NCBI GenBank assembly: GCA_963813455.1 | Contig: CAWEZF010000008.1 | Coordinates: 1,874-65,873 of the forward strand | Direction of reading: 5' to 3' | Origin: an uncultured delta proteobacterium | GTDB taxonomy: Bacteria; Desulfobacterota; Syntrophia; Syntrophales; Smithellaceae | Length of the DNA: 64,000 nt | Shown here: piece by piece, positions 1-64,000 of the stretch | Position numbering within the stretch: position 1 is the stretch's first letter | How the letters are laid out: each line of letters starts with the position of its first letter | The notes under the pieces: generated by a model | Database searches by the model: none | Told to the model about the DNA's origin: nothing | What the model saw: only the letters and a program-made list of their open reading frames with translations | Position numbers and translations under genes: made by a program

Positions 1-130
1 GTTTTAGCAGAAAATCCCGGTTCTGTTGATTGGTTTGCAATTCTGCAGCTCTCCGGTAAAATTTGGCACCACTTTTTTCTATTAGAATTGCCGCCTCAAA
101 AATTTCATTGGCCGTAAAATCATAAGACAT
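1..130 (-). CDS. ferritin-like/rubrerythrin-family protein, N-terminal part only (gene continues past the left edge)
   Basis: ATG at 130 with GGAGGTG just upstream on the minus strand. Translation MSYDFTANEIFEAAILIEKSGAKFYRRAAELQ resembles the first helix of ferritin-like diiron proteins. Confidence 0.4.
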   Translation of the reverse strand, partial: MSYDFTANEIFEAAILIEKSGAKFYRRAAELQTNQQNRDFLLK

Positions 131-205
131 TAAACACCTCCTGTAATAAATGATAACTACTGATAAAGCTGATAAGAATTTCCCTCAGTATTTAGTTTTC
201 CCGGC

Positions 206-790
206 TCAGATTCGCTTGCGGATCCAGGTGATCAGTCTTCCCAGAACCGGGGCCTCTTCATAGATGATGCCCGTGTCCCAGTAATCCTGATGGAAAATGA
301 TTTTGCCCCGTTCGTCGAAGCGGACATGGGACATGCCCACGATCTGAATAGGTTCGTCTTTGCTGCGCCTCAATACCAGCGTCATAACCCAGCGGAAATA
401 ATAATTGCCTTCATGAACGGCGGCATCCTGGATGTCGAAAGTGCATTCCAAAAAGGCTTCCGTCGAGCTGACGAAATATTTTTCGATGGCGTCGATACCC
501 CGCACTTCCCGGAAGCCGTCGCGGAAATAGGCGTCCTCGCGGTAAAGGGCCCTCACATCGCCGCGAATTTTCTCCGCCGAGAAGACCCGATAGAATTCCT
601 TGAACTGATGGATAGCCTTTTTCTCCTCATTGGAGGCGGCTTTCATGGACGCGATTTGCCGCGGATCCGTCTTCTTAAGGGCTTCGTCATAATTCTTCAT
701 ATACGTTCCCTTTTGAGACGCATCGTATGAACAGGCGGAAAGTAGCATCAATCCAAGACCGATTGCAATCAGAACCTTATGGCGCATCAT
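206..790 (-). CDS. SnoaL-like / NTF2-fold lipoprotein
   Basis: 194-aa ORF with a lipobox-type signal (LMLLSAC). The body resembles SnoaL/NTF2-like polyketide-cyclase-fold proteins. Confidence 0.55.
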   Translation of the reverse strand: MMRHKVLIAIGLGLMLLSACSYDASQKGTYMKNYDEALKKTDPRQIASMKAASNEEKKAIHQFKEFYRVFSAEKIRGDVRALYREDAYFRDGFREVRGIDAIEKYFVSSTEAFLECTFDIQDAAVHEGNYYFRWVMTLVLRRSKDEPIQIVGMSHVRFDERGKIIFHQDYWDTGIIYEEAPVLGRLITWIRKRI

Positions 791-831
791 ATTTCCCTCC
801 TCTTTTTTTTCGAAACACGGTAAACATCCCT

Positions 832-1698
832 TTATCCTTTTAGACCGCTAAAGAAACTCCTGATGATCTCGATTGACTCCTTAGGCTTCTCCTGCGGGAT
901 GAGGTGACCGGCTCCATTTACCAGCGTGTAGGTTCCTTGGGCGAACATCCGGGTGGCCTTCTTCAGGTCTATGAAGGCCCGGTTTTCACTTTCTTCCCCT
1001 TCAATGACCAAGGTGGGGCATGACACCTTGGTCAAGAGCGGCCAGGGATTATAGCGTGAACCGCCCATGAATAATGATGCCTCGCGTTTTGGAGAACAGG
1101 CCAGTTGGAGACCTCCAGCATCAAGGCTCTTCATACCATATTTAATATACAGGTCGAGCATTTCTTCATCCCAATTCTTGAACAAAGCCTTTGAGCGCAG
1201 GTAGGAAAGCGCCTCGTTACGGTCGCTCCACAAGTCTTTGCGGCGGATGGCTTTGGAGGCAAGGGGATGGTTATCGATGGTTATCTGAACCTTGTAGAAG
1301 TCTTCCGGCAGAAAGATAGGCTCAAAAAAAATAAGGCCCCGTGTCTCTAATCCAACGGCGCTATTGGCCATCGTTATTACAGTGGCGCCCATGGAGTGTC
1401 CAACCATGAAAGGCCTGTCAAGACCGAGCTCTTTACAGAAATTTGCCAGATCCTCCGCGATGGTCAGCCAGCTCAAGCCTCCCTTTTCAGGGTCAGATTC
1501 CCTGTGGTCGCAAAAGTATGGTGCAATAATTCGCCATTCGGGGGCGAGCTCACGGGCAATGGGATGCCAAAGCCAGGGAAGGAAACCCGTGGCATGCATA
1601 AGAACAATAGTGGGACCATCACCCTCATAAAGAAGATATGATAGTTCTGCGTCACCGATATCCTGTTTCATCACACTGGGCATACGGTCATTTGACAT
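832..1698 (-). CDS. alpha/beta-fold hydrolase
   Basis: 288 aa with nucleophile elbow GHSMGA, HATG oxyanion region and a C-terminal GAGH motif. Confidence 0.75.
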   Translation of the reverse strand: MSNDRMPSVMKQDIGDAELSYLLYEGDGPTIVLMHATGFLPWLWHPIARELAPEWRIIAPYFCDHRESDPEKGGLSWLTIAEDLANFCKELGLDRPFMVGHSMGATVITMANSAVGLETRGLIFFEPIFLPEDFYKVQITIDNHPLASKAIRRKDLWSDRNEALSYLRSKALFKNWDEEMLDLYIKYGMKSLDAGGLQLACSPKREASLFMGGSRYNPWPLLTKVSCPTLVIEGEESENRAFIDLKKATRMFAQGTYTLVNGAGHLIPQEKPKESIEIIRSFFSGLKG

Positions 1699-1823
1699 AA
1701 AAATATCTCCTTAATAACAGAATAATTTTTAAATGTTTGCATACATTAAAAGCAGTATCACCCTCAAAGGGAAATGTATTTCTGTGTAAATGATGTAGAG
1801 GCATATTAAGAAACGACCCGCTC

Positions 1824-2408
1824 TTATTCGGGATTTAAATAAAGCGCATCCTCTAGATCTTTCCAGAACTGTTGTCTCTTTTCTGAGTTGGCAGGGGAAA
1901 GGGCGGGCAGTTCCAAAAATGGTGTTTTGATGCTTTCTTTAGCCAATTCCTCCTCCAGTATCTCAGCCATGATCCCCCGTAGAATAGGGTCTTTTTGGTT
2001 TTTTTCATATCCTTCTTCGCTGTTGGGCGACTCTGTGCCATACCGATTCACCTTGTGTCGACCCCAGTGGATACCGCAGGTGGGGCTGTTTTCCAGGCCG
2101 ATAAAGCAGCACAAGCGGTAGCTGTTCTTGAGGAATTCCCTGACCATGAGCATGGGCACCTGAAGCAACTCCTTGCAGTGGTTGCGGAAGAAGATGTTGT
2201 CGTATTGCTGGCGGCCCTGGGGATTGCGCATCAGGCCCATGGCCGTCGTCTCGGGACAGGGATACTGGATGATGCCGACGTTTCTTCGCAGGAGGTAGTC
2301 TGTTACCTCGATGGTCAAGGGGAAGTTCTGCCCCAGTACGTGTACGCGGCAATAAGGATTGATCAGGCACTGAGCGATGAGAATTATCTTCTTGTCTTTT
2401 TTGCTCAT
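1824..2408 (-). CDS. DUF523/TudS-like Cys-rich protein (putative Fe-S)
   Basis: 194 aa. The spacing of CLINP, CPE and SPTCG motifs recalls the three Cys ligands of DUF523 proteins. Assignment from memory only. Confidence 0.35.
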   Translation of the reverse strand: MSKKDKKIILIAQCLINPYCRVHVLGQNFPLTIEVTDYLLRRNVGIIQYPCPETTAMGLMRNPQGRQQYDNIFFRNHCKELLQVPMLMVREFLKNSYRLCCFIGLENSPTCGIHWGRHKVNRYGTESPNSEEGYEKNQKDPILRGIMAEILEEELAKESIKTPFLELPALSPANSEKRQQFWKDLEDALYLNPE

Positions 2409-2596
2409 ACTTTACCTCCTGGTGTCTTGCCTTTTCAGTGTAAGTATAATCTGCGCGTGGGTCAATGGAAATTTGCCCGCAATATATAATTCATGAAATT
2501 GGTGCGTCAAGATGGTCATTCATTGCCGGTGCGTCGAAGACACCGTACCAGCAATACCCGCTCAGATGACGATCAGATCATAGTCATAGGAAGGGC

Positions 2597-3433
2597 TCAT
2601 AAACACCCCTTGTTTTTCAGGGCGTGGACGACAAGAAAGGTGTTCCATTCATTGTCTTCATCGCCCCAAGACCCGTCCACGTTCTGAACCTCCGTTATGA
2701 TCGCAAGGGCCTTGATCCATTGCCGGTGCGCCGAATCGATGTGTAAGTGTGCTATCGCGTTGACGGTCTGGAAAAAAGGTATAGGGTCAGGCCAGCGTCC
2801 GGAAGGATCCTGTATTTCACCCAGATTATCGACCAGCGCGGCTGTCGCGGTATCTTGCGCATAGTCCGGATGGACGACCAATGAACGAAGGGCATTGCTG
2901 AGGTCCGGCCAGGCATCCCTGTTTCCCTTATTCTGAAGAGCCCACCGGGACAGGAGACTATAATGCGCCGCGACGCTGGAATCGCTTCTCCGCTGAAATA
3001 CCGCGGCGAGAAAAAGAACAACGCAGACCAGGGATAACTGCGGTTGACCCCGGGTAAAGGGCAGTTCTCGAAAACTGTCTGCCGCCAAGGCTTCCACAGG
3101 CTCCTGCGGATAAGTTAGGTCATGGTTCAAGATCCGCTTTATGACCCAATCCAGCGCCTTATCAATGTCTTCTGTCCTCTCGCGAAGAGTCAGGTGCAGG
3201 CCGAATAAACGCCGAACAGTTTCAAGGGGCGAGTCATTCCACGATCCATCCCCGGATTGACCTTTCCTCAAATACAGGACGGTTTCACGAAAATCATCCT
3301 GCCATCTTGACGTCTCCGGTTCACCGAGCCACTTCTGCCGGGCATAAAGTCCGACGGGTGTTTTGCTTGCCTTAAAAATTTGCAGAGGATTATGAAGCAG
3401 CTTAACACGTTTTGTATGCGCTCCCCGCTCCAT
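2597..3433 (-). CDS. prenyltransferase/terpene-cyclase-like alpha-alpha toroid repeat protein
   Basis: 278 aa with repeated DGSW/GRW motifs (GDGSWNDSP, PSGRWPD, VDGSWGDEDNEW). Confidence 0.4.
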   Translation of the reverse strand: MERGAHTKRVKLLHNPLQIFKASKTPVGLYARQKWLGEPETSRWQDDFRETVLYLRKGQSGDGSWNDSPLETVRRLFGLHLTLRERTEDIDKALDWVIKRILNHDLTYPQEPVEALAADSFRELPFTRGQPQLSLVCVVLFLAAVFQRRSDSSVAAHYSLLSRWALQNKGNRDAWPDLSNALRSLVVHPDYAQDTATAALVDNLGEIQDPSGRWPDPIPFFQTVNAIAHLHIDSAHRQWIKALAIITEVQNVDGSWGDEDNEWNTFLVVHALKNKGCL

Positions 3434-4133
3434 CTATTAACCTCTCCCAAGATCTTGAAAATTCGTAAGAACTCTTTCTTGAAAGCATGGAGTATAGAAA
3501 CGCTGTTTTCTAAGGTCAAGGTATATTTTTCATTGCAACTCGGGGGTAACGATAATGTATTCGGTTCGGTGGCGGTTTTTCTTGAGCAATCGGCTCATCA
3601 TTTAGGCACATCGCTCGTAGGAAAGATAATTTGAGACGCTATACGAGATCACACTTACAGAGTGTGGACCAGCGATTTCGGATTGAAGGAGTGCATAAAG
3701 AGGCTGATTGGAAAAAACAACAGTTCAGGAAGTAAGTCGCATTATCCTTCATCTGTAATTATTTAGAATATCAGAAAAAACGCCGGTTCATTGCCTGGTA
3801 TATTTAGGTGTAAGATTTTAATTCAAATAATTTTTTATTTTGCGTCGAAACGATGTGATAGAACTGATCCTGCGGGATGTAGATTTAGTGCACGTCGTCG
3901 TCGCGGCGGAAGAGAAAACGCGCCAGAATGATCAGTTAACGGCCTGATTGACCACGATTCCCGGTAGAATTAAAATTATGTCAGAGAGTTGTGCATGGTT
4001 CAGAACGAGGCGTTAAGTATAAAGGTATTTGGATTTTTTTAATGCCACACTACTTACAGAATTGATTAATAAATGATTTCTTGTTATATAGATTTAACAA
4101 AATTGATCGCTTCAAAATGATGGTAATAAAAAA

Positions 4134-4622
4134 ATGAAACAAGAAAATGTCCCCAGTAAGACAAGTAAGGGTGCGGTATTTATTCCTGAGCGATTAAAGC
4201 TGCTCGATAGCCTGGAGTATTTTTCTGTACTGGCAACACAGAATAAAAGTCAACCTTACACATCGCTCGTTAATTTCGCCATGACGGCTGACTGCAAGAC
4301 AATTATATTTGCCACACCAAGAAACACCCAGAAATACAGGAATATCATCAAAACAAAATCTGTAGCGCTTCTCATTGACAACAGGTCGAAAAAGATAAAA
4401 AATCTTATGGGTACGGAGGCCGTAACGGTGGTGGGGAATGCGCGTCCCGTAAAAAAAGGAAAATCAAGGGATGCTTTCGCTGGCATTTATATTAAAAAAC
4501 ACCCTGACTTGGCGGAATTTATAAACGCGCCATCTACAGCGCTTATTGTTGTAGAGGCAAAGCTATATTTACACGTGAGTCAGTTTCAAACTGTTTCTGT
4601 ATGGGATTGCGGGAGGAGGTAA
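4134..4622 (+). CDS. pyridoxamine 5'-phosphate oxidase-family FMN-binding protein
   Basis: 162 aa with a split-barrel-like pattern (VLATQNKSQPYTSLVNF...IIFATPRNTQKYRNI). Its stop lies 3 nt before the next gene. Confidence 0.55.
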   Translation: MKQENVPSKTSKGAVFIPERLKLLDSLEYFSVLATQNKSQPYTSLVNFAMTADCKTIIFATPRNTQKYRNIIKTKSVALLIDNRSKKIKNLMGTEAVTVVGNARPVKKGKSRDAFAGIYIKKHPDLAEFINAPSTALIVVEAKLYLHVSQFQTVSVWDCGRR

Positions 4623-4625
4623 ACC

Positions 4626-5891
4626 ATGAATAATGATATTAAAAATATCGGAATCATCGGGTCCGGCGTCGCCGGGCTTACCGTAGCTTATCTGTTGCAG
4701 AGAAAATACAACATCACACTGTTTGAAAAGAATGATTATATCGGAGGGCATACACACACTATTGTTATACCGGAAGGTCCGGATGCCGGGATACCGGTTG
4801 ATACCGGATTTATCGTGATGAACCACAAAAATTATCCTTTTTTTACCAGACTCTTGGAAACGCTCGGCGTGGAGCTGAGGGATAGCGTCATGTCTTTCGG
4901 ATATCATGACGAGGTCACCGGGCTTGAATACTCAAGCCTGCATTTCAATGGCCTGTTTGCCCAGCGCCGTAACCTCTTTAATCCCCGCTTCTATTCAATG
5001 CTTTTTGAGATTATGAGATTTTTCCGCGAAGCTCCTGTGGCGCTTGAGGAAGGAAAGCTCGCGGGGCTCACTCTGGGCGATTATTTCTCCAGAAACAACT
5101 TTTCCGCTTATTTCATTGAGCACCATATCTTGCCGATGGGTTGCGCTATCTGGTCCACGCCGACCAATACGATGCTCGATTTCCCCGCTGAGTCTTTTAT
5201 ACGTTTCTACAAGAACCATGGGCTACTTTCTGTGGGCGGTCAGCCGCAATGGCGCACCGTTGTCGGCGGTAGCCAGTCATACGTAAAAAAGATACTTAAT
5301 GATTTCAAAGGCAAGGTATATAATAATAAACAGATTACTTCGGTAAAGCGTATTGAGGGCGGCGTTACGGTTCTGGCGCAGGATGGCCAGCAATTCAATT
5401 TTGATGAGGTAGTTATTGCCGCGCATGCGGACGAAGCTTTTACCATGCTTGCGGACCCTTCCGCTGATGAGCGAAATTTCTTATCACCATGGCGTTATAA
5501 CAGGAACCACACGATTCTTCACACTGACTCTTCCGCAATGCCTCCAAACCGGCGTGCATGGTCAAGCTGGAATTTTATTCGCGAATCGGAAGGCGATAAT
5601 GCGCTTTCACTTACCTATAACATGAACCTGCTTCAGGGTCTTTCCGCAAAGGAGCAGTATTTTGTAACGCTTAACCGGCGCAAGCCCATTCCACGCAGTA
5701 AAATCATCGCCGAGATGCTCTACACGCATCCTATTTATACGGCTGATTCCATGAGCACTCAAAAAGATCTGCCATCGCTCAATGGTAAACTCAATACATG
5801 GTTTTGCGGCAGTTATTTCGGATACGGATTTCACGAGGACGCAGTCCGCTCAGCGGTGGCTGTTGCGCGGGATTTCGGTATAGAACTATGA
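4626..5891 (+). CDS. FAD/NAD(P)-binding amine-oxidase-like oxidoreductase (usual partner of DUF1365/CFA synthase)
   Basis: 421 aa with N-terminal GIIGSGVAGLTVAYLL dinucleotide fold and a strong GGAGGAGG RBS. Shares an ATGA overlap with the next gene. Confidence 0.8.
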   Translation: MNNDIKNIGIIGSGVAGLTVAYLLQRKYNITLFEKNDYIGGHTHTIVIPEGPDAGIPVDTGFIVMNHKNYPFFTRLLETLGVELRDSVMSFGYHDEVTGLEYSSLHFNGLFAQRRNLFNPRFYSMLFEIMRFFREAPVALEEGKLAGLTLGDYFSRNNFSAYFIEHHILPMGCAIWSTPTNTMLDFPAESFIRFYKNHGLLSVGGQPQWRTVVGGSQSYVKKILNDFKGKVYNNKQITSVKRIEGGVTVLAQDGQQFNFDEVVIAAHADEAFTMLADPSADERNFLSPWRYNRNHTILHTDSSAMPPNRRAWSSWNFIRESEGDNALSLTYNMNLLQGLSAKEQYFVTLNRRKPIPRSKIIAEMLYTHPIYTADSMSTQKDLPSLNGKLNTWFCGSYFGYGFHEDAVRSAVAVARDFGIEL

Positions 5892-7891
5892 ATTCCAGGA
5901 TTTGTCGCGGAACAATCATGCACCGGCGTCACTGGCCTGTAGAGCATCACTTCACATTTCCCTATTATTTTTATGTCTTCGATCTTGATGAACTAGACGA
6001 AATCAATGGCAGCGTAAAAATCTTCAACCACAATAAGTGGAACATCGTTTCGATTCATGACAAAGACTATCTCGCGGGCAGTGGTTCGATCAAGGAAAAA
6101 ATACTCCACTATCTACAGGGAGCCGGATACGCGGATGGAATCTTCCGCATTGAGCTCGTGACAAACGCGCGTTATTTTGGTTACGTGTTCAATCCCGTTT
6201 CATTCTATTATTGCTACCGCCAGGACGGAAGTGTGCATGCGGTTGTGGCAGAAGTTAACAATACCTACGGCGACAAACATCTCTATATCCTCGATAATAA
6301 AAGCGGGAAGAAATTCGTGCCGATTAAGATCACTCACGGCAAGGAATTTCACGTTTCTCCGTTTAACGATTTGAAGGGACATTACGAGTTCAGTTTTGAG
6401 GAACCAAAGGGTGCATTTCGCATCAGCATTACTTTGGTGCGTGATGAGGGAGTTATTTTGGAAGCGGTATTATCCGCCAAAGCTTCCCCCCTGACAAGCG
6501 CGACTCTCACCAAAACCATCCTCAAATACCCGATCACCTCGTTTGTCACGATTCCACGAATATTCATACAGGCTTTAAAGCTCTTTTTCATAAAGAGACT
6601 CAAGTTTAACGACAGGCCGGAGCCACCAAGCGCAATGACGATCAAACATGCAAGGACTACAGCGCCCCGAAAGCCCAATTCTATTCAGAAAACAAGGATG
6701 GTTATTGTCAAAAAAATCCTGTCCGGAGCTGACAAAGGATTACTGGAGATTGAGCTACCCGACCGATCGCGCTATTTTTTCGGAAAAGAGAGCTCCGGGC
6801 CTAAGCTTTCTCTGCGAGTGAAGAATTACCGATTTTTTAATCGCTTAATCTCATCCGGAGAGATCGGATTTGGCGAGTCTTATACAGCGGGAGAGTTTGA
6901 AACCGACGATCTGGTCGGGGTCATTTCTTTTTTCATCCAAAACAAGAAAGCGCTTGGCGATAGAGGGATGCTGGGAAGTATTCTGAATAAATCTGCGGAA
7001 TTCATAAGGCACCAGATCCTCGACAACACCAAAAGCCAAAGCAGGAAAAATATCCGTGCCCACTATGACCTTGGCAATGAATTTTTCCAGTTGTTTCTCG
7101 ACAAGAACATGATGTACTCCTGCGCGATTTTCAACGAACGGCAGGAAAGCATCGAATCTGCCCAAAGTAATAAAATCGATACGATCATCACCAAGGCCGG
7201 CATACGCGGTTCTGATCATGTGCTGGAGATCGGTTCAGGCTGGGGCGGTTTCGCCGTAGAAGCCGTAAAGCGAACCGGCTGTCGTATAACCACGATAACC
7301 ATATCGGAAGCGCAGAGACAATACGCCATTTCCCGCATCAAGGAGGCCGGTCTTTCGGAGAAAATTTCAGTGCAGCTCTGTGACTATCGTGAAGCCAGAG
7401 GTTTATTTGATGTGATTGTTTCGATCGAGATGCTTGAAGCGGTCGGGCATCAACACCTTCCCTCTTTTTTTCAGGCGTGCGAGAGGCTCCTCAAGCCATG
7501 TGGTATCGCGGTGATCCAAACGATTACCGTGCCCGACCAGAATTACGAAATATACCGTACCCATTCCGACTGGATACGCAAACACATATTCCCGGGTGGG
7601 CACCTTTCTTCCATAACGGCCATTGCCAATGCAATGACAACGAGTTCAAATTTTTACATTGAAGAACTACAGAGCATCGGGATGCACTACGCGCTTACCC
7701 TCGCCAAATGGAAGGAGCGATTTGTCGATAATCTCCCGCAAATATCAGCCCAGGGATTTGATGATTCCTTTGTGCGCAAATGGCTTTACTACTTTTCCGC
7801 ATGTGAAGCGGGATTTAGAAACAGAATTATCAATGACGTCATCATTAAGATCTCGCGAACGATGAACATGCGCCTTGAAGAACCATCTTAA
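5888..7891 (+). CDS. DUF1365 domain fused to a cyclopropane-fatty-acyl-phospholipid-synthase-type SAM methyltransferase
   Basis: Single open frame. Start set at ATG 5888 (MNSRICRGTIMHRRHWP, a DUF1365-type N-terminus). The C-terminal half has CFA-synthase features (GFGESYTAGEF, VLEIGSGWGGFA). Confidence 0.8.
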   Translation: MNSRICRGTIMHRRHWPVEHHFTFPYYFYVFDLDELDEINGSVKIFNHNKWNIVSIHDKDYLAGSGSIKEKILHYLQGAGYADGIFRIELVTNARYFGYVFNPVSFYYCYRQDGSVHAVVAEVNNTYGDKHLYILDNKSGKKFVPIKITHGKEFHVSPFNDLKGHYEFSFEEPKGAFRISITLVRDEGVILEAVLSAKASPLTSATLTKTILKYPITSFVTIPRIFIQALKLFFIKRLKFNDRPEPPSAMTIKHARTTAPRKPNSIQKTRMVIVKKILSGADKGLLEIELPDRSRYFFGKESSGPKLSLRVKNYRFFNRLISSGEIGFGESYTAGEFETDDLVGVISFFIQNKKALGDRGMLGSILNKSAEFIRHQILDNTKSQSRKNIRAHYDLGNEFFQLFLDKNMMYSCAIFNERQESIESAQSNKIDTIITKAGIRGSDHVLEIGSGWGGFAVEAVKRTGCRITTITISEAQRQYAISRIKEAGLSEKISVQLCDYREARGLFDVIVSIEMLEAVGHQHLPSFFQACERLLKPCGIAVIQTITVPDQNYEIYRTHSDWIRKHIFPGGHLSSITAIANAMTTSSNFYIEELQSIGMHYALTLAKWKERFVDNLPQISAQGFDDSFVRKWLYYFSACEAGFRNRIINDVIIKISRTMNMRLEEPS

Positions 7892-7908
7892 TTTGAAGGA
7901 GGTTTTCT

Positions 7909-8316
7909 TTAGAGCAAACGTGTCGCGATAAAGTAACCGGCCGTTGTTACTATGCACGACAATAATGCGCCCCAGGCCATATCAACCAAAGCCACTTTAA
8001 GTGGAAAATCTTTCATGGTGGCGTAATTCGTAAGATCGTACGTTGCGTAAGTCACGAAACCGAACAGGGCTCCCGAAATGGCGGCATGCACAACAGAGCC
8101 CTTGACCACGGAAGGCACGATCGCAAAATACACGATTCCGGCGATGAATATGAGATAGAAGATTATCGCGCCGGGCCAGTTAACGTTAGGGCGCAGCAAA
8201 CTGCCGATATGCGAACGATAAAAACCACGCGCTACCAACCCGATCCAGATCATATCAACCGTGAAGAACACTATCGCTGATGAAAAATAAAGTTTAACAA
8301 TAAACCAAAAAGTCAT
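7909..8316 (-). CDS. DUF2177 family membrane protein
   Basis: 135 aa, 4 TM segments, YATYDLTNYATMKDFP motif. Confidence 0.6.
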   Translation of the reverse strand: MTFWFIVKLYFSSAIVFFTVDMIWIGLVARGFYRSHIGSLLRPNVNWPGAIIFYLIFIAGIVYFAIVPSVVKGSVVHAAISGALFGFVTYATYDLTNYATMKDFPLKVALVDMAWGALLSCIVTTAGYFIATRLL

Positions 8317-9119
8317 GATGCACCTCCTTCTTTATTGCGGATATTTTTCGGAAACCAGGGGATGAAAACACTCGTTCTTTTTTTATAAGCCTCGAAAGCC
8401 GCATCGCCCGCCATGCCTCGCTCGGTCATGGGTATACCGGAGACGAAGAGAATTAGGAAAGATATGACGAGTGGTCCGGCGACACCCATGTAGCCAAACG
8501 GTGACGAAAGCGCTATCACGAATATTCCCCACCACATCGTGACTTCGCCAAAATAGTTTGGATGGCGGGTATAGCGCCAGAGACCACTTTCCATTACTTT
8601 GCCGCGGTTGGCCTTATCTTTCAAAAAGCGGTCAAGCTGCCAGTCGCCGGTTGTTTCAAAAATAAATCCGGTCAGCCAGATTGCTAAACCTATTCCATCC
8701 AGCCAGTTAATCTGCCCGCTTTTTTGCGAATTGATAATTAGCACCGGTGATACATTTACCAAAAGGAGAAGTCCCTGCAGAATGAAAACCTGAAAAAAGC
8801 TTCTTAAAAGAAACAACCGCCCCCATTCATCGCGCCACTTTTTATACCGCCAGTCTTCACCACGCCCCCTGTTCCTCAAAAAAATTCTAATACCCAGTCT
8901 AGCCCCCCATATTGTCAGGAGAGTGATAACCAGAAGATTACGCGGTCCAAAAGCTTCATGATAAAACAAGGCCGCAACTCCGGCTAGAATAAAGCCAGGT
9001 CCCCAGGCGATATCTGCTATGCTGTTGTTGGAGAGAAGCATCGAGAGAATGAAAAGTATGATCATATAAGATCCTACTGCAACGCCGGCGACGGCAAAAG
9101 ATAATAAAATTTGATCCAC
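8313..9119 (-). CDS. DUF1295 / steroid-5-alpha-reductase-like membrane protein
   Basis: 268 aa polytopic protein with RYTRHPNYFGE...WWG motif. 4-nt overlap with the DUF2177 gene. Confidence 0.7.
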   Translation of the reverse strand: MDQILLSFAVAGVAVGSYMIILFILSMLLSNNSIADIAWGPGFILAGVAALFYHEAFGPRNLLVITLLTIWGARLGIRIFLRNRGRGEDWRYKKWRDEWGRLFLLRSFFQVFILQGLLLLVNVSPVLIINSQKSGQINWLDGIGLAIWLTGFIFETTGDWQLDRFLKDKANRGKVMESGLWRYTRHPNYFGEVTMWWGIFVIALSSPFGYMGVAGPLVISFLILFVSGIPMTERGMAGDAAFEAYKKRTSVFIPWFPKNIRNKEGGAS

Positions 9120-9728
9120 AAATAACCTCCTGAAAAATATTTCAGCGCTCTATTTTTTACTCAACTTTAACTCTAAACACTCCAATTATTATGGGGACTA
9201 GGATCTTTCTTCTCCAAATGAAGTAGCGCATAATATTCCCATTGATAATATTGCCGATTCTAAATAGTTTAGACAAGCTTTGTTTAGATCCAAATAATAA
9301 CCCAACAAATTTAGTTTTTATTTATAAAACTTACTGATTGTAACATAGCATAAAAGCGGAAATTGAGAAACTGTGGCTTTCAGGAAGAATCTAATGCTGC
9401 ACCTACAATTCAATAAGTCTTAAGAATAAATATTTTGATGATTTACGTTTGAAATGCCTAACGAATAAATCAGCAAGCCTATCGCTCATTTTTTCATAAA
9501 ATTATTTTTTGGTGTCACCAGGTGACCCAAGCGTGAAATCAGGTGCTATGTCTCCGAATTTCAGTATCGAGTTCATTGTAATCTGCTTTTCTCTTCAAGT
9601 CTGCCTAGAGATTGCTCGCGATGCGATTGGAGGAAACACCTCAAGCACCGGTATCACGCCCGTCGTCATCGAGCTCTGCAGCGTGGGCTGTAAGTATTAC
9701 GATATAGTAATCAAAACCCTTTCCCCGG

Positions 9729-11120
9729 TTATCGATTTTTTTTAGATTGCTTAGCTATTTTTTTCTTAACTCGTTCGAATTCTTCCTCGGTGAGTCGGTA
9801 CTTGCTGAAAGGAATGAAACTGAGCAGTACCATAAGTGCCGGAAAGAGACAGAAAATGACACGCACACCAACAACTAGGCTCTCCGGCTGAACTCCCTCC
9901 CTGACGAAACCGGATAGGGCCAATGCGAAACCAACTATGGGCGGGCCAACAGAGTAGCCAATCTTCTGTCCTGCAGACCACATACCTGAAAAGATGCCCT
10001 CGCGCCGCAAGCCGGACTGCATCTGGTCATATTCCACCGTGTCGGGCAGCATAGAGAAAGGAAAAAGCTGGAAGCTGGAAAAACCAACCCCCGCCAGGAA
10101 GATTTGGACATAGAAAAGCCACAACATATCCGCGCTGGTGAAAAAGAGAGAACTCATCATCACGGTGAAAATAGTCAGGCCAATTAAGTATGACTTTATC
10201 TTTCCCAAGCGCTTCCCCACAGCTAACCAGACCGGAATGAAGAGCAAGCCGGTGATCATGAAAATGGGGAAGGCTATATTCATGGCCGTCTCGGGCAGGG
10301 ACATGACATATTTTACGTAATAGATAAAGCCGGCCATCATTACGCCAATTGCCACCGCCTGGAGGAAGAAGCTCGACATCAGCATCATGAAAGGATAGTT
10401 TCGCGCAGCTATCTTGATCTGTTCTTTCAGGGGTGGCATATCTTTCTGCGGTGGCAGTGAAGGAGCGCTACGCGTGCCCAAAAAGCACCACAGGCAGGAT
10501 ATGACGATAGCCACGGCAAAGACGCTTCCCATGGTGCGGAAACCCGTTACACCGCCACCACCGATATTCACCAGCACCATAGCCAATCCCCCGGCCACAA
10601 GCGCCCCGATAGAGGCAAAGGACATGCGGAAGGATGTTATGGACATGCGTTCGTTATAGTCGTTGGACATTTCCGGCACCATGCTGGCATAGGGCACGTT
10701 GACGATAGTAAAGGCGGTACAGGCCAACGCAAATAGCAGAGAAACCTGGAGCGCATTGGCAAATTCGGTTTGAAAGCCTGGCGCGATAAAAAGAACAAGG
10801 AAGCAAAGGCCGAAGGGCACGGCACCGTATAACAGGTATACCCTCCTGCGTCCGAAGCGGGAGCGTGTCACGTCTGATATGGCACCCATGATCGGGTCGG
10901 AGATAACGTCCCACAGCTTGGGGATAAGCAGCATGGTGCCTGCCAGTGCAGGGTTCACGCCAACCACATTGGTGAGGAAAAACAACAGGAACATGCCGGT
11001 AGTAACGATGAACAAGTTGTTAGATATATCGCCGATACCATAACTCAGCTTGATGCCCAGGGACAGCTTTTTACCGCTTTCCACTTTCTTACCATGCGCC
11101 CTATTGTCAACATTTTCCAT
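9729..11120 (-). CDS. MFS transporter, glycoside-pentoside-hexuronide (GPH):cation symporter family
   Basis: 463 aa, about 12 TM segments, MelB/GPH-type N-terminal pattern (GIGDISNN...DPIMGAISD). Confidence 0.8.
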   Translation of the reverse strand: MENVDNRAHGKKVESGKKLSLGIKLSYGIGDISNNLFIVTTGMFLLFFLTNVVGVNPALAGTMLLIPKLWDVISDPIMGAISDVTRSRFGRRRVYLLYGAVPFGLCFLVLFIAPGFQTEFANALQVSLLFALACTAFTIVNVPYASMVPEMSNDYNERMSITSFRMSFASIGALVAGGLAMVLVNIGGGGVTGFRTMGSVFAVAIVISCLWCFLGTRSAPSLPPQKDMPPLKEQIKIAARNYPFMMLMSSFFLQAVAIGVMMAGFIYYVKYVMSLPETAMNIAFPIFMITGLLFIPVWLAVGKRLGKIKSYLIGLTIFTVMMSSLFFTSADMLWLFYVQIFLAGVGFSSFQLFPFSMLPDTVEYDQMQSGLRREGIFSGMWSAGQKIGYSVGPPIVGFALALSGFVREGVQPESLVVGVRVIFCLFPALMVLLSFIPFSKYRLTEEEFERVKKKIAKQSKKNR

Positions 11121-11314
11121 ATTACCCTCCTTTATTATTATATTAACATTATTTATTTTTTTTAAAAGAGAAAATATACGGCGTTATTGTTCACGGATTG
11201 AAGTCTTCAATCGTCTTCAACATTGATGATTTGAGGATAACAGGAAGAAGTTAATAAACCTGAAGGCCACACGAAGGCACGCGTAACCCAATATCATAAA
11301 TTCCGGAGGGACAC

Positions 11315-11431
11315 CTATTTTTTGCTCAACCATGTAAGCATAGCCTTAACGCTACTTTGGGCCATGTCAATACTTTTATCCGCCGCGCCATAATAGAGAT
11401 GCAGGGCGTCACCTTTTCCAACATAATCTCC
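11315..11431 (-). pseudogene. C-terminal remnant of a GH130-like glycosidase/phosphorylase
   Basis: 39-codon open stretch GDYVGKGDALHLYYGAADKSIDMAQSSVKAMLTWLSKK* with no start codon and a stop just upstream. The YYGAAD tail is typical of that family. Lies upstream of the sugar symporter. Confidence 0.35.
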
Positions 11432-11641
11432 TTAAAGCGATTTATTAGTTTATAAAATGCTGATTAACTGTTTAATGAAAGGAAACATTAACTGCATCCC
11501 TGTTTTACATAGCAAAATACAAGGATATACGTTTATTCTGCGGGAATTAATTCGAACTTCCTTTTGCTGAAGTATCTGAGTTATGGCCATGTATGTCAAT
11601 TGAATGCTAAGCACAGGAAAACACATGTGATAATCATGTTG

Positions 11642-12655
11642 TTAGGAGAAGACACCTTCCAATACCGTGTTGCAGACGGAGCATTTATTGCCGATGAGAT
11701 TCACGCCGGCAATGCTGAAACCATAGCGTTCGATTAAAAGTTGACGGCAGTTAAAGCAATACGTGTTTTCACCATCATCGCCGGGAACGTTGCCGCAATA
11801 TACATATTTTAACCCCGCCTGTTTGCCGATTTGCGCCGCCCGGTGCAAAGATGAAAGAGGCGTCGGGGGCAGATCCCGTTTTTTGAATTGCGGATGGAAA
11901 CGGCTGATGTGCCAGGGGGTTTCCCCGCCTATTGACGCGATAAATTCCGCGATATCTTTTAATTCTCCTTCGCTGTCGTTTAGCGTGGGAATGAGGAGCG
12001 TGGTAATTTCCACCCAAATACCCAAAGACTTCATTTTTTTTAAGCTATCCAACACAGGTGTAAGCTTTGCGCCGCATTGCTTTTTATAAAATTCATCGCG
12101 GAAAGATTTCAGATCAACGTTGGCTGCGGATAGATACGGCGCGATCATTTCAATCATCTCTGTGGTCATAAACCCGTTGGTGACAAAAATGTTTTTAATA
12201 TCAAAATCGTGGGCAATTTTGGCGGTATCGTAGGCCAGTTCAAAATAGATTGTCGGTTCAGTATAGGTATAGGCAATTGTTTTGCAGCCGTTTTTTTTCG
12301 CTTGCCGGACAATGTCTTGGGGAGAAACTTCATCGCCCGCTATCATGCGCGTGGCGCGCGGCATTTGTGAGATTTCGTGATTCTGGCAAAAAGCGCAGGC
12401 AAAATTACATCCCGCTGTGGCAATGGAATAGGAAGAAGAAGCGGGCAAAACATGAAAGAATGGTTTTTTTTCGATGGGATCAATGTTTTCCGCCACCAGT
12501 GTTCCGTAAACCAGGGAGTAAAGAACGCCGTCTCTATTTTCTCTGACGCCGCATATTCCTATCTTGTCAGGATTGATTTTGCACCGGTGCGCGCACAAAT
12601 TGCAGCGCACAATCTTATTGTCCTGCTTTTCATAGAGAAGCGCTTCTCTAATCAT
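11642..12655 (-). CDS. amrS: AmmeMemoRadiSam system radical SAM enzyme
   Basis: 337 aa with an N-terminal CNLCAHRC...GICGVR cluster and the radical-SAM motif CNFACAFCQN. Confidence 0.8.
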   Translation of the reverse strand: MIREALLYEKQDNKIVRCNLCAHRCKINPDKIGICGVRENRDGVLYSLVYGTLVAENIDPIEKKPFFHVLPASSSYSIATAGCNFACAFCQNHEISQMPRATRMIAGDEVSPQDIVRQAKKNGCKTIAYTYTEPTIYFELAYDTAKIAHDFDIKNIFVTNGFMTTEMIEMIAPYLSAANVDLKSFRDEFYKKQCGAKLTPVLDSLKKMKSLGIWVEITTLLIPTLNDSEGELKDIAEFIASIGGETPWHISRFHPQFKKRDLPPTPLSSLHRAAQIGKQAGLKYVYCGNVPGDDGENTYCFNCRQLLIERYGFSIAGVNLIGNKCSVCNTVLEGVFS

Positions 12656-13434
12656 TTCTTTGTCTCTTGCAGCATGTCCCGCGCGGTTCCGGGCGCCGCC
12701 CGGCGGGCTTTTCCGTTCATATTGAAAGGTTCAAGTAAAGGGTTCTGAACAGTGCGGTAGGTGTATTTAACCGGGAATACGAGGCCGGTGAAAGCTCCTA
12801 AAGGATTATTGATTACCGGCAGCATTTCTTCCAGTTCTTCAAAAAAGCTGTAAACAAATGCGGGAAAATAAATAACGCTTCCCCATTTAATTTCAGGATT
12901 GGTTATTATATTTCCCACCGTAAGTTTTATTTCATTTAAGCTATAAAAACGTGATTGTGTTGAAATAGGAATGCCGAAAAGTTCCTTTAGCCTTTGTCTG
13001 GTTCCGGCAAGCGAATAATTGTTAATGAAGCCGATAAATACCCTTCCGCGGCAAACCCTGATTGCCTCGGTGATGACTTTACGCGGGTTTAACGAAGTTT
13101 CCAGAGCATTGATTACAGTTACAATATCGAACTCGTCATCGGAAAAAGGAATGTCTTCCGGCTGGCCGACAATTAAATCCGCTGCCGACCCTAATTTGTT
13201 TTTGGCGATATCCAGTGATTTCGCGCTGGGATCCAGGCCGGTTATTTGGCACCACTTTTCCTTGAACAATTCGAGATGGTTGCCCGTGCCGCATCCTATA
13301 TCGAGCACTCTTTCACCCGCATCCGGCTTGACCATGTCAAAAATCAGTTCTTTTTGGCGGGAAAAAATGTAACGCCCCAACTGGGTTCGCAGATGATCGT
13401 CTGGTGATTTAGCCGTATTTTGGTTGAAAAACAT
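12652..13434 (-). CDS. class I SAM-dependent methyltransferase
   Basis: 260 aa with VLDIGCGTGNH motif I. 4-nt overlap with amrS. Confidence 0.8.
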   Translation of the reverse strand: MFFNQNTAKSPDDHLRTQLGRYIFSRQKELIFDMVKPDAGERVLDIGCGTGNHLELFKEKWCQITGLDPSAKSLDIAKNKLGSAADLIVGQPEDIPFSDDEFDIVTVINALETSLNPRKVITEAIRVCRGRVFIGFINNYSLAGTRQRLKELFGIPISTQSRFYSLNEIKLTVGNIITNPEIKWGSVIYFPAFVYSFFEELEEMLPVINNPLGAFTGLVFPVKYTYRTVQNPLLEPFNMNGKARRAAPGTARDMLQETKK

Positions 13435-13530
13435 GAAATGTTTTCCCTCAACTAAAGTGTATCGATTAGAGCTAAACTTTCCCGCTATATATCAAATTTT
13501 ACAAATACATACAATTTACTAAATATGCCT

Positions 13531-14524
13531 TCAGCCGCCGATTTCGGACATTTCCCGCTGGCATTTCCTCAAATGCTCAGGGCTGCAACTTATGTCGTGC
13601 TCTTTTGGTTTTAACGTTATAACATCGCTTACAAACTTTTTCAATTCGGCATCACTGCAATTTTGCCTGAGCAGTTTTTTTAAATCGAATTCTTCGTCTC
13701 TAAGCAGGCAGGAGCGAAGTTTGCCGTCGGCGGTCAGGCGTAAGCGGTTACAGGTTGCGCAAAAGTGACCGCTCAGCGGGCTGATGAAACCGATTTCCCC
13801 GCGTCCGCCGATAATTTTAAAAATGTTTGCCGGACCGTCCGCCTTGTTCTTTTTTCCCTTCAATTTTTTCCAGTTTGTAACGGGTTGTAATCTTTTTCAT
13901 AATCTGATCAATTGGCAGATAATTTTCCGCGTGAAAAGATTGCGCCTGCCCAAAGGGCATCAACTCAATAAAGCGCACCTGGAAGGGTTTTTCAAAAGCG
14001 ATTTTGGAAAAATCGAGAATTTCATCATCGCTGAAGCCGCTCATGGCAACCGTATTTATTTTGATTGGTGCAAAACCTATGTCTTCCGCTATTTTTATTC
14101 CCCGCAATACGTTTTGCAGATTGCCGCCGCCCGTGATTTTTGCGTATTTATCTTCGTTGAGCGAATCAAGGCTGATATTGATACGGTGAATCCCCGCCTG
14201 GAAAATGCTTTCGGCAAATTCCGGGAGCAAAATGCCGTTTGTCGTCAGGCTGATATCCTGCAGTCCTTCAATTTTTTTCAGCGCGGAAATGAAATCGATA
14301 AAACCTTTTCTTACCAACGGTTCCCCACCGGTTATCCGCACCTTGATCAGCCCCATCTTCACCGCAACGGAAACGAAGCGGATAATTTCTTCGTATCTAA
14401 GTATGTCATCATGTCCCTGGAGAGAAATCCCTTCTTTCGGGCGGCAGTAGGTGCAGCGAAGATTACAGCGATCGGTAATGGAGACGCGCAGGTAGTTAAT
14501 TTCACGTTCAAATTTGTCCAACAT
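13531..14524 (-). pseudogene. moaA: GTP 3',8-cyclase MoaA, reading frame broken once (or sequence error)
   Basis: N-terminal ORF 13817-14524 carries CNLRCTYC. C-terminal ORF 13531-13863 carries GFISPLSGHFCATCNRLRLTADGKL. The two frames overlap in a region with A5-A6 runs. Confidence 0.8.
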
Positions 14525-14646
14525 AAGTATCTAGCGACCTAATTTTATTGTGAGACAAATAGCATAATCGGTGAAACAATACAACGTATCGTTGGTTTTT
14601 CAAATTGTTCATTGAGCGTAAACATAAAAAATAAAAGCGAATGTTC

Positions 14647-14675
14647 TTGACAGGAAACAGGTTCTTTACTAAACA
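14647..14675 (+). promoter_or_regulatory. possible sigma70-type promoter for greA
   Basis: TTGACA, 17-nt spacer, TAAACA, about 75 nt upstream of the greA ATG. Confidence 0.3.
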
Positions 14676-14751
14676 AAATTGAAATTTCAATTCTTTCCGC
14701 TGTTTTGTGTAATTCTTGTCAAAACAAGGCAAAAAATAAATTGGAGAATTT

Positions 14752-15228
14752 ATGGAGAAGATTCCTATTACCAAATCGGGTTTTGAGAAATTGAAAAAAG
14801 ATTTGGAAACATTAAAAAACGTATCCATACCTGAAAACGTTCGTGACATCGAAGAGGCGCGCGCCCACGGAGATATTTCTGAAAACGCCGAATACGCGGC
14901 GGCAAAAGAACGACAATCTTTTCTGCAGGGAAAACTGCAGGAGCTGGAAAACAATCTGGCCATGTCCAATGTTATTAGTTTAAAAGGATTGACCGCCGAA
15001 AAGGCTACATTTGGCTGTTATGTGACAGTCGCGGACAGCGACAGCGGCGAAGAAATAAAATATCAGCTCGTAGGACCGCTCGAATCAGACATCAATCAGA
15101 ATAAAATATCCGTAACTTCACCCATCGGGAAAGCGCTGATCGGCAAAGCTGTCGGAGCGGAAATCATCGTGAAAACTCCTGGCGGAACGCGCAGTTTCGA
15201 AATTATGGATATATCCATTCAAAAATAA
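14752..15228 (+). CDS. greA: transcription elongation factor GreA
   Basis: 158 aa with typical GreA N-terminal coiled coil (ARAHGDISENAEYAAAKE) and C-terminal FKBP-like domain. Confidence 0.9.
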   Translation: MEKIPITKSGFEKLKKDLETLKNVSIPENVRDIEEARAHGDISENAEYAAAKERQSFLQGKLQELENNLAMSNVISLKGLTAEKATFGCYVTVADSDSGEEIKYQLVGPLESDINQNKISVTSPIGKALIGKAVGAEIIVKTPGGTRSFEIMDISIQK

Positions 15229-15344
15229 TAAAATATTCCTATTCAAGAATAACCTTGGCATCAACCGCGACAAGTCCCGCACAAGTAACGATTAACGGAT
15301 TGATATCAATTTCCGCATTAAGCCAATAATTTAATATAAAAAAA

Positions 15345-15376
15345 TAAGGCAGCACGTTAATGAGCGCGCTGCCTTA
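15345..15376 (-). terminator. rho-independent terminator after atpC (possibly bidirectional with greA)
   Basis: 9-bp stem TAAGGCAGC/GCTGCCTTA, followed by a T7 run on the minus strand. Confidence 0.7.
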
Positions 15377-15431
15377 TTACTGAATATTTGAAAATGTTGT
15401 AGCGTAAAATCCTAATCTTTAAATGCGCGAA

Positions 15432-15839
15432 TTATTGTTTTTCCGCGACGCTTATGCGAGTTATGGCTCTGGCCAGCGCGGCGCTCATTTTTTCATATTC
15501 TTCATTATCCTTGGCGATTTTGGCCAGCCGGTCTTCCGCGTTATCTTTAGCCTTTCTTGCCCTGTTAACGTCGATCTGGTCTGATCTTTCCGCTGTTTCG
15601 ATCAGAATAGTTACCTTATTTGACGTTACTTCGGCGTAACCGGTATTGACGGCAAAATACACTTTTTTATTGTTGCGCGTAAAATTCAGCTGGCCTATAT
15701 CCACAGAACTTAAAAGCGCCTCATGGCCACGCAGCACTCCAAATTCGCCTTCGGTGCCCGGTATCGTAACTTCTTCCACGTTACCCGAGAAAGCCATTCG
15801 TTCCGGTGTTACAATTTCTAGAGTTAAATCATCAGCCAT
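15432..15839 (-). CDS. atpC: F1 ATP synthase subunit epsilon
   Basis: 135 aa. Position after atpD and typical sequence (LEIVTPE...). Confidence 0.9.
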
Positions 15840-15860
15840 TTTACTTGCTCCAATCCGATA

Positions 15861-17297
<1,437 letters not shown>

Positions 17298-17331
17298 TTA
17301 TATTTTACTTACGGCAAGCGGCTTTGGTTCT

Positions 17332-18207
17332 TTATCCTTTTGCCAGAGCTTCCGTACCGCCTACGATATCCATCAGCTCTGCGGTAATGGCAGCCTGCCT
17401 TGCTTTATTCATTTTAAGAGTTAATGAACGAATTAATTCCTCGCAGTTACTTGTCGCGTTGTCCATGGATGCCATTCTGGCGCCGTTTTCACCGGCTGAT
17501 GTTTCCAGAAGAGCCCGGTAAACAAGCACGTGAACATACATCGGCAAAAGTTTCTGTAAAAGCGCTTCTTCCGAAGGTTCATATAAATAATCCAGGCGTT
17601 TGTCTGAATCCGCGTCAAGATCCTGTCCAATTGAGGGCAGGGGGAACAACCGGACGACCGTAGGTTTTTGGACAGAAACGTTCACGAACTGATTATAAAT
17701 CAGATAGAGCTCGTCATATTCTTCTTTGATAAAAGGCGTGATCACTTCGCTGGAAATGGAAGCAGCCAGCGTCATGTCAAACTTGTTTAAAAGATCAACC
17801 CATTGACCGATTACTTTAGCTTTCTTCCGGAAAAAATCTCTGCCTTTGCGCCCGACATTGATCATTGAAACTTCTTTGCCTTCGTTGGTTTTGTCGCGCA
17901 AAAACCTTTCCGTAGCTTTAATGATGTTAGTGTTAAATCCGCCGCACAGTCCGCGGTCAGAAGTCATGCAGATAACCCTTATGCGCTTTGGTTCACGAAC
18001 CGCCAAAAGCGGATGGGAGATGCTTTCCGCGCGCAGGGCCAGAGAATTGAGCACATCCATGAATTTTCCGGCGTAGGGACGGAAGTTATCCATCCGCATC
18101 TGCGCGGCTTTGAACTTCGACGCCGCCACCATATTCATGGCGCGCGTTATCTGCTTCGTTTTTTGAACGGCGCTTACTTTATTTTTTATGTCTTTAAGAG
18201 AGGCCAC
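17332..18207 (-). CDS. atpG: F1 ATP synthase subunit gamma
   Basis: 291 aa with N-terminal IKNKVSAVQKTKQITRAMNMVAASK and a C-terminal ITAELMDIVGG-type helix. Confidence 0.95.
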   Translation of the reverse strand: MASLKDIKNKVSAVQKTKQITRAMNMVAASKFKAAQMRMDNFRPYAGKFMDVLNSLALRAESISHPLLAVREPKRIRVICMTSDRGLCGGFNTNIIKATERFLRDKTNEGKEVSMINVGRKGRDFFRKKAKVIGQWVDLLNKFDMTLAASISSEVITPFIKEEYDELYLIYNQFVNVSVQKPTVVRLFPLPSIGQDLDADSDKRLDYLYEPSEEALLQKLLPMYVHVLVYRALLETSAGENGARMASMDNATSNCEELIRSLTLKMNKARQAAITAELMDIVGGTEALAKG

Positions 18208-18236
18208 CTAAATATTCTCCTCAAAAGCTTAATTTC

Positions 18237-19751
18237 TTAATCGGCAACAAAAGCGGAATCGAAAGCGGTCAGCATTTCCTTCATTTTCTTTTCCAGTTCC
18301 GGAGAGATAACTTTTTGTTCTTCAATATCCTTCATGATATTGGCGTACTTATTCTCTGCGAAACTCAAGAGTTGCTGCTCATACTCGTGGACCTTATCGA
18401 CTGGATACTTATCGATGAATCCTCTGGTTCCGGCAAAGAGAACGACCACTTCCTTGGCCAAAGACATGGGTGCAAACTGCGGCTGTTTCAATAATTCCAC
18501 CAGACGCACACCGCGGTCGAGCTGTGCCTGCGTTGATTTATCCAGATCAGAGCCAAACTGCGCGAAAGCCGCCAGCTCTCGATACTGAGCCAAGTCAAGT
18601 TTCAGCGTGCCGGCCACCTGTTTCATGGCTTTAACCTGCGCCGCGCCGCCGACTCGGGAGACGGACAAACCGACGTTGATTGCCGGGCGAATACCGGAGA
18701 AGAACAAGCTTGGTTCCAGATAAACCTGGCCGTCGGTAATCGAAATAACGTTTGTCGGGATGTAAGCTGAAACGTCGCCGGCCTGGGTTTCAATAACCGG
18801 CAGAGCAGTGAGCGATCCGCCGCCCAGATCAGCGCTGACACGCGCCGCGCGTTCCAGCAGACGTGAATGGTTGTAGAAAATATCACCGGGGAAAGCTTCA
18901 CGTCCGGGGGGTCGGCGCAGCAGAAGCGAAATCTGGCGGTAAGCGACGGCCTGTTTGGAGAGGTCATCGTAAATAATTAAAGCGTCCTGGCCGTTATCGC
19001 GGAAATATTCACCGATACTGCATCCGGCGTAAGCCGCGATATACTGAAGAGTGGCGGGGTCGGAAGCGCAACCGGCAACCACGCAGGTGTAAGACATGGC
19101 GTCGTGCTGGCGCAGTCTTTCCACAACCTGTGCCACGGTGGATTTTTTCTGGCCGATGGCGACGTAAATGCATTTCACGCCGGTATCTTTCTGGCGGATA
19201 ATCGCGTCCACGCAGATGGCCGTTTTGCCGATCTGACGGTCGCCGATAACGAGTTCGCGCTGGCCGCGGCCGATAGGGGTCATCGCGTCAATGGCTTTGA
19301 GTCCCGTGTACATCGGCTCGTTAACCGGCTGGCGCTGAATAACACCGGGAGCGACCATTTCTATACGGCGGAATTCCTTTGTTTCAATCGGGCCTTTGCC
19401 GTCAAGAGGCGCTCCCGTGGCATCGATGATGCGGCCTAAAAGAGCTTCGCCTACCGGAACCTGCGCGATTTTTCCTGTTCTTTTGACAATGTCACCCTCT
19501 TTAATGTGGGTAACTTCGCCCAGAACGGCGACACCAACATTGTCAGCTTCCAGGTTTAGAACCATGCCTAAGATTCCGCCGGGAAATTCCAAAAGCTCCA
19601 TCGCCATGGCGTTCTGCACTCCATAAACTCTGGCAATGCCGTCACCGACGGACAGGACAGTCCCTGTCTCGCTTATATCCAGCTTTTTCTCGTAGCTTTT
19701 AATTTGCTCAGAGATAATTTGACTGATTTCTTCCGCTCTGATTGTATCCAT
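18237..19751 (-). CDS. atpA: F1 ATP synthase subunit alpha
   Basis: 504 aa with Walker A GDRQIGKT. Confidence 0.97.
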
Positions 19752-19757
19752 GCTTTA

Positions 19758-20297
19758 TTATGCCTCCCCTAAGAGATTTCTCATATTATTCAGTTGGGTT
19801 CTTACGCTGCCGTCGTAAAGCGTATCACCTACACCGATGACCACGCCGCCTAAAAGATCCGGCACTGTTTCGATGGTAATTTCAGCTTTGCGCCCTGTTA
19901 TTTTTTCCATATTGGAAGTTATGAATTCCTGCATTTTCCCGGACATCGGGAAAGCCGTTTTTACGTTAATTCTCACTGTTTTCAAAGCTTCATCCATTAA
20001 CTGGCGGTAACAGGTTTCAATATCAGACAGGGCGTCGATGCGTCTTTTATCAACAAGCAGCTTTATAAAATTTACTGTTAAATTGGAAAAATTCAGCTTG
20101 CTGATGAGTTTTTCCACCACGGCCTTTTTGTTATCCTGCTCAATTATTGGATTGTCTAAAAATTCCTTGAGAGCTTTGTTTTGCGTGATCATTGAAGAAA
20201 AACTGCTAAGCTCAGCATAAAACTCCTCTAGTTTTTTTTCACTTGCCGCGATTTCGAAAAAAGCTTTCGCGTAACGCTTGGAGATATTGCTGATCAA
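19758..20297 (-). CDS. atpH: F1 ATP synthase subunit delta (OSCP)
   Basis: 179 aa. RYAKAFFEIA start is typical of delta subunits; position supports it. Confidence 0.9.
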   Translation of the reverse strand: MISNISKRYAKAFFEIAASEKKLEEFYAELSSFSSMITQNKALKEFLDNPIIEQDNKKAVVEKLISKLNFSNLTVNFIKLLVDKRRIDALSDIETCYRQLMDEALKTVRINVKTAFPMSGKMQEFITSNMEKITGRKAEITIETVPDLLGGVVIGVGDTLYDGSVRTQLNNMRNLLGEA

Positions 20298-20887
20298 TTT
20301 TTAGTCACCACCTTATCAAGATATTCTTTGATCATGGTTTCATGATCGTTTTCGGTAATGTTTCTCTTTAAGATATCTTCCGCCATTTTAACAGAAAGCT
20401 GAACCGCTTCTCCGCGCAACTGAGCAGAAGCCTTTTGTAGTTCCTGTTCAATTCGCGCCTGCGCGTCTTCTTTCATTTTCTGCGCTACTTTTTTGGCGTC
20501 ATCAATTATTTTCTGTTTTTCGGCAACGCCCTGGGCTTTAATCATTTCAAAAAGGCCGTCTATTTCCGCCGAGGCCTTGTCAATTTTTTCCGCGTAATCA
20601 CGGTATTTTTTTTCAGCTTCTGTTTTTTGCGTTGCCGTGTTTTCCAGGGTTTCTTTTATATCTTTGCGCCGGTCAATGAAAAAAGCTTTTATTTTGTCTG
20701 CCAAAAGCCAGTATAAAAACCCCATCAGTACAAGAAAGTTCAGTGTCTTCCATGCGAGTCCAATCCATTCGGCTTTGCCACGATGAGTTTCTTCACCGCC
20801 CGCGGCAAAAACAAAGCCCGCGTAAAGCGCGACAAGCAAAAATGATAAAAAAGCGGTAAATAATTTTGACCGGAAGATTTTTTTCAT
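20294..20887 (-). CDS. atpF: Fo ATP synthase subunit b
   Basis: 197 aa with one N-terminal TM region followed by a long charged helix. Confidence 0.85.
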   Translation of the reverse strand: MKKIFRSKLFTAFLSFLLVALYAGFVFAAGGEETHRGKAEWIGLAWKTLNFLVLMGFLYWLLADKIKAFFIDRRKDIKETLENTATQKTEAEKKYRDYAEKIDKASAEIDGLFEMIKAQGVAEKQKIIDDAKKVAQKMKEDAQARIEQELQKASAQLRGEAVQLSVKMAEDILKRNITENDHETMIKEYLDKVVTKN

Positions 20888-21318
20888 CTGACACTCCTTC
20901 CGAGAACTTTTTGCGCGATGTCCACAGATAATTTTTTGGATTGTTCGTCCAGAAGCTTCCGGGCGGCGGTAATTTCCTTCTCGATTTTTTGCTGAAATTG
21001 CTGAGTCAGGGCGGGTATTTCACCGCGCACGGCGTCAACAATTTTTTTTGCCTGTTCATTACCTTCCAGAATTATTTCCTTTTTTAATTCGGAAGCGCTG
21101 GCTTTTGCCTGCTTTAACTTTTCTTCGTACTCGGAGGCTTTTTTGTCTACTGAGTCGTTAAAAAGTTTAATTTCATTTTCCAGCTCTTCGAGCTGTTTTT
21201 TGCGGCGGTCGATAATTTTCAGGATGGGTTTGTAAAGCAAAATATTAAGAACGAAAACCAGAGCCAGAAAAATAGCCATCTGGTATAAAAGCGTTATATC
21301 GGGGATGACATTAACCAT
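20884..21318 (-). CDS. Fo ATP synthase subunit b'
   Basis: 144 aa with a single TM segment plus coiled coil. It is the first gene of the atp block; no a or c subunit genes are adjacent. Confidence 0.8.
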   Translation of the reverse strand: MVNVIPDITLLYQMAIFLALVFVLNILLYKPILKIIDRRKKQLEELENEIKLFNDSVDKKASEYEEKLKQAKASASELKKEIILEGNEQAKKIVDAVRGEIPALTQQFQQKIEKEITAARKLLDEQSKKLSVDIAQKVLGRSVR

Positions 21319-21343
21319 TCTTTACCTCGTTGCTGTTGTTGCA

Positions 21344-21391
21344 TAAAAAAAGCCGGCTGCTGAACATTTCTTTTGTTCACCCGGCGGCTTT
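21344..21391 (-). terminator. terminator-like hairpin plus T7 run, 25 nt upstream of the b' start codon
   Basis: Minus strand AAAGCCG..TGAACA-loop-TGTTCA..CGGCTTT followed by TTTTTTT. The stem is imperfect, with an internal loop. Confidence 0.45.
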
Positions 21392-21661
21392 CATCAGTAA
21401 GCATTACCTCAAAAAATTTTGTTGTTGTACTAGGATGTTTTGAATATTTGTAATGTTAACGCGGAGAAAACCTTACTTATTGATACCCAAAACTCGAGGT
21501 GTTAATAAACACAAGCCCACCTGCTTGTCAAGCTTTTTTATGACCGGCAGTCTAATTTTTTAGGGGCTCAAAAAAGAAAAGGCCTAAAAAAGTCTCTAAA
21601 GGCCTATATGCTTGATTATATTTATTATTTTATGAGCAATTAACGAGGCATTGAACGATTA

Positions 21662-22039
21662 TTAATCACCTTGAGCATCAAGTATTTTTCTCTGATCCTG
21701 CTCGTTCATATGCGATTTTCCATCAAAAAAAGCGCCCTCTTCCATCACAAAAACAGGCGTATTTATATCACCTGAAAACTTACCGGTGGAATGAATGTGA
21801 ACTTTCTCTTTAGCTTTCAGAGTCCCCTGAACTTCACCGCTGACATAAATGCTTTTAACGGCAATTGTCGCTTTTACCATGGCGCCTTCACCGACAATCA
21901 AGGAGCCCTGTCCGCTGATTTCTCCCTGAAAATCACCGTCGATACGGACCGAGCCGTTAAAAATCAGCTTACCCGTGAATTCAGCTCCTTTGCCCAAAAT
22001 CGCTTTTATTTCTTCGCTTTCCTGTTTTTTCTCCCACAT
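21662..22039 (-). CDS. bactofilin (polymer-forming cytoskeletal protein)
   Basis: 125 aa with beta-helical repeats typical of DUF583 (GSVRIDGDFQGEISGQGSLIVGEGAMVKA...). Confidence 0.85.
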   Translation of the reverse strand: MWEKKQESEEIKAILGKGAEFTGKLIFNGSVRIDGDFQGEISGQGSLIVGEGAMVKATIAVKSIYVSGEVQGTLKAKEKVHIHSTGKFSGDINTPVFVMEEGAFFDGKSHMNEQDQRKILDAQGD

Positions 22040-22116
22040 GACCTATATGCCTCCTGCCTTAATTTCTCATGGTAACTCGGTGTAAATTTTCACTTTCCTT
22101 AAAATAGCACAGATAT

Positions 22117-23238
22117 TTATTTATGCATAATAAATCTTCGCGCGTTGATATTCATCAATAATCCAATGCCCGCCATTAAGGAAACCATGGCTGAGCCGCC
22201 GTAGCTTAAAAAAGGAAGCGGAATACCGACAACCGGCAGCACTCCCAGAACCATCCCTATGTTAATACATACCTGCCAGGAAAGAAGCGCAACTATCCCA
22301 AACGCGATAATTGTGCCCAATAAGTCCCGCGCGCGCAAGGCAATTTTTAAAGCCCACAAAATAAGCGACATAAACAAAATGAGTAAAATAAATCCGCCGA
22401 TAAATCCCCATTCTTCCGCGAAAACTGAAAACACAAAATCAGTTTGCTGCTCCGGTAAGAATTTTAATTGCGTCTGCGAACCGCTTAGAAAACCCTTTCC
22501 CAGAAGGCCTCCCGAGCCAATCGCGATCATGGATTGAATAATGTGATAGCCGGCGCCCAGCGGATCTCTTTCCGGATTAAAAAAAATGATCAACCTTTCT
22601 TTTTGATAATCTTTCAGAAAGTGCCACACGATAGGAATTGATAATAACACTCCGGAAAACGCGATAATAAAAGATTTCCAGTTGACCCCGATAAAGAAAA
22701 TAACAGAAGCGGATATAAGCAGGACAATCAGCGCCGTTCCCAAATCCGGCTGTTTCAGAATCAGCACAAAAGGAAGCAAAACAATAAGCGCGGGGATGAA
22801 AAGCTGTCTGAGTTTATAAGGCTTCGAGGACTTATGATCATCAAAATATCTGGCCAGAACAAGAATAATCGCGATTTTCATCAGCTCAGAAGGCTGGATC
22901 GCAAGGCCGCCTATAGAAATCCATCTTTGTGAACCATGCATGGTATAGCCGAAAAGAGAAACAAGCACCAAAAGCGCGATGGTGATCCCAAAAATGACAT
23001 AAGCGCCGCGGGCGAGAAACCGGTAATCGATAAGAAACGCGACCGTCATCGCGATTAAGCCAAGCAATATCCACTGAATTTGCTTTATATAAAAAGGTGA
23101 TTGTTCTCCCCCGCTGCCGTAGCTGTGCCCCGCGGAGTAAATGTTTAGAATTCCTATCGCGCAAATGGAAAGCACAATTGCCAGGAGCGCCCAGTCAAAG
23201 TCACGATCATTACGTTGGTCAGATTTAAGAAACAACAT
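22117..23238 (-). CDS. rodA: SEDS peptidoglycan polymerase RodA
   Basis: 373 aa polytopic protein with SEDS signatures (QPSELMK, LKQPDLGTA). Confidence 0.9.
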   Translation of the reverse strand: MLFLKSDQRNDRDFDWALLAIVLSICAIGILNIYSAGHSYGSGGEQSPFYIKQIQWILLGLIAMTVAFLIDYRFLARGAYVIFGITIALLVLVSLFGYTMHGSQRWISIGGLAIQPSELMKIAIILVLARYFDDHKSSKPYKLRQLFIPALIVLLPFVLILKQPDLGTALIVLLISASVIFFIGVNWKSFIIAFSGVLLSIPIVWHFLKDYQKERLIIFFNPERDPLGAGYHIIQSMIAIGSGGLLGKGFLSGSQTQLKFLPEQQTDFVFSVFAEEWGFIGGFILLILFMSLILWALKIALRARDLLGTIIAFGIVALLSWQVCINIGMVLGVLPVVGIPLPFLSYGGSAMVSLMAGIGLLMNINARRFIMHK

Positions 23239-23255
23239 GGTTTTTCCCGATTAGT

Positions 23256-25148
23256 TTATTGGTTTTTCGGCACAGCCGCGCTTTGCGCGATAGCCCCTGG
23301 TTTTTTCTCCCGCGCCTGTTTTGTGAAATAAGCTTCCAGCATTTGACGGGCGATAGGAGCGGCTACCGCGCCACCCCCACCGGCATTTTCCACTATCACG
23401 GCGATTGCTATTTCCGGATTTTTTTGCGGCGCGTAACACACAAATAAAGCGTGGTCTTTATGCATATCTCTGATTTTTTTCGCGAGCCGCGCTCTCGCGT
23501 CCTGGGGCAAGCCGATAACCTGTGAGGTTCCCGTCTTTCCGGCGACATTCGCGTTTAACACCATGGCGTTTCTTCCCGTGCCGCCCTCTTCATTAACCAC
23601 GCCCCACAGAGCCTTGCTCAAAAAATCGAAAGTCTCTTTTTTTAAAGTAAGGTTTCCGATTTTTACTGGTTTAAATTCTTTAAGTTTTTTGCCATCGAAA
23701 GATTCGATGCGCTGTAAATAATAAGGCTGCCAGATAATACCGCCGTTGGCAAAAGCCGCGTATGCGTTGGCCAGCTGCAATGGAGTGAGCAGGTTATATC
23801 CCTGGCCGATAGCGATGGATATGGTTTCACCGGGGAGCCACGGCTGTTTTGTTCTGGCTAATTTCCATTGCCGCGAAGGGACGATGCCGGTTTTTTCGTT
23901 GGGGAAATCAATGCCGGTCGGCTGTCCCAAACCGAAAAGACGCGCGTATTTAGCTATTGTATCCGGGCCCAGAAGTTTGCCCACGTTATAAAAATAAACA
24001 TCGCATGATTCGACGAGAGCTCTATGCAGCGATACGTGCCCGTGTCCGTCTTTTTTCCAGCATCGGAAAGTTCTGTTTCCCATTGTAAAGCCGCCGCCGC
24101 AGAAGAATTGTTTGTGCGGAGTAATAATGCCTTCTTCCAGACCGGCGGCGGCGATAATCAGTTTATAAGTAGAGCCCGGAGGATATTGCCCGGAGACAAC
24201 CTTGTTGGTCATCGGCGCCAGCGGGTTTTGCAGTAAATCGCGCCAGTGTTCGGCGGTGATACCCATGTTAAATAAGTGCGGGTCAAAAGAAGGCGTGCTG
24301 ACCATGGCCAGTATAGCCCCGTCTCTGGGATCCAGCGCGATGGCGGAACCTGCTTTTCCGCTTAAGCCCAGCCAGGCGGCATTTTGCACGTCCGAATCTA
24401 TGGTCATTATAACATTATTGCCGGGTTGAGGCTCTACGCGCCCCAGTTTCTGAATTTCTTTTTCATGGACATTTACTTCCACCAGTTCAGCGCCGTTGCG
24501 CCCGCGCAAATAGGAATCCAGAACTTTTTCCACTCCGTGCTTTCCGGCAATATCCCCAAGAGTGTATTCCGAATCCCCGCTTTCCAAATCATCTTTATCG
24601 ACTTCGCCGGTATAGCCGAGCAAGGAAGCGGTTATTTCTCCCTGCGGATACAAACGCACGGGTGAAACATCCACATATATACCGGGTAAAGTCACCGAGT
24701 TTGCCTCCACGATCGCCACTTTTTCCATGCCGACATTTCTTTCCAGCTTGACGGGCATATAAGGCCTTGTTTTTTTTGAGTATTGCTTGCTCAGATCAAT
24801 TTGCATCTTTTTGCGCGCGTAAAGTATCTGAAGGCGGGATACTAATTGTTCGTTATCCGCAGTTGTGCCGGGCATATAGACAACATCAAATGAAGGAAGA
24901 TTATCGGCAATGACCACGCCGTTTCTGTCCGTGATTATGCCGCGCATGGGCGGAATCTTACGGAAGCGGACAGAGTTGCTCTCCGAGCGCTCTTTCAGCT
25001 CCGTCGCCTTAATAACCTGCAGGTACCAGAGCCTCATCAGCAGAAGAGAAAATACAATCAGCACTACGCTGAAAACAACTTTAAATTTCTGCCGAAATTC
25101 GGGAGCCTCCGGAGCGTTCAATCCGGTGAAACGGTTTTCCATAAACAA
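23256..25148 (-). CDS. mrdA: penicillin-binding protein 2 (elongasome transpeptidase)
   Basis: 630 aa with SxxK (STYK) and KTGT motifs. The start may be 25142. Confidence 0.9.
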   Translation of the reverse strand: MFMENRFTGLNAPEAPEFRQKFKVVFSVVLIVFSLLLMRLWYLQVIKATELKERSESNSVRFRKIPPMRGIITDRNGVVIADNLPSFDVVYMPGTTADNEQLVSRLQILYARKKMQIDLSKQYSKKTRPYMPVKLERNVGMEKVAIVEANSVTLPGIYVDVSPVRLYPQGEITASLLGYTGEVDKDDLESGDSEYTLGDIAGKHGVEKVLDSYLRGRNGAELVEVNVHEKEIQKLGRVEPQPGNNVIMTIDSDVQNAAWLGLSGKAGSAIALDPRDGAILAMVSTPSFDPHLFNMGITAEHWRDLLQNPLAPMTNKVVSGQYPPGSTYKLIIAAAGLEEGIITPHKQFFCGGGFTMGNRTFRCWKKDGHGHVSLHRALVESCDVYFYNVGKLLGPDTIAKYARLFGLGQPTGIDFPNEKTGIVPSRQWKLARTKQPWLPGETISIAIGQGYNLLTPLQLANAYAAFANGGIIWQPYYLQRIESFDGKKLKEFKPVKIGNLTLKKETFDFLSKALWGVVNEEGGTGRNAMVLNANVAGKTGTSQVIGLPQDARARLAKKIRDMHKDHALFVCYAPQKNPEIAIAVIVENAGGGGAVAAPIARQMLEAYFTKQAREKKPGAIAQSAAVPKNQ

Positions 25149-25620
25149 ACACCTCTAATCGGCGCATCAAATAAAAAAACACGGGAGTAAACAGGCCGAT
25201 AAGCAGGGCCTGCGGCAAAAGAATAAACGGGATGCTGAATGCCGCGTCAAATTGCAGTAGCAGGTTGTAAAACAGCACAACAAGCAGTTGTTCTATCAAA
25301 GCGCACACAAAGCCAAATATCGCGACAAAATGAAGTTTGTCGGTATCCATAACAAAAGACACGACAAAGGAAACAACAAAAATCAAAAGATAAATTAAGG
25401 TAAAAAGTCCTGTTACGGAGCCCACAAGACAATCAAAAACAAAACCGAACACAAAAGCAAGCGCGGCTCCTTTAACCAGATCCAGACGAAACCCCGCGTA
25501 GATAACCGCGATGAGAGATAATTCGATAACCAGACGTCCGGAAAACAGTATATCGGCAACAGCGATCTGCAGCGCGATGAGCAAAATAGATAATACTGGC
25601 AAAAATAAGCAATAGACCAT
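25081..25620 (-). CDS. mreD: rod shape-determining protein MreD
   Basis: 179 aa hydrophobic protein between mreC and mrdA. Its 3' end overlaps the mrdA start. Confidence 0.75.
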   Translation of the reverse strand: MVYCLFLPVLSILLIALQIAVADILFSGRLVIELSLIAVIYAGFRLDLVKGAALAFVFGFVFDCLVGSVTGLFTLIYLLIFVVSFVVSFVMDTDKLHFVAIFGFVCALIEQLLVVLFYNLLLQFDAAFSIPFILLPQALLIGLFTPVFFYLMRRLEVFVYGKPFHRIERSGGSRISAEI

Positions 25621-25622
25621 TT

Positions 25623-26450
25623 TTACTTCTTGCCTTTTTCTTCAGAAGTCAGAACCAGCACTTCTTCTAATTTTGAAAAATCAATATAGGGAGTAACGCT
25701 GATGTTAAGAAAAAGCTCCGTATCCGGTTTTTTTACGTCCCTCACCTGGCCGACAAACAATCCTTTGGGGAAGACGCCGCCCATGCCGGAAGAGATAACA
25801 ATGTCACCCGCAACGACATCCTGATTTTTAGTTATATATTTCAACTTACCGCCACGTAATCCCTCCCCGCTGAAAATTCCCTGAACGCGTGTCCTGTCCA
25901 GTAAAACATCAACATTACTGTTTTCGTCAATAATCAGCAGCACTTTGGCGACATTCCATGAAACATGAACCACGCGCCCGACCAGGCCGGCATGCGCCAC
26001 AACAGGCATGCCCGATTTTAAACCGTCAAACGAGCCTTTGTCTATTATAATGGTTTTGGAAAGCGCCCCCTGCTCTCTGGCGATAACGCGGGCGGCGATA
26101 AAAGAGTAGCCGAGTGATTCTTTAAGAGCGAGCAGCTTGCGCAATCTTTCCGTTTCGGAATAACCTTCTTTATAAAAAAGGAGCTCGGCTTCCAGCTCGC
26201 TGATTGTTTTTGTTAAATTTTTATTTTCTTCAACCAGGCCGACCAGGAAGACATATCGATCCCATGAATTGCCCACGCTTTTGACCGTATCGTGCGCTAA
26301 TTTTTGGAACGGCGCCGCTGCCTCCATGATGATTTTCCGGAAAAATCCCCCGCCTTTATCATATTTTGTGTTGTAAGATAACATGATCAGCGCGAAGAGA
26401 AACAGAAGAACCACAAAAATAATTGATTTATAATTTTTGAGAAAAAACAT
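25623..26450 (-). CDS. mreC: rod shape-determining protein MreC
   Basis: 275 aa with an N-terminal TM segment, a coiled coil and the beta-barrel motif GLVGRV. Confidence 0.85.
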   Translation of the reverse strand: MFFLKNYKSIIFVVLLFLFALIMLSYNTKYDKGGGFFRKIIMEAAAPFQKLAHDTVKSVGNSWDRYVFLVGLVEENKNLTKTISELEAELLFYKEGYSETERLRKLLALKESLGYSFIAARVIAREQGALSKTIIIDKGSFDGLKSGMPVVAHAGLVGRVVHVSWNVAKVLLIIDENSNVDVLLDRTRVQGIFSGEGLRGGKLKYITKNQDVVAGDIVISSGMGGVFPKGLFVGQVRDVKKPDTELFLNISVTPYIDFSKLEEVLVLTSEEKGKK

Positions 26451-26544
26451 TTTTTATCCGATTAAACAAATAATCATAAATCCGCGCCGGCAGCAGATAA
26501 TAAGAGGTGACGGATTCGCAAGGCGCGGTTATTGCCGGACGCTT

Positions 26545-27600
<1,056 letters not shown>

Positions 27601-27770
27601 CTATCAGAAAAACAAATTGTCGTCCGGCTGAACAACGGTTTTCTATACCGTATTTCCCCTATCTAATCAACGCCTTTTTAAATTATATTTGCATTTTATA
27701 TATGACTGTAATAGGGAAACCTAGAAATAAACAATCGTCTGAAGCTGTAATCATTTTTTGAGGAGATTTT

Positions 27771-29369
27771 ATGCTTAAATTTTTTCGTAAACACGCGCGC
27801 GGCTGGTTTATGCTTGCCGTCATCGCCATCATCATCATCGTATTTGTTCTTTATTTCGGCACCGACAGGGGCTCCCAGGCCGCTTCGGTCATAGCCATTG
27901 TGGACGGAAGAGTCATCAGTGTGGCGGAATTTCACACGGAATATGAAAGAACAATGGACATGATCCGGCAGCGCTATGGCGCTAATATTTCACCGGAAAT
28001 CCTTAAACAAATGGATCTTAAGCAAAAAACTTATGACGATCTCATGAGCCGGCATGTCATTATTTCCAAGGCTGAAGATTTAAAAGTAAGGGTATCGGAT
28101 GAAGAATTGCGGGAGATGATTACGTCCATTCCGGGGTTTCAGACAAACGGCATTTTTGATGAGCGCAAATACCGTCAGATGCTGCGGGCCAACCGGATTT
28201 CCGCCGAAGACTTTGAGGCGCTCCAGAGAGTCAATCAGATGGCCGGCAGAATAGAAATGATTGTCCGCGAGGGAATCAAAGTCTCCGAAGAGGAAGTTTT
28301 TGATCTGTTCGTCTTGCAAAACCAGAAAATCAATCTTCAGTATGTGAAAATATCTGGTCAAAATATCAAAAAAACAATTTCTCCCACCGCCGCCGAACTG
28401 GAAAAATATTTAACCGGAAACAGCGCCGCGTTTAGGCGCCCTGAACAGGTTAAAGTAAAATATCTTTATTTTCCCGCGGCGGCTTTCGCGATTGGCTCTA
28501 TTAGCGACGCCGAGGTTCGCGATTATTATGATCTGCATAAAGACTCTTATCGCGACAAGGCAGGCAAACAATTATCTTTTACCGAGGCAAGAAGCCTTAT
28601 CTTCAAAGAACTCAGCATGAACAGGGGCGCGCAAAAAGCTCAGGCCGAGGCAAAAAAAGCGCGGGATGTGATTTATCAGGAAAATAATTTTGACGAATAC
28701 GGCAGAAAAAATAATTTGGTAATCAGCAGAACCGGCTTTTTCCCCGTGGATAAGCCGCCGCAGGAATTTGTTTCCGTTAAAGGTTTCGAAAAGGAGATTC
28801 TGGAATTAAGAGAAGGGGAGTTAAGCCGAATTCTGATGAAAGACAGCGGCTATTATCTGGTTGAACTCGTTGAGAAAAAAGCTTCTTACGTACCGCAGTT
28901 TAAGGAAATCGAAAACGAAGTAAGAAAACATTATATCTTTTTTGAAAAGAATCGCCTTGCCGCCGAGGAAGCCCGGCTGATTCTGGAAAAGGCCAAAGCG
29001 GGAGAGCCGCTCGATAAAGTCGCCCGCGCTAAAGGTTTTGGAGTTGATGAAACGGGCTTTTTCCAGCCGGGAGATTCCATTCCGAAGATCGGTGTTAATC
29101 AGGGCGCCGCGGAAACTCTTTATCAGCTTTCCGCCGCGAATCCTTATCCGGCAAATCCTCTTTTTGTCAATGACGCCTACATCGTGTTTAAACTCAAAGG
29201 CACAAGCAAAGTGGACCGCAAGGATTTTGAAGGAAAGAAAGCGGCTTACGAAAGAATGCTGCTGAACGTTAAACAGGAAGAAGCGATGCGTTCGTGGCTG
29301 GAAGGCAACAAAGAAGCGCTGATTAAGGCAAAAAGAATAAGCATAAAGAAGCACGCGCAGGATTTATAA
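27771..29369 (+). CDS. PpiD/SurA-N-domain periplasmic chaperone (PPIase-like)
   Basis: 532 aa with an N-terminal TM anchor after MLKFFRKHARGW, then SurA_N-like and rotamase-like regions. Confidence 0.7.
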   Translation: MLKFFRKHARGWFMLAVIAIIIIVFVLYFGTDRGSQAASVIAIVDGRVISVAEFHTEYERTMDMIRQRYGANISPEILKQMDLKQKTYDDLMSRHVIISKAEDLKVRVSDEELREMITSIPGFQTNGIFDERKYRQMLRANRISAEDFEALQRVNQMAGRIEMIVREGIKVSEEEVFDLFVLQNQKINLQYVKISGQNIKKTISPTAAELEKYLTGNSAAFRRPEQVKVKYLYFPAAAFAIGSISDAEVRDYYDLHKDSYRDKAGKQLSFTEARSLIFKELSMNRGAQKAQAEAKKARDVIYQENNFDEYGRKNNLVISRTGFFPVDKPPQEFVSVKGFEKEILELREGELSRILMKDSGYYLVELVEKKASYVPQFKEIENEVRKHYIFFEKNRLAAEEARLILEKAKAGEPLDKVARAKGFGVDETGFFQPGDSIPKIGVNQGAAETLYQLSAANPYPANPLFVNDAYIVFKLKGTSKVDRKDFEGKKAAYERMLLNVKQEEAMRSWLEGNKEALIKAKRISIKKHAQDL

Positions 29370-29379
29370 TAACCAAAAA

Positions 29380-29414
29380 GGGAATCATCACTTTATGATG
29401 ATTCCCTTAATTTT

Positions 29415-29415
<1 letters not shown>
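29380..29415 (+). terminator. rho-independent terminator after the ppiD-like gene
   Basis: 10-bp stem GGGAATCATC/GATGATTCCC followed by TTAATTTTT. Confidence 0.65.
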
Positions 29416-29490
<75 letters not shown>

Positions 29491-29558
29491 TTGAGAGTGT
29501 TTAAAAAATGTGCTGCCCAATTAACACAGGCATAAAACACTGTCAACTTGATTTTAGC

Positions 29559-29586
29559 TTGACTTTATCCCGACCGCTTATATAAT
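29559..29586 (+). promoter_or_regulatory. near-consensus sigma70 promoter for tRNA-Leu
   Basis: TTGACT, 16-nt spacer, TATAAT. The -10 element ends 10 nt before the mature tRNA 5' end. Confidence 0.55.
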
Positions 29587-29596
29587 CGCACCCCGT

Positions 29597-29684
29597 GCCG
29601 GAGTGGTGAAACTGGTAGACGCAGGGGACTCAAAATCCCCCGATCTTTACGGTCATGTCGGTTCGATTCCGACCTCCGGCACCA
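29597..29684 (+). tRNA. tRNA-Leu (anticodon CAA)
   Basis: 88-nt type II tRNA: acceptor GCCGGAG/CTCCGGC, anticodon loop CTCAAAA, long variable arm, T loop GGTTCGATTCC, encoded CCA. Confidence 0.9.
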
Positions 29685-29779
29685 ATCTTAAATTTTTCAA
29701 AATAATAGTGTTTGGCAGTTTCTGAAGATAGTATTTATCGATGTTTTTAAACATTATTCCTTAAGGAGAAATTAAAATT

Positions 29780-30610
29780 ATGGAGAAAAATCTTGTTTAC
29801 CGCGGCAAATCCAAGGATGTTTTTAAAATAACAAGCGGCGTATACAAAGGAAAGTACCGCTTTGTCTTTACCGACAAGGCTACGGGTTATATGGAAAACG
29901 GCAAACCGGTTTTCGACCCGGGGTATGATATTGTCGTGGGCGAGATTCCCGGCAAAGGCGCGATTGCGTGCCGCTTTGCCACGCATTTTTTTACACTGCT
30001 CAAAGCCAAAGGCGTTCCCACTCATTACATTGAAACCGTAAGCGATAATGAAATGATTGTCGAACCGGCCGAGCCGCTGGGCATGCCTGTGGCCAAGCCC
30101 CTGTTTCCCGGCGCGGAACCTCTGGCCAATCTGGAATTCACCTGGCGCAACAACGCGACCGGCAGTTTCTGGAGAAGATACCCGTTTGTAAGGCCTTGTA
30201 AAAATCTGCATAAAGTTGTCGAGGCGTGGACCAAAGGCGATAGCGACATTCTGATTACGTTTGAGGCGCTCCAGGAAGCGGGCGCGCTCACCAAAAAGGA
30301 AATTGCGGATAGCGTGAAGCTGGTCAAAAAAATCGCCGATATTGTTTCCAAAGAATTTAAATCAAAAAAACTGCATGTCATCGACGGAAAATTTGAACTG
30401 GGCAGGTTGAAATACGGCAGGGGCAAAATCGTGCTGATTGACGAGGTATCGCCCGACGTACTGCGCGTCTGCCGCGGCTTCAAGCCGGATAAAGCCGGAA
30501 ACTGCACGCAGTTTACCAAGTGCGCCGTCACCAATTATTCCGAAGGCAAAAGAACCATCAAAAACAAAAATCAGGTTCGCGCGGCGGATTTTATTGATAT
30601 CTTTTTATAG
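29780..30610 (+). CDS. SAICAR-synthase (PurC) family protein, divergent and longer than usual
   Basis: 276 aa. YRGKSKDVF, LEFTWRNNATGSF, IDGKFELG and IDEVSPD parallel the E. coli PurC motifs YRGKAKTVY, VVRNRAAGS, VDFKLEFG and GDEFSPD. Confidence 0.6.
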   Translation: MEKNLVYRGKSKDVFKITSGVYKGKYRFVFTDKATGYMENGKPVFDPGYDIVVGEIPGKGAIACRFATHFFTLLKAKGVPTHYIETVSDNEMIVEPAEPLGMPVAKPLFPGAEPLANLEFTWRNNATGSFWRRYPFVRPCKNLHKVVEAWTKGDSDILITFEALQEAGALTKKEIADSVKLVKKIADIVSKEFKSKKLHVIDGKFELGRLKYGRGKIVLIDEVSPDVLRVCRGFKPDKAGNCTQFTKCAVTNYSEGKRTIKNKNQVRAADFIDIFL

Positions 30611-30650
30611 AAGATCTGATTTGCTTGCCGGTAGTGAGTGAAATTTCCCC

Positions 30651-30764
30651 TTGTCCTTGCGAGGGCGTGTAACGACCGAAGCAATCTCATGCTTTTCTAA
30701 AAACAAAGAGATTGCCACCCGGCATTCGCCGGGCACGCTGCTCCTGCGGTAGCTCGTAAAGACA
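30651..30764. repeat. dispersed palindromic intergenic repeat (copy a)
   Basis: TTGTCCTTGCGAGGG...CGAAGCAATCTC / GAGATTGCC...GGCATTCGCCGGGCA...CGTAAAGACA. The arms are inverted copies and share motifs with copies b-e. Confidence 0.5.
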
Positions 30765-30772
30765 TACGCAAT

Positions 30773-32219
30773 TTATGTTGATTTGCAAAGCGCTTCGAGT
30801 TTTTTGGTAAGAATTTCCCTGATTACTTTCGGATTGGCTTTGCCGCCGGATGCCTGCATCGCCTGGCCGATTAAAAACCCCAAAGCTTTTCCCTGGCCGT
30901 TTTTATAATCGGCAACGGCGGACGGCTGATCGCCCAGCACCTTGTCGATCAAAGAATCAATTTCTCCGTGATCCGATACCTGCTTGAATCCTTTGGCGCG
31001 CACAATCGCTTCCGGCGATTCATCGCTTTCAAACAAATGCGCCAGCACTTCGCGCGCGGCGTTGGCGTTGATTTCATCGCGCGCCAGCATTTTGAGCAGG
31101 GCGGCAAAACGCGCGGGTGTTACGGATGTCTGCCCCAGCTCCTGGCGCTTTTCTTTTACCGCGGGGATTAACTGCGTGGTGAGCCAGTGCATGGCCGTGC
31201 GCGCGGCTACTCCTTCTTTAATCAGATTTTCAAAATAAAGAGCTACTTCCGCGTCGGTACTCAGATAGGAAGCTTCTTCCGCGGAAAGCCCGTATTGTTT
31301 GACAAAACGCTCCGCGCGGGCGGCGGGCATTTCCGGCAGGCGCGCGCGCAGGACTTCAATCTCTTTTTTGGACAATTTAATTACCGGCACACAAGGGTCG
31401 GGAACGCACGGGCCTTCAAATTTGGCGCGCATCGGCGTGGTGACTTTCTTTTCCGGATCCCACAGGCGCGTGTGCAGCACGATTTTTTCGCCGGCCTGAA
31501 CCGCCGCGCCCTGGCGGTTGATTTCATACGCGATGGCATCCCCCACGTGACGCACCGAGTTCATGTTTTTTACTTCCACTTTGGTATTCATCTGGCTTGT
31601 GCCTCTGGGGCGGATGGAGATATTGGCGTCAACGCGCATTGTGCCGTTTTCCATGCTGCACTCCGATGAACCGACGTTGCGCACCTGCGCGCGCAGCGCT
31701 TTGAGAAATTCCATCGCGTGATGCGGCGAGCGCAAATCCGGCTCCGATGACAATTTCCACCAACGGCGCTCCCGCGCGGTTGAAATCCACCAGGCTTACC
31801 GGTTTGCGCCCTTCCATTTCATGCACCAGCTTGGCCACGTCTTCTTCCATGTGGATGTGATGAATGCGCAATCTTTTGGCCGCGCCGTCTTCGTCGGTGA
31901 TGTCAATCCAGCCGCCTTTTGACAAAGGCAAATGCGCCTGCGAGAGCTGATAGCCTTTGGGCAAATCAGGATAGTAATAAACTTTCTGGTCAAAGGCGCT
32001 CACGGGCTGAATTTCGGCATTTAGTCCCAGGCATAAAAGCGCGGCTTTTTCCAGCGCCGCCTGGCTAAGCCTGGGCGACGCGCCGGGAAACCACAGGCAG
32101 ACAGGGCAGGTATTAATATTGGGCTCGTCGCCGGGGTTGTTGGGGCAGTCGCAAAACATTTTTGTCGCGCAGTTAAGTTCGATATGAATTTCCAGGCCGA
32201 TAACCGCTTCAAAATCCAT
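30773..32219 (-). pseudogene. gatB: Asp/Glu-tRNA amidotransferase subunit B, one frame break (or sequence error)
   Basis: N-terminal ORF 31629-32219 (IGLEIHIELN, VDFNRAGAPLVEIV). C-terminal ORF 30773-31753 (SEPDLRSPHHAMEF...YqQ/GatB_Yqey tail). Removing one A near 31748 restores EIVSEPDLRS. Confidence 0.85.
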
Positions 32220-32221
32220 GA

Positions 32222-33409
32222 TTATTTTCCTCCCCCGCCAACGAGATATTCTCCCATATCCAAGAGCCGCCCATCGGCCAATCTTGCCGCTGTCAGTTGC
32301 AGGCCTTCCCGTTTTTTATCCGGCAGATAAAGCGCGGGATGGCCGGTGACGTTGGCAAACGCTGTGTAAATAAAGTGCGCGTAGGTTTCGGCAAGTGTCG
32401 TGGGGTTTTCCGCGGCGGCAGTATTGATAGTGGGCAGAATTATAAAATCAGTTTGTTTTGTCAGCTTTGTCATTTGGGAGACCAAGCCGCGCGCGCAGGC
32501 GGCAGGCGTTTTCGTAGGCAGAATAACTTTCAAACTGAAAATACGCACCCTGAATTAAGTAGCTTTTTAAAAGTGTTCCGAAAGCCGCGCCGCGCGAGGA
32601 AAGATACATTTCGTTCCAGTTTTTCGCGCCCGGCTCGCGCTTTCCGTAGCGCACGGAATCGTAGCGCCCCGCGCACGATGAAGCCTCCACCGAGCCCACA
32701 ATTTGATGCACCGCGAGAAATTGGGAAAAATCAGGAAAGGCTAATTCCTTGATGACAAAACCGGATTTTTTTAATTCATTTAATTTCTGTTCAAAACTTT
32801 CGCGCTCTTTGGCCGGCATTTCCTTTAAAATATCTTTGATGACGCCCAGCGTAGTTTTGGCCGGATCAATTTTTGCAGGTTTTAGGTCCGGCGTTTTTTC
32901 ATCGGGAAGAGAAGAGTCGCGCTCATCGGGGCCCGCGATGGTCTGAAGAATATCACGGATATTTTTAATCTCTCCCGATAAAATACCGTATGCTTCCATA
33001 GAAGGAATCAAACCGGCCAGGCCGAAGCGCGAAACCAGCCCGTAGCTTGGTTTAAATCCGCAAACTCCCGCGCGCGCGGCAGCCAGACGCGCCTCACCCG
33101 CCAAATCCAAAACCAGCTCGGCATCCGCCGCGTTTTTTTGCAGCGCGGCATTCCGGCCATGCTGTCTTTGAGGCCGAAGCCGAATTCGCTCATGCGCGCG
33201 TAGCCGGCAAATTCAGCGCCTTCGCCTGCCATTTTATCCACAACAGCCGCGTTTTCCAGCGCGTGGAATCCGGCCAAAGCTTTTGAACCTGCTTCAGTCG
33301 GCCAGCCGGTAACGGAGATATTCGGCTGAAGCGCGATTTTCATTTTCTGCAAAGCGCCTTTGGAGGAAGCGGCTTTGCCGGTATTGCGGTAGAAAAAAAT
33401 TGAATCCAT
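32222..33409 (-). pseudogene. GatA-like amidase-fold subunit lacking the Ser-cisSer-Lys triad; two frame breaks
   Basis: Three overlapping ORFs (33008-33409, 32448-33110, 32222-32548) are collinear with GatA. The joined length is about 395 aa, versus about 485 aa for GatA. Catalytic motifs are replaced (see findings). Confidence 0.7.
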
Positions 33410-33423
33410 TTTACAGCTTCCCC

Positions 33424-35544
33424 CTATTCCAGAATATTGGCGACTTTAAAGTAATTGCCCTTAAGAGCGGGCGCGCTTTTTAGCAGTTGCCCTTTTTCGG
33501 CAAGCTCTGATTTTTTTGCCGTAAGCCCCGGGCGCGCGATACCCGCCGCGGTAACTACCGAACGGATTGGCTCATCATCAATGGAAAGATTATTAACTTC
33601 CGCGGCAAGCTTTTGCGCCTCACGCAAAGCTTCTTCCATAACCGTGCGCTCTTCCTTGGCGATGCCGATGCGCGATACCCACGAGACGCGATCGAGCAGA
33701 TTTTCTTTTTGCGCCTCGCCGGGCAAAACATCTTTGCCGCCCAGATTCAAAAGCCCCAGTTCGGCCAGCTGTTCTTTTTTGACACCCGCGGGCGCGCCGG
33801 TCAAAGGACAGCCGGCGGAGCGGTTTTTGGGGAAGGCGATAACTTCGCGGATGGATTGCGTGCGCAGAATCATCGAAACCGCGCGGTCCATGCCCAGCGC
33901 CAGGCCCCCGTGCGGCGGCGCGCCAAAGTCAAACGCGCGCAGGAAAAATCCGAATTTTTCTCTCATCTCTTCATCCGTCAAACCCAGCGCGGAAAAGATT
34001 TTGCGCTGCACTTCACGGTTGTTGATACGGATACTGCCGCCGCCTAATTCCTCGCCGTTGATTACCAGATCGTAGGCGCGCGAGCGCAGAGAAAGAAGCT
34101 CTTCCACATTTTTCGGATCGAAATCCACGCGCTCCGGCGCGGTAAAGGGATGATGGCTTGATGTCACGCCGCCTTCGTCCGTGGGTTCAAAAAGGGGAAA
34201 GTGCGTAACCCAGACCGGATAAAAATTATCTTCGCCAATCAGCCCCAGGCGATTCGCCAGATGCAGGCGCAACTGCCCCAGCGCCTGAAGTAACAATTGC
34301 GTAAGACGGGTCGGCAACCATGATCAGCACGTCGCCGTCTTGCACTTCAAAACGTTTCTTTAATTCATCGAGTTCCGCCGCGGAAAAAAACTGCACGATG
34401 TTGGATTCCAGCTTGCCGCCTTCGGCTCGCATCCAGGTCATGCCTTTGGCGCCGAAAGAAGGCGCGATTTCCTTGGCGTATTCATTCTGCAAAACGTTTT
34501 TGCTCAAACTCGCGGATTGCTGCTTAATGTTTATTCCCTTGATGCATCCGCCGCGCTGCAGAATCTGTTTAAAGATGGAATAATTGGTGTTGGCGAAAAC
34601 ATCCGTCACATCCACAAACCTGAGCCCAAAGCGCAGATCCGGCCTATCCGAGCCTGTTGAATCCATCGCCTCGGCATAAGTCACGCGCGGGAAAGGACGC
34701 GGCAATTCAATGCCCGCCACGGCAAACATTTTTACGGTAAGTTCTTCAATAAGTTCGTAGAGAAATTCCTCGTCGATGAATGAAGCTTCAATGTCGAGTT
34801 GGGTGAATTCCGGCTGACGGTTGGGGCGCAGATCTTCATCGCGGAAACAGCGCGCCAGCTGAAAATAACGCTCCAGGCCGCCGATCATCAAAAGCTGTTT
34901 GAAAAGCTGGGGCGATTGGGGCAGGGCGTAAAAATTTCCCGGGTGCACGCGGCTGGGCACCAGATAATCACGCGCGCCTTCGGGCGTGCTGGCGGTGAGC
35001 ATGGGAGTTTCCACCTCCACAAAACCGCGCGCGTCCAGAAATTGCCGCACGCATTGAAAAATTTTATGCCGAGCAATAGATTTTCCTGCATGGCCGGACG
35101 GCGGATATCCAGATAGCGGTATTGCAGGCGTAAATCTTCCGAGACATTTTCTACAGAAGCGTCTTCAGCGCCTGCCACCATGGCTTTGTCGGAAATCGGA
35201 AACGGCAGAGCATCTGATTCGCTAAGCACCGAAAGCTCGCGGACAAATACTTCCAGCGCGCCTGTTTCAATATTGGGGTTTTGAGTTCCCTCTATTCTTT
35301 TTTTAACCTCGCCCGTTACGGCAATGCAGTATTCCGTGCGCAGCGTTGTCGCCGTTTTGCAGATATTATCTGAAGAGGCCTCCGGGCTGAAAACAATCTG
35401 CACAATGCCGCTGCGATCGCGCAGGTGAATAAAAAGCAGGCCGCCGTGGTCGCGGTAGGCATCCACCCAGCCGCAAAGCTGCACGGTTTTGCCGGTATGC
35501 TGTAAAGACAAATCGCCGCAAAAAATACGCTCAGAAAAATTCAT
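33424..35544 (-). pseudogene. aspS: aspartyl-tRNA synthetase with C-terminal GatC-like domain; two frame breaks (or sequence errors)
   Basis: Three overlapping ORFs carry class IIb motifs (FYALPQSPQLFKQLLM, FRDEDLRPNRQPEFTQLD, GGLALGMDR). The last ~95 aa resemble GatC. Confidence 0.85.
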
Positions 35545-35741
35545 GAAGAAGCCCTTTCCGGTTGAAAATGAAGGAACAAATTTGTGCCGCGGATAGTATC
35601 AAAACTGTACCGATGTTTCAAGGATTCATAATCGCGGTGTAAAAAGATGAGAAAATTTATAGCGGTTGGAAATTAGGGGGGGGTAATTAATGTTCAGAAA
35701 GAACGAGTTATACCAGATTCGCCTTCCGAACATTTAGGATG

Positions 35742-35939
35742 CTATCCTGCCACGGCGTACTCAAGAGCGCGCGGATTTTCTATTCTTTTGGATGCTTCCA
35801 GAACCTCAAGTCCGACAAGATTGCCATCTTTATCATAGTCAATAATTACACCAGGTTTGTCTTCGTCGCTTTCCTCAACAGGATGATCGCTAAATAGAAT
35901 ACGAAGCACATCTACTTCAGGATCGTAAAATACTTTCAT
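35742..35939 (-). CDS. DUF2283 family protein (antitoxin-like partner of DUF4258)
   Basis: Start taken at ATG 35939 (MKVFYDPEVDVLRILFSD...DKDGNLVGLEVLEAS), the typical DUF2283 pattern. Confidence 0.7.
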   Translation of the reverse strand: MKVFYDPEVDVLRILFSDHPVEESDEDKPGVIIDYDKDGNLVGLEVLEASKRIENPRALEYAVAG

Positions 35940-35941
35940 TG

Positions 35942-36082
35942 TTATTTTCTCCAATATTTACTAATTTTACTTGTTCGGTACACCGTTATTACAACAGGAG
36001 GCTTTATTTTATCATCGACAATTGCCCTAAGCAAGAATATATTACCTTTGCCAAAATCAATTTCTGATTGGTAAACTTTCAA
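35942..36082 (-). CDS. short DUF4258-like ORF (possibly an N-terminally truncated toxin remnant)
   Basis: 46 codons from a TTG that follows GAGGAG. ...LLRAIVDDKIKPPVVITVYRTSKISKYWRK* resembles a DUF4258 C-terminal half. The stop lies 2 nt before the DUF2283 ATG. No in-frame ATG. Confidence 0.3.
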   Translation of the reverse strand: MKVYQSEIDFGKGNIFLLRAIVDDKIKPPVVITVYRTSKISKYWRK

Positions 36083-36119
36083 ATCTCCTCTAAATTAATT
36101 ATTAAAAATCGATACTAAA

Positions 36120-36462
36120 ATGAAGAGTCGGACAACAGCTCAAAACGCCAAAGGACAAATCATCTTATACAAAAACAAGCTGGAAGTGCGTTTGGAGGCA
36201 AATACTGTCTGGATTGATGCACATTCAATTGCCAAAATATTTGATGTTGACCGGACAGTAATCGTCAAACACATTGGAAATATTTATAAAACCGGCGAGC
36301 TATCCTCAAGAGCAACCTGTGCAAAAATTGCACAGGTTGCCGCTGTATGGTAAAAGATATCAAGTTGAATATTTCAGTTTAGATGTCATCATTTCTGTTG
36401 GCTATCGAGTAAATTCAATCCGCCATGCGCCGGAGTTTCTGCTCGGCAAAGCAATCTCATAA
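36120..36462 (+). pseudogene. RhuM-family gene remnant (frame-shifted and 3'-truncated)
   Basis: QIILYKNKLEVRLEANTVWIDAHSIAKIF...HIGNIYKTGEL, then in another frame GKRYQVEYFSLDVIISVGYRVNSIR. Family similarity stops where repeat copy b begins. Confidence 0.6.
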
Positions 36463-36531
36463 GCTATAAAAATATTCCACGGCATGCGCCGGGCAGGCTC
36501 GCCTGAGAGGCGTTTCGCAATGACAAACAGC
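36421..36531. repeat. dispersed intergenic repeat (copy b)
   Basis: ..GCAAAGCAATCTCAT...GGCATGCGCCGGGCAGGC...TTTCGCAATGACAAA. Confidence 0.45.
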
Positions 36532-36653
36532 TATTGTGCCGCCGCTTTACAAGCGGGAATCCAAAAAAAGCGCGCTTATTGATGAAAAACGATTCTATTG
36601 TCTTGAGTTAAAGTTATTCAGAATAAAATCTTTAAATGTCTTTTTTTGTTTTT

Positions 36654-37973
36654 TTATAAATAAGTATCAAGGTTGAAAATCTGATTTAATATCACGGCAA
36701 GAATTGTTGCTGTCGGCAATGGATCGGTGAAAAATGTCTGTATAATCTTTGGCGCCCGGGCATAGAGCGAAGGCAAAAAAGCGGTGCTTAAACCAAAAAA
36801 TAACGCAATGCCAACCACAAAGGTCTTGCGTTGATCCCACTTTTCGTCCAGCATTTGTATCAAGCCCGCGCAAATCATAAAACATCCGCTGAAAATGAGC
36901 GAAGCCCCGAGGACAGGCTTTGGTATGTTAGAAAGGGCATTGGTCAACATGGGGAAAAACGCGAGCACAATAAAAATCGCTCCCGCCACAACACTAATCC
37001 ATCTGCTCAGTACCTTGGTGGCGCCAGCCAGGCCAATATTGCTTGAAGACGTGTCCACTGCCATTGAGCCCAAAAACCCCGATATAGTGGTTGCCAGGCC
37101 GTCCGCCACAATGCCATTGCGGATAGGCACGAAATTAACCTCATTAAGTTCAGGCTCTGAGAGCTTCTGTGCCGCCAGAAGATTGCCGAATGTTTTCAAA
37201 GTACTGCCGATGGCGATAACAATTAAGGGAATCAGCAGACTAAACTGGAATGTTATGGGATGAAAAAGCGTATTAAAGTGAGGCATCGCGAAAAGCGGCT
37301 TGTCTTTAATCAAGAGAAGGTTTTGCCAATACTCCGGAATGAGTATCAAGGCCAAAATCCAACCCGAGAATATCCCGATAATCAGACAATAAATCTTAAC
37401 AAATCCTTTTCCCCATAAATTGCAGAAAACCATTATGAATAATGATACGGCGCCGATAAATATATCTATATTGCGTAAGGCATCACCTTGAAAAGTAAGG
37501 CCAAAAAAAGATGTTACTGAAATCTGAATAATGCTGATTCCGACCAGCATAACAACAAGCCCGACAATGTATATCGGGAATACATTTTTGAGCTTTTGAA
37601 TAACCGGCGCAAGAAGCATCTCGATTAAACCAGCCACAATAGTAATGCCGCGCATTAAAGGCAACCCGCCTATCCACGCCGCGGAAAGCGAAAGACTTAA
37701 ATATGAAGGACCGCAAAGATTCGGACATAAATAACCGGAACCCAAATAAGGCAACCGTAAAGCTTGTATAATTGAGCCAATGCCGGAGGCAAGCATGGAA
37801 AAGGTCACTAATGAAGCTGTAAATTCCGCCGTTTCGTTAAGCTGACCGGAAAAAATTATCGGTATGCCGATGGCAACAACCATTATCAAAACATGTTGAA
37901 ACGCCGATAACAGCAAATGCACTATTGGCGGCACTTCATTTACGGAATACTCATATTTATTATCTTTTGACAT
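36654..37973 (-). CDS. nucleobase:cation symporter-2 (xanthine/uracil permease) family transporter
   Basis: 439 aa polytopic protein with an NCS2-type pattern (SGIGSIIQAL...; AVDTSSSNIGLAGATKV). Confidence 0.75.
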   Translation of the reverse strand: MSKDNKYEYSVNEVPPIVHLLLSAFQHVLIMVVAIGIPIIFSGQLNETAEFTASLVTFSMLASGIGSIIQALRLPYLGSGYLCPNLCGPSYLSLSLSAAWIGGLPLMRGITIVAGLIEMLLAPVIQKLKNVFPIYIVGLVVMLVGISIIQISVTSFFGLTFQGDALRNIDIFIGAVSLFIMVFCNLWGKGFVKIYCLIIGIFSGWILALILIPEYWQNLLLIKDKPLFAMPHFNTLFHPITFQFSLLIPLIVIAIGSTLKTFGNLLAAQKLSEPELNEVNFVPIRNGIVADGLATTISGFLGSMAVDTSSSNIGLAGATKVLSRWISVVAGAIFIVLAFFPMLTNALSNIPKPVLGASLIFSGCFMICAGLIQMLDEKWDQRKTFVVGIALFFGLSTAFLPSLYARAPKIIQTFFTDPLPTATILAVILNQIFNLDTYL

Positions 37974-37986
37974 TGGGTGCTCTCAA

Positions 37987-38919
37987 TTATCCCGGTGGTT
38001 GAGGAAGATCCGTTATCGCGCCGACATAGATTTCCTGGCCGGCGATATATGTTTTGCGCAAGTACAAACTCTTTTTGACAAGTATCCGCTGATACCGGTT
38101 TTTCGCGAGAAATACCTCCCAGGTTGAATCCTTGCTTTCCAGTTCGTGTAACGCCTTTACAAATGGTTTATGGCCCATTTCATCGACACAATTCAGTAAT
38201 TTGAAATCAGTAAGATTGTCATTCATCACGGGAGAGATAAGCAGCTTGCCGTCCGGTGTAAAAGCAAAAACTTTCACATCCCGGAAATTGTAATGGGATG
38301 CAGGGTCTGCTATTTCGGAAAGCGCGGAGAAGCCTTTCTCTTTAATCAATTGAGCGGCATCATCGACGATAATTCTGATAAATTCCTTTTCTTCATGCGG
38401 ATAATTCAAGCCGCCGCCAACAAATAATATTTTCCCCTCAGGAGTTGTAACCTTGAAATGACAGGAGGATTTGGGAACAGGATAGAATTTACCCGGCTCC
38501 CACCAGGAATAATGCACCCAGGCGTGCGGATTATTTTTATCAGCCAGCGCCGCGCTTACCATCTGCACCGGTTTTTTACCGTTTTTATCCGTGAGATCCC
38601 AGAGATTTTTGCCCTCAAGTTCAGGCATGCCCGCGTGATAGATATTTACGCCGTTTATGTCGTAGATGTAAAGGTAGCGGTCAGGAGTGAAATTAATTTC
38701 GCGGTTGTTTCGAAAATACTCCAGACTTTTCAGACCGTCTTTCTTGAGCATCAGCGAAGCATCATAAACAAACTTAACAAGATCTTTTGTGTCGCGATAT
38801 TGATAGACGCTAAGGTCTAAATCTTTATATCTGCTTTCACAACCCGAAATAAATATAGACAAAAGCGCAAAAAATATCGAGAAAGCAACAACAGGAAATG
38901 TTCGGATTAATTTACTCAT
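37987..38919 (-). CDS. extracytoplasmic lipoprotein with tandem sCache_2-like domains
   Basis: 310 aa with lipobox LSIFISGC. YLYIYDINGVNIYHAGMPELEGKNLWDLTDKNGKK...WVHYSWW matches the Cache_2 pattern. No output domain. Confidence 0.6.
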   Translation of the reverse strand: MSKLIRTFPVVAFSIFFALLSIFISGCESRYKDLDLSVYQYRDTKDLVKFVYDASLMLKKDGLKSLEYFRNNREINFTPDRYLYIYDINGVNIYHAGMPELEGKNLWDLTDKNGKKPVQMVSAALADKNNPHAWVHYSWWEPGKFYPVPKSSCHFKVTTPEGKILFVGGGLNYPHEEKEFIRIIVDDAAQLIKEKGFSALSEIADPASHYNFRDVKVFAFTPDGKLLISPVMNDNLTDFKLLNCVDEMGHKPFVKALHELESKDSTWEVFLAKNRYQRILVKKSLYLRKTYIAGQEIYVGAITDLPQPPG

Positions 38920-39118
38920 AAATGATTTATCGTGAATTCAATCCCCGGTTGTCATAAATAAAGATTTGGCCACGTTTACCTCTTTATGTTGTTACAATAT
39001 AAAACAAGATTTTCTATATTACAAGAGTTTAGATATATTTTTCTTATAATTTCGTTGACATACAAAACCGCTTTCCCTATACTTTCGCGTATCATCATTC
39101 CAAAACCGGACGAAACAA

Positions 39119-39451
39119 ATGAAAGCTCCTCAGGAAATCCTTGATCTTGTAGCTCGCTTTGACCAAAACATTGATGCCTACCAGTCCGGCAAATACAACG
39201 AGGCACAAATACGCCGGGAATTTATTGATCCTTTCTTTAAGGCGCTGGGCTGGGATATTGAGAACATATCCGGCTACGCCGAAGCTTACAAAGACGTCAT
39301 TCATGAAGACGCGATAAAAATCGGCTCCGCCAATAAAGCCCCTGATTACAGCATCCGCATCGGCGGCACACGCAAATTCTTTATCGAAGCGAATGAAAAA
39401 CCGTCTCCAGAAAAGCTTAGGCAGATCCGTACAGATCAGAGAAACAGCTAA
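39119..39451 (+). pseudogene. N-terminal fragment (~95 aa) of a type IIG restriction-modification / PglX-like enzyme
   Basis: LVARFDQNIDAYQSGKYNEAQIRREFIDPFFKALGWDI...KAPDYSIRIGGTRKFFIEA is the PD-(D/E)xK N-terminus of such enzymes. Similarity is lost after about 39420. Confidence 0.6.
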
Positions 39452-40565
39452 CAACAAACTTAATGCTAATGACTACGATTTCCGTATCATTGATAGCCCA
39501 ACTGAATTGCACAATATTATCCGTGAGAAGAACAGAGAAAAGAATAAAGCTAGATTGGTTGCAGGTTACTGCTGGAAATGGATAAGCAAACGAAACCCCC
39601 AACTCGAGGATATTGTTATTGGCGATTACAAGGCTACATGGAATCTCGACACCGATGGGCAAGCTTGGCTTATTAAGCCTAATTCTGTAAGTGAGGTTGG
39701 TTGCATACATACCTGTCAGGGACTAGAATTAGATTATGTTGGTGTTATAGTTGGTCCTGATTTAATAGTTCGAAATGATAAAATCATTACACAACCGCAA
39801 GAACGTGCTAGCACTGATAGATCAATACACGGATGGAGAGCTCTTTTTCGAGAAAAACCAGGCGATACAATGAAGCGCCTCGATAGGATTATTAAAAACA
39901 CATATCGTACGCTCATGACACGTGGACAAAAAGGTTGTTATGTTTATTTTGTTGATGATGAAACGCGACAATATTTTGAAAAATGTATGGAGAAGCCGAT
40001 CGCTAAATCTTTAAAAGAAGAACATAAGCCCACTGTTGTTTTGCCATTCAGGCGCTTACCACCAGAGGAAGTAAGACCTTTCGGAAATTGCGTTCCTCTG
40101 TACGATCTTAAGGTAGCCGCCGGAACATTTAGAGATGAACAACAGGTTGCGGATGTATATGGCGGATTAAGTGAGCAATCTATTCAAGATAATGAATGGG
40201 TTCAACTTCCCGATGCCTTTAGACACCAGCGGGGCCTTTTTGTCGTGCAAGTTGTTGGTGAATCGATGAATCGCCGAATACCAAACGGTTCATGGTGTCT
40301 CTTTAGGCTAAAACCTACAGGTACCCGGCAAGGCAAGATCGTTCTTGCACAACATAGAGGTATTGCGGATGCTGACAACGGAGGAGAATTCACCGTTAAG
40401 AAATACGAAAGCAATAAAAGGCTTCTTTCAGATGGTACTTGGCGGCATACCTCAATTACTCTTCGACCTGATACTACAGCACTAGGATACGAACCACTTA
40501 CATTTACAGAAGAACAAGTAGATGATGTAACAGTAATTGCGGAATTAGTTGCTGTGCTGGGTTGA
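39393..40565 (+). pseudogene. 5'-truncated DUF2075 (helicase-like) C-terminal half fused to an S24 LexA-type peptidase domain
   Basis: ARLVAGYCWKWISK...VGCIHTCQGLELDYVGVIVGPDL...YRTLMTRGQKGCYVYF (DUF2075 C-terminal half). Then VPLYDLKVAAGTF...VVGESMNRRIPNGS...FTVKKY (S24 Ser/Lys). No P-loop half is present. Confidence 0.6.
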
Positions 40566-40612
40566 TTTAGGATGTAGATGCCGCCTAAGGCAACCAATTT
40601 TGCAACCGATAA

Positions 40613-40681
40613 GTAGTTGATAAACTGGTTTACGAGCTATATGATTTAACCCCCGAAGAAATCGCCATTGTGGAAGGGTAA
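40613..40681 (+). pseudogene. 22-codon C-terminal tail of a type IIG RM/methyltransferase gene
   Basis: VVDKLVYELYDLTPEEIAIVEG*, the characteristic C-terminus of these enzymes. A stop lies immediately upstream. Confidence 0.45.
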
Positions 40682-40792
40682 TAATGTGTCCGGCGTGTTT
40701 TGGGAAACACGCCCTACAAGCGGGGTAAATCAGGAGCAAATCTTTATTTTTGACAATTCGTTTAATCGAAAAAATGTGAAGATTCTATTTAA

Positions 40793-40920
40793 TAGATTGC
40801 CACGGCGGCATGTGCCGCCTCGCAACGACTGCCCGAGCATTCCCTGCATGCGCTGGGGTTCCCCGCCGGTCAAGCAGTTGGATTGCCTCATCACGCCACG
40901 GCGTGGATTCGCAATGATAG
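40793..40920. repeat. dispersed intergenic repeat (copy c, two tandem half-units)
   Basis: AGATTGCCACGGCGGCATGTGCCGCCTCGCAACGAC and GGATTGCCTCATCACGCCACGGCGTGGATTCGCAATGATA. Confidence 0.45.
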
Positions 40921-40989
40921 AGTGATATTGCGGTCAGGTAGTACATTTTTACCGCGACTTTATGTTTGACGTTCTATAATTTTATTATT

Positions 40990-41165
40990 CATTTAGCTTT
41001 TTTCCTGCTCATCACATCAAAAGTATCAAAGACGGTTGCCGGTGGTGTGTAGAGTTTTTCCTCAACTTTTTTCTCAAGTTTTAATGCCTCGCCGCTACAT
41101 GTGGTGACACAAAGGCCGCAGCCGATACAGCGTTCAGCGTGAAACTCAATCTTTTCATCCTTCAG
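40990..41165 (-). pseudogene. C-terminal remnant (~57 codons) of a paralogue of the 4Fe-4S gene at 47256-48314
   Basis: About 90% nucleotide identity by eye to 47256-47432. Encodes KDEKIEFHAERCIGCGLCVTTCSGEALKLEKKVEEKLYTPPATVFDTFDVMSRKKAK*. No start codon. Confidence 0.6.
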
Positions 41166-41174
41166 TCGCCAAAC

Positions 41175-42569
41175 TTATTTATTTTTCTTTCGCCAGTCCT
41201 GATAACGAAGGACACTGGCGTAGGTTCTCAGTGCCCGCTCGGACGATTCGAAGTAAGGAATGCCGGCATCGCAGAACTGAGGTATATAGGAAGGGTCAAA
41301 ACCGGGGATATTAACCATGAGGATAGCCTTGCCGGACTGCCGACGCGTTTCCACGACGGCATCGGTATAAAGCCTGTTTGCTTCGGGGCTCAGCCCGGCC
41401 CCGATGATCAATACGGCATCCACAGCCGGGTCGGCAACAACGGCTTTGACGCTCTGGATGTAAATTCCAATATCCAGCGAAGCTGTAAGACCGACGTCGA
41501 TGGGATTGCGCAGGCTTGTGCCCGTCGGCGGCACAACTTCAGCCAGGGCATCACGGGTTTTCGGCGAAAGCTGTGCCAGACGAAGTCCATTTTCCTCGCA
41601 AGCCTCGGCGGCGGAAACAGCCAAACCTCCCGGCCCCGAAACTATGGCAATCCTATCGCCAAGCTTCTGCGAAAGCATGGCAAACCCCATGAGGGAATCA
41701 AACCAGGCCTCGAAACCTGCCACGGGAACGGCGCCGGTCTGCCTCACAATTCCCTCCCAGATGTTCCGGGCACCAGCCAAGGCGCCAGTGTGAGACGCTG
41801 CCGCCCGCGCTCCTGCGGATGTCAATCCTACTTTCCAGAGGATTACGGGTTTTTCAAGCGAAGCCGCGCGAAGCGCTTTGAAGAAGCGAGGGCCGTCCTT
41901 TATCCCCTCTATATAAGCGCCGATCAGGCCTGTTTCTTTGTCGCCTCCCAGGTAAAGGAGGAAGTCGGCGCTTGTCAGGTCGCATTCATTGCCCAGACTG
42001 ATGGCCTTGCTGAAACGGATACCGCGCTGCGGGGCTACGCGACATAGGATGTTCGCCAGAGAACCGCTATGTGAGACGATTCCTACAGGACCAGGCTCTC
42101 TTGTTAACTCGGGGAAAAAGGAAAGTCCGGAACGCGGCGCGTAAATTCCCATGCAATTCGGCCCGATGAGTCTCATCCCGGAATCGCGGGCTACTTGTAC
42201 CAGCTCTTCTTCCAGGGCTCGCCCTTCATCGGTACCCATTTCCTTGTAGCCCGCCGTGAACAGAACGGCCCCTTTAACTTTCTTGGCGGCGCATTCTCTG
42301 ACCGCGGCAAGAGTGAGATGCTGCGGCACTAAAATTATGGCCAGATCCACCTCACCGGGTATGGCAGAGACGCTGGGATAAGCCTTATAACCGTCAATCT
42401 CGTCGGCCTGCGTTGACACGGGATAAATCTCGCCGGAGAAACCCTGGTCGAGAAGCGCCATGAAAAAAAGCTTGCCCGTCTTCAATCCCCGGGGCACTCC
42501 GACAATGGCCACCGATCGGGGGTGCATAATCTCATCTATACGTTCTAAAAGCTGCTGCGTGGAATTCAT
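41175..42569 (-). CDS. acetate/acyl-CoA ligase (ADP-forming) alpha-type, CoA-binding protein
   Basis: 464 aa with a CoA-binding Rossmann start (SVAIVGV), GPNCMG, and succinyl-CoA-synthetase-like flavodoxin domains. Confidence 0.8.
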   Translation of the reverse strand: MNSTQQLLERIDEIMHPRSVAIVGVPRGLKTGKLFFMALLDQGFSGEIYPVSTQADEIDGYKAYPSVSAIPGEVDLAIILVPQHLTLAAVRECAAKKVKGAVLFTAGYKEMGTDEGRALEEELVQVARDSGMRLIGPNCMGIYAPRSGLSFFPELTREPGPVGIVSHSGSLANILCRVAPQRGIRFSKAISLGNECDLTSADFLLYLGGDKETGLIGAYIEGIKDGPRFFKALRAASLEKPVILWKVGLTSAGARAAASHTGALAGARNIWEGIVRQTGAVPVAGFEAWFDSLMGFAMLSQKLGDRIAIVSGPGGLAVSAAEACEENGLRLAQLSPKTRDALAEVVPPTGTSLRNPIDVGLTASLDIGIYIQSVKAVVADPAVDAVLIIGAGLSPEANRLYTDAVVETRRQSGKAILMVNIPGFDPSYIPQFCDAGIPYFESSERALRTYASVLRYQDWRKKNK

Positions 42570-42751
42570 CGCTCCTCAAGATTATTATTTTGTTTGGATT
42601 CAGGCGCGCGCATCCTTATCGCGTCAACCGGACACTCTGTAGCACAAAATCCACACGAAATAAACGATGCACTTTTTTCCAAAACAGGATAGCCATACTT
42701 GATTATCAAAAATCGTGAAGCGTGAAGCCGGCCATACGGGTGAAGCGTCAA
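42566..42751 (-). pseudogene. ferredoxin-like remnant translationally coupled to the ACS-like gene
   Basis: CGFCATECPVDAI partial cluster motif and an ATGA stop/start overlap with the ACS-like gene. No ATG or RBS at the 5' end. Confidence 0.3.
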
Positions 42752-42861
42752 CAGTGAAGAGCTAAGAGCGGCTGATTATATTAAATCAGGTAATTATAAA
42801 AGATTTGTAAATACCCGCCCAATGTATTAATTTTAAGCTCACGGAAAGGAAAACGAACTAT

Positions 42862-43224
42862 ATGCTAATCCCCATTATATCTCTTTTTGCGGCAATTTCA
42901 GGCGCTCTTATCATCATCGGCATTCTCAAAAAAAGCAAAAATGTTTTTTCGGCTTTGTCCATTATATTGTGGCTGTGCTCTCTTGTTTCGGCATTTTTTG
43001 TCGGCTGGGCATGGCTGGAAAGAGCTTATTCTGAAAACTGGGCAATGTACGGCTTCTTTTTCATCTCGCTTCCCATCATTATTACAGCGAGTGTCCTGGC
43101 AATATTGATGATTCTTGCGGTAAAAGTTCGCAAGATTGATAATATGAAGGATGTTTGCTTAAGACTTTATCTTCTTTTGATATTCTTAGCGGCGCAGGTT
43201 GTTGTTGGGTTTTTTTACGCCTAG
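42862..43224 (+). CDS. small integral membrane protein (4 predicted TM segments), function unknown
   Basis: 120 aa hydrophobic ORF with no family recognised. Confidence 0.4.
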   Translation: MLIPIISLFAAISGALIIIGILKKSKNVFSALSIILWLCSLVSAFFVGWAWLERAYSENWAMYGFFFISLPIIITASVLAILMILAVKVRKIDNMKDVCLRLYLLLIFLAAQVVVGFFYA

Positions 43225-43233
43225 AAAAAATGA

Positions 43234-43335
43234 TCCAGCAATAATTATATTGCCACAAATAAGCAAATCGACAAACTGGTTTACGAGCTAAACGCTTTAA
43301 CCCACGAGGAAATCACCATTGTTGAAGGGCAGTAA
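43234..43335 (+). pseudogene. second C-terminal tail of a type IIG RM/methyltransferase gene
   Basis: ..NKQIDKLVYELNALTHEEITIVEGQ*. Paralogous to 40613-40681, including the downstream GTAATGTGT. Confidence 0.4.
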
Positions 43336-43374
43336 TGTGTTGAGCATGAATTGTAAGCGCTCCAATAAGTATTT

Positions 43375-43662
43375 ATGACAAACGACGCAATAATATCTTA
43401 TATATCAAAAGTGTTTTGGCGAACAAGCCTAGACGGGTCGCATCAATATACATTACGTTCATGGAAATCTGACTTAGCAGAGATGTTTAATGAGTTTGTC
43501 CTGCATATTAGGCAACATGGATACGTTGATAAGTTCATGGGGGAAGAATACATCTATTTTAATGTGGGGGGAGCTTATCGATACTGGAGTATGGGCGCGC
43601 CTCTTGAGGAAACAATTTTGATTAATCGGGCAAAAATGAATTCAAAACAGCTTTCTGATTAA
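43375..43662 (+). CDS. hypothetical protein
   Basis: 95-aa ORF (..YIYFNVGGAYRYWSMGAPLEETILINR..). No family confidently recalled. Confidence 0.35.
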   Translation: MTNDAIISYISKVFWRTSLDGSHQYTLRSWKSDLAEMFNEFVLHIRQHGYVDKFMGEEYIYFNVGGAYRYWSMGAPLEETILINRAKMNSKQLSD

Positions 43663-43830
43663 TGGAGTATCTAATGCAGATCGATCTAAATAAATTTGTT
43701 CCTTTCTACCGCGATACGTTACTTAAACCGGAAGTTTTGGATATCTATGAAATTGGTAAAATATATTACTAGCCGTCTTTTTTTGATGCCTCCTATAAAT
43801 TCGACGAATTCGATAATGATTCAGAGCTAA

Positions 43831-43872
43831 AACAAGGCGCCCCAAAATGGAGCGCCTTGTTTATATTTTTTT
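43831..43872 (+). terminator. rho-independent terminator
   Basis: 10-bp stem AACAAGGCGC/GCGCCTTGTT followed by TATATTTTTTT. Confidence 0.65.
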
Positions 43873-43884
43873 GCGTGCAACCGC

Positions 43885-45289
43885 CTACTGCACCGCCCTG
43901 CCCGGCCTTCTCTTTACCCTTACCGCGGCTCTATCTGCGGCCTTTTGCTTCAATACCGGAACAACAAAAATAGTATAGAGCGCGCACATGCCGAAGAACG
44001 CGGCCATGACAACGGCCACCCAGTAATTGGCAAACATCACGTTGCCGGCGGCGTCTTTGCTTATATCGGTAAAAATGCCAATGAGCAGGCCGGCAAAAAT
44101 TATTATGGTGATGATGGGAATCAGATAACCGCCGGGCACTTTGAAATCCCGCGGGGTATCCGGCATTCTTCTTCTGAGCCTTATGACGCAGGCAGCCATC
44201 ACAACATAGATGAAGCATTCAAGCGCCGCCGCCATGATAATTATGAAAAGATACTGGCCGGAAATAAGGACAAAGAAGCTCACAAGAAGCGCGAAGAACA
44301 TAAGCCCGAGAATCGCAACCCACGGCGTGGCGTGATCCGGATGCAGCCTGCTGAAAACGCTGGGCAGAACATTGTCCCTGGCCATCGCGTAGGCGAAACG
44401 CGATGTGTTGAGAAGCCCGGAATTAAAAGACGTGACCGACGCAAGTATGCTCATGACTATAAAAACGGCAAGCCCGGTTTTCCCGAACAGGTTCTGGCCG
44501 AAAAGGATATGCGGGATGCTCGTACCCGAAAGCCTCTGTTCGGGCGTCAGGCCGATCCACATGGCGACGGTAAAAAGCGCGTATGTCACGGAAAGCAGGC
44601 CGATGGCAATCATCATTCCCTTGCCGATAAGCCTGTAATCGGTTGTTTCCTCGGCCAGCGGCGTCACCCACTCGAAACCCGACATAAAGGAAAACGCCCA
44701 CAGCGGCAGCGGTAATGACATTGGAAAGCGTGAATTGCGGATTTGTGAGTGCCGGAATAATGCTCAGGTCGATTTTGAAGATTGCGTACAGGGAGACGAA
44801 AATCAGAAAGCCGATCATTGTGTAAGTGAGGATGTCCTGAACAAAACCTGTCAGCCTGATGCCGCGGTAATTTATTGCCGCAACCGCCAGAATAAAAAAT
44901 ACCAGCCAGAAAGCGCGATCAAAAGTCGGGCTTACAATATCGAACGCGTGGACAAGTACGCTGGCCAAAAGGTAACTTTCGGCGCCGACCATGGAAATGC
45001 CGAGTAGGACATAAAAACTTCCGATTATAATCGCCGCCTTTTCATTGAACGCTTTCTGGATGAACAGCTTTATGCCGGCGGCTGTCGGATACTGGGAGGT
45101 AAGCTCGGAAAAGCACATGGCCGAAAGCAGGCACAAAAGCCCGGCAATCAGTATTGATATCCATGCCAGTTCGCCGACAACAATCGTCGCCACCTGAAAA
45201 CCGGCAAGGTAGCAGGATGTGGCCAGCGCCATTCCCGCGGATGCCGAAATAACCGTCCGCAGTTTGAGTACTTTTTTAAGTGTGGTCAT
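43885..45289 (-). pseudogene. APC-superfamily amino acid/polyamine transporter, one frame break (or sequence error)
   Basis: ORFs 44423-45289 and 43885-44721 are collinear. The join FLYVGF|EWVTPLAEE lies at a GGGTTT run near 44670. Confidence 0.75.
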
Positions 45290-45351
45290 TTGAATTTCCG
45301 CCTCTGATAAATATAAGAAAAAGTATTTATAAAATCATGCCGCGTCAAAAT

Positions 45352-45711
45352 TCAGGCGTCGGGCCAGATTATCATGGTAATGGCATCGAGCCTGACGACA
45401 TCCTCCTGCGATGCCTTAACCCGTATTTCGCCCTGCAGATATTTCTGCGAAGGGTTCAAATCTCCCCAGAACATATCGCAGAGATTTTCGCTGACCGTCG
45501 TCACGATAATATCCGGCGTTCCTTCCGCTCCGGCGCCGAAAGAAACAATCTCCCCGCTGATTACATTCATGGTGAACCAGTCGCCCGTGTCGTCGGCATG
45601 AAAGTGCAGCAGCTTTGTCCAATCGCGCTGCATTCTGCGCAGCCTCTTGTTTTCATTGCAGTTAACCTGATAATCGACAAGAGCATCAAGAATTTCCTGA
45701 CTTGTAGCCAC
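45352..45711 (-). CDS. SCP2 sterol-carrier-like domain protein
   Basis: 119 aa with the C-terminal SCP2 pattern DLNPSQKYLQGEIRVKASQEDVVRLD. Confidence 0.65.
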   Translation of the reverse strand: MATSQEILDALVDYQVNCNENKRLRRMQRDWTKLLHFHADDTGDWFTMNVISGEIVSFGAGAEGTPDIIVTTVSENLCDMFWGDLNPSQKYLQGEIRVKASQEDVVRLDAITMIIWPDA

Positions 45712-45822
45712 TTTTTTACCTCCCGTTTAACTATGTTGAACATACCAAGCGTTGGCCAATGAGCCCGCGAAGAACAATAAAAACATAAATAAATTTATGC
45801 AAGATTATCATGCCCTGTATGA

Positions 45823-47088
45823 TTAGTCGTTTTTGCCTATTCCTTTTTCTTTGGAGAGTTCTTTCATGGAATCTTCAAGGGCGTTTAGCACCTCGTCAAC
45901 TTCTGGCGCGGTAATGACCAGCGGCGGCATGAAGCGGCAGATGCTCGGATCGTTTCCGGTATAGACGGCAAGTACGCCCCTGTCGGAGAGTTTTCTGGTC
46001 ATTCTCGGGCCGATGGAATCGTTCGTGTACTGCAGACCCATCATCAGCCCTTTTTGCCGTACTTCAAGCAGCAGCTCGGGATATTGCGCCAGAAGCGTGT
46101 CGAATCCCGTCCTAAATCTCTGCCCCATTTTTTCGGCGTTGCCGGGCAGGTCATGTTTGATTATGTAATCGATTGTCGCCAGAGCCACAATACAGCCGAG
46201 GTCCGAGCCGCCGAATGTCGAAAGGTGCACAAAAGGATGCGGAATGAAAAAATCGTTTATCTCTTCTTTGAAAATTGTGGCCGATATCGGATAAATGCCG
46301 CCGCCCAGCGACTTGGCTACAGTCATGATATCGGGAACAACGCCGAAATGCTCACAGGCGAACATCTTCCCCGTCCGGCCGAAGCCGGTCTGTATTTCAT
46401 CGAGGATTAAAAGAACCTCGTTTTCGTCGCATATTTTTCTTACCTGTTCCAGATAACCTTCCGGCGGGATGTTGATGCCGCCTTCGCCCTGAATGGTTTC
46501 CAGAATGACAGCGGCCGTGTCATTATCTATCGCTTTTTTTACGGCTTCCGCGTCGCCGAAATCAACCATGGTAAAACCCGGCATCAGCGGGTGAAATGAT
46601 TCCTTGTACGCCTCGCGGCCGCTTGCGGAAAGGGCAAATCCCGTATGCCCGTGATAAGCCTTTTGGGCATAGATGATCTGTTTTTTCATGGTGTAACCGC
46701 GGGCGATCTTTATTGCCGCGTCAACTGCCTCTCCTCCGCCGACACCGAAAACCGAACAGCGCAGATCGCCGGGTGTAATCTCGGCAAGCTTTTTCGCCAA
46801 GTCGGCCTTCTGCTTTGAGCAAAGCAAAAATACGCCGATATCGTAACTATCAAGCGCCTTTTTCAGCGCCGCCACAATTTCGGGATTGCGGCGTCCGGCA
46901 TTCATGATGCCCGAACCTGTCTGGCAGTCGATATAGCGCTTTCCGGTCATGTCCCACGAAGATGCTCCGTCGCGCTTCTCCTCGATGATGTCAATACCAG
47001 CGCTTTTGAGCGTTCTGACTTTCATGGGGTTGATAAATTCGGCAAAATCCTTCAAGGCCTGCTGCTTGATTTCTTCAGGCTTGCTCAT
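45823..47088 (-). CDS. class III (omega) aminotransferase, PLP-dependent
   Basis: 421 aa with [13 protein letters not shown] and the PLP-lysine motif TVAKSLGGG. Confidence 0.85.
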
Positions 47089-47255
47089 CTTTTACCTCCT
47101 GAACCATGCTGTGGGACTGAAATACACTACCGCAATAACGTATCTTGTTTCAACAGGTTTATAAAGCGCCTTGATTACGTTAAAAACTGTTTTTTAAAAA
47201 ACGTGTCACCCAACTCATTAAAGAATGTCCAATTTTTTTCTTGCAGTCTGATGAT

Positions 47256-48314
47256 TTATTCGGCTTTTTCCCTGCTCATCACATCAAAGGTATCAAAAAC
47301 GGTTGCCGGCGGTGTGTAGAGTTTTTCCGGGACTTTTTTCTCAAGCTTTAATGCCTCGCCGCTACATGTGGTGACACAAAGGCCGCAGCCGATGCAACGT
47401 TCAGCGTGAAACGCGATTTTTTCATCTTTCATTTGAAACGCGCCCACTGTGCATCGATCCACGCAAGCGCCGCAAAGATTGCAGAGGCTTTCATCAAAAA
47501 CGCATACATAATTACTTTTAACTGCCAGAGCCGGAGCGGGAAAAAGCTTTAGCGAAATGAGCATGCCGCAACAGCACGAGCAGCAGCAGCACATGGCTTC
47601 GACTTTCTGCGAATTCAGAATATGTATAACCAGACCTTCTTCCTCGCTTTTCTTCAGAATGGCCAGGGCTTCATCGGTGCTGATAAAGCGCGCCATTTTA
47701 TTTTCCACATAATAGTCGGCAAAGGTTTCGAACTGCAGGCATGTTTCCGCGGGATGCTCGCAAGTTTTTCCATACAAGCGCACGGCTTTGCGGCAAAAAC
47801 ACTCGGCAACGGCAATGCGTGATTTACTCCTGATGATGGCCGCCGCGTCATCGTAAGGGGCGATGGGGCTATCGGCCACGATTTCGGCGTTGATGGGAAT
47901 GGAACGCAGGTGCGGTGTTTTTTGTCCGTGAAACGTGGCGCCCAAGCCATTAAGATAATACTGGGAAATATCTTTCAGCAGCGGCAAATTCAAATTGTTG
48001 AGCTGAAACTCATAGATACCGACAATGAACGGCAGCGGAAAATAACGGATCTCTTCATCCTGTTTGACCCTGAAGATAAGCCCCCGGCGGGCCATGCTCT
48101 CGAGTTTTACCGCCATTTCGGAAGCATCAGCCTCCAGGCGCAATGCCACCTCGTGAACCGTTTCCGGCTGCATATCCATTTTCAGAAATATGTCCGCGTC
48201 TTCTTCACTGAAAAGCTGGCGGAGTATTTTAATCTCGACGCCGTTTGCCGTGGCCGGGTAACCGGTTGCCATAGCTTCAAGCCTGTCGCGTAATTTTTCA
48301 TGGATATCTTTCAT
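47256..48314 (-). CDS. 4Fe-4S dicluster protein with an additional CCCCSCCC motif
   Basis: 352 aa with CNLCGACVDRC and CIGCGLCVTTC ferredoxin motifs plus MCCCCSCCCGM. Confidence 0.7.
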   Translation of the reverse strand: MKDIHEKLRDRLEAMATGYPATANGVEIKILRQLFSEEDADIFLKMDMQPETVHEVALRLEADASEMAVKLESMARRGLIFRVKQDEEIRYFPLPFIVGIYEFQLNNLNLPLLKDISQYYLNGLGATFHGQKTPHLRSIPINAEIVADSPIAPYDDAAAIIRSKSRIAVAECFCRKAVRLYGKTCEHPAETCLQFETFADYYVENKMARFISTDEALAILKKSEEEGLVIHILNSQKVEAMCCCCSCCCGMLISLKLFPAPALAVKSNYVCVFDESLCNLCGACVDRCTVGAFQMKDEKIAFHAERCIGCGLCVTTCSGEALKLEKKVPEKLYTPPATVFDTFDVMSREKAE

Positions 48315-48442
48315 TTTATAAGCGGCCTTTCGCGGCTTTATTTAGCCGAGGCATCTTTATCAAAACCGGGGGATAATTACAACTTATGTGATTTTCTCCT
48401 GGTAAATATATGGACATTTTAATACCCAATCCTTTTTTTATT

Positions 48443-48570
48443 GAATTGCTTCCCGAGCATGCGCCGGGCAAGCTGGTCGTTACACTCTCTCGCAAGTACG
48501 GGAAAAGAGCTTTATTGCTTCCCCGGATCGGAGTCCGGGGCAGGCTTCGCTTTGGTCATAGCGAAGACAT
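48443..48570. repeat. dispersed intergenic repeat (copy d, two half-units)
   Basis: GAATTGCTTCCCGAGCATGCGCCGGGCAAGC...CTCGCAAGTAC and TTATTGCTTCCCCGG...CATAGCGAAGACA. Confidence 0.45.
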
Positions 48571-48711
48571 AGACGTAGATCGGATTGGCCCACACCGGCA
48601 ATCTGACTTAAGTGCAATTTTCGGGGATTCGTCAATAATCTAAAAACAATGCCGGATTTATTTTTTGAGGCATCTTTTTTGGAGGCTTGAGTGCGCCACC
48701 ACATTTTTTAA

Positions 48712-48740
48712 TTGACATAGAATTGTGCTTTACCTAAACT
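48712..48740 (+). promoter_or_regulatory. sigma70-type promoter for the three-gene ligase cassette
   Basis: TTGACA, 17-nt spacer, TAAACT, 21 nt before the ATG at 48762. GAAGGTG RBS. Confidence 0.5.
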
Positions 48741-48761
48741 CGTTTCACGGGTGAAGGTGCA

Positions 48762-49874
48762 ATGGACAATATCCTGAGTCGCTTCGGCATTGATAAGCCG
48801 CCTGACGGCACTGGCCGTGTCTTGATCCGGCGGTTACGAAAGCTTTGGCGCCTGTATGGCATAATTCGGCGGGAGTTCCAGTCTAGGGTGCCACTTTCTA
48901 TCCTAAACTCCATTCGAGCCTGGCGTTACGGTTTCACGCGAGGGAGTTACTTTCTATACGAACTGGACAAGCATGACCCACGAATGTTTATCAATGACTG
49001 TGTCCAGTATCTCGAAATGGATAAAATCAATGAGTTACATCTGCATGCGAGTGCTCATAAAGTCATTTTTTCACGATACGTTGAGGGTCTCGGCGCACCG
49101 TGCCCACATATCCACGCGTTAATCATTAAGGGACATATTCATTCTCTGGACAGCACGGAAAAATTGGGAATCGAATGGTTACTCGAACTGATTGAAGAAT
49201 ACCCTTTGGGAGTTGTGCTCAAACCGATAATCGGACGTGAGGGATTCGGTGTTTCTTTTTTGAAACGCGGCAGACAATGCTACGAGCTCAACGGGCAAGC
49301 TGCTACAGATGACGATGTGAAAACAGTTGTGAAACAACTTGACAACTACCTTATCACCGACTTTGTGATGCAGCATGAATACGCCACAGAGCTTTACCCC
49401 AGGACAACGAACACTCTGCGTTTGCTTACGTTGTGGGACTACGAAACCGACCGACCTTTCCTGGCCGCAGCTGTTCAGCGCATAGGCACCTCGCGCTCCT
49501 ATCCCGTAGACAACTTCATAATGGGTGCAGGTGGACTAAGCGCGTTTATCGAGCCTGAGACAGGAAAGTTGAGTTGCGGAGTTCATCGCCCTGATACAGG
49601 ACCCATGCAGAGGCATGCCCGTCACCCGGAAACTGGTAAGCTAATCGAGGGTGTAATCGTGCCAAGATGGCGGGAAACCGTGGAGGAAATCCTCCGGTTT
49701 TCTGCCCGGGTGCCGTACCTTCCCTTAATCGGGTGGGACGTAGTCATGACGCCCAACTACTACGCAATCATCGAAACCAACCCAGGTTGTGGCTTCTACG
49801 TAATTCAGGTGCATAAGCCATTGCTGGCAGATAGGCGCATTAAAAGATTTTTCGAATTCCACGGCTGTATTTAA
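48762..49874 (+). CDS. ATP-grasp ligase of the 'sugar-transfer-associated' (ATPgrasp_ST-like) type
   Basis: 370 aa. RYGFTRGSYFLYEL, VLKPIIGREGFGV, NTLRLLT, DNFIMGAGGLSAFIE, HPETGK and IGWDVVMT..IIETN match the family pattern as recalled. Confidence 0.6.
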   Translation: MDNILSRFGIDKPPDGTGRVLIRRLRKLWRLYGIIRREFQSRVPLSILNSIRAWRYGFTRGSYFLYELDKHDPRMFINDCVQYLEMDKINELHLHASAHKVIFSRYVEGLGAPCPHIHALIIKGHIHSLDSTEKLGIEWLLELIEEYPLGVVLKPIIGREGFGVSFLKRGRQCYELNGQAATDDDVKTVVKQLDNYLITDFVMQHEYATELYPRTTNTLRLLTLWDYETDRPFLAAAVQRIGTSRSYPVDNFIMGAGGLSAFIEPETGKLSCGVHRPDTGPMQRHARHPETGKLIEGVIVPRWRETVEEILRFSARVPYLPLIGWDVVMTPNYYAIIETNPGCGFYVIQVHKPLLADRRIKRFFEFHGCI

Positions 49875-49882
49875 GATAAATT

Positions 49883-51190
49883 ATGGAAAAAGAAAACCAT
49901 ACTCAATATACCCTCCGTTGCTGCCGATGCGGAACAGAAATCGAAGACGACGGGATCATGCTGTTTCATGAAGAGTGCAAGCCCCCTGGACTTCTGCAGA
50001 CAATCTATTCTGCAGCGCGGCCAGGCCCGGGCGAAAAGTCCATGGGGCTATTCCAGTATCGTGATTGGCTACCTGCCCGGAGAAATTTATCTGGTTCGAG
50101 CGCTACTGTAACCTATAAAAGTCGGGGGTTGGCCAAACACTTAAACCTTGAGAACTTATTCATTTCGTTTAGCGGTTACTGGCCCGAACGGGGCGCATCA
50201 ATGATTACCTGTAGTTTCAAAGAGCTCGAGGCCTATGCCGTCTGTGCGCGCCTTCCGGATAATTTCAGCGATGTTCTTGTCGTAGCGTCTGCGGGCAACA
50301 CCGCCAGAGCATTTATTCACGTCTGCTCCAAGCACAATATCCGTGCCCTGATTATTGTACCGGAAAGTTCGCTTCCCATGCTCTGGCAGAATAAAGAACC
50401 AAACAAATACGTTAATGTTTTGGCTCTCAGTGGCAACAGCGACTATACTGATGCAATCTTATTATCGCAGGATATCTGCAGAATGAACGGGTTTGTGCCA
50501 GAAGGCGGTGCCCTTAATGTCGCCCGCCGTGACGGCTTGGGGACGACAGTCCTTTCCTGCGTAGCAGAGGCAAGGCGCATTCCCGATGAGTATTTTCAGG
50601 CTGTAGGCAGCGGGACAGGCGCCATTGCCGCCTGGGAAACGAATGTCAGGCTCAACCAGAAAAAAGTTTGGCCTGGTGGGTTGATGAGGCTTCATCTCTC
50701 GCAAAACTTTCCTTTCACGCCCATTTACGATTCTTGGAAACGGCAGTCCCGCGAACTGGTATCGGTTAATCCGATGCCCGGAGCCTCTCATGGTCATCCT
50801 TACGCTTCCGTGCTATCCAACCGAAAACCTCCTTATGGGATTGCCGGCGGACTTTACGATGCACTAGTTGCCACTAAGGGAAACGTATACTGCATTACAA
50901 ACGAAGAAGCCATTGCCGCCTCGCATTTGTTCGAGCAAGCCGAAGGTATCGACATTGATCCGGCGGCAGCTGTCGCGATAGCGTGCCTGGTAAAATGCGT
51001 CGTAAACAGCACGGTTCAAACAAACGCGTATATTATGCTCAATATTACCGGAGGAGGGTTCAAGCGCCTTCAGCGAGATGTCTCGCTGCAAACAATAAGA
51101 CCAATAGCCGTCATTGGTCGTGCTGATTTTCAAAATATTCATTCTCTCCTTGTTGATAATGAAAAGGGAGATCTAAAGCTTCGCATGTGA
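49883..51190 (+). CDS. threonine-synthase/cysteate-synthase-like fold-type II PLP enzyme
   Basis: 435 aa with an N-terminal Cys/His ribbon (CCRCG...HEEC), PLP-lysine motif TCSFKELEA, and VGSGTGAIA. Confidence 0.65.
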   Translation: MEKENHTQYTLRCCRCGTEIEDDGIMLFHEECKPPGLLQTIYSAARPGPGEKSMGLFQYRDWLPARRNLSGSSATVTYKSRGLAKHLNLENLFISFSGYWPERGASMITCSFKELEAYAVCARLPDNFSDVLVVASAGNTARAFIHVCSKHNIRALIIVPESSLPMLWQNKEPNKYVNVLALSGNSDYTDAILLSQDICRMNGFVPEGGALNVARRDGLGTTVLSCVAEARRIPDEYFQAVGSGTGAIAAWETNVRLNQKKVWPGGLMRLHLSQNFPFTPIYDSWKRQSRELVSVNPMPGASHGHPYASVLSNRKPPYGIAGGLYDALVATKGNVYCITNEEAIAASHLFEQAEGIDIDPAAAVAIACLVKCVVNSTVQTNAYIMLNITGGGFKRLQRDVSLQTIRPIAVIGRADFQNIHSLLVDNEKGDLKLRM

Positions 51191-51239
51191 TATCTGCTTT
51201 GAAAGAAGGCTATGCGATAATTTATAAATAATTGATATT

Positions 51240-52474
51240 ATGAGAAATTATTTTAAACAATTAATGCCGCTGAAACTTGCATATTTTCTTGCCAGCGTTC
51301 ACCGCAAAAGAATTAAACATGCCACCTTTATTGCTATAACGGGAAGCGCTGGTAAAACAACAACCACAGATCTGATAGCCAACATCCTTGCCACATCTGG
51401 TCTTTGTCAGCGAACACATGCGTATACTACTTGTTGCCAGCTATTATTGGCAGGATTTGGCATACAAGCAAGTCCCATCGCTACTGTGTAGCGGAGTTAG
51501 CCGCAACCTCATCCGGCCCCGGCTCATTGGACATGTCTGTCCGCCTATTTAAACCGGATATTGCCGTTGTCACTGTTATTGGACGTGATCATTACAGCGC
51601 CTTCAAAAGCATGGAAGCTATCGCCGCAGAAAAGGAAAAAGTGGTGCTGGCGCTTTCACCACAGGGTATCGCCGTAATGAACATAGACGATCCACTCGTG
51701 CGATCTATGGGGGAGCGCTGCAACCGGAAGGTAATATGGTTTGGGAAAGACGCTGGCGCCACACTGCGTTTGCGCGAAGCGCGTTCATGCTGGCCGGAGC
51801 CCTTGGTCGTGGTTTTTGATTATCAAGACAAAACCTACGAAGTCCGAACACAGTTGCATGGTACCCACATGGCAATTCCGGTGCTGGCCTCGCTGGGGGT
51901 TGCGCTGGCGGCGGATCTGTCCCTGGAAAAAGCGATCTCGTCAATACAACACGTGCAGCCAATAGAAGGACGTATGCAGGTGGTGACCGGTAACGATGGA
52001 GTTGTTTTTATTCGGGATGATTGCAAGGCACCTCAATGGTCACTGAATGCACCGCTTGAATTTTTAAAAGAAGCAAAAGCCAGTCGAAAGATTGCTATTT
52101 TGGGCACCGTATCTGATGCTTCCGGAGATGCTACCCAGAGGTATAAGAAATATTCTAGACAACTGCGCGAAGTCGCGGACATTGTTGTTTGCGTCGGCCC
52201 TAATGCACACCGTGCACTACGTGCGAGAAAAAATGAGAATGATGCTACGATTCAGGGTTTTTCCAGTATTCGTGATGCGGCAGTTTACCTGCAAAGCGAA
52301 TTAAGAAAAGGTGATTTGGTTCTTCTGAAAGGCTCGCACAAAGCAGATTATCTGATTCGGCTCATCATAAACAGAGACAGTCCCATTAAGTGCTGGAAAG
52401 ACAAGTGCGATGAGCAAATATTTTGTGACAAGTGTTCCAAGCTTTATAAACCATCCACAAGATTTTTTAACTGA
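51240..52474 (+). pseudogene. Mur-ligase-family (MurF-like middle and C-terminal domains, no N-terminal domain) amide ligase, one frame break (or sequence error)
   Basis: TGSAGKTTT P-loop at residue ~34. The frame changes near a TTT run at about 51403. Downstream: ELAA..PDIAVVTVIGRDHY, HGTHMAIPVLASLGVA, a C-terminal domain, then CWKDKCDEQIFCDKC. Confidence 0.7.
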
Positions 52475-52633
52475 TTTTATTTACTTACTACAGCATGTAT
52501 GTCTATATATTTATTTACAGCAGAAAAGCTTTATCGAGCTCATATCTAAATGTCTGAATGCTCCACAATAAAATAATATTGCTCTCAGACCGTTCGCATC
52601 TGCTGATAATCCGGAATTGTTTCTGGCGCCTGG

Positions 52634-52810
52634 CTTATTTATTTTTCTTTCGCCATTCCTGATAGCGAAGGACACTGGCGTAGGTTCTCAGCGCCCGCTC
52701 GGACGATTCGAAGTAAGGAATGCCAGCATTACAGAATTGAGGTATATAGGAAGGGTCGAAGCCGGGAATGTTAACCATGAGGATAGCCTTGCCGGATTGC
52801 CGCGGGGCGC
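52634..52810 (-). pseudogene. C-terminal remnant (~55 codons) of a paralogue of the ACS-like gene at 41175-42569
   Basis: About 90% identity by eye to 41174-41349. Encodes ..ILMVNIPGFDPSYIPQFCNAGIPYFESSERALRTYASVLRYQEWRKKNK*. Confidence 0.6.
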
Positions 52811-52921
52811 CGTAAACAACATTTGTTATTAATAACTTTTGACAAAAAGCCGGGGTTGAAATAATATTGACCCGTATCGTTATTCTAACGCTCCTAAACC
52901 ACCAAACCGGGAGGCAAATAA

Positions 52922-54160
52922 ATGAAAATACTTAAGATTGTTTTAGTTTCATTGGCGGTATTAATTTGCGCTTTTTTGCTGATATCCACGATTAATTACA
53001 ATTATTATTCACCCCAAAAGCTTAACGTTGAGCCAGACAGCGAAGCTCTTGCGTTTTATAAAGAGACCTATGATGAAGCGCGGGATCTGTTTCGGTCAAA
53101 TTCAGGACTGCTTGCCCGGAAGCTCAAGGGCGTGGAAAAAGCGATGTTCAAAGTGCCTTCCAAAGAAGACAATGATTTGAGCGTTGACATTCTCTATGTC
53201 CCCGCGCAAAAAGTGAAAAAAAGGCTGGTCATTATCTCTTCCGGAACTCACGGCATTGAAGGTTATGTGGGCAGCGCGATACAGGCAATGCTCATGAAAG
53301 AGTTTATGAAAGCGGAGATACTCGATGATACCGGCTTCCTATTTATTCATGGATTGAATCCCTACGGTTTCAAATATATCCGCCGCACGACGGAAAACAA
53401 TGTTGACCTGAACCGCAACTGCTCCGCCACGCCCGAGCTCTATCAGACAAAAAATACAGGCTATCCGGCGGTTACTGACCTTATCAATCCGGAAGGAAAA
53501 GTGAAAACCCGCAGCGCCGGGAATATCTTTTTCCACCTGCGCTCCATAAAAAAGATTATCAGCGCGTCAATGCCTGTACTAAGACAGGCGGTTCTGCAGG
53601 GGCAGTATGATTACCCGAAAGGGCTCTACTACGGCGGGTCAAAGCCGGAACCGCAGATCGTCAGCGTAAGCCCCTTCATCGTAAAGTATTCCGCCGGTTA
53701 TCCTCTGGTTATGAATCTTGATTTGCATACCGGTTACGGCAAAAACGGCAACGCGCACCTGTTTCCTAACCCCGCAAGCAATACGGAAGTCAAAGCGATG
53801 ATGGAAAAAGTTTTCGCGGGTTACAAAATCGATTGGGGTGATACCGCGGGCTTTTACACGGTGACCGGAGATTTTACCGGATACCTTTCCAAGATTATAA
53901 AAACGAAATATCTGCCAATGTTAATAGAGTATGGAACGCTGGACAGCCAGACTACCTTCGGTTCCATAAATTCTCTGCACCGGACGCTTCTGGAAAATCA
54001 GGGCTTCAACTATGGCTATGCCTCGGAAGCGGACAGAGAAAGGGTCAAAAAGATGTTCCGGGAGATGTATTATCCGTCATCAGAAGCGTGGCGCACAAAG
54101 GTTATTCAGGACACAAGGGAGATCATGAACAGCGCCCTGAATAATTTTAAAAAGTTATAA
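52922..54160 (+). CDS. DUF2817 / M14-like zinc carboxypeptidase-fold protein, membrane-anchored
   Basis: 412 aa with an N-terminal TM segment, then SSGTHGIEGYVGS and NPYGF..RRTTENNVDLNRN, which resemble the M14-clan zinc site region. Confidence 0.6.
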   Translation: MKILKIVLVSLAVLICAFLLISTINYNYYSPQKLNVEPDSEALAFYKETYDEARDLFRSNSGLLARKLKGVEKAMFKVPSKEDNDLSVDILYVPAQKVKKRLVIISSGTHGIEGYVGSAIQAMLMKEFMKAEILDDTGFLFIHGLNPYGFKYIRRTTENNVDLNRNCSATPELYQTKNTGYPAVTDLINPEGKVKTRSAGNIFFHLRSIKKIISASMPVLRQAVLQGQYDYPKGLYYGGSKPEPQIVSVSPFIVKYSAGYPLVMNLDLHTGYGKNGNAHLFPNPASNTEVKAMMEKVFAGYKIDWGDTAGFYTVTGDFTGYLSKIIKTKYLPMLIEYGTLDSQTTFGSINSLHRTLLENQGFNYGYASEADRERVKKMFREMYYPSSEAWRTKVIQDTREIMNSALNNFKKL

Positions 54161-54205
54161 TAAATGTAAAGGTACTTTCATCAACATAAAAAGGAGATTG
54201 TAATC

Positions 54206-54904
54206 ATGAATTTATATCCTTATCTGGTTTTGTTCTTAGGCGCGATCGCGTTAACCATGTTTCTTATTGCCCGAGACCGTAAAGGCAGCCCAGAGGCGCT
54301 ATTGATAAAAACGATTACCAGTTTTCTATTCATCACCGTAGCTTTCGCGTCTTTTATGGTTAATTCAATCCAAGAGGTTACAATGTTCTTTGCGCTCATC
54401 ATGATGGGGCTTGTCTGCGGCCTGATCGGCGATATTGTTTTAGACCTGAAGATAATGTACAAAAAATCGTCTTCTATTTATCAGCATGGCGGCATGGTTG
54501 CTTTTTTTGTCGGGCATGTATTCTATCTGGCGGCATTGCTGATTTATTTCGGCTTCAGCTTGATGGCTTTAGTAACTGCTTTAATTTTGGCAATTATCAT
54601 AGTTTGTGTCAGCAAGTTTATTCTCAAATTTAATTTCGCCCAGCATTCAATAGACACTTATGCTTATTCATTCGCTTTGTCTTATATGATGACCCAGGCC
54701 TGCTACGCGGCAATTACTCAAGGCTATACCACCAGCACAGTTTTATTAGCCGCGGGGGCCATTTTGTTTTTGTTATCAGACCTGGTCCTGGTAATGACAT
54801 ATTATGACAACAAAGATTCCAAGCCGTTTATTGTAGTTAATCATGTGCTGTATTACGGGGCACAATACTCAATTGCCCTAAGCATTTTATACTTAGTCGT
54901 CTGA
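54206..54904 (+). CDS. YhhN/lysoplasmalogenase-family membrane protein
   Basis: 232 aa, about 8 TM segments, GLIGDIVLD and LFLLSDLVL motifs. Confidence 0.65.
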   Translation: MNLYPYLVLFLGAIALTMFLIARDRKGSPEALLIKTITSFLFITVAFASFMVNSIQEVTMFFALIMMGLVCGLIGDIVLDLKIMYKKSSSIYQHGGMVAFFVGHVFYLAALLIYFGFSLMALVTALILAIIIVCVSKFILKFNFAQHSIDTYAYSFALSYMMTQACYAAITQGYTTSTVLLAAGAILFLLSDLVLVMTYYDNKDSKPFIVVNHVLYYGAQYSIALSILYLVV

Positions 54905-54919
54905 TGATGATTGTAATCA

Positions 54920-55005
54920 GAGACGGGACTTCCGCCAGGGGCATGCGGGAATGACATTGAAAAACTGGATTGCCGCGTCCCGATAAATCAGGACTCGCAA
55001 TGACA
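54920..55005. repeat. dispersed intergenic repeat (copy e)
   Basis: ..GGCATGCGGGAATGACATTG...GGATTGCCGCGTCCCG...GGACTCGCAATGACAAAG. Confidence 0.45.
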
Positions 55006-55020
55006 AAGCAGGGCGGATTA

Positions 55021-55509
55021 ATGAAGAATAAATTAATATCTACGGCAATCAAATTGCGGAAAGCAAAGCTTTATTGCGGAATATTATTGCTATTTGCATT
55101 TTCGATTTCTCTCATGTCTTGCGCGCATTTGATACTGCAGAATCCATCATTTACGCTTCGCAAAGTCAGCCTCAGCCAGATATCATTTACAGAGTCTAAT
55201 CTTCTTCTTGATCTCGATGCGCAAAATCCAAACCGTTATAATCTCACGCTTAAAACTTTTGAATGCGTCATCTATCTAAAAGATGAGGAAATCGGGAACG
55301 GCCGCCTGGAAAAGGAAATTTTGATACCATCCGCATCAACAACGCGGATACAGGTTCCGCTTAATGTAAAATATAAAGATTTAAAGGAAATTCTGAAGGT
55401 TCTTTTTTCAGAGCATGACTTGCCTTATAAATTAGAGGGAAACGCCAATGTCAGTTCCGTATTCGGAAGCCTAACTTTCCCTTTCTCCAAAGATGGACAC
55501 ATTAACTAG
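55021..55509 (+). CDS. LEA_2 (late-embryogenesis-abundant type 2) family lipoprotein
   Basis: Start moved to MKNKLIST, downstream of the repeat. Lipobox LMSC. The pattern FTLRKVSLSQISFTESNLLLDLDAQNPN is typical of LEA_2. Confidence 0.6.
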   Translation: MKNKLISTAIKLRKAKLYCGILLLFAFSISLMSCAHLILQNPSFTLRKVSLSQISFTESNLLLDLDAQNPNRYNLTLKTFECVIYLKDEEIGNGRLEKEILIPSASTTRIQVPLNVKYKDLKEILKVLFSEHDLPYKLEGNANVSSVFGSLTFPFSKDGHIN

Positions 55510-55576
55510 GGGGGAATAGGTATTCTGATAATCCGAGACGTTTCTTTTTAATAATTAAAAATTTGAGGAGGTTTGT

Positions 55577-55768
55577 ATGAAAAATGTTGGAACTCTTGAC
55601 AAGATTATAAGGACACTCGTCGCGCTTCTGATTATCGCCGCTTACCTCTGGGGCGTGCTTCCGGGTATTTGGGGATTGCTGCTCATAATTAGCGGGTCGC
55701 TTTTTTCAAGTGTAATGAGCGGGTATTGCCCTCTCTATACAAAAATCGGCGTCAATACGAACAAGTAA
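55577..55768 (+). CDS. DUF2892 (YgaP-like) small membrane protein
   Basis: 63 aa: MKNVGTLDKIIRTLVAL...GYCPLY. Confidence 0.7.
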   Translation: MKNVGTLDKIIRTLVALLIIAAYLWGVLPGIWGLLLIISGSLFSSVMSGYCPLYTKIGVNTNK

Positions 55769-55858
55769 AAGCAGACCATCTTGGTCAAATTTTTATTACT
55801 GGCGATTTTGTTAATACAAAAAGGGCGTAGATAAACAGAAAAGCGCGCATGTGTGCTT

Positions 55859-56275
55859 TTAGTCTCCGATGATCTGAAAGACGATGTTGCGGCTTCTGGC
55901 CCGGTTATCAAAGTCAATAAACACAATCTGCTGCCATGTGCCCAGCGTCGGCTTACCGTCAACAATCGGAATCGAAAGCGATGGTTTCATTAAAGCGGCG
56001 CGGACATGGGAAAACCCGTTGCCGTCTCCCCATCTTTTATCGTGATGATAGGGAATGTCCGACGGGGCGATTTTTTCCAATGCTTCTTTCAAATCAAGCA
56101 ATACGCCTGGTTCATATTCAATGGTGGTGAGCGCTCCCGTAGAGCCGGGGCAGAAAAGGGTGACCAGCCCGCTGAAAATACCCGCTTGTTCAATATAGGA
56201 AAGCACGTGCGGTGTAATGTCGATGATATCGCTGAATCCTTTTGTGTTAATGGAAATAACTTCCGAAAAAGTCAT
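55859..56275 (-). CDS. yjbQ: YjbQ/UPF0047 family protein (secondary thiamine-phosphate synthase)
   Basis: 138 aa with GNGFSHVRAALMKPSLSIPIVDGKPTLGTWQQI. Confidence 0.85.
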   Translation of the reverse strand: MTFSEVISINTKGFSDIIDITPHVLSYIEQAGIFSGLVTLFCPGSTGALTTIEYEPGVLLDLKEALEKIAPSDIPYHHDKRWGDGNGFSHVRAALMKPSLSIPIVDGKPTLGTWQQIVFIDFDNRARSRNIVFQIIGD

Positions 56276-56414
56276 AAGCTATACTCCGCGAGCATTGGTT
56301 ATGGGATAAGAAAAATGTAAATCATTGTAAAATATCTCTAATCGTAAAAACATTATGTGCAAATATTTAAGAACAGGAAGAGGGCGGAATAAATAATATC
56401 AAGAAAAAAATGGA

Positions 56415-56747
56415 TTATAAAACCGCGACCACATTAATTTCTTTTAGTATCGTGTCTTTGGCATCCGCGGACAGATTAAGGAATTTCACGCCCATGCCCG
56501 TATCCTTTTGCGAGGCGCCTTTATTTACCCACATGACCTTGGCGTTAGTTTCTATTTTATTTAAATTACCTATAGTAAAAACCAATTTTATGGTTGAGCC
56601 TAATTCCGGCAGTTTTTCTGTCTCCACAAACATACCGTCGGCGGAAATATTTTTTGTAAAAGATATGAGGTAATCACTTTCGTGCAGATATGAAATTTCA
56701 AATTTAGTAGCCAGCCTTTTATTTATCCTGCGTTCATCTTCTCGCAT
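56415..56747 (-). CDS. PilZ domain protein (c-di-GMP binding)
   Basis: 110 aa with RRINKR (RxxxR) and NISADGMFV (D/NxSxxG). Confidence 0.7.
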   Translation of the reverse strand: MREDERRINKRLATKFEISYLHESDYLISFTKNISADGMFVETEKLPELGSTIKLVFTIGNLNKIETNAKVMWVNKGASQKDTGMGVKFLNLSADAKDTILKEINVVAVL

Positions 56748-56971
56748 ATTACCTCCGCTTTATTTATAACCGGCATAAAAAATATTAGTCGATTTGTTCC
56801 TGCAAACCCTACTTCAATTTTTTTAAAAAGAAAAGTGATGAATGTCAGTTAAAGAAAACAGCGCTTTGATAAGTTCCGGATACTCATGCAGAGGATGCGT
56901 GAACTTACGTTTATGTGGAGAGTGAATTATTGCCATTCGAGGTTTTCCGCGGCTGATATATGGCTAAATAA

Positions 56972-57008
56972 AGATGCCGTGAAGCCTTTATCGGCATCTA
57001 ATATTTTT
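56972..57008. terminator. orphan hairpin plus T-run (bidirectional terminator or 3' end of a small RNA)
   Basis: 8-bp stem AGATGCCG/CGGCATCT followed by AATATTTTT. There is an A/T-rich run on the other side too. Confidence 0.4.
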
Positions 57009-57103
57009 AATCAATAGCGCTTGCATAAATGGTTGTTTTTAAAGTAAAATACGCTTAAAAGAAAAGCTAAGACAAACTGAACAAATTTTTTGGGTTGGGT
57101 GAG

Positions 57104-57262
57104 ATGGATTTTAAAGAATTGTCACCACAGGCACAAAAAAAAGCGTATAATGATATGGCGCTAAAGCTGAAAATCGAGACTAAAACAACGTGGACCATAG
57201 GAGAAATAATCAATAAACTCAAGGAATTAGAATTTAACGCAGACGGAACAGTTAAAAAATAG
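57104..57262 (+). CDS. small hypothetical protein (52 aa)
   Basis: ATG ORF MDFKELSPQAQKKAYNDMALKLKIETKTTWTIGEIINKLKELEFNADGTVKK*. Below the ORF-track cutoff; no family recalled. Confidence 0.25.
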   Translation: MDFKELSPQAQKKAYNDMALKLKIETKTTWTIGEIINKLKELEFNADGTVKK

Positions 57263-57325
57263 CACGAACAAGCTTATCCTATCAGGCAAGCGCGTCCCCG
57301 ATCATCCAGTCATCCCTTTTTCTAT

Positions 57326-57490
57326 TTATTTGTCGAATTCTTTTAAAACAGCAGGCGGTTGTTTTATTATTTCCTCTTGTCCGGTAAAAAGCTTCGGAGG
57401 ATCAATATACGGGACATCGTATAATCCCATAGCGTCAATAAGAAATAAAATGATCAAAATTACTGCCGCATAGATAAAGAATTTTATCAT
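57326..57490 (-). CDS. small single-TM membrane protein
   Basis: Start taken at MIKFFIYAAVILIILFLIDA, which follows GGAGTG. The longer 91-aa version lacks an RBS. Confidence 0.3.
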   Translation of the reverse strand: MIKFFIYAAVILIILFLIDAMGLYDVPYIDPPKLFTGQEEIIKQPPAVLKEFDK

Positions 57491-57696
57491 TTTACACACT
57501 CCAAATTTGAAATGTTGGCTGATACCGTCCCCCTGGTTTTGCTTAAACACGTAACGCCGTAAAATATCTAAACGCCTGTCTAAGGCCTCGCTTCTGGCCA
57601 CGAAGTATAGGAAAAACGTTTTCGCCTGTCAATAATATATTAAGCTGTTAGCGGCAAACTTCGCGCTCGCTATCAGGAAATATTAAAGTTTATAAT

Positions 57697-58332
57697 TTAA
57701 TGACCGTGTCCGCCGTGGGCATTAGCTTCCCCGCCGTGATGTCCACCCTGGCCTTTTATGATGGCGTGCAATCCTTCCACGTAATGCGTAAATAAAATAT
57801 AACTTTCAACAAATTCACGGCCGGCTGCTACTGATTCATCAGCATATTTTTTTGTTTGCAGCGCGCGCTCAAAACGCTCATTGATTCCCTTGGCCGTGGC
57901 TTTTGTTAAAACATCGACCAACTTATCTACGGATCCGGTTACCAGCGCTTCATCGGCCAGGGCAACAGCGGCATCAATAGATTCACCCGGCTTTAAGCCA
58001 GTGTAGGGAGCTCCTTCACCAGCCCGGTGAATACGAACTAGGGTTTCAAAAAAATACATATCCGCCAATTCTTTGGCCTCGGCTCCCGTGGCTCGTACAG
58101 CAAGAGCTCTGTTAAAAGCGTCAAGAATTTCTTTTTCGTCACGTGGCTGCACCCATTTAAGAAGTGGTGTGACATCTCCTTTTTCCAGAGCGGCTCTGGC
58201 CGTTTTAACAACGGGACCGTTAAGAGTATCACAGTGAGCAAAAACGAATGGCAGAAAAAGCCAGGCGAAATTGATGTCGACAAAAAACATTACCGCTAGA
58301 ATAACGAAAAGAACGAGCAGTGTTTTTTTCAT
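57697..58332 (-). CDS. DUF6448-like secreted protein with a His/Gly-rich C-terminal tail
   Basis: 211 aa with a signal peptide, HCDTLNGPVV, FFETLVRIHRAGEGAPYTGLKPG, and tail GQGGHHGGEANAHGGHGH. Confidence 0.55.
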   Translation of the reverse strand: MKKTLLVLFVILAVMFFVDINFAWLFLPFVFAHCDTLNGPVVKTARAALEKGDVTPLLKWVQPRDEKEILDAFNRALAVRATGAEAKELADMYFFETLVRIHRAGEGAPYTGLKPGESIDAAVALADEALVTGSVDKLVDVLTKATAKGINERFERALQTKKYADESVAAGREFVESYILFTHYVEGLHAIIKGQGGHHGGEANAHGGHGH

Positions 58333-58459
58333 AATAAAATCTCCCTTTGTTTTATCTTACATGTTTTCGCTTCGCGCAATTGCGCTGTGATTGTTTAAAC
58401 TTTAGCCTGAAATATCTTGATGCGGCATAAGATTATTAGCCATGTGTTTAATCAAGCCG

Positions 58460-58957
58460 CTAATCAACTTTTTTAAACATCTTGCCTTTGGCGCCGCATA
58501 CCGGGCAGGTTTCCGGCGCTTCTTTTTCGGCGGTATAGCCGCAAACGGGGCAGACGTAATAGCTGTAAGCCTCTTTAGCGCTATCCAGTTCATCAAGAAC
58601 CTGCTGATACAGACCGGCGTGTATTTTTTCGACTTCATTGGCAAAATTGAAAGACCGCTGTGCCTCCTTATGCCCTTCCGCCTTGGCTGCCTCGATCATA
58701 TCCGGATACATGCTTTTGAATTCGTGCGTTTCTCCCGCGATGGCTTCCTGGAGATTTTCTCTGGTGGAACGTATTCCCTTTAACGCCTTCAAATGGGCGT
58801 GGGCGTGAACTGTTTCCGCCTCCGCTGCCGCGCGAAAAAGTTTTGCCGCCCGCGGAAAACCTTCCTGGTCGGCCTTGGCCGCGAAAGCCAGATATTTACG
58901 GTTCGCCTGTGATTCACCGGCAAAAGCTTCTTTCAACGCGTCTTCTGTTTTCGACAT
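58460..58957 (-). CDS. rbr: rubrerythrin
   Basis: 165 aa with a ferritin-like diiron domain (ExxH pairs) and C-terminal rubredoxin CPVCG...CPVCG. Confidence 0.9.
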   Translation of the reverse strand: MSKTEDALKEAFAGESQANRKYLAFAAKADQEGFPRAAKLFRAAAEAETVHAHAHLKALKGIRSTRENLQEAIAGETHEFKSMYPDMIEAAKAEGHKEAQRSFNFANEVEKIHAGLYQQVLDELDSAKEAYSYYVCPVCGYTAEKEAPETCPVCGAKGKMFKKVD

Positions 58958-58982
58958 ATTTTTCTCCTTTGATTTAAATGTT

Positions 58983-59501
58983 TTATTTTAGTCTTTCTTC
59001 CGATAAATGCAGGTGGTCTGTTTCAATCTCCACCAGCGCTTCAAATATCTCCTTAATTCTCGGCTCATCCGCTTCAGCCGCGGCCTTGCCATAGAAATCG
59101 ATCGCTCGTGTTTCTCTGGCGTGTGAATCTTTCAGATTCTCGACGTTTTGAGCGTGGCAGGTTTCGTTTCCCTGCGGAACGGATTTGAGCTTGAGTATTT
59201 TTTTCCAAATGGAGGCGTGTTCCGCTTCAACCTTGCCCAGAGCCTTGAACAAAATCTTACCTTCGGGGTTATCCGTTTTATCCGCCGCGCAGGCGTAAAA
59301 TGTCGCGTTGCTCACTTCTACCTGCAGGGCGTGTTCGGCGTTGGCCTTATCCCGCGCGCTTAACTGTACGTCAAAGTTGACAACCGCGTCTTTGGCTTCT
59401 TTAATGTAATCGATATGCGCGCCGCAAAAGGGGCAGTTTGCCGGCGGATTTTCGCCGATATACCCGTCTCCGCAAATTGTGCATCTGTATAGTTTAACCA
59501 T
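58983..59501 (-). CDS. reverse rubrerythrin (N-terminal rubredoxin-like domain plus ferritin-like domain)
   Basis: 172 aa with CTICG...CPFCG at the N-terminus, followed by a diiron four-helix region. Confidence 0.8.
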   Translation of the reverse strand: MVKLYRCTICGDGYIGENPPANCPFCGAHIDYIKEAKDAVVNFDVQLSARDKANAEHALQVEVSNATFYACAADKTDNPEGKILFKALGKVEAEHASIWKKILKLKSVPQGNETCHAQNVENLKDSHARETRAIDFYGKAAAEADEPRIKEIFEALVEIETDHLHLSEERLK

Positions 59502-59666
59502 TTGTTTTCCTTTCAGTTATTTATTGAGTTGTTATGTTTTGTTTTTTTGAAAATTGTTATATTGGCTAGAATATGTGCTAGGCATGAATTGTCAAGAAAA
59601 TTGTAAATCTATTTTTTGACATAAAAAATTTACTTATGTTAACAAGGGGCTGGCAAAAATATTATA

Positions 59667-60740
59667 ATGAAGAATAAAACAAAGCCGCTCAAAAACAAGA
59701 TAAACCACCAATCAGCGCGAATACGTATGTCTTTACGGATTTGGCGGAAGGCTTTCCGCTATCATTTTGTCCCTTCCAGTTTTCTGCCGGCTATTCTGGG
59801 TGGCACTGTGGCCTGGACACAAAACGGAATTATCTATCAATGGTTTTTCTTTCTGGTTGTGCTGGGGGTAACGCTCAATCACATCGCGCTCAATATGACG
59901 GACGATTATTTCGATTATCTCGCCGCCGCTGATAAAAAAACCAAAAAAGTAATAAATCCTTACGCGGGCGGCAGCGGCACCCTGACTGCGGGGAAAATTA
60001 AGCCCCAAGATATGCGGTTTGTTTTTATCTCATTTTATTTGCTGACTATCATCATCGGCCTGTATCTTTGCGCGGCAAGAACCTGGTGGGTGCTTGCCTT
60101 TGGTTTATTCGGAATGGCCAGCTCCTATTTTTACACTGCGCCTCCGGTGCGCTACGGCTACCGCGGCTTGGGGGAAATATCGCAACTGATTAATTTCAGT
60201 TTTACCATCGGCCTGGGCGCGTATGTGGTGCAGGCGCTTTCTTTATCCTGGGAGGCGTTTTGGGTTTTATCGCCTCTGGGGCTGATGATGTTCGCGATGA
60301 TCATTATCAATGAAATACCGGATAGAAAAGATGACGCGGCAGCAGGCAAAAACAACCTTGTAGTTTTACTGGGAGCGGGAAAGGCGGTTTGGCTTTACAC
60401 GGCGGCGATGACCGCGGCCTACTTGGTTATTTTATTCGTGCCGATATTTCATGTGGCAAGTTTCTGGATATATCTGGCGTTTTTCACCCTGCCCTGGTCT
60501 CTTCGTGCATTCGGCATTTTGAAAAGGAATTTCAATAATCCGTCACGGCTCGCGCCGGCAAATCTCCTGACTATCCACGCGCATAATCTGACAGGAATTT
60601 CATTGATTATCGCTTATCTGATTCAGGGCATTCAGAATAATCAAGATTTGCAACCCGCTTTTTATGTCGCGTTTATTTTGGCGGGCTTTTATATTCCGGC
60701 TGCCGCCACTGTCTTTTTGGGAAATAATGATAAAAAATGA
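59667..60740 (+). CDS. UbiA-family aromatic prenyltransferase (MenA-like)
   Basis: 357 aa polytopic protein with NHIALNMTDDYFDY (NxxxDxxxD) and a second Asp-rich motif, NEIPDRKDD. The start may be 59727. Confidence 0.75.
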   Translation: MKNKTKPLKNKINHQSARIRMSLRIWRKAFRYHFVPSSFLPAILGGTVAWTQNGIIYQWFFFLVVLGVTLNHIALNMTDDYFDYLAAADKKTKKVINPYAGGSGTLTAGKIKPQDMRFVFISFYLLTIIIGLYLCAARTWWVLAFGLFGMASSYFYTAPPVRYGYRGLGEISQLINFSFTIGLGAYVVQALSLSWEAFWVLSPLGLMMFAMIIINEIPDRKDDAAAGKNNLVVLLGAGKAVWLYTAAMTAAYLVILFVPIFHVASFWIYLAFFTLPWSLRAFGILKRNFNNPSRLAPANLLTIHAHNLTGISLIIAYLIQGIQNNQDLQPAFYVAFILAGFYIPAAATVFLGNNDKK

Positions 60741-60798
60741 CGACACAAAACTTTTAATATTGTAACATACGCAAACCTGACGCGAGGAGGAGGGCAAA

Positions 60799-61518
60799 AT
60801 GGAATTTGACCGTGATAGTCTGGCAAAACAAGACGGCAAGGAAGGACGCGAGGCGTTGGTTGCCGTGGAGGGAAAAGTATATGACGTGACGGGAAATCGC
60901 CTGTGGAAAAACGGCACGCATATGAACAGGCACCAGGCCGGCGCTGATCTGACCGAGGCCATTGCCGCGTCGCCGCACGGGAAAGACGTTTTGGAAAAAA
61001 TCCAGGCAAAGGGCACGCTCGCCAAAGATAAAGAAGATAAACCGCCGTTTCTTCCGGGGTGGCTGATCAATTTTTTAGAAGCCTATCCCTTTTTTAAACG
61101 GCATCCGCACCCCATGGTTGTTCATTTTCCCATGGCGATTTTTATTATCGCTCCGCTTTTTCTGGCCTGGTATTATCTGGTTAGTCCCGCGCAGGGGCTG
61201 CTGGAAGCTGTTTTATATCTTTATATTTTAGGGACATTATCTTTGCCCGCGGCCATCATTACGGGAATCCTCGCCTGGCTGGTAAATTATTTCGGCAAGC
61301 CCAATCCCCTGATTATCCGCAAAACTGTTTTTTCCGTTTTGCTTCTGATTTTTGATGTCATTATCGTCGCGGCGCTGATCATCAGTCCCGCGATTTTACA
61401 GAATCCTACAGGCTGGGAAAATATTATTCCGGTGCTGATTTTTCTGTGTCTGCCGCTAGTATCAATTATCGGCGAACACGGCGGGAAACTGGTTTTTCCC
61501 GTGCTGAAAAGCAAATAA
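60799..61518 (+). CDS. cytochrome b5-like heme/steroid-binding domain fused to a DUF2231 membrane domain
   Basis: 239 aa. N-terminus: LAKQDGKEGREALVAVEGKVYDVTGNRLWKNGTHMNRHQAGADLT. C-terminus: 4 TM segments with HPMVVHFP. Confidence 0.6.
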   Translation: MEFDRDSLAKQDGKEGREALVAVEGKVYDVTGNRLWKNGTHMNRHQAGADLTEAIAASPHGKDVLEKIQAKGTLAKDKEDKPPFLPGWLINFLEAYPFFKRHPHPMVVHFPMAIFIIAPLFLAWYYLVSPAQGLLEAVLYLYILGTLSLPAAIITGILAWLVNYFGKPNPLIIRKTVFSVLLLIFDVIIVAALIISPAILQNPTGWENIIPVLIFLCLPLVSIIGEHGGKLVFPVLKSK

Positions 61519-61609
61519 GGCAAACGCAAATTATCGGGATTCCGGCTCACCGGCCAAAACGACAGCAATGGTTCTTGGGCATGCACAGCGGAAAAACATA
61601 TAAGATGTT

Positions 61610-62536
61610 TTATGGGATAAATTTATTTTTTTTGAGAGAATCGATAAAAATTTTGTGAAACGGCCGGAAATCAAAGTTGTGCCGGTAAATTAAATGAAAG
61701 TTTCTCTCCATCAGGCAGCCCTGAATGGGAATTTCCGCCAGCAAGCCCTGCGCAAGTTCGCGCTCCACAGCGTGAATGGAAATAATAGAGACACCGAGTC
61801 CCGCGATTATTGCTTCTTTAACGGCTTCGGAACTGCCGAGCTCCGCGCAGATATTAAATTGGGAAAGATTTACTGATTTTTCCTCTTTGAGATAGTTTTC
61901 CATAAAATCCCTGGTTGCAGAACCTTTCTCTCGCACAATGAAAGGTTCTGCAAATAATTCTTTCATCACAACAGACTTGGTTTTGCTCCATTTATGTTTT
62001 TTGGGCACAACTAAAATAAGACGGTCTTTCCAAAGTTCCCGTGTTTCCAGTTTTTTATTTGAAGGGCTTTTGCCGATAATGCCCATTTCCACTTCGCTTG
62101 CCAAAACCATGTTCATAACTTCTTCGCTGTCCGCCGTTTTGATATACATGGTGATATCCGGATGATTTCCGCGTAGCGCGCTCAACACACGCGGCAGTAT
62201 ATAGGTGGCCGGTATGGTGCTGGCGCCGATATAAATATTTCCGCCGGTATTTGCTCCCAGCGCGGTTATTTTTTCCTTTGCCTCCTCACGAAGTTTCATT
62301 ATGCGCCGCGCGTAATCATAAATTACTTTTCCTTCCGGCGTGAGCGATATTCCCGCACTGCCTCTGTTTACCAGAGGCGCGCCGAGATAATCTTCCGCGT
62401 TTCTGATATTTTTGGTGAGTGCCGGCTGACTTATGTGCATTTTCCTGGCGGCCAGGCTGAAACTGCCTTCTTCCACAAGGGAAATCAGCGCTTCCATTTG
62501 CTGAAGAGTTATATTTTTAAAATGCTCTGTTTTCAT
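61610..62536 (-). CDS. LysR-family transcriptional regulator
   Basis: 308 aa with N-terminal wHTH FSLAARKMHISQPALTKNIRNAE. Divergent from yedE. Confidence 0.85.
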   Translation of the reverse strand: MKTEHFKNITLQQMEALISLVEEGSFSLAARKMHISQPALTKNIRNAEDYLGAPLVNRGSAGISLTPEGKVIYDYARRIMKLREEAKEKITALGANTGGNIYIGASTIPATYILPRVLSALRGNHPDITMYIKTADSEEVMNMVLASEVEMGIIGKSPSNKKLETRELWKDRLILVVPKKHKWSKTKSVVMKELFAEPFIVREKGSATRDFMENYLKEEKSVNLSQFNICAELGSSEAVKEAIIAGLGVSIISIHAVERELAQGLLAEIPIQGCLMERNFHLIYRHNFDFRPFHKIFIDSLKKNKFIP

Positions 62537-62732
62537 GTCCGTTTAGTATCACAAAAGAGAATTCCCCGCCATGATAAATATAACTGTGAGGAATATTCAT
62601 TATTACCAATGGTTTAACGAATCAACGGTATATTACTAAAATTAATAATTGTTTTTCAAATATTACTTTTATGAATTTGCTTTTAAGTGCGCCTGCTGTT
62701 AGAAAAAACAAAATCTTTTGTGAGGTTCTTAT

Positions 62733-63811
62733 ATGAAAAACATTTTTTCTTCAAAAGCAGGGATAATTATCGTCGGTGGCATTATCGGCATTATCGCCGC
62801 CCTGTTGCAGTATTTCGGTAATCCCGCCAATATGGGTATTTGCGTTGCCTGTTTTGAGCGCGATATTGCCGGCGCGCTGGGATTGCACCGCGCGGGAGTC
62901 GTGCAGTATCTGCGCCCGGAAATTATGGGTCTTGTGCTGGGCGCGTTTGCCGCGGCGCTTTTTGCCGGAGAATATAAACCGCGCGGCGGTTCATCTCCTT
63001 TAATCCGTTTCTTCTTAGGAATGTTTGCCATGATCGGCGCACTGGTATTTTTAGGTTGCCCCTGGCGCGCGCTGTTGAGACTGGCGGGTGGTGATGGAAA
63101 CGCCATTTTGGGACTTCTTGGGATTAGCCACAGGAATTTTCATCGGCATCCAGTTTCTCAAAAGAGGTTTTAGCCTCGGGCGCTCTCACGCGCAGGCGAA
63201 AGCCAGCGGCTGGATAATGCCCGGCTTCATGGTTGGCGTTATTTTTGCTTCTGGTTTTCAAAGTTCAGTTTGCCGAAGGCGGCCCGATTTTCTTCAGTGA
63301 AGAAGGCCCGGGCTCTCAGTACGCCCCGATTTTTGTTAGTCTGATCGCGGGTCTGATTATCGGCACGCTCGCGCAGCGCAGCCGCTTCTGCACGATGGGC
63401 GCGATTCGTGATGTGATGCTGACCAGAGATTTTCATCTGATCAGCGGCGTGGCCTCATTGCTTGTTTTTGCTTTTGTTATGAATTTAATTTTAGGACAAT
63501 TTAATCCCGGTTTTGCCGGACAGCCCGTGGCGCATACCAATCATGTCTGGAACTTTTTGGGCATGACATTGGCAGGCCTTGCCTTCGCTCTGGCTGGTGG
63601 TTGTCCCGGCAGACAGCTATTTCTTTCCGGTGAGGGTGACGCGGACGCGGGTGTGTTTGTTATCGGCATGATTGTCGGCGCGGGAGTCGCTCATAACTTT
63701 GCTTTGGCCAGCTCCCCTCAGGGCGCGAGCGCTTTTGGGCCCATTGCCGTGGTTATCGGCTTGGTGTTTTGCCTGATTATCGGCTTTACCATGCTGCAGA
63801 GGGCAAAATAA
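62733..63811 (+). pseudogene. yedE: YedE-family putative selenium-metabolism membrane protein, two frame breaks (or sequence errors)
   Basis: ORFs 62733-63173, 63088-63300 and 63233-63811 are collinear (GICVACFERDIAG.., GCPWRALLRLAGGD.., RSRFCTMGAIRD.., GGCPGRQLFLSGEGD). Confidence 0.75.
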
Positions 63812-63816
63812 TTTTT

Positions 63817-63911
63817 GACCGGCTGAGTTGGCTGGTGCCGGCCGCGGGCTTCAAACCCGTCGGGCAAACAATGCAATGTTTGCTGTTGGGGTTCGATTCT
63901 GAAGCCGGTCT
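63817..63911 (+). tRNA. tRNA-Sec-like tRNA, anticodon UCA (selC or a selC-mimicking tRNA); weak T arm, no encoded CCA
   Basis: Hand fold: 8-bp acceptor GACCGGCT/AGCCGGTC, 6-bp D stem with 4-nt loop, anticodon loop CTTCAAA, 25-nt variable region (7-bp stem GCAAACA/TGTTTGC), GTTCGAT T loop, and U at the discriminator position. Confidence 0.5.
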
Positions 63912-64000
63912 TCACATAGAGGTATTACAAAAAATGTTTTTTGGCGGTAAAAAACAAAATAAATTTGAGGGCGGCGGGCTTGTTCTTTTTCAGGCCGTGG

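Follow-up and report, generated by a model that had tools for sequence, protein, structure and literature searches.

The window, by which is meant the whole 64-kb stretch of DNA that was analysed, contains one copy of a conserved set of three genes (aspS::gatC, a gatA-like gene and gatB), the second of which specifies a descendant of GatA, here called GatA-dagger. The GatA fold and GatA-specific segments are kept in this subunit, and each of the six residues that carry out or position the hydrolysis of glutamine has given way to a replacement fixed by selection. By definition, a tRNA-dependent amidotransferase pairs a glutaminase (GatA or GatD) with a kinase/transamidase (GatB or GatE), the two being connected by a tunnel. 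In the present case the glutaminase site has been lost across a widely distributed family, yet selection has preserved the subunit together with its operon and partners, which would imply a tRNA-dependent asparagine pathway using nitrogen that does not come from glutamine hydrolysed by GatA. No description of a GatA lacking its triad, or of an AspRS-GatC fusion, was found in the full-text literature searched. The features of the operon are collected in Table 1; frame breaks are defined relative to an intact syntenic relative (locus L001), and Lys79, Ser154, Ser178, Tyr309, Arg358 and Asp425 follow the numbering of Staphylococcus aureus GatA.

Table 1. Positions in the window of the operon genes, the two replaced triad codons and the frame breaks
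Feature	Position	Strand	Basis or remark
gatA-like gene, amidase-signature fold, glutaminase site replaced	32222..33409	-	394 aa once corrected
Codon CAG = Gln28, position of triad Lys79	33326..33328	-	PDB-chain and HMMER/MAFFT alignments
Codon GAG = Glu105, position of nucleophile Ser178	33093..33095	-	HMMER, MAFFT and hhalign alignments
aspS::gatC, bacterial-type AspRS fused in frame to GatC-like tail	33424..35544	-	Pfam, tblastn against L001
GatC-like C-terminal tail, ~116 aa including linker	33424..33774	-	tblastn, 89% identity to L001 tail
gatB, full-length ordinary GatB (cradle domain and YqeY tail), split over two frames	30773..32219	-	Pfam GatB_N, GatB_Yqey
Frame break 1, aspS, 1 nt missing relative to L001	35070..35071	-	Global DNA alignment, window against L001
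Frame break 2, aspS, 1 nt extra relative to L001	34289..34289	-	Global DNA alignment
Frame break 3, gatA-like, 2 nt extra (GGA[AT]GCC)	33151..33152	-	DNA alignment; homologues read SMAGAALQKN here
Frame break 4, gatA-like, 1 nt extra within GCGCGCGCGG run	32488..32488	-	Global DNA alignment
Frame break 5, gatB, 1 nt extra (GTC[A]TCG), splits conserved EIVSEPD	31748..31748	-	Global DNA alignment

The gatA-like gene is spread over three open reading frames of the minus strand (33409-33008, 33110-32448 and 32548-32222). As the initial annotation had proposed, these join into a single protein that is collinear with GatA. The joined translation matches Pfam Amidase (PF01425, E=3.3e-48), its best matches among PDB sequences are GatA chains (3h0l_A, E=2.6e-40), and the strings quoted earlier (IALQPN, LDLAGEARLAAARAG, GVCGFKPSYGLVSRFGL and ANVTGHPALYLP) are all found in it. 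The corrected protein, which contains ...DSMAGAALQKNAADAE..., is about 90 residues shorter than canonical GatA. Comparison of the family with canonical GatA using hhalign (probability 100%, E=3e-69) revealed one deletion of 22 residues at the GGSSGG loop and an N-terminus that is some 49 residues short, as against the ~65 first estimated. An AlphaFold model of an orthologue (P0004; pLDDT 83.8, pTM 0.88) found its best Foldseek matches in the GatA chains 3kfu, 3h0l, 2df4 and 3al0 (TM 0.86-0.90), the TM values for other amidases being 0.72-0.80. In a scan of NCBIfam the best match of the gatA-like protein was the gatA equivalog (TIGR00132), below its cutoff (235.3 bits for P0004 against 481.1), and none of the NCBIfam models matched names a dead GatA partner.

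The catalytic triad of S. aureus GatA, which we take to be Lys79, cis-Ser154 and Ser178, is no longer present. Residue frequencies were compared between 122 unique sequences of the gatA-like family and 70 canonical GatAs. The change of the triad Lys to Gln, already recognised in the initial annotation, is a property of the family, with Gln in 92% of its members against Lys in 100% of the canonical proteins. The nucleophile had been thought to be replaced by Ala; the aligned residue is Glu (HMMER, MAFFT and hhalign concur), present in 100% of the family where 100% of canonical GatAs have Ser, and the register of VLDLAGEAR against GSDTGGSIR is anchored by the Asp and the Arg. The block that carries the cis-Ser is absent, as had been noticed, the GGSSGG loop being removed by the single deletion. 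An alternative HMMER alignment sets Ser83 of DSMAG against the cis-Ser, and Ser stands there in just 63% of the family, so that the cis-Ser is not conserved under either alignment. Tyr309, Arg358 and Asp425, the glutamine-binding residues of GatA (bioRxiv 10.1101/733030; the yeast equivalents are given in PMC4027206), have given way to His in 98%, Tyr or Phe in 96% and Phe in 87% of the family, against Tyr in 98%, Arg in 98% and Asp in 95% of canonical GatAs. The same replacements in 122 non-identical orthologues indicate more than chance. Near-invariant among them are Glu105, His234, Tyr283, Phe345, Trp36, Trp264, Asn265 and Gln291. It may be observed that this set resembles a selected new site more than a dead pocket.

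It had been considered that sequence errors hide a normal GatA, whose Lys, Ser and Ser would reappear at the aligned positions on correction. This has virtually no likelihood. Two frame errors do occur in the gatA-like gene of the window, but the codons of Gln28 and Glu105 sit well within unbroken frame segments, the corrected 394-aa protein keeps both residues, and the reading is refuted by the 122 intact orthologues that carry them as well.

A search for orthologues with the same substitutions, recommended in the initial annotation, found intact ones of 384-412 aa in 300 GTDB species, the hosts including the cultured Syntrophus buswellii and Desulfobulbus alkaliphilus and metagenome-assembled genomes assigned to Smithella and Syntrophobacter. 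There are more than 700 homologues, of which the best 120 are all intact (394-416 aa), and metagenomes yielded 423 stretches with gatA-like orthologues; the ORF is uninterrupted in 79 of 81 loci. Wherever a locus extends far enough to cover the flanks, the order is aspS::gatC, gatA-like, gatB. Clustering of the flanking ORFs revealed that the three operon genes alone are conserved, and no conserved glutaminase or other partner gene was present beside the operon among the clustered flank ORFs. GatA-dagger is under constraint comparable to that on the scaffold peptide GatC and not to that on the two operon enzymes, the median dN/dS over 27 locus pairs being 0.088 for AspRS, 0.095 for GatB, 0.158 for the GatC tail and 0.219 for GatA-dagger. 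A decaying second copy, or a unique eroded pseudogene, fails as the cause of the triad loss in the face of intact orthologues, a dN/dS of 0.22 and near-invariant replacements.

The AspRS part of the first gene contains anticodon-binding, class II core and GAD domains (Pfam on three pieces). In the window this gene is spread over three frames, which were matched by tblastn to an intact protein of 706 aa at L001; its original description as aspS::gatC was correct, the AspRS core and the GatC tail being contiguous and in frame in the loci. Pfam GatC (PF02686) is weak on the L001 tail (14.9 bits) and gives 35.7, 31.2 and 31.0 bits on orthologous tails against a cutoff of 23. The gene probably belongs with the curated fusion family NF009460/PRK12820 (bifunctional AspRS / Asp/Glu-tRNA amidotransferase subunit C): the intact L001 fusion aligns over the full length of the NCBIfam model (18-723 of 723) with 1323.3 bits, just under the cutoff of 1379. 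This model covers the fusion protein only, not GatA-dagger. A 14-nt spacer separates the aspS::gatC stop codon from the gatA-like gene, and the ATG of gatB lies 2 nt beyond the gatA-like stop. GatB aligns end to end with 3h0l_B (413 bits) and retains the motifs GLEIH, EED, EIVSEPD and KN-NS; that of L001 passes the gatB equivalog (TIGR00133/NF004012; 569.8 bits against 338). Two of the operons are adjoined by tRNA-Asn genes with the U1-A72 pair, which GatCAB recognises (PMC4206432).

The canonical GatCAB and the Asn transamidosome (AspRS, GatCAB and tRNA-Asn; PDB 3KFU, 4WJ3) comprise the same three protein families in the order gatC-gatA-gatB, and with them the present operon shares the GatA fold (TM 0.86-0.90), an ordinary GatB, the U1-A72 pair of tRNA-Asn and AspRS as a partner. 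Unlike the canonical system, it has a shortened GatA-dagger that lacks Lys79, the Ser154 loop, Ser178, Tyr309, Arg358 and Asp425 and fails the gatA equivalog, and a GatC that is fused to AspRS and not free.

The best explanation, which we favour with moderate confidence, is that a non-catalytic GatA-dagger acts as scaffold in an obligate asparagine transamidosome whose GatB amidates with ammonia not supplied by GatA; a scaffold-only subunit with GatB working on free ammonia appears to be the best-supported mechanism. GatA-dagger would no longer hydrolyse glutamine and would serve as a structural partner, wrapped by GatC and docked on by GatB. Together with AspRS::GatC and GatB it would form an obligate complex, since GatC is covalently tied to the presumably non-discriminating AspRS. 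This AspRS would produce Asp-tRNA(Asn), which GatB would phosphorylate with ATP and then amidate with ammonia. The ammonia, most likely free NH3/NH4+ and not the product of GatA-catalysed glutamine hydrolysis, might reach GatB directly or by way of the remodelled, truncated pocket of GatA-dagger and then the old tunnel. AsnA (as against AsnB) and the NH3-dependent NadE are ammonia-dependent counterparts of glutamine amidotransferases, and the proposed logic is the same, amidation chemistry being fed by free ammonia; in AsnA and NadE, however, the glutaminase domain is simply absent, whereas GatA-dagger is kept as a conserved, remodelled pseudoenzyme subunit. Transamidation by AdT does work with 20 mM NH4Cl in place of Gln (PMC4027206). 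Because the replacement residues are near-invariant, the term "pure scaffold" may understate the role of GatA-dagger. Were no canonical GatA to back it up, GatA-dagger would plainly exemplify the conversion of an enzyme subunit into a conserved pseudoenzyme scaffold. Metabolic reconstructions that take Asn-tRNA synthesis to depend on glutamine in the syntrophic and sulfate-reducing Desulfobacterota may be in error. According to PMC4206432, most delta-proteobacteria also encode AsnRS, and many GlnRS, so the operon may not be essential for translation.

GatA-dagger might instead be an alternative or regulatory subunit, with a canonical GatA or another glutaminase, encoded elsewhere, sharing or exchanging GatB and GatC; the enzyme would then exist in a second form, defined by GatA-dagger and specific to certain conditions, such as an isoform for high ammonia. 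We regard this as unlikely. Extra copies of tRNA amidotransferase machinery are known, and five Smithella loci possess a second, unfused AspRS within 10 kb, but GatA-dagger occupies precisely the place of gatA and is coupled in translation to gatB across the 2-nt gap, and gatC is seen in these loci only as the aspS fusion. No canonical gatA was detected with tblastn, using six canonical GatAs, in the 64-kb window or within 6-10 kb in ~165 loci, which is a weak test as ~0.6 chance hits are expected. A triad-intact amidase that follows gatB in L091 and L092 was considered as a candidate and set aside as a generic amidase of a single lineage, its position being judged coincidental. That a GatA-like protein can take the place of GatA is illustrated by Tse8, a type VI effector of Pseudomonas aeruginosa that binds GatB and GatC (bioRxiv 10.1101/733030). 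Like GatA-dagger, Tse8 acts without amidase activity and without the Gln-binding Tyr309, Arg358 and Asp425 of GatA (bioRxiv 10.1101/733030). Unlike GatA-dagger, which is a resident, co-evolving subunit, it keeps the catalytic triad, lies outside any gatCAB operon and acts as a toxin against a foreign transamidosome. Should no canonical GatA back GatA-dagger, the preferred ammonia-fed transamidosome would be the first natural amidotransferase of this kind to be forced onto another nitrogen source.

A second, Clostridia-like lineage (P0156 and P0374; loci L166 and L168) possesses its own AspRS::GatC fusion, followed by a full-length GatA and then GatB. In these GatAs Lys is changed to Thr or Gln and Ser to Asp or Glu, and the GGSSGG loop is degenerate; they show 51-54% identity to canonical GatA and ~28% to the GatA-dagger family. 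P0156 had been taken as a candidate member of that family and was rejected, being 51% identical to canonical Clostridia-type GatA against 28% to the family. The fusion at L168 does not belong to NF009460 (641 bits there, against 837 for generic aspS). To judge from these sequences, the pairing of AspRS::GatC with a triad-dead GatA is here an independent lineage. Most Clostridia-like bacteria need GatCAB for Gln-tRNA(Gln), and for this reason a canonical gatA elsewhere in the genome is especially likely in this lineage; its probable need for a working Glu-AdT also speaks for an alternative subunit. That glutaminase loss recurs alongside another AspRS-GatC fusion suggests that some general rule may link the two.

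Clostridium acetobutylicum likewise has an AspRS whose gene is coupled to those of an amidotransferase serving the synthesis of Asn-tRNA(Asn) or Asn, and this set, which consists of separate proteins with a catalytic GatA, is plausible as the ancestor of the Clostridia-like fused lineage. The set is reportedly under T-box control (a finding attributed to Saad et al., 2012); in contrast, neither a T-box nor another leader RNA was found upstream of the fused operons, where Rfam gave no match except tRNAs. PMC4206432 mentions the C. acetobutylicum set as an extra ND-AspRS and GatCAB dedicated to tRNA-dependent Asn synthesis.

We put forward, tentatively and as a possibility only, that glutaminase-free Asn transamidosomes have evolved at least twice by one route, namely fusion of GatC to AspRS followed by a rebuilding, and not merely a loss, of the GatA site, with GatB working on free ammonia, and that they are the sole amidotransferase in much of the Desulfobacterota. 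The changes Lys79 to Gln, Ser178 to Glu and Tyr309 to His, which P0374 shares with the GatA-dagger family, would be convergent. The Glu/His/aromatic pocket could admit ammonium where the old tunnel opens, or the Glu could mimic the glutamyl-enzyme intermediate and keep the tunnel open. If so, the ATP cost of glutamine would be saved in energy-limited syntrophs.

The same convergence in P0374 would fit a GatA-dagger that has remained an enzyme and whose rebuilt pocket (Glu105, His234, Gln28, Tyr283, Phe345, Trp36 and Trp264) uses new chemistry to free ammonia from another donor. The replacements are conserved yet unlike canonical GatA, and do not vary freely; the surroundings of the former active site are highly conserved, as in LDxxGExRLAA and GFKPSYG. 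This reading is nevertheless very improbable in our estimation: the loop with the oxyanion and cis-Ser elements is deleted, the Lys position varies in more distant family members (Gln, Glu, Pro, Ser), and GatA-dagger has a dN/dS 2.3-2.5 times as high as those of the operon's two true enzymes. We know of no precedent for amidase-signature catalysis without the Ser-cisSer-Lys triad. Among the Foldseek structural matches of the P0004 model is AtzE-AtzG (1-carboxybiuret hydrolase; PDB 6C62/6C6G, a "vestigial protein complex"), in which a GatA-derived protein keeps its GatC-derived partner after a change of role. AtzE, however, still has amidase catalysis but no longer GatB or tRNA, whereas the GatA-dagger operon has lost catalysis and kept GatB, GatC and AspRS.

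Turning to the copy in the window, the five frame breaks lie within 4.8 kb, none of them in a long homopolymer, beside seven flanking genes that have none; such a pattern is odd for random sequencing error. The first frameshift of the gatA-like gene had been sought in an A7 run near 33140, but homologues and the L001 alignment place it as the 2-nt insertion listed in Table 1. A frameshifted fragment (P0303, 187 aa) is recorded for just one contig, of 93.7 kb, no record matches the PpiD-like protein of the window, and contigs with an identical PurC end before any frame break is reached. The five frameshifts are probably contig-specific errors of assembly or consensus and not biology. It is rather doubtful that this copy is a real operon, recently inactivated and decaying in one strain with its function supplied elsewhere. 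The concentration of five frame-breaking indels in all three genes next to clean neighbours, the absence of indels from long homopolymers, the presence of at least one further broken gene in the window (a permease at 43885-45289) and the standing of the frameshifts in the public record would agree with decay. Against it, the fragment occurs on one contig only, and dN/dS relative to L001 is 0.08-0.20, similar to that of neighbouring genes. Moreover, five neutral indels should be accompanied by tens of extra, mostly non-synonymous substitutions, whereas the non-synonymous/synonymous ratio of window-specific changes (38/74) is the same as on the sister branches (26/54 and 20/41). Even if true, decay would leave unexplained the loss of the triad, which long predates this strain.

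In databases the subunit is labelled "amidotransferase subunit A" (IMG/JGI) or "amidase family protein" (NCBI/PGAP).

Pfam searches with the pieces of the split operon revealed an OB anticodon-binding domain, a class II core and a GAD domain of aspartyl-tRNA synthetase (AspRS) in the first gene, an amidase-signature protein in the second, and GatB (GatB_N and YqeY tail) in the third. The AspRS reading frame ends in a GatC-like tail of ~116 residues. Orthologous tails score 35.7, 31.2 and 31.0 bits against Pfam GatC (cutoff 23). A match to NCBIfam NF009460 ([quoted passage not shown]) spans the full length of the intact orthologue at 1323 bits (cutoff 1379). The gene order aspS::gatC, GatA-like, gatB given in the initial annotation is thus correct. 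GatB is ordinary: it passes its equivalog cutoff (570 versus 338), aligns along its full length with GatB of A. aeolicus and retains the catalytic motifs. The GatA-like protein ends in Gly-Gly-Gly-Gly-Lys. The stretch GGCGGGGGAGGAAAATAA that encodes this ending is also the Shine-Dalgarno sequence of gatB, the ATG of which lies 2 nt past the gatA-like stop. This overlap implies translational coupling, and it may be the reason for the conserved GG(G)K ending of the protein.

The joined frames of the middle gene specify a protein, here termed GatA-dagger, with similarity to Pfam Amidase (3.3e-48) and with GatA chains as its top PDB matches (3h0l_A, 2.6e-40). The initial annotation held that the amidase triad was lost, and three independent alignments bear this out: HMMER against solved GatAs, MAFFT with 70 canonical GatAs, and hhalign profile-profile comparison of the family with canonical GatA (probability 100%, E=3e-69). 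HMMER can set Ser83 against the cis-Ser, in a column that is just 63% Ser in the family. The nucleophile had been read as Ser to Ala from an alignment off by two residues; the replacement is Glu. The N-terminal truncation stands, the protein being ~49 residues shorter than canonical GatA and not ~65. The glutamine-binding residues Tyr309, Arg358 and Asp425 of GatA (bioRxiv 10.1101/733030; yeast equivalents, PMC4027206) were mapped by adding 7 to the A. aeolicus numbering, an offset which yields S. aureus numbering at all three triad residues. An AlphaFold model of the orthologue P0004 (pLDDT 83.8, pTM 0.88) superposes best on the GatA chains of the transamidosome and GatCAB structures 3kfu, 3h0l, 2df4, 4wj3 and 3al0 (TM 0.86–0.90, rmsd 2.5–2.8 Å), versus TM 0.72–0.80 for other amidases. 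GatA-dagger descends from GatA, retaining its fold and operon position, with all catalytic and glutamine-binding residues replaced. The NCBI gatA equivalog model rejects it (235 bits versus 481), hence the PGAP name "amidase family protein"; the IMG label is subunit A.

Features of the window and related loci (L numbers, retrieved loci), with GatA residues in S. aureus numbering
Feature	Position	Strand	Details
aspS::gatC, GatA-like, gatB	35544-30773	-	three neighbouring genes, each split over frames
GatA-dagger, joined frames	33409-32222	-	
GGCGGGGGAGGAAAATAA stretch	32219-32240		
Frame break, aspS	~35070		-1 nt versus L001
Frame break, aspS	34289		+1 nt versus L001
Frame break, gatA-like	33151-33152		+2 nt versus L001
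Frame break, gatA-like	32488		+1 nt versus L001
Frame break, gatB	31748		+1 nt versus L001
Triad Lys79	Gln28		IAVKDN to IALQPN, three alignments concur; family Gln 92%, canonical Lys 100%
Triad cis-Ser, Ser154			GGSSGG loop lost in a 22-residue deletion, three alignments concur
Triad nucleophile, Ser178	Glu105		GSDTGGSIR to VLDLAGEAR, three alignments concur; family Glu 100%, canonical Ser 100%
Tyr309	His234		family His 98%, canonical Tyr 98%
Arg358	Tyr283		family Tyr/Phe 96%, canonical Arg 98%
Asp425	Phe345		family Phe 87%, canonical Asp 95%
Clostridia-like fused operon	L168:197-5204; L166:1-3142; L167		
tRNA-Asn (GTT)	L119:3199-3274; L141:1726-1802		same strand as aspS::gatC
Unfused AspRS	L006:15771-17462; L009; L010; L050; L059		
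Generic amidase	L092:8812-10242; L091		
DUF1365-CMAS ORF	4626-7891	+	697 aa
tRNA-Ala(GGC), tRNA-Leu(CAA)	29415-29684		
Schlafen-like/Peptidase_S24 ORF	39393-40565	+	
Amino-acid permease	43885-45289	-	two overlapping ORFs
tRNA-Sec	63817-63911		window end

The frame breaks of the window copy were called as five indels relative to the syntenic JGI contig L001 (764 kb, 91.6% DNA identity), in which the three operon genes are intact (706, 394 and 480 aa). None of the five lies at a long homopolymer, and no frame-breaking indels were found in seven flanking genes (purC, ppiD, mreBCD, pbp2, rodA). Very recent inactivation of the operon, which could produce such a cluster of breaks, is unlikely: the dN/dS values of the three genes versus L001 (0.11, 0.20 and 0.08) are similar to those of their neighbours, and changes confined to the window branch (38 non-synonymous, 74 synonymous) have the same ratio as on the sister branches (26/54 and 20/41). 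Five neutral indels would be expected to bring tens of extra, mostly non-synonymous changes, and no such excess is present. In the public record the 187-aa frameshifted fragment P0303 occurs in one 93.7-kb contig and no other. The breaks are probably consensus or assembly artefacts, possibly caused by reads of co-occurring strains piling up on a highly conserved operon, and they are uninformative on the much older loss of the triad. Outside the operon, one more frameshift splits a permease (Pfam AA_permease_2; profile positions 6–200 and 198–424).

GatA-dagger had 732 matches in 5.8 billion proteins, the best 120 of which are all intact (394–416 aa, 58–90% identity) and include entries named Smithella, Smithellaceae and Syntrophales. 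Searched with a profile, 1.84 billion representatives yielded ~15 full-length 50%-identity clusters at 340–561 bits, clearly separated from canonical GatAs (at most ~205 bits). The GTDB species genomes contain 300 loci, including loci in two complete genomes, Syntrophus buswellii DM-2 and the benzene degrader ORM2a; further carriers, by cluster name, are Desulfobulbus alkaliphilus (WP_205243697.1), Desulfobacterales MAGs, and one MAG each of Syntrophobacter and Desulforhabdus. Residue frequencies (Table) were obtained from 122 non-identical family sequences and 70 canonical GatAs. The GatA-dagger family alone has invariant Trp36, Trp264, Asn265 and Gln291, and both groups share the GatA-specific EASS..RYD..RYG segment, KPxYG and SRxG. 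The initial suggestion of a decaying gene fails for the family, since intact orthologues carry the same replacements under purifying selection. Many MAGs among loci L011–L083 are titled Dehalococcoidia, Chloroflexota, Verrucomicrobia, Acidobacteria, Planctomycetes or Actinobacteria, and the AspRS of their operons is 75–84% identical to that of Syntrophales, which reflects either faulty binning or labelling or horizontal transfer of the entire operon.

An in-frame AspRS::GatC fusion and GatB flank GatA-dagger in 80/80 genome and 80/80 metagenome loci of sufficient length, including distant members (40–47% identity) and the Syntrophobacter locus. The locus flanks revealed no conserved neighbours beyond the three genes and no glutaminase-like gene. 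Median dN/dS, taken over 27 intact locus pairs, was 0.088 for AspRS, 0.095 for GatB, 0.158 for the GatC tail and 0.219 for the GatA-like protein, which is clearly constrained, at the level of the scaffold peptide GatC and not at that of the two enzymes. In two distant members a tRNA-Asn gene lies ~600–1600 nt upstream of aspS::gatC; both have the U1-A72 acceptor pair required by bacterial GatCAB (PMC4206432). In five Smithella loci an additional bacterial-type AspRS, unfused and sharing 46% identity with the fused protein, lies no more than 10 kb from the operon. Its presence suggests that the partner charging tRNA-Asn in these genomes is the fused AspRS, and recalls the two-AspRS arrangement of Thermus/Deinococcus.

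Loss of the triad is not confined to this family. P0156, a full-length GatA (476 aa), has Lys replaced by Thr, GGSSGG by GDC--GCG and Ser by Asp; its relatives are canonical Clostridia-type GatAs (46–51% identity) and the degenerate P0374 (54%), in which Lys, GGSSGG, Ser and Tyr309 have become Gln, GPNAVGS, Glu and His, respectively. Both exceed the gatA equivalog cutoff of 481 (516 and 494 bits), so PGAP would name both GatA. Each follows an AspRS whose C-terminus is a Pfam GatC domain (fusion protein, 697 aa), and in L168, the sole locus reaching far enough, GatB comes next. This fusion lies outside the Desulfobacterota fusion family: generic aspS outscores NF009460 (837 versus 641 bits). 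Its AspRS and GatB are 44% and 35% identical to their L001 counterparts, and its GatAs ~28% identical to the short family, equal to any canonical GatA. This unrelated Clostridia-like lineage is thus a second, independent case: AspRS-GatC fusion and triad loss have coincided at least twice, partly via the same substitutions. Further short proteins (383–416 aa; P0151, P0162, P0172, P0173, P0198, P0209, P0219) have no triad Lys and mostly no nucleophile Ser. They are nearer canonical GatAs (33–41% identity) than GatA-dagger, which suggests repeated degeneration of GatA. In P0168 (487 aa) Lys and Ser are present and the GGSSGG loop is absent.

GatA-dagger would not hydrolyse glutamine and would serve as a structural subunit. 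GatA requires GatC for folding and for complex formation with GatB (PMC2330236), and the covalent link of GatC to AspRS would create an obligate Asn-transamidosome, in which GatB would amidate phospho-Asp-tRNA(Asn) with ammonia of non-GatA origin. This is chemically feasible, since AdTs transamidate in vitro with 20 mM NH4Cl, bypassing the glutaminase (PMC4027206). The loop deletion and absent N-terminus may expose the old pocket to solvent; speculatively, the fixed residues (Glu/His/Tyr/Phe/Trp) may act as an entry site for ammonium or, alternatively, mimic the tunnel-opening acyl-enzyme state. Direct use of NH3 would spare the ATP cost of glutamine, which would fit energy-limited syntrophs in ammonium-rich habitats. 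We hold this scaffold and free-ammonia mechanism, the best available, with moderate confidence. GatA-dagger would instead be a paralogue or isoform if canonical GatA were encoded elsewhere in the host genomes; canonical gatA is absent from the 64-kb window and within 6–10 kb in ~165 loci, a weak test. Most delta-proteobacteria possess both GatCAB and AsnRS, and often GlnRS as well (PMC4206432), so the operon may serve tRNA-dependent asparagine synthesis rather than being the sole route to Asn-tRNA. The full-text literature searched contained no description of a triad-less GatA or an AspRS-GatC fusion. The system is a widely distributed, recurrent variant of the GatCAB-type transamidosome, combining a conserved pseudoenzyme GatA with an AspRS-GatC fusion.

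In one lineage only (L091, L092), gatB is followed after 160 nt by a generic amidase gene (476 aa) that has the Lys, GGSSGG and Ser triad intact and no GatA-specific segments; its position is probably coincidental, and it could conceivably be an ammonia source. Elsewhere in the window, one ORF unites DUF1365 with a cyclopropane-fatty-acid-synthase domain (CMAS), usually separate genes, and shares 94 nt with the amine-oxidase ORF before it; either a natural fusion or a further frame error may account for it. Another ORF has only the C-terminal half (profile positions 176–354) of a Schlafen-group-3-like helicase domain, followed by Peptidase_S24, and looks truncated or rearranged. Two tRNA genes lie between ppiD and purC, as in L001, and a tRNA-Sec gene is also present.

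Follow-up and report, generated by a model that had tools for sequence, protein, structure and literature searches.

An aspartyl-tRNA synthetase with a fused GatC domain, encoded next to a triad-less GatA paralogue and GatB in Syntrophales and related anaerobes

The small subunit GatC of bacterial amidotransferases is required for the folding of GatA and for the formation of the GatA-GatB complex, and GatA contains a catalytic Ser-cisSer-Lys triad with Ser178 as the nucleophile (PMC2330236). The Asn-transamidosomes of bacteria are known as dynamic assemblies, one reason being that GluRS uses GatCAB as well (PMC3367201). A covalent connection between AspRS and GatC is already catalogued in the family model NF009460 (PRK12820), which is named 'bifunctional aspartyl-tRNA synthetase/aspartyl/glutamyl-tRNA amidotransferase subunit C'. 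An earlier sequence-only reading of the DNA analysed here had taken this architecture to be undescribed, a claim that has to be given up in view of the matching name of the curated model, although a literature search yielded no experimental paper on the NF009460 family or on any natural AspRS-GatC fusion. Because the fusion is catalogued, its mere presence adds little.

The window, i.e. the entire 64-kb stretch of DNA that was analysed, carries the fusion gene on its minus strand with the following features:

33424..35544, minus strand: aspS::gatC, encoding an AspRS of bacterial type that ends in a GatC domain, about 706 codons after bridging two frameshifts
34888-35544, 34226-35050 and 33424-34317, minus strand: the three ORFs into which aspS::gatC is divided as written
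35060..35085, minus strand: aspS frameshift 1, net -1 or +2, within ...RPAMQENLL/ARHKIFQ...
34276..34294, minus strand: aspS frameshift 2, one extra T, ACTTCAG versus ACxCAG as implied by the relatives, within ...PSYAIVT/QALGQLRL...
33703..33750, minus strand: linker from the C-terminal AspRS helix (QLAELGLL) to the GatC domain, NLGGKDVLPGEAQKEN, delimited by the alignment of relatives
33427..33702, minus strand: GatC-like domain (LLDRVSWVSRIG...KGNYFKVANILE)
35593..35621, minus strand: TTGAAA-17-TACTAT with TG, promoter-like by consensus match alone, some 50 nt before the start codon (ATG) of aspS

The promoter-like site should be read together with a scan of the region for promoters and terminators, in which the number of matches did not exceed the shuffled expectation. 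Pfam recognizes tRNA_anti-codon, tRNA-synt_2 plus GAD, and tRNA-synt_2, respectively, in the three aspS pieces. The frame that contains AspRS motif 3 continues for about 105 codons up to a stop at 33424 on the minus strand. It belongs to the ORF 33424..34317 (297 aa, minus strand), which holds the C-terminal half of the class II catalytic domain: its residues 28-166 correspond to positions 186-308 of the 308 positions of the Pfam tRNA-synt_2 profile, and the sequence after the catalytic domain, ...AFPKNRSAGCPLTGAPAGVKKEQLAELGLLNLGGKDVLPGEAQKENLLDRVSWVSRIGIAKEER...GNYFKVANILE, is free of stops up to its end.

As judged from its domain composition, the synthetase part is a bacterial-type AspRS with an OB-fold anticodon domain (PF01336), a class II core (PF00152) and a GAD insertion (PF02938), and the stitched AspRS exceeds the equivalog cutoffs of the aspS models (767 bits versus a cutoff of 443 for NF001750, 700 versus 374 for TIGR00459). 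The best match of its N-terminal domain among solved structures is the Asp/Asn enzyme of P. aeruginosa (4wj3_M). The His of an RDHGG motif and the Gly of an EG..NP motif are common to the enzyme from the window and the Asp/Asn enzymes of P. aeruginosa and mycobacteria, whereas the discriminating AspRS of E. coli carries Leu and Lys at these positions. A role of this His and Gly in the discrimination between Asp and Asn tRNAs was reportedly described by Bernard et al. in 2006. The enzyme therefore looks like a non-discriminating AspRS, for which charging of both tRNA-Asn and tRNA-Asp is predicted. This assignment is suggestive, and the genomic link to GatB is likewise suggestive of a non-discriminating type. 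No tRNA-Asn gene is present within the window.

The tail, joined to the synthetase by a linker of about 16-20 residues, is a full-length but divergent GatC domain. It matches the C-terminal positions 627-723 of the 723 positions of NF009460 with an E-value of 4.3e-28, and it aligns with positions 4-93 of the 93-position gatC model TIGR00135, though with 17.9 bits (E=0.0028) it stays below the cutoff of 47.1. The Pfam GatC model (PF02686) gives no match to the tail from the window even at E<=10, and matches 17 out of a set of 23 tails composed of the one from the window and 22 from relatives. Since Pfam fails on this tail, homology was shown instead by NCBIfam and by a family profile. The profile of the 23 tails finds GatC chains in the PDB, namely 2df4_C with E=6e-12 over chain residues 5-95 of 100, as well as 3h0l_C, 4wj3_C, 3al0_C (E=1.2e-5) and 3kfu_G. 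The previous assignment of the C-terminal extension to GatC is thus borne out for a homologue fused in frame, and the refutations proposed along with it fail: NF009460, a model that contains GatC, gives a significant match, and neither a stop nor an independent gatC start separates the two parts in the relatives described below.

Structural comparison points in the same direction. The AlphaFold model of the tail, with a modest mean pLDDT of 70 and values below 50 for residues 1-7 on the linker side, shows helices at residues 11-19 and 25-47 and an extended C-terminal part, and its best seven Foldseek matches, though weak (E 5e-3 to 0.2, TM about 0.36), are all GatC chains. A phmmer search with the tail against 1.8 billion representatives returned 24 matches, mostly fragments, and no free-standing canonical GatC; this search is not informative, as full-length fusions fall into the same clusters as ordinary AspRS.

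As a whole, the stitched protein from the window aligns end to end and colinearly with NF009460 (1313.9 bits, positions 18-723 of 723), and the 297-aa ORF alone covers positions 433-723. The score is below the equivalog cutoff of 1379 bits, as are those of intact relatives (1315.9 bits for S. buswellii, 1315.4 and 1298.5), so the cutoff is narrower than the clade. As a result, public annotation refers to the fusions as plain 'aspartate--tRNA ligase'.

The fusion is real and conserved, and does not represent an artefact. Among the fetched loci, 118 distinct in-frame AspRS-GatC C-termini were recorded, with neither a stop nor a gatC start between the two parts, and they include the complete chromosome of Syntrophus buswellii DM-2, an isolate in which all three genes of the operon are intact. 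Uninterrupted fusion ORFs of 705-720 aa are present in 23 loci, proteins of 705-707 aa form more than 120 clusters, and a single strict tail pattern, built from an alignment reduced to 8 sequences, recovers 75 species-level genomes. Every relative not cut by a contig end encodes the fusion in a single reading frame, as compared to the two frameshifts of the copy in the window.

It may still be asked whether a sequencing indel erased the stop codon of aspS in the window and merged it with a separate gatC, as the operon does contain five frameshifts and the +1 frame at the junction includes both a TGA and an ATG. This possibility is now practically negligible and may be taken as already refuted by the comparative data: the in-frame junction recurs in the relatives together with the conserved linker portion LNLGG....LPG, the curated family model spans both parts, and the junction of the window is free of indels in comparison to its two closest relatives, with which it aligns without gaps from 34146 or 33877 to about 33155.

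The two genes downstream of the fusion are located as follows, together with their own frameshifts:

32222..33409, minus strand: gatA-like gene, 394 codons once bridged, Pfam Amidase in all three pieces
about 33150-33155 (+2) and about 32483-32488 (+1), minus strand: gatA-like gene frameshifts, indels relative to the loci L081 and L084
30773..32219, minus strand: gatB, 480 codons once bridged, Pfam GatB_N and GatB_Yqey in the pieces of the window
about 31745-31747 (+1), minus strand: gatB frameshift, an indel relative to relatives

The ATG of the gatA-like gene (at 33409) follows the TAG of the fusion after 14 nt, with GGGGAAG just upstream; there is no separate gatC ORF between aspS and this gene, as had been stated before, and the operon thus lacks a free-standing gatC. 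The ATG of gatB follows 2 nt after the stop of the gatA-like gene, within the 3' end of which a GGAGG is found. A tblastn search over the 64-kb window detected no second GatC, GatA, GatB or AspRS. The same operon of aspS::gatC, the gatA-like gene and gatB occurs in Syntrophales (Smithella, Syntrophus) and related anaerobes. An intact fusion precedes the gatA-like gene in 72 of 79 loci containing the latter, a contig end truncates six of the other seven, and the seventh (L129) is a pair of the gatA-like gene and gatB without a fusion upstream. These three genes are the only conserved neighbours across ten relatives and the window, and a fourth conserved operon gene as a source of glutaminase was rejected on this basis.

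Several lines of sequence evidence indicate that the gatA-like gene encodes a GatA paralogue which retains the GatA fold and has lost the glutaminase triad. The family profile finds GatA chains with E-values of 3e-56 to 5e-41 and other amidases at about 1e-19 or weaker, and an intact orthologue scores 229.6 bits with the gatA model TIGR00132, below its cutoff of 481.1. Foldseek ranks 1-9 for its structural model, which has a modest pLDDT of 62, are GatA subunits of GatCAB or GatFAB (TMq 0.64-0.68), and a tenth GatA entry follows at rank 11. In the window, the catalytic positions read IALQPNIS and LDLAGEAR, and the segment GGSSGGSAA is missing. Taking Lys79, Ser154 and Ser178 of S. aureus GatA as the reference for the triad, Lys is replaced by Gln in 67 of 75 aligned relatives, the cis-Ser segment is deleted in all 75, and the nucleophilic Ser is replaced by Glu in 74. 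The corresponding Gln28 and Glu105 do not vary in another 46 sequences, and the protein is under purifying selection. A literature search found no earlier report of this triad loss, which extends across all relatives examined, nor any paper on a triad-less GatA. Both the loss of the triad in the GatA partner and the frameshifts in all three genes of the window had been missed in the previous reading.

GatB, in turn, looks catalytically competent as judged from its sequence: the orthologue is above the cutoff of NF004012 (571.9 versus 338 bits), and each of 79 relatives carries the motifs GLExH, HxEED, PLxEIV, RxDxNxS and ExKNxNS. This bears on the idea that GatA-like protein, GatB and GatC form a vestigial, non-amidating accessory of AspRS, e.g. 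an appendage binding or stabilising tRNA, comparable to the AtzE-AtzG pair. While the dead glutaminase, the Foldseek matches of the tail, which include 6c62_C from a described vestigial complex, and the proposal that GatCAB may be vestigial in some delta-proteobacteria (PMC4206432) would agree with this idea, the retention of every checked catalytic motif and the score of GatB above its equivalog cutoff do not, and amidation would be essential if asnS is lacking, as has been reported for Syntrophus aciditrophicus (PMC4206432). A purely vestigial role is accordingly rated as very improbable.

The copy of the operon in the window is affected by five small frameshifts within 4.8 kb, two each in aspS::gatC and the gatA-like gene and one in gatB, none of which occurs in the relatives. 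At three of the sites, two relatives concur that the window contains extra bases. Programmed frameshifting was considered and rejected, as the five sites are unrelated and none is common to the relatives. Once bridged, the genes have exactly the lengths of their orthologues and contain no in-frame stops. The numbers of replacements at conserved sites that are unique to the window versus those unique to its sister are 6/12, 6/5 and 1/1, which does not indicate any relaxation. Sequencing or assembly error, and not gene death, is the most likely cause of the five frameshifts, because they are missing in the relatives and the amino acid sequences have evolved without relaxation.

However, random errors would not be expected to cluster beside intact neighbours, which include the ATP synthase and cell-wall genes nearby and purC, and either a recent inactivation or a local assembly fault may be responsible. 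The former would make the operon of the window a genuine, very recent pseudogene that became dispensable by another AspRS and another route to Asn-tRNA. Apart from the clustering of the frameshifts in 4.8 kb between intact core genes, such a view could draw on other decayed genes in the window (an amino-acid permease that is split, and pieces of RhuM, HSDR_N and an SLFN-type helicase) and on the frequent presence of AsnRS and GlnRS in addition to GatCAB in delta-proteobacteria (PMC4206432). It is nevertheless considered unlikely, as neutral decay should hardly produce five indels without accompanying substitutions: no excess of amino acid changes specific to the window is seen, the lengths are kept, and the stitched AspRS::GatC shares 665 of 709 alignment columns (about 94% protein identity) with the intact orthologue of UBA5764, at a DNA identity of 85% over the sequenced part of the operon. 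Moreover, no second aspS, gatA or gatB is available within the 64 kb.

Taken together, the locus is best interpreted as encoding a covalently tethered Asn-transamidosome with a dead glutaminase, probably fed by free ammonia, with the frameshifts representing errors; this interpretation is regarded as reasonably probable. The hard-wired complex of AspRS and amidotransferase that had been proposed at the outset would indeed be the natural reading of the fusion. As GatC folds GatA and holds it to GatB, each protomer of the dimeric AspRS would permanently bear one module of the GatA-like protein and GatB via its fused GatC, resulting in a tRNA-independent 2:2:2 asparagine transamidosome. AspRS would aspartylate tRNA-Asn, the acceptor end of which would then flip into GatB for phosphorylation and amidation to Asn-tRNA-Asn, and the mischarged intermediate would never be released. 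Free ammonia would be the most likely source of the amide nitrogen, since the GatA-like protein should be unable to hydrolyse glutamine; this is the least certain step of the scheme. The GatA-like protein would act as a scaffold and might also form the way into the ammonia tunnel.

Sharing of the amidotransferase with GluRS may not be needed in Syntrophus. Syntrophus aciditrophicus SB contains no asnS and one copy each of glnS, aspS and gatCAB, as well as a tRNA-Asn with U1-A72 (PMC4206432 Table S1), so the amidotransferase of this genus would be needed for Asn only.

Alternatively, glutamine or asparagine may still be the donor, if a canonical GatA encoded elsewhere replaces the GatA-like protein or if GatB receives ammonia from a separate glutaminase. 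Fusion variants next to a canonical GatA do exist (L022, L023 and L237). Nevertheless, the position of the gatA-like gene between fusion and gatB in the 72 loci, the purifying selection on its product, the lack of a fourth conserved neighbour and the single gatCAB counted in S. aciditrophicus (PMC4206432) all argue against this alternative, and a persisting glutamine or asparagine donor is therefore considered doubtful.

Starting from the ammonia-fed, tethered transamidosome, a more far-reaching proposal may be put forward tentatively, as something conceivable rather than expected. The sole AspRS of Syntrophales and allied anaerobes would be permanently tethered via its GatC tail to GatB with a glutaminase-dead GatA as scaffold, and Asn-tRNA-Asn, possibly even all asparagine, would come from a transamidosome that depends on ammonia instead of glutamine. 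The invariant Glu and Gln residues replacing Ser and Lys would then constitute a site through which ammonium enters the mouth of the former ammonia tunnel.

The locus would thus represent a widespread natural transamidosome with two features that set it apart from all those studied, namely its covalent assembly, which structural biologists had to engineer (3AL0), and a conserved but dead glutaminase subunit, beside which the kinase/amidase subunit seems intact. If AsnRS is absent, as reported for Syntrophus aciditrophicus, an essential decoding step would proceed without the glutamine hydrolysis that is regarded as defining GatCAB, which bears on the questions how the synthesis of amide aminoacyl-tRNAs is tied to the nitrogen status and how ammonia tunnels are fed. 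A practical consequence concerns annotation: the GatA-like proteins are named 'amidase family protein' or 'hypothetical' at NCBI, and because pipelines misname both these and the fusions, the genomes seem to be devoid of gatA and gatC, so that the pathways of syntrophic bacteria that degrade alkanes and fatty acids will be reconstructed wrongly.

A view on the known systems shows that the architecture of NF009460/PRK12820 is identical from end to end, the copy in the window differing by its two frameshifts and a score under the cutoff. The components and the presumed chemistry are those of the bacterial Asn-transamidosomes of P. aeruginosa (4WJ3), H. pylori and T. thermophilus (3KFU), and the GatC, GatA and GatB homologues of this locus match chains of such entries. 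However, those complexes assemble non-covalently on a tRNA scaffold and are dynamic in mesophiles (PMC3367201), whereas GatC is covalently joined to AspRS in the window, and the GatA encoded here lacks the Ser-cisSer-Lys triad. Chain C of the Gln-transamidosome of T. maritima (3AL0), a GatC-linker-GluRS engineered for crystallisation of that complex, likewise holds the two enzymes together by a covalent link of GatC to a non-discriminating synthetase, but it is artificial, with GatC at the N-terminus, GluRS instead of AspRS and an active GatA. Natural fusions of a canonical type are found in L022 (a Caldithrix MAG), L023 and L237 (CP070710), where AspRS::GatC is followed by gatA and gatB as in the window. 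They differ in carrying a canonical GatC (87 bits with TIGR00135, cutoff 47.1) at the position of the divergent tail and a full-length GatA with intact triad (481 aa, 629 bits with TIGR00132). The existence of fusions with a canonical GatA indicates that the fusion and the loss of the glutaminase were separate events.

A similar logic of channelling is represented by LysX (LysRS-MprF), which is among the weak NCBIfam matches, and the fungal ErdS (AspRS-DUF2156), in which a synthetase is fused to a consumer of aminoacyl-tRNA. The partners and products of these proteins are unrelated, and in the window just a small assembly subunit is fused rather than a catalytic one. Finally, the AtzE-AtzG pair (6C62) is an example of a GatA/GatC-derived pair outside the canonical role, with 6c62_C at Foldseek rank 8 for the tail. 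This chain is presumably the GatC-like AtzG, with AtzE as its GatA-like partner, and the pair presumably descends from GatA-GatC. AtzE of 6C62 reportedly keeps its amidase activity and acts without a GatB, whereas the operon in the window combines an apparently dead amidase with a retained GatB.

The 297-amino-acid open reading frame that carries the C-terminal part of AspRS continues in the same frame past the end of the synthetase, and it is followed by a gatA-like gene (gatA*, product GatA*) and by gatB.

33424..34317, minus strand: ORF of 297 aa, C-terminal part of AspRS plus the tail (Pfam tRNA-synt_2)
32222-33409, minus strand: gatA*, GatA paralogue of ~395 aa without the Ser-cisSer-Lys triad

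Pfam tRNA-synt_2, marking the final stretch of a class II catalytic domain, matches the 297-aa ORF with profile positions 186-308 of 308 and ends at residue 166, after which ~130 further residues follow, ~105 of them beyond the end of the aspS models; the extension reads ...AFPKNRSAGCPLTGAPAGVKKEQLAELGLLNLGGKDVLPGEAQKENLLDRVSWVSRIGIAKEER...KGNYFKVANILE up to the stop codon. The start of gatA*, preceded by GGGGAAG, lies 14 nt past the stop of the fused gene (aspS::gatC), and gatB begins 2 nt past the gatA* stop. There is no free-standing gatC at the operon, and tblastn across the 64 kb found no second GatC, GatA, GatB or AspRS; the sequence-only reading, which had described a same-frame extension of AspRS and no separate gatC, was therefore correct. 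No fourth conserved gene adjoining the operon was found.

The window tail is a complete, divergent GatC; a GatC-like domain had been proposed from the sequence. The GatC models differ in recognizing it. Pfam GatC gave no match to the window tail even at E<=10, and TIGR00135 (gatC) reached only 17.9 bits while covering positions 4-93 of 93, whereas NF009460 matched the tail over its positions 627-723 of 723 with E=4.3e-28 and gave E=6e-145 for the 297-aa ORF. A profile built from 23 tails (that of the window and 22 of related loci) matched the solved GatC chain 2df4_C with E=6e-12 over chain residues 5-95 of 100, as well as the chains 3h0l_C, 4wj3_C, 3al0_C, and 3kfu_G, and 17 of the 23 tails individually passed Pfam GatC. 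When modelled with AlphaFold (pLDDT 70), the tail shows two helices at its N-terminus and is extended beyond them. The best seven Foldseek matches of this model are all GatC chains; their scores are weak, which is to be expected when a belt-like subunit is modelled by itself.

The fusion was in serious doubt at first because frameshifts are so frequent in this part of the window, but the related loci settle that it is real. An uninterrupted ORF of ~705-720 aa ending in ...YFKVA(S/N)ILE is present in 23 related loci, and of 79 loci retrieved by way of the gatA-like gene, 72 have the fusion directly upstream of that gene and gatB downstream of it. In six of the remaining seven, a contig end truncates the locus; the seventh, L129 (from a MAG labelled Lentisphaerae), is the only locus with sufficient upstream sequence in which the three genes stand apart, its gatA*-gatB pair (3486-6114) coming after aroA instead of aspS::gatC. 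A single strict tail pattern retrieved 75 species-level genomes, the distinct fused C-termini amount to 118 in total, and there are >120 protein clusters of 705-707 aa. All three genes are intact in the complete chromosome of an isolate, Syntrophus buswellii DM-2. Given these intact copies and the lack of any indel at the AspRS-GatC junction of the window relative to its two closest relatives, the fusion is not the product of a missing stop, and the earlier proposal holds on this point as well.

Five small frameshifts interrupt aspS::gatC-gatA*-gatB in the window, all of them absent from the closest relatives wherever comparable.

~35060-35085, minus strand: frameshift in aspS
~34276-34294, minus strand: frameshift in aspS
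~33150-33155, minus strand: frameshift (+2) in gatA*
~32483-32488, minus strand: frameshift (+1) in gatA*
~31745-31747, minus strand: frameshift (+1) in gatB

At the three sites covered by both closest relatives (90% and 85% DNA identity), these agree with each other, and the extra bases are those of the window; none of the five sites contains a long homopolymer. The clustering of five frameshifts in one operon is unexpected for random error, and the operon copy might be taken for a very recent pseudogene, which we regard as unlikely. The bridged products have the lengths of the orthologues (~706, 394, and 480 aa) and no stops inside, and 665 of 709 alignment columns (~94%) are identical between the bridged fusion and its UBA5764 orthologue. 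A relative-rate count, limited to sites at which three outgroups agree, gave no sign of relaxed constraint, with window-unique versus sister-unique replacements of 6/12 for gatA*, 6/5 for gatB, and 1/1 for the aspS C-terminus. Core genes nearby, coding for ATP synthase, PBP2, a radical-SAM protein, and a methyltransferase, are intact. Sequence or assembly error local to the region is the likeliest cause of the five frameshifts. The split amino-acid permease at 43885-45289 (minus strand), consisting of two overlapping ORFs matching AA_permease_2 positions 6-200 and 198-424, is another frameshift in the window. Decayed remnants adjoin the operon at 36099-36462 and 39059-40565 (both plus strand), namely fragments of a RhuM-family gene and of HSDR_N (positions 1-37 of 198), and an SLFN-type ORF in which the SLFN-group-3 helicase domain is reduced to its C-terminal half and linked to a Peptidase_S24 domain.

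GatA belongs to the amidase family and acts as a glutaminase by means of a Ser-cisSer-Lys triad. The ammonia that it sets free passes through a tunnel of ~30 Å to GatB, the subunit responsible for phosphorylation and amidation of Asp-tRNA-Asn; GatC is required both for GatA folding and for binding of GatA to GatB (PMC2330236). The gatA-like product is ~395 aa long, compared with ~480 for GatA, and when aligned with the GatA of Aquifex and of T. maritima it shows IALQPNI in place of IA(V/I)KDNI and LDLAGEAR in place of GSDTGGS(I/V)R, and lacks the GGSSGGSAA segment and ~50 N-terminal residues. Among 75 relatives, Gln replaces the catalytic Lys in 67 (the rest have Pro, Trp, Ser, Arg or a gap), the nucleophilic Ser is replaced by Glu in 74 and by Asp in one, and the cis-Ser segment is missing throughout; Gln28 and Glu105 of GatA* recur without exception in 46 further sequences. 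The product scores 229.6 bits on TIGR00132 (cutoff 481), and NCBI names for GatA* are 'amidase family protein' or 'hypothetical'. The GatA* family profile matches GatA chains with E=3e-56 to 5e-41, compared with ~1e-19 or weaker for other amidases, and structural matches 1-9 of the GatA* model (pLDDT 62) are GatA subunits of GatCAB/GatFAB, with a tenth GatA entry at rank 11. GatA* is not an ordinary GatA, yet it is clearly GatA-derived. GatB passes its equivalog model (572 bits, cutoff 338), and its five hallmark motifs are kept in 79/79 sequences. In a rarer form, represented by the loci L022 (a Caldithrix MAG), L023, and L237 (CP070710), the GatC domain of the fusion is canonical, and a full-length GatA (~481 aa) with intact triad accompanies it; fusion and glutaminase loss are therefore separate events. 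In L237, the opposite strand carries a glutamine synthetase gene a short way downstream.

The anticodon-binding domain of the window AspRS is closest to that of the P. aeruginosa Asp/Asn enzyme, and both enzymes have His in RDHGG and Gly in EG..NP, positions that are occupied by Leu and Lys in the discriminating E. coli AspRS. What these two residues do in AspRS was reportedly addressed by Bernard et al. in 2006. Syntrophus aciditrophicus SB is recorded with asnS 0, glnS 1, aspS 1, gatCAB 1, and a U1-A72 tRNA-Asn (PMC4206432 Table S1), from which we infer that in this genus the amidotransferase is needed for Asn only and that the single AspRS must serve both tRNAs. Asn-transamidosomes of mesophilic bacteria are dynamic, partly since GatCAB has to serve GluRS as well (PMC3367201). 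From the sequence anatomy of the operon and its conservation, both observed directly, we infer a complex in which each subunit of the AspRS dimer would hold one GatA*-GatB module via its GatC tail, resulting in a permanent 2:2:2 machine that would channel Asp-tRNA-Asn. Because the glutaminase is dead, the amide nitrogen probably stems from free ammonia, and GatA* may have been kept as a scaffold, perhaps also as tunnel entrance.

The operon occurs in many MAGs labelled Dehalococcoidia, Actinomycetota, Nitrospirota, and others. Among such loci (L115-L121, L125-L127, L128, L131, L132, L144, and others), identity is 45-60% on long contigs of MAGs with the labels Thermoleophilia, Gaiellales, Actinomycetota, Nitrospirota, and NC10; MAGs with the labels Dehalococcoidia, Verrucomicrobia, and Planctomycetota carry the operon at higher identity. 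These labels may reflect mis-binning or horizontal spread.

Further features of the window include two tRNA loci.

63817-63911, plus strand: tRNA-SeC, directly after ORF 63233-63811
29415-29684: tRNA-Ala(GGC) and tRNA-Leu(CAA), adjoining purC

The tRNA-SeC gene implies that the organism uses selenocysteine. Between the convergent genes gatB and purC, a perfect hairpin CCCGGC-GAAT-GCCGGG (30718-30733, minus strand) was passed over by the terminator scan because the T-rich run starts >10 nt after it; the spacer segment containing it is absent from the two closest relatives. At 4626-7891 (plus strand), an amine-oxidase-like ORF covering only positions 1-268 of a 443-position profile overlaps by ~100 nt a 697-aa ORF with DUF1365 and a cyclopropane-fatty-acid synthase domain; either a frameshift or a natural fusion within a cluster for cyclopropane lipids could account for this arrangement.

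The sequence-only reading treated the architecture as apparently undescribed, which is wrong at the database level: NF009460 (PRK12820), named 'bifunctional aspartyl-tRNA synthetase/aspartyl/glutamyl-tRNA amidotransferase subunit C', is a curated family, and the fusion on its own is thus already known. Its cutoff of 1379 bits is so strict that fusion proteins carry the public name 'aspartate--tRNA ligase', the S. buswellii fusion staying below it with 1315.9 bits. Neither a natural AspRS-GatC fusion nor a triad-less GatA turned up in the literature searched, a weak negative with most subscription journals outside the reach of the search. Foldseek match 8 for the tail, 6c62_C, is presumably a chain of AtzE-AtzG, which we take to be a GatA/GatC-derived pair with a new role and which is conceptually akin to the present system. 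The closest experimental analogue of the natural fusion is the engineered GatC-linker-GluRS of PDB 3AL0, and LysX and fungal ErdS are conceptually akin, being synthetases fused to the consumer of their own product.

What the first reader, a model, noticed from the sequence alone, without database searches (positions are those of the whole stretch)
48712..52474. Promoter-led three-gene cassette: ATP-grasp ligase, ThrC/cysteate-synthase-like PLP enzyme, N-domain-less Mur-type ligase
Three co-oriented genes with 8-nt and 49-nt gaps sit behind a good TTGACA-17-TAAACT promoter. They are on the opposite strand to all their neighbours. They lie between a dispersed repeat (48443-48570) and a truncated gene remnant (52634-52810). 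Gene 1 looks like an ATPgrasp_ST-type ligase. Gene 2 is a fold-type II PLP beta-replacement enzyme (SFKELEA lysine, Cys/His ribbon) closest in feel to threonine or cysteate synthases. Gene 3 is a Mur-family ligase with its P-loop at residue ~34, so it has no UDP-sugar-binding N-domain, as in CapB/PgsB, MurT and the CphA M-domain. It ends in CX4CX5CX2C. An ATP-grasp module plus a Mur-ligase module is the catalytic pair found fused in cyanophycin synthetase; here the two are split around an amino-acid-forming PLP enzyme. My inference is ribosome-independent synthesis of a peptide, pseudopeptide or polyamide that contains a non-proteinogenic beta-substituted amino acid. One candidate is cysteate made from phosphoserine plus sulfite, which would suit a sulfite-producing anaerobe. 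The membrane-anchored M14-like DUF2817 gene just downstream (52922-54160) could trim or turn over such a product. I know of no characterised system with this gene trio.
Basis: partly seen in the sequence, partly recalled or inferred. Interest (0 to 1): 0.75.

Follow-up and report, generated by a model that had tools for sequence, protein, structure and literature searches.

The report
Acquired cysteate-synthase and amide-ligase cassette
A 4.2-kb piece of DNA that this syntrophic bacterium carries and a close relative lacks encodes an enzyme that makes the sulfonated amino acid cysteate plus two ATP-driven bond-forming enzymes, which points to an undescribed sulfonated peptide-like product whose identity is still unknown.

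Summary
The three genes, their 8-nt and 49-nt gaps and the TTGACA-17-TAAACT promoter are all present. Gene 2 is a clear cysteate synthase (TIGR03844, 462 bits against a cutoff of 325; PDB 9k3c, 1e-120). Gene 1 is an uncharacterised ATPgrasp_ST ligase. Gene 3 is a MurF-like ligase with no N-domain and a conserved C-terminal four-Cys tail.

New findings:
- The cassette is a discrete 4,212-bp insertion (48588-52799) flanked by a 7-bp repeat. It is absent from a relative that is about 90% identical, where the Fe-S gene directly faces DUF2817. DUF2817 is therefore a native neighbour, not a partner.
- The gene 1 + gene 2 pair, with its promoter, is conserved in all nine loci whose gene 1 is at least 60% identical. 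The trio occurs only here.
- More distant gene-1 relatives sit next to gene-3-type ligases in eight further loci.
- The gene-3 frame break is probably an assembly error, because essential AspS and GatB are also split in this window.

The most likely function is ATP-dependent assembly of a cysteate-containing amide, following Ddl-to-MurF logic. The product and acceptor are unknown. This is a new variant of a known kind and is moderately interesting.

The parts
48581..48587 (.). Left copy of the 7-bp direct repeat CGGATTG at the insertion junction
   Evidence: Alignment of window and L053 junctions. Homology to the empty site in L053 runs up to ...GATCGGATTG.
48588..52799 (+). 4,212-bp inserted islet. 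It is absent from the close relative L053/L054, where only about 71 nt separate the flanks.
   Evidence: blastn of window against L053: 47255-48411 matches L053 8644-9800, and 52793-54151 matches L053 9872-11230. Junctions refined. Gene order in L053 is Fe-S(-) | DUF2817(+).
48712..48740 (+). Sigma-70-type promoter TTGACA-17-TAAACT, inside the inserted DNA
   Evidence: Scan. The -35 and -10 elements are conserved upstream of gene-1 orthologues in L055, L027 and L032, with TTGACA also in L001.
48762..49874 (+). Gene 1: ATP-grasp carboxylate-amine ligase of the ATPgrasp_ST family, 370 aa
   Evidence: PF14397 9e-32. AF2 model pLDDT 88.5. Best Foldseek matches are RimK, LysX/ArgX, LdmS and Ddl, TM about 0.4. 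1366 clusters at 50% identity reach E<=1e-30.
49883..51190 (+). Gene 2: cysteate synthase (PLP, fold type II), 435 aa
   Evidence: TIGR03844 462 bits against cutoff 324.9. PDB 9k3c 1e-120 with the SFKE(L/T)EA lysine motif and other blocks aligned. Homologues are named cysteate synthase.
51240..52474 (+). Gene 3: MurF-like ligase with no N-terminal domain, a C-terminal four-Cys tail and no Pth domain. It is read in two frames, with a -1 change at about 51399-51406.
   Evidence: Mur_ligase_M and Mur_ligase_C. MurF subfamily model 133 bits, below the cutoff of 288.6. Alignment across the break. About 900 homologues, most with a C-terminal PF01195 fusion. A model of the 71%-identical P0076 matches MurF best, TM 0.77-0.80. 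dN/dS is 0.16-0.20.
52621..52792 (-). 3'-terminal remnant of an NDP-forming acyl-CoA synthetase gene, carried in at the right end of the islet
   Evidence: 91% direct repeat of 41161-41342, the 3' end of ORF 41175-42569, which has CoA_binding and Succ_CoA_lig domains. Translation shown.
52793..52799 (.). Right copy of the 7-bp direct repeat CGGATTG

Best explanation
This is a horizontally acquired 4.2-kb islet with its own promoter. It most likely encodes a short ATP-dependent, ribosome-independent route to a cysteate-containing amide.

Proposed steps:
1. Gene 2 makes L-cysteate from O-phospho-L-serine and sulfite.
2. Gene 1 is co-transcribed with gene 2 and lies 8 nt upstream of it. In orthologous loci the two genes overlap. 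Gene 1 is an ATP-grasp ligase that joins cysteate through an amide bond to a second common metabolite, giving a sulfonated dipeptide-like unit.
3. Gene 3 is a MurF-like ligase that lacks the UDP-binding N-domain. It carries out a second ATP-dependent ligation and attaches that unit, or a further residue, to a carboxylate acceptor. This is the logic by which Ddl (an ATP-grasp enzyme) makes the dipeptide that MurF adds.

Shown: the family identities, the insertion, the conserved gene 1 + gene 2 pair with its promoter, the recurrent pairing of the gene-1 and gene-3 families, and purifying selection on all three genes.

Inferred: that cysteate is a substrate of gene 1, the order of the steps, and the acceptor and final product. 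The product could be a small soluble sulfonated peptide or a decoration on an envelope polymer.
For: - Gene 2 is a cysteate synthase.
- Gene 2, or a remnant of its N-terminus in L030, lies immediately downstream of gene 1 in all nine distinct loci where gene 1 is at least 60% identical. These are the window, L001/L006, L002/L003, L027, L028/29/31, L032, L055, ERZ1426824 and L030. The other neighbours vary from locus to locus.
- In L028 an APS/PAPS reductase, which forms sulfite, lies directly upstream of the pair.
- The promoter is conserved with the pair.
- Gene-1 relatives at 33-40% identity are adjacent to ligases of the gene-3 family (N-domain-less, same Cys tail) in L010, L017, L018, L020, L021/46, L035, L038 and L044.
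- The gene-1 fold is closest to RimK, LysX and Ddl amide ligases. The gene-3 fold is closest to MurF.
- The whole unit, promoter included, is one insertion relative to L053.
- dN/dS is 0.13-0.20 for all three genes.
- Essential genes in the same window are also frame-broken, so the gene-3 break is best read as an assembly error.
Against: - The trio is not found elsewhere. Other gene 1 + gene 2 loci carry a methyltransferase (L055, ERZ1426824) or nothing as a third gene.
- Apart from a non-catalytic Lys12, no residue is invariant in the cysteate-synthase-linked gene-1 clade and different in relatives that lack it. Nothing in gene 1 itself points to cysteate.
- Gene 3 lacks the Pth domain that most of its family carries. 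Its two closest relatives show decaying Pth domains.
- Gene 3 has no obvious Shine-Dalgarno sequence.
- No product, acceptor or exporter is identified, and no paper describes the system.
Confidence: 0.5

Rival explanations
1. Envelope-polymer decoration. Genes 1 and 3 attach cysteate, or a cysteate peptide, to carboxyl groups of a surface polysaccharide (uronic acid or pyruvyl ketal) or of peptidoglycan precursors. This would give a sulfonated, strongly anionic cell surface.
For: - Pfam names PF14397 'sugar-transfer associated' and describes it as predicted to act in cell-surface polysaccharide synthesis.
- Ligases of the gene-3 family sit inside polysaccharide clusters in Marinobacter (L025: glycosyltransferases, PGA_cap, Polysacc_deac_1/DUF3473) and on a Gemmobacter aquarius plasmid (L056: GT25, pyruvyl transferase, GT4).
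- L027 has a MOP flippase divergent from the pair.
- L022 clusters the ligase with CapK_C, LdmS_N and two ATPgrasp_ST genes.
Against: - Seven of the nine gene 1 + gene 2 loci have no glycan gene within about 8 kb.
- The islet carries no glycosyltransferase or flippase.
- The MurF N-domain that binds UDP-MurNAc is absent.
Confidence: 0.2
2. Only gene 1 + gene 2 is the functional module. Gene 3 is a degenerating passenger, truncated of its Pth domain and frame-broken, that was carried in on the same DNA fragment.
For: - The trio is unique to the window.
- There is no Pth domain or remnant after gene 3.
- The closest relatives, L022 and L024, have truncated or deleted Pth domains.
- The frame break lies at 51403-05.
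- There is a 49-nt AT-rich gap with no clear ribosome-binding site.
Against: - 356 codons remain open after the break.
- dN/dS of 0.16-0.20 equals that of genes 1 and 2.
- AspS, GatB and an amino-acid permease are split in the same window, which points to assembly indels.
- Adjacency of the gene-1 and gene-3 families recurs in eight other loci, whose ligases also lack Pth.
Confidence: 0.17
3. The genes encode a poly(amino acid) or cyanophycin-like polymer synthetase split into separate ATP-grasp and Mur-type subunits. The polymer would contain cysteate.
For: - CphA1 fuses an ATP-grasp domain and a Mur-type domain. CphA1 is a Foldseek match for the gene-3 family model (TM 0.66).
- L035 has PGA_cap (CapA-like), an ATP-grasp and a Mur ligase in a row, and L025 also has PGA_cap. 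This recalls PgsB/CapA.
- Tandem double ATP-grasp fusions exist in the gene-1 family.
Against: - Gene 3 scores 44 bits on the cyanophycin synthetase model against a cutoff of 850, and gene 1 does not match it at all.
- The window has no CphA N-domain, no cyanophycinase and no PGA_cap gene.
- The gene-3 family model matches MurF far better than it matches CphA.
Confidence: 0.06
4. Gene 2 supplies free cysteate for another pathway, such as sulfonolipid, sulfopyruvate/coenzyme-M-type or taurine metabolism. Gene 1 then acts upstream of gene 2, for example as an ATP-grasp kinase that supplies an activated substrate, or it is functionally unrelated.
For: - Cysteate synthase homologues at 50-55% identity occur widely in Bacteroidota and Spirochaetota without this ATP-grasp.
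- ATP-grasp kinases (PPIP5K) appear among the Foldseek matches for gene 1.
- No cysteate-specific residues were found in gene 1.
Against: - There is tight, often overlapping gene 1 + gene 2 coupling in nine loci with a shared promoter.
- No cysteate acyltransferase or sulfopyruvate decarboxylase lies nearby. The TPP enzyme in L002 is IOR-like.
- The gene-1 family also pairs with amide ligases where no cysteate synthase is present.
Confidence: 0.07

Closest known systems
Cysteate synthase (Methanosarcina coenzyme-M pathway enzyme, Graham et al. 2009, cited in PMC4045070; NCBIfam TIGR03844; PDB 9k3c; homologues annotated as cysteate synthase in Bacteroidota MAGs)
   Same: Gene 2 is full length and scores above the curated cutoff. 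The PLP-lysine block and the other conserved blocks align with the solved enzyme.
   Different: Here it is coupled to an ATP-grasp ligase. It is not next to sulfopyruvate decarboxylase (coenzyme M) or a cysteate acyltransferase (capnine). The downstream fate of cysteate therefore appears to be different.
D-Ala-D-Ala ligase (Ddl, ATP-grasp) feeding MurF in peptidoglycan synthesis
   Same: An ATP-grasp amide ligase is paired with a ligase whose sequence and predicted fold are closest to MurF, TM 0.77-0.80 for the model of the 71%-identical relative P0076. Ddl is among the structural neighbours of gene 1.
   Different: Gene 3 lacks the MurF N-terminal domain and scores far below the MurF cutoff. 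It has a C-terminal four-Cys tail, and in most relatives a Pth domain. Gene 1 is only remotely Ddl-like (TM about 0.4).
Cyanophycin synthetase CphA1 (fused ATP-grasp G domain and Mur-type M domain)
   Same: The same two catalytic superfamilies cooperate in ribosome-independent amide formation.
   Different: The proteins here are separate and there is no N-domain. Sequence similarity to CphA is marginal (44 bits against a cutoff of 850), and MurF is a much better match.
N-domain-less Mur-type ligases: MurT (with GatD) and PgsB/CapB (with CapA) of poly-gamma-glutamate synthesis
   Same: These have middle plus C-terminal Mur domains only. MurT is a Foldseek match for the gene-3 family model (TM about 0.5). 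PGA_cap (CapA-like) genes lie next to gene-3 relatives in L035 and L025.
   Different: The islet has no GatD and no PGA_cap. The Cys motif here is a C-terminal tail. By my recollection, the MurT zinc ribbon is an insertion in the middle domain.
RimK and LysX/ArgX ATP-grasp ligases
   Same: These are the best structural matches for gene 1. They add amino acids to carboxylates through acyl-phosphate intermediates.
   Different: Similarity is low (TM about 0.4, 14-16% identity). No carrier protein (LysW) or ribosomal-protein substrate is indicated.

Membership tests
Cysteate synthase (TIGR03844) | Score above the curated equivalog cutoff over the full length | tested here: met
   462.1 bits against a cutoff of 324.9, residues 9-407 on model positions 1-394 of 398.
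Cysteate synthase (TIGR03844) | Closer to the solved cysteate synthase than to threonine synthases; PLP-lysine block conserved | tested here: met
   9k3c 1e-120 (406 bits) against 1.4e-12 (50 bits) for the best ThrC. SFKELEA aligns with SFKETEA.
Cysteate synthase (TIGR03844) | Catalyses phosphoserine + sulfite to cysteate | not testable with these tools
   Indirect support only: an APS/PAPS reductase lies directly upstream of the orthologous pair in L028.
ATP-grasp, ATPgrasp_ST (PF14397) | Pfam gathering score reached, and ATP-grasp fold | tested here: met
   110.8 bits against a cutoff of 31.4. AF2 pLDDT 88.5. Foldseek probability 1.00 to RimK, LysX and Ddl.
ATP-grasp, ATPgrasp_ST (PF14397) | Association with sugar transferases or polysaccharide loci (the basis of the family name) | tested here: not met
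   No glycosyltransferase in the islet or in most gene 1 + gene 2 loci. Only L027 has a flippase nearby.
MurF (UDP-MurNAc-tripeptide--D-Ala-D-Ala ligase) | Three-domain architecture with an N-terminal UDP-binding domain; score above the cutoff | tested here: not met
   The P-loop is at residue 35. The match starts at model position 64 of 418. The score is 133 bits against a cutoff of 288.6.
Mur ligase superfamily | Mur_ligase_M with a GxxGKT P-loop, plus Mur_ligase_C | tested here: met
   PF08245 (74 bits, plus 25 bits on the N-terminal fragment) and PF02875 (58 bits); P-loop GSAGKT. The best fold match for the model of relative P0076 is MurF.
Mur-ligase/Pth fusion family (uncharacterised; annotated 'aminoacyl-tRNA hydrolase') | N-domain-less Mur ligase plus the CWx3Cx5-6Cx2C tail | tested here: met
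   50-75% identity to members. C382, W383, C387, C393 and C396 are invariant in A4.
Mur-ligase/Pth fusion family (uncharacterised; annotated 'aminoacyl-tRNA hydrolase') | C-terminal PF01195 peptidyl-tRNA-hydrolase domain | tested here: not met
   The protein ends 10 residues after the last Cys. tblastn with the Pth domain finds nothing in the window.
Cyanophycin synthetase | Single polypeptide with N, ATP-grasp and Mur-type domains; score above the cutoff | tested here: not met
   Gene 3 scores 43.7 bits against a cutoff of 850. Gene 1 has no hit. The genes are separate.

The most novel reading that the evidence does not exclude
The conserved ATP-grasp + cysteate-synthase module makes a previously unknown class of sulfonated peptide metabolite. 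This could be an X-cysteate dipeptide that is methylated in some lineages and extended by a MurF-like ligase in this one, used as an anionic solute, signal or surface charge. The wider gene-3 family would then define a new non-NRPS amide-forming system with a possible link to aminoacyl-tRNA chemistry, because most members are a Zn-ribbon Mur ligase fused to a Pth domain that appears to keep its catalytic motifs.
Probability: 0.3. Interest if true: 0.75.

Novelty: new variant of a known kind. Interest (0 to 1): 0.55.

Why it matters
Cysteate is known in bacteria and archaea as a precursor of coenzyme M and sulfonolipids and as a catabolic intermediate. I found no report of cysteate being joined into amides by dedicated ligases. 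A conserved two-gene module that does this would add a new branch to organosulfonate biochemistry in anaerobic sediment and digester bacteria.

It would also give a first functional handle on two large uncharacterised families:
- an ATPgrasp_ST subfamily with about 1,400 clusters at 50% identity;
- an N-domain-less, four-Cys-tailed MurF-like ligase family, with about 900 hits, many annotated only as 'aminoacyl-tRNA hydrolase'.

The islet is small, carries its own promoter and is self-contained, so it is directly testable by heterologous expression.

Tried and rejected
- DUF2817 as a trimming partner: rejected. It is the native neighbour of the Fe-S gene in L053, which lacks the cassette, and it has no hit at any homologous locus.
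- A Pth remnant downstream of gene 3: none in any frame.
- A riboswitch or other RNA in 47000-54500: none in Rfam at E<=1.
- An anti-phage defence system: no PADLOC hit for genes 1-3.
- The L002 upstream genes as sulfopyruvate decarboxylase plus cysteate racemase: rejected. The TPP protein is weakly IOR-alpha-like, and the racemase meets the glutamate racemase cutoff.
- Rosetta-stone fusions of gene 1 with PLP or Mur domains: only tandem ATP-grasp fusions were found.
- Clade-specific residues in gene 1 that might bind a sulfonate: none apart from Lys12.
- Sequence search of the gene-1 profile against the PDB: only E of about 0.5 to glutathione synthetase.
- Literature searches for cysteate synthase + ATP-grasp, cysteate + ATP-grasp, ATPgrasp_ST, PF14397, Mur ligase + Pth fusion, and amide-linked cysteic acid in polysaccharides all returned nothing. 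The Iyer et al. 2009 amidoligase paper, which by my recollection is the source of the ATPgrasp_ST family, could not be retrieved.
- The exact protein of gene 2 is not on record in the contig index.
- Plasmid search: only distant gene-1 hits at 29-39% identity.

Full report
**What is in the sequence.** Three co-oriented ORFs lie at 48762-49874 (gene 1, 370 aa), 49883-51190 (gene 2, 435 aa) and 51240-52474 (gene 3). The gaps between them are 8 nt and 49 nt. Gene 3 is read in two frames. The first ORF, 51240-51491, carries the P-loop GSAGKTT. The rest runs from 51404 to 52474 in the -1 frame, and the switch falls at a short T-run, 51403-05. A TTGACA-17-TAAACT site lies at 48712-48740. That scan is not significant by itself, with 5 sites found against 7.2 expected. 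However, the TTGACA hexamer is invariant and a -10-like hexamer recurs upstream of gene-1 orthologues in four other loci that share only 62-73% protein identity. In L055 and L027 the whole stretch TTGACATAcAAtTG...CTAAAcT...GGTGAAaaTGCA-ATG is recognisable. I therefore accept it as a real promoter.

**Family assignments.**
- Gene 1 matches PF14397 (ATPgrasp_ST) at 9e-32 and no curated NCBIfam model. An AlphaFold model (pLDDT 88.5) has an ATP-grasp fold. Its best PDB neighbours are RimK, LysX/ArgX, LdmS and Ddl, all at low similarity, with TM about 0.4 and 14-16% identity.
- Gene 2 scores 462 bits on the cysteate synthase equivalog TIGR03844 (cutoff 325) against 47 bits or less on threonine synthase models. 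It matches the solved 'Cysteate synthase' 9k3c at 1e-120 with the PLP-lysine block and other conserved blocks aligned. Its database homologues are named cysteate synthase.
- Gene 3 has Mur_ligase_M and Mur_ligase_C but no N-terminal domain. It is most similar to MurF, scoring 133 bits, well below the cutoff of 288.6. A model of P0076, a relative 71% identical to gene 3 (pLDDT 86.6), superposes best on MurF structures (TM 0.77-0.80). MurC and MurE follow, then the CphA1 M-domain (0.66) and MurT (0.5).

**The frame break is probably not biological.** In the same window the essential aspartyl-tRNA synthetase is split into three ORFs (33424-35544). GatB is split into two (30773-32219), GatA is fragmentary, and an amino-acid permease is split at a T-run (43885-45289). 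An organism cannot have lost AspS and GatB, so this assembly carries indel errors. After the gene-3 break, 356 codons stay open. Gene 3 also shows dN/dS of 0.16-0.20 against its closest relatives, the same as gene 1 (0.18-0.20) and gene 2 (0.13). Inserting one base restores a protein that is colinear with its homologues.

**The cassette is a discrete insertion.** F-ATPase beta clusters at 90% identity with proteins from Syntrophales and Smithellaceae MAGs. The DUF2817 protein has relatives at 90% identity or more on a 764-kb contig (L053) and on L054. There the order is Fe-S protein (-) | DUF2817 (+) | HlyIII | YhhN | LEA_2 and so on, which is syntenic with the window, but nothing lies between the Fe-S gene and DUF2817. 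At nucleotide level, window 47255-48411 matches L053 8644-9800 (93%) and window 52793-54151 matches L053 9872-11230 (90%). Junction alignment places the insertion at GATCGGATTG^CCGCGGGG. The window carries CGGATTG at both 48581-87 and 52793-99, which bounds 4,212 bp. The inserted DNA holds the promoter, the three genes and, at its right end, the last 170 nt or so of a minus-strand NDP-forming acyl-CoA synthetase gene. That remnant is 91% identical to the 3' end of the intact copy at 41175-42569. No transposase or integrase is present. Long homology on the left and 7-bp microhomology on the right fit homology-facilitated illegitimate recombination from a related donor in which gene 3 was convergent with that synthetase gene. 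This last point is inference.

Two consequences follow. The three genes and their promoter moved as one unit. DUF2817, YhhN and LEA_2 are native neighbours and not partners, and no DUF2817 gene occurs at any homologous locus.

**Conservation elsewhere.** I collected 39 distinct gene-1 loci from protein look-ups and from one genome scan and one metagenome scan.
- All nine loci with gene 1 at 60% identity or more have gene 2 immediately downstream, often with overlapping stop and start codons. These are the window, L001/L006 (Deltaproteobacteria HGW-13), L002/L003, L027, L028/29/31, L032, L055, ERZ1426824 and L030. In L030 only the first 45 codons or so of gene 2 remain.
- The remaining neighbours differ from locus to locus. 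They include an M20 peptidase, glutamate racemase, an OCD-family protein, a MOP flippase and, in L028, an APS/PAPS reductase directly upstream. That enzyme produces sulfite, which cysteate synthase consumes.
- Two loci (L055, ERZ1426824) have a 254-aa SAM methyltransferase as the third gene.
- None of the loci with gene 1 at 53% identity or less has a cysteate synthase within the DNA held, up to 8 kb on each side.
- The trio with gene 3 is unique to the window.
- However, gene-1 relatives at 33-40% identity lie next to ligases of the gene-3 family in eight further loci (L010, L017, L018, L020, L021/46, L035, L038, L044). These ligases share the early P-loop and the four-Cys tail and have no Pth domain. 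They occur in either gene order and in several phyla. In L035 a CapA-like PGA_cap gene precedes the pair.
- Both pairings, gene 1 with gene 2 and gene 1 with gene 3, are therefore recurrent. The window is where they meet.

**The gene-3 family.** About 900 homologues were found. Most are 600-650 aa and carry a C-terminal peptidyl-tRNA-hydrolase domain (PF01195). They are annotated 'aminoacyl-tRNA hydrolase' in Nitrosomonas, Marinobacter, Syntrophales and Calditrichales. By eye, the Pth domain in P0082 keeps the GLGNP, HN, D and GH motifs (the comparison with canonical Pth rests on my own knowledge). In the window, gene 3 ends 10 residues after the last Cys, and no Pth remnant follows. Its closest relatives have a truncated Pth domain (L022, 76% identity) or an internally deleted one (L024, 76%). 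Family members sit in polysaccharide clusters in Marinobacter (L025) and on a Gemmobacter plasmid (L056). In L022 the ligase lies in a cluster with two other ATPgrasp_ST genes, LdmS_N and CapK_C.

**Mechanism.** The best-supported reading has three steps:
1. Gene 2 makes L-cysteate.
2. Gene 1 forms an amide that involves cysteate.
3. Gene 3 performs a second ATP-dependent ligation.

The closest mechanistic analogy is Ddl (an ATP-grasp enzyme that makes a dipeptide) feeding MurF, rather than cyanophycin synthetase. The steps are inferred from gene coupling and family chemistry. Nothing in gene 1 itself identifies cysteate as a substrate, because no residues specific to the cysteate-synthase-linked clade were found.

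The acceptor is open. The variable, non-glycan neighbourhoods of most gene 1 + gene 2 loci favour a small soluble product made from common metabolites. The polysaccharide contexts of the two wider families keep envelope decoration alive as a rival. I give the general model 0.5, envelope decoration 0.2, gene 3 as a passenger 0.17, a polymer 0.06, and 'cysteate for another pathway, with gene 1 upstream of gene 2 or unrelated' 0.07.

**Known or new.** Gene 2 is a member of a known enzyme family. Genes 1 and 3 belong to known superfamilies but to uncharacterised subfamilies. The gene-1 subfamily has 1,366 clusters at 50% identity with E<=1e-30. Full-text searches found no paper that links cysteate synthase or cysteate with ATP-grasp enzymes, none on PF14397, and none on Mur-ligase/Pth fusions. 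I rate this a new variant of a known kind: an ATP-dependent amide-ligase pathway with a dedicated supply of a non-proteinogenic amino acid. It has a plausible route to a new class of sulfonated metabolite.

The errors are the strand claim (downstream neighbours are co-oriented), the weak 'dispersed repeat', and treating the frame break as possibly biological. Cysteate and ribosome-independent amide formation hold up. The DUF2817 role, the 'sulfite-producing anaerobe' context and the CphA analogy do not. The trio as such is not conserved.

Noticed in passing
window 30773-35544; 43885-45289: Essential genes are frame-broken. AspS is in three ORFs, GatB in two and GatA is fragmentary. An APC-type amino-acid permease is split at a T-run near 44690. 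The assembly appears to carry homopolymer indel errors, so any 'pseudogene' call in this window is unsafe.
   Followed up: partly
window 40906-41342 vs 47251-47431 and 52621-52802: Two diverged (90-91%) direct repeats. The last 176 nt or so of the Fe-S gene, with its native downstream flank, abuts the 3' end of the acyl-CoA synthetase gene at 41 kb. Window 41165-47254 holds the CoA synthetase, RM-like fragments, the split permease and a class-III aminotransferase. It therefore looks like a second insertion of about 6.1 kb relative to L053, with a signature of homology-facilitated illegitimate recombination.
   Followed up: partly
window 54151-54184 vs L053 11230-12356: The relative L053 has a HlyIII-family gene between DUF2817 and YhhN. 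The window lacks it, which is a 1.1-kb indel.
   Followed up: no
window 40619-40702 and 43270-43353: An 84-nt direct repeat (81%) that encodes ...KLVYELY.LT.EEI.IVEG-stop. It resembles the C-termini of restriction-modification or BREX-type methyltransferases (my recollection), so it may mark fragments of defence genes in a variable region.
   Followed up: no
window 39393-40565: An ORF that combines the C-terminal part of a Schlafen group-3 helicase domain with an S24 peptidase domain. It has a weak PADLOC hit to candidate system PDC-S41 (2.4e-06).
   Followed up: no
window 48425-48553: About 125 nt of extra sequence in the Fe-S/cassette intergenic region relative to L053. The only other copies are two 34-nt, 82% matches in inverted orientation at 30644-30743, so it may be a small REP- or MITE-like element.
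   Followed up: partly
L025 8001-9920 (Marinobacter); P0082, P0099, P0126, P0171: A widespread uncharacterised fusion: an N-domain-less MurF-like ligase, a CWx3Cx5-6Cx2C tail and a peptidyl-tRNA-hydrolase domain that appears to keep its catalytic motifs. It is annotated only as 'aminoacyl-tRNA hydrolase'. In Marinobacter it lies in an EPS locus with Polysacc_deac_1/DUF3473 and PGA_cap. Two copies occur on the same 106-kb contig as the gene 1 + gene 2 pair of L002.
   Followed up: partly
L022 401-9738: A cluster of amide-forming enzymes around the closest gene-3 relative: Mur ligase, an unknown 449-aa protein, an L-PSP-domain protein, ATPgrasp_ST, an unknown 448-aa protein, LdmS_N, CapK_C and a second ATPgrasp_ST. 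It may be a multi-ligase peptide or glycan-decoration pathway.
   Followed up: no
L035 6-2938: PGA_cap (CapA-like), a gene-1-like ATP-grasp and a gene-3-like Mur ligase lie in a row on a metagenome contig. This recalls the poly-gamma-glutamate PgsB/CapA machinery, with an added ATP-grasp.
   Followed up: partly
window 45823-48314 (minus strand): A 352-aa protein with a C-terminal 2x[4Fe-4S] domain and an unassigned N-terminal 270 aa is followed by a class-III aminotransferase (putrescine-aminotransferase-like, 408 bits, below the cutoff of 612) and the split permease. A 35%-identical aminotransferase also lies next to a gene-1 relative in L009. This is probably coincidental.
   Followed up: no

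Follow-up and report, generated by a model that had tools for sequence, protein, structure and literature searches.

The 64-kb stretch of DNA analysed here, referred to as the window, carries a tRNA-Sec-like gene with a UCA anticodon on its forward strand, at positions 63817-63911. The best explanation of the comparative data is that the gene specifies a functional tRNA belonging to a conserved family that appears to derive from tRNA-Sec. On balance, this tRNA is probably of the tRNAReC/selC* type, charged with cysteine and co-expressed with genes for selenium uptake.

A tRNA-Sec-like gene adjoins yedE

ARAGORN called a tRNA-SeC(UCA) with ends exactly at 63817 and 63911. The Rfam tRNA-Sec model (RF01852) matched the same interval with 52.1 bits, above the gathering score of 47 (E = 1.3e-07). 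Our own covariance model of the family (R1) scored the window tRNA at 99.8 bits. ARAGORN was among the checks proposed in an earlier note on this sequence.

The 5' half of the RNA is laid out as GACCGGCU-GA-GUUGGC-UGGU-GCCGGC-C-GCGGG-CUUCAAA-CCCGU-C-G-G. The 3' half continues as GCAAACA-AUGCAA-UGUUUGC-UG-UUGGGGUUCGAUUCUGA-AGCCGGUC-U. The acceptor stem has 8 bp and is formed by GACCGGCU (63817-63824) and AGCCGGUC (63903-63910). A 2-nt linker, GA, leads to the D arm, which has a 6-bp stem (GUUGGC/GCCGGC) and a UGGU loop of 4 nt. The anticodon arm comprises a 6-bp stem with one bulge and the loop CUUCAAA, with UCA at 63851-63853. In the variable arm (63864-63883) a 7-bp stem carries a 6-nt loop. 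The T arm (63886-63902) has the 5' strand UUGGGG (GGGG at 63888-63891), the loop UUCGAUU and the 3' strand CUGA. The acceptor stem, linker, D arm, anticodon loop and long variable arm had all been drawn by hand in the earlier note; each is present, and ARAGORN and Rfam agree on the UCA anticodon. The discriminator base is U (63911) and is followed by UCAC; CCA is therefore not encoded, and both of these anomalies had been described correctly. By contrast with the UCA tRNA gene, the tRNA-Ala(GGC) and tRNA-Leu(CAA) genes of the window do encode CCA. The window element is a real, conserved tRNA gene and not a chance resemblance.

The element had also been placed right after a selenium-linked yedE gene. 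Indeed, yedE (62733-63811, forward strand), which encodes a putative YedE-family selenium transporter (TIGR04112), ends 5 nt upstream. In the window this gene is read in three frames, with one TIGR04112 match per frame (profile positions 2-122, 118-164 and 159-337). Alignment to four intact orthologues located two single-base insertions, near 63113 and 63232. Divergent from yedE is a gene for a selenium-metabolism-associated LysR-family regulator (61610-62536, reverse strand; NF040786, LysR_Sec_metab, 280.6 bits against a cut-off of 250), an arrangement kept in relatives. Downstream of the tRNA lies the start of a further forward-strand gene, MFFGGKKQNKFEGGGLVLFQAV... (MFFGGKKQNKFEGGG...), at 63935-64000, which is cut by the window end. 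Its orthologue in locus L035 (5129-5668) matches PF11823, Se_S_carrier. The order yedE, tRNA, Se/S carrier, kinase-like gene and TusA is common to at least nine loci. The selenium locus proposed in the earlier note is confirmed, and its support is stronger than that note had.

The yedE stop codon is separated from the tRNA by 5 nt, and a further 23 nt precede the Se/S-carrier gene. No terminator-like site was found between yedE and the gene downstream of the tRNA. The best candidate for a promoter of the tRNA's own was a 9/12 consensus match ending 5 nt before the tRNA; this was rejected as too close to convince. Given the short gaps, the absence of a terminator-like site in this interval and the weak promoter match, co-transcription of the tRNA with the yedE operon is the simplest reading of spacing and synteny. 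Within the 64-kb window we found no selD, selB or second tRNA-Sec gene. An exact-protein look-up with the LysR regulator, used to reach beyond the window end, gave no match.

Relatives form a family distinct from canonical tRNA-Sec

Homologues were collected by exact 36-mer search, by a yedE-based locus search and by two DNA pattern scans; they are cited here by locus number. We obtained at least about 25 relatives, mostly from Smithella/Syntrophaceae and also from Nitrospirota, Eisenbacteria, Acidobacteriota and Desulfococcus. There was one tRNA per assembly in a complete 22-mer census. One 22-mer match, in Paludibaculum (L211), contained no tRNA and was discarded as a chance match.

The genes found fell into two sharply distinct groups, canonical tRNA-Sec and the family of the window element. 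Among the matches listed, canonical genes start with GG and most encode CCA. Family genes start with GAC(C/U)GG, and UCA and U73 were invariant in about 25 of 25 relatives among the matches listed. Conversely, G73 was present in 78 of the 81 tRNA-Sec-type genes outside the family, among the matches listed from the same scans. None of the other three is a canonical tRNA-Sec exception: L045 is of the selC* type and has U, and in L168 and L192 the tRNA start was misplaced by ARAGORN. The second acceptor pair is G2-C71 in the canonical set and A2-U71 or A2.C71 in the family. About 16 Smithella/Syntrophaceae genomes of the family do not encode CCA; eight family genomes (Nitrospirota, Eisenbacteria, Acidobacteriota and one Desulfococcus) do. 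The A2.C71 mismatch is kept in one sub-branch (L004, L010, L011, L018 and L120), and the sub-branch of the window has A2-U71.

In an alignment of 16 homologues, 95.7% of cells were paired and 12 of 31 pairs had changed on both sides. The observed pairing was reached by none of 500 shuffles, and no slid register came close. Compensatory changes include C4-G to U-A, pair 7:66 (found as C-G, U-A or G-C), a T-stem A-U to G-C and most of the variable stem. Judged from this alignment, the family tRNA is evidently under purifying selection. The D and anticodon arms of L003, a canonical tRNA-Sec with G73 and CCA, are identical to those of the window over 36 nt. With the family model L003 scored 68.9 bits, and L045, of the published delta-proteobacterial selC* type, scored only 45.9 bits.

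Geometry of the acceptor/T branch

The T arm of the family reads (U)UCAG-UUCGAUU-CUGA(A), with UCAG and CUGA usually forming a clean T stem. The A that follows CUGA has two possible partners: U8, which gives an 8/4 branch, and the U before UCAG, which gives a 7/5 branch. In L011, L120 and L208, the base before UCAG is C, A or G and a fifth T pair is impossible. Hence, 8/4 is favoured for the Smithella clade. At position 8, the 7-bp-acceptor members L144 and L169, from Acidobacteriota and Eisenbacteria, have A or G and therefore require 7/5. The acceptor/T branch of the family is thus predicted to have 12 bp, as 8/4 or 7/5, rather than the 13 bp of bacterial tRNA-Sec. The earlier note had assigned the element bacterial tRNA-Sec geometry; the arms hold as drawn, but the family branch is of 12 bp and not 8/5. 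Its 8/5 drawing of the T stem (UUGGG/UCUGA) is possible for the GGGG variant only and needs a T loop shifted by one base.

The GGGG T arm recurs in metagenome contigs

In the window T arm GGGG replaces the CAG of relatives, which have UUCAG; this amounts to two substitutions and one extra base. GGGG was absent from about 22 relatives in the genome collection. Because of this absence, and because aspS, gatB, a permease gene and yedE are frameshifted, an assembly error was initially suspected. The aspS gene (33424-35544) is split over three frames, and gatB (30773-32219) and the amino-acid permease gene (43885-45289) are each split over two; all three are on the reverse strand. In L213 aspS forms a single open frame, and four relatives have an intact yedE; the window assembly therefore carries single-base indel errors, near 34288, 35070, 63113 and 63232, which also occur outside homopolymers. 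As aspS and gatB are essential, their frameshifts mark these lesions as assembly errors and not decay.

For the GGGG stretch itself, an assembly error was rejected. Four independent metagenome contigs (L213-L216), with yedE intact, contain an exact copy of the window-specific 25-mer that spans it. The weak T stem remarked upon in the earlier note is therefore real. The four contigs share only about 80-82% identity with the window (yedE about 78%; wider shared flank about 82%). Where complete, they carry yedE in intact form, and next come the tRNA, the Se/S carrier and the kinase-like gene; the GGGG tRNA adjoins the intact yedE in L213, L215 and L216. All four share one tRNA sequence, which combines the 5' half of L040 with a change of G32-C40 to A-U and the same GGGG arm. 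The change of G32-C40 to A-U is compensatory, in the anticodon stem, and so the gene has remained constrained in these four copies. In a yedE tree, the window groups with L033 and the metagenome type with L035 and L040; all three of these relatives are of the CAG type. Beyond the T arm, only 2 to 4 differences set each GGGG copy apart from the CAG relative closest to it, and a compensatory pair is among them. From these comparisons we take the GGGG T arm to be a real natural allele, neither a sequencing error nor a sign of decay. Its occurrence on two genetic backgrounds could be explained by recurrent mutation or by allele exchange.

Where the anticodon stem meets the variable arm, the sequence is GTTGGG(C) in L035, L040 and L213 and GTCGGG in the window. 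The repeat sites are 63857-63865 and 63885-63892 in the window and fall within L213:8883-8978. The change from GTT-CAG to GTTGGGG took place about 27 nt downstream of the repeat at this junction. Speculatively, GGG could have been copied from the direct repeat by template switching, which would account for the same complex change on two backgrounds.

The GGGG arm can be drawn in four ways. One is an 8/5 form (-37.3 kcal/mol), in which three of the pairs are G.U and the loop moves by one base. ARAGORN draws a 7/5 form with tandem G.A/G.G mismatches and a canonical T loop, and a third form is 8/4 with a 2-nt bulge. The fourth is not a cloverleaf: AACCC (positions 38-42) pairs with GGGUU (73-77), and U35-C36, the first two anticodon bases, pair with G79-A80 of the T loop. 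In window coordinates these pairings join 63854-63858 to 63889-63893 and 63851-63852 to 63895-63896. ViennaRNA prefers the non-cloverleaf for both GGGG tRNAs, at -44.7 kcal/mol for the window and -42.2 kcal/mol for L213, and predicts a cloverleaf for CAG relatives. The A-U pair of L213 is compatible with either fold. Because the minimum-energy fold of the GGGG tRNA is not the cloverleaf (-44.7 versus -37.3 kcal/mol), its competence as a tRNA is uncertain.

Most family copies sit in selenium loci

Most copies of the family sit in selenium loci. The tRNA follows yedE in the window and in L004, L011, L033, L034, L035, L040, L205, L206 and L213-L216. It lies between yedF and yedE in L010 and near yedF in L018, L120 and L208. 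In a Nitrospiraceae contig (L137), the cluster consists of a LysR_Sec gene, yedF, selD and then the family tRNA. The catalytic Sec/Cys codon of this selD (3680-4735, forward strand) is an in-frame UGA (SHGAG*ACK). The tRNA (4766-4860, forward strand), with U73 and an encoded CCA, starts about 30 nt after selD. Four or five relatives are away from selenium genes (L106, L200, L202, L209 and L186); four belong to the Smithella clade and one to Desulfococcus.

About eight closely related yedE/Se-carrier operons have no tRNA and only 13-50 nt between the two genes. The covariance model found no degraded tRNA copies in about 70 other yedE loci. Absent from close operons without leaving remnants, the tRNA gene is therefore accessory. 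The repeated embedding in yedE/yedF/selD operons and the GGGG allele were not found in the searchable literature, a body that excludes the 2017 supplement of the study discussed below.

In three Syntrophaceae operons without the tRNA (L036, L037 and L041; at about 5.7-7.8 kb in each locus), selD closes the cluster, which also holds yedE, the Se/S carrier, the kinase-like gene and TusA. The position of selD at the cluster end reinforces a role of the operon in selenium uptake and activation.

Comparison with known tRNA classes

Three features define the selC* tRNA-Cys class: a cloverleaf like that of tRNA-Sec, with a long variable arm and lengthened acceptor and anticodon stems; U73; and an anticodon of either GCA or UCA (Mukai et al. 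2017, NAR, PMC5389517). Its carriers include a Smithella composite genome and Nitrospirae-like contigs, and carrier genomes have complete Sec machinery, with canonical selC in all (PMC5389517). For another member of the class, charging with cysteine and suppression of UGA were shown in E. coli (PMC5389517). The delta-proteobacterial selC* has an 8/4 branch with a single bulged A51a, A1:U72, and selB* immediately downstream, joined in some Desulfobacterales by cysS* (PMC5389517). The class was later given the name tRNAReC, and, as cited in PMC13582414, this tRNA translates UGA as Cys via SelB when a SECIS is present (Vargas-Rodriguez et al. 2018, RNA Biol).

By its shape, U73 and UCA, the window element falls within the definition of the known tRNAReC/selC* class and is a further member of it; with the 2017 supplement outside the comparison, we do not claim a new variant. 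The likeness extends to a cloverleaf found by tRNA-Sec models, occurrence in anaerobes including Smithella/Nitrospirae and linkage to selenium. In the Smithella clade of the family it also includes the 8-bp acceptor and 4-bp T stem. The earlier note had raised the option of a tRNA-Cys mimic of delta-proteobacteria with UCA, U73 and an 8/4 branch, which agrees with the published description (Mukai et al. 2017, PMC5389517). As an identity for the window element, this option is the best supported, by UCA, U73 and the 12-bp branch, but the element falls outside the delta-proteobacterial subtype as published. That subtype has the A51a bulge, whereas the family has none and relatives have a clean 4-bp UCAG/CUGA. 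It has A1:U72 where the window element has G1:C72. It is followed by selB*/cysS*, whereas the window and at least nine relatives have a Se/S-carrier homologue instead. Its D arm, as seen in L045, is shorter than the 6-bp/4-nt D arm of tRNA-Sec type found in the family. The family also differs from tRNAReC/selC* in its yedE/yedF/selD operon setting and in the 7/5 branch of some members.

The published type was represented by a positive control, the selC* of a Syntrophaceae MAG (L045:769-860, reverse strand). This copy has A1:U72, U73, UCA and an encoded CCA, and its T stem, GGAGG/CCCC, contains a bulged A. Directly downstream is selB* (MERHITIGIAGHVDHGKT...; L045:2-694, reverse strand), which encodes a SelB homologue. 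About 2 kb separate the selC*-selB* pair from a LysR_Sec-yedE operon without a window-type tRNA.

Canonical tRNA-Sec resembles the window tRNA in its D and anticodon arms (the 36 nt shared with L003), UCA, long variable arm and 8-bp acceptor. However, it has G73, G2 and a 13-bp branch, whereas the family has U73, A2 and a 12-bp branch and is accessory. The (8/4) allo-tRNAs have a 12-bp branch of 8/4 or 9/3, a tRNA-Sec-like D stem with a tetraloop, a long variable arm and G73 or U73; U73 together with a long variable arm is read as serine identity (PMC5389517). Their anticodons are highly diverse, covering about 35 codons (PMC5389517). The family shares with them the 12-bp 8/4 branch, the D stem with tetraloop, the long variable arm and a permitted U73. 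Conversely, allo-tRNAs have many anticodons and other genomic settings, whereas the family has UCA only and selenium-gene neighbours. Finally, the tRNAReU of Pelotomaculum has reportedly lost its Cys identity elements and is said to be an extra UCA tRNA serving UGA/SECIS sites. It is likewise an extra, tRNA-Sec-like UCA tRNA, but in the window family U73 is strictly kept.

Amino acid identity and possible function

Two features favour cysteine. U73 is strict across phyla while stem pairs vary, and G73 is near-constant outside the family. In addition, the second acceptor pair is not the G2-C71 found in tRNA-Sec. The strictness of U73 points to a positive identity element for another synthetase. 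Against a firm assignment, the long variable arm and the tRNA-Sec-type D arm leave SerRS and SelA as possible partners. SelA recognises the D arm of tRNA-Sec; since this arm is kept, conversion of Ser to Sec is conceivable.

Under the cysteine reading, the gene would be transcribed within the yedE-tRNA-Se/S-carrier operon under the divergent LysR regulator, as spacing and synteny suggest. The tRNA would then be cut out of the transcript and CCA supplied by the CCA-adding enzyme. By identity rules and published work on other members, CysRS may load cysteine via U73. The charged tRNA would read Sec UGA codons, probably delivered by SelB at SECIS-containing sites. During selenium shortage, selenoprotein genes, including a UGA-containing selD, might in this way still be translated as Cys forms.

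Four other readings compete with a cysteine-charged tRNA. A genuine tRNA-Sec, second or sole, is unlikely though worth weighing. Such a tRNA, similar to tRNAReU, would use SerRS via its variable arm, SelA via its D arm and SelB for delivery, with U73 tolerated. This would account for the Rfam match above threshold, for the core identical to a canonical G73/CCA gene and for the L137 copy directly after selD, where canonical selC sits in L161. In none of the loci retrieved was a second tRNA-Sec seen. Furthermore, allo-tRNAs with U73 are taken to accept Ser, and some tRNA-Sec species have an 8/4 branch (PMC5389517). However, the contrast between U73 inside the family (about 25/25) and G73 outside it (78/81), among the matches listed, speaks for a different identity, as do A2-U71 or A2.C71 in place of G2-C71. 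Moreover, the gene is accessory, the close operons that lack it having no room for it, and canonical selC is reported in all selC*-carrying genomes (PMC5389517). Less likely again is an opal suppressor of the allo-tRNA type, charged by SerRS, delivered by EF-Tu and causing general or regulated read-through of UGA with Ser. The 12-bp 8/4 or 7/5 branch, D tetraloop, long variable arm and U73 match the description of allo-tRNAs, and the 7-bp-acceptor members L144 and L169 would be expected to bind EF-Tu. Set against this are the invariant UCA, where allo-tRNA anticodons are diverse (about 35 codons), a setting among selenium genes that is unlike allo-tRNA contexts, and the cost to the cell of unregulated Ser at UGA.

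It is improbable that the element is non-translational, acting as a tRNA-shaped processing, stability or regulatory element in the yedE mRNA, with a GGGG fold that may hide the anticodon. Its embedding in the operon, with gaps of 5 nt and 23 nt, would suit such a role, as would the predicted non-cloverleaf of both GGGG variants beside the cloverleaf of CAG relatives. Regulatory roles have been raised for related tRNAs (Mukai et al., PMC5389517). Nevertheless, conservation of the anticodon, the discriminator, the T loop and each of the four stems is what a decoding tRNA would show, some members lie outside the operon (L106, L200, L202 and L209), members in other phyla encode CCA, and minimum-energy predictions are often wrong for tRNA folds. 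No more probable is that the window copy and the other GGGG copies are inactivated relics, crippled by the T-stem change. Two Watson-Crick T-stem pairs are lost in the family register, the family model score is about 15 bits below those of L034 and L205, the cloverleaf lies 7 kcal/mol above the minimum-energy fold and yedE is frameshifted in the window. However, the same allele occurs in two lineages, adjoining intact yedE in L213, L215 and L216. The few other differences from the nearest CAG relatives (2 to 4) include a compensatory pair. The frameshifts extend to essential aspS and gatB and are assembly errors, and irregular or bulged 8/4 T stems are known in the selC* class (PMC5389517). 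The degenerate copy considered in the earlier note is thus unlikely, since the odd T arm recurs beside intact yedE and the rest of the tRNA is conserved.

If the tRNA is cysteine-charged, as we favour, a tentative extension is possible. The tRNA may be a selenium-status-coupled recoding device that places Cys at UGA/SECIS sites during selenium scavenging, including the bootstrapping of a Sec-containing selD, with GGGG as a selected variant. The idea of selD bootstrapping comes from the arrangement of selD(UGA) and tRNA in L137. As part of the same tentative reading, GGGG might restore the 13-bp geometry for SelB or toggle the tRNA to an anticodon-hiding fold.

Without selenium, UGA codons in essential redox enzymes and in selD are unreadable, which poses a problem at start-up and in scarcity. 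Insertion of Cys instead, by tRNAReC/selC* tRNAs, has been proposed as a safeguard. Such a tRNA occurs repeatedly in operons for selenium uptake and activation, across phyla and beside a selenium-associated regulator; the prediction is that its expression tracks selenium status. The CAG and GGGG alleles of the T arm form a natural pair for the role of acceptor/T geometry in the choice between SelB and EF-Tu. tRNA finders label genes of this family as tRNA-Sec, so that inference of the selenocysteine trait can be misled.

Organisation of the window

In L213, a gap of about 265 nt separates the aspS region (window 32460-35632) from that of rubrerythrin, menA and yedE (window 58461 onward). Relative to L213, the window has about 22.8 kb of extra DNA, at 35632-58461. 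The tRNA-Ala/tRNA-Leu pair (29415-29684) is 33 kb from yedE in the window and 2-4 kb from it in L004, L035, L040 and L206.
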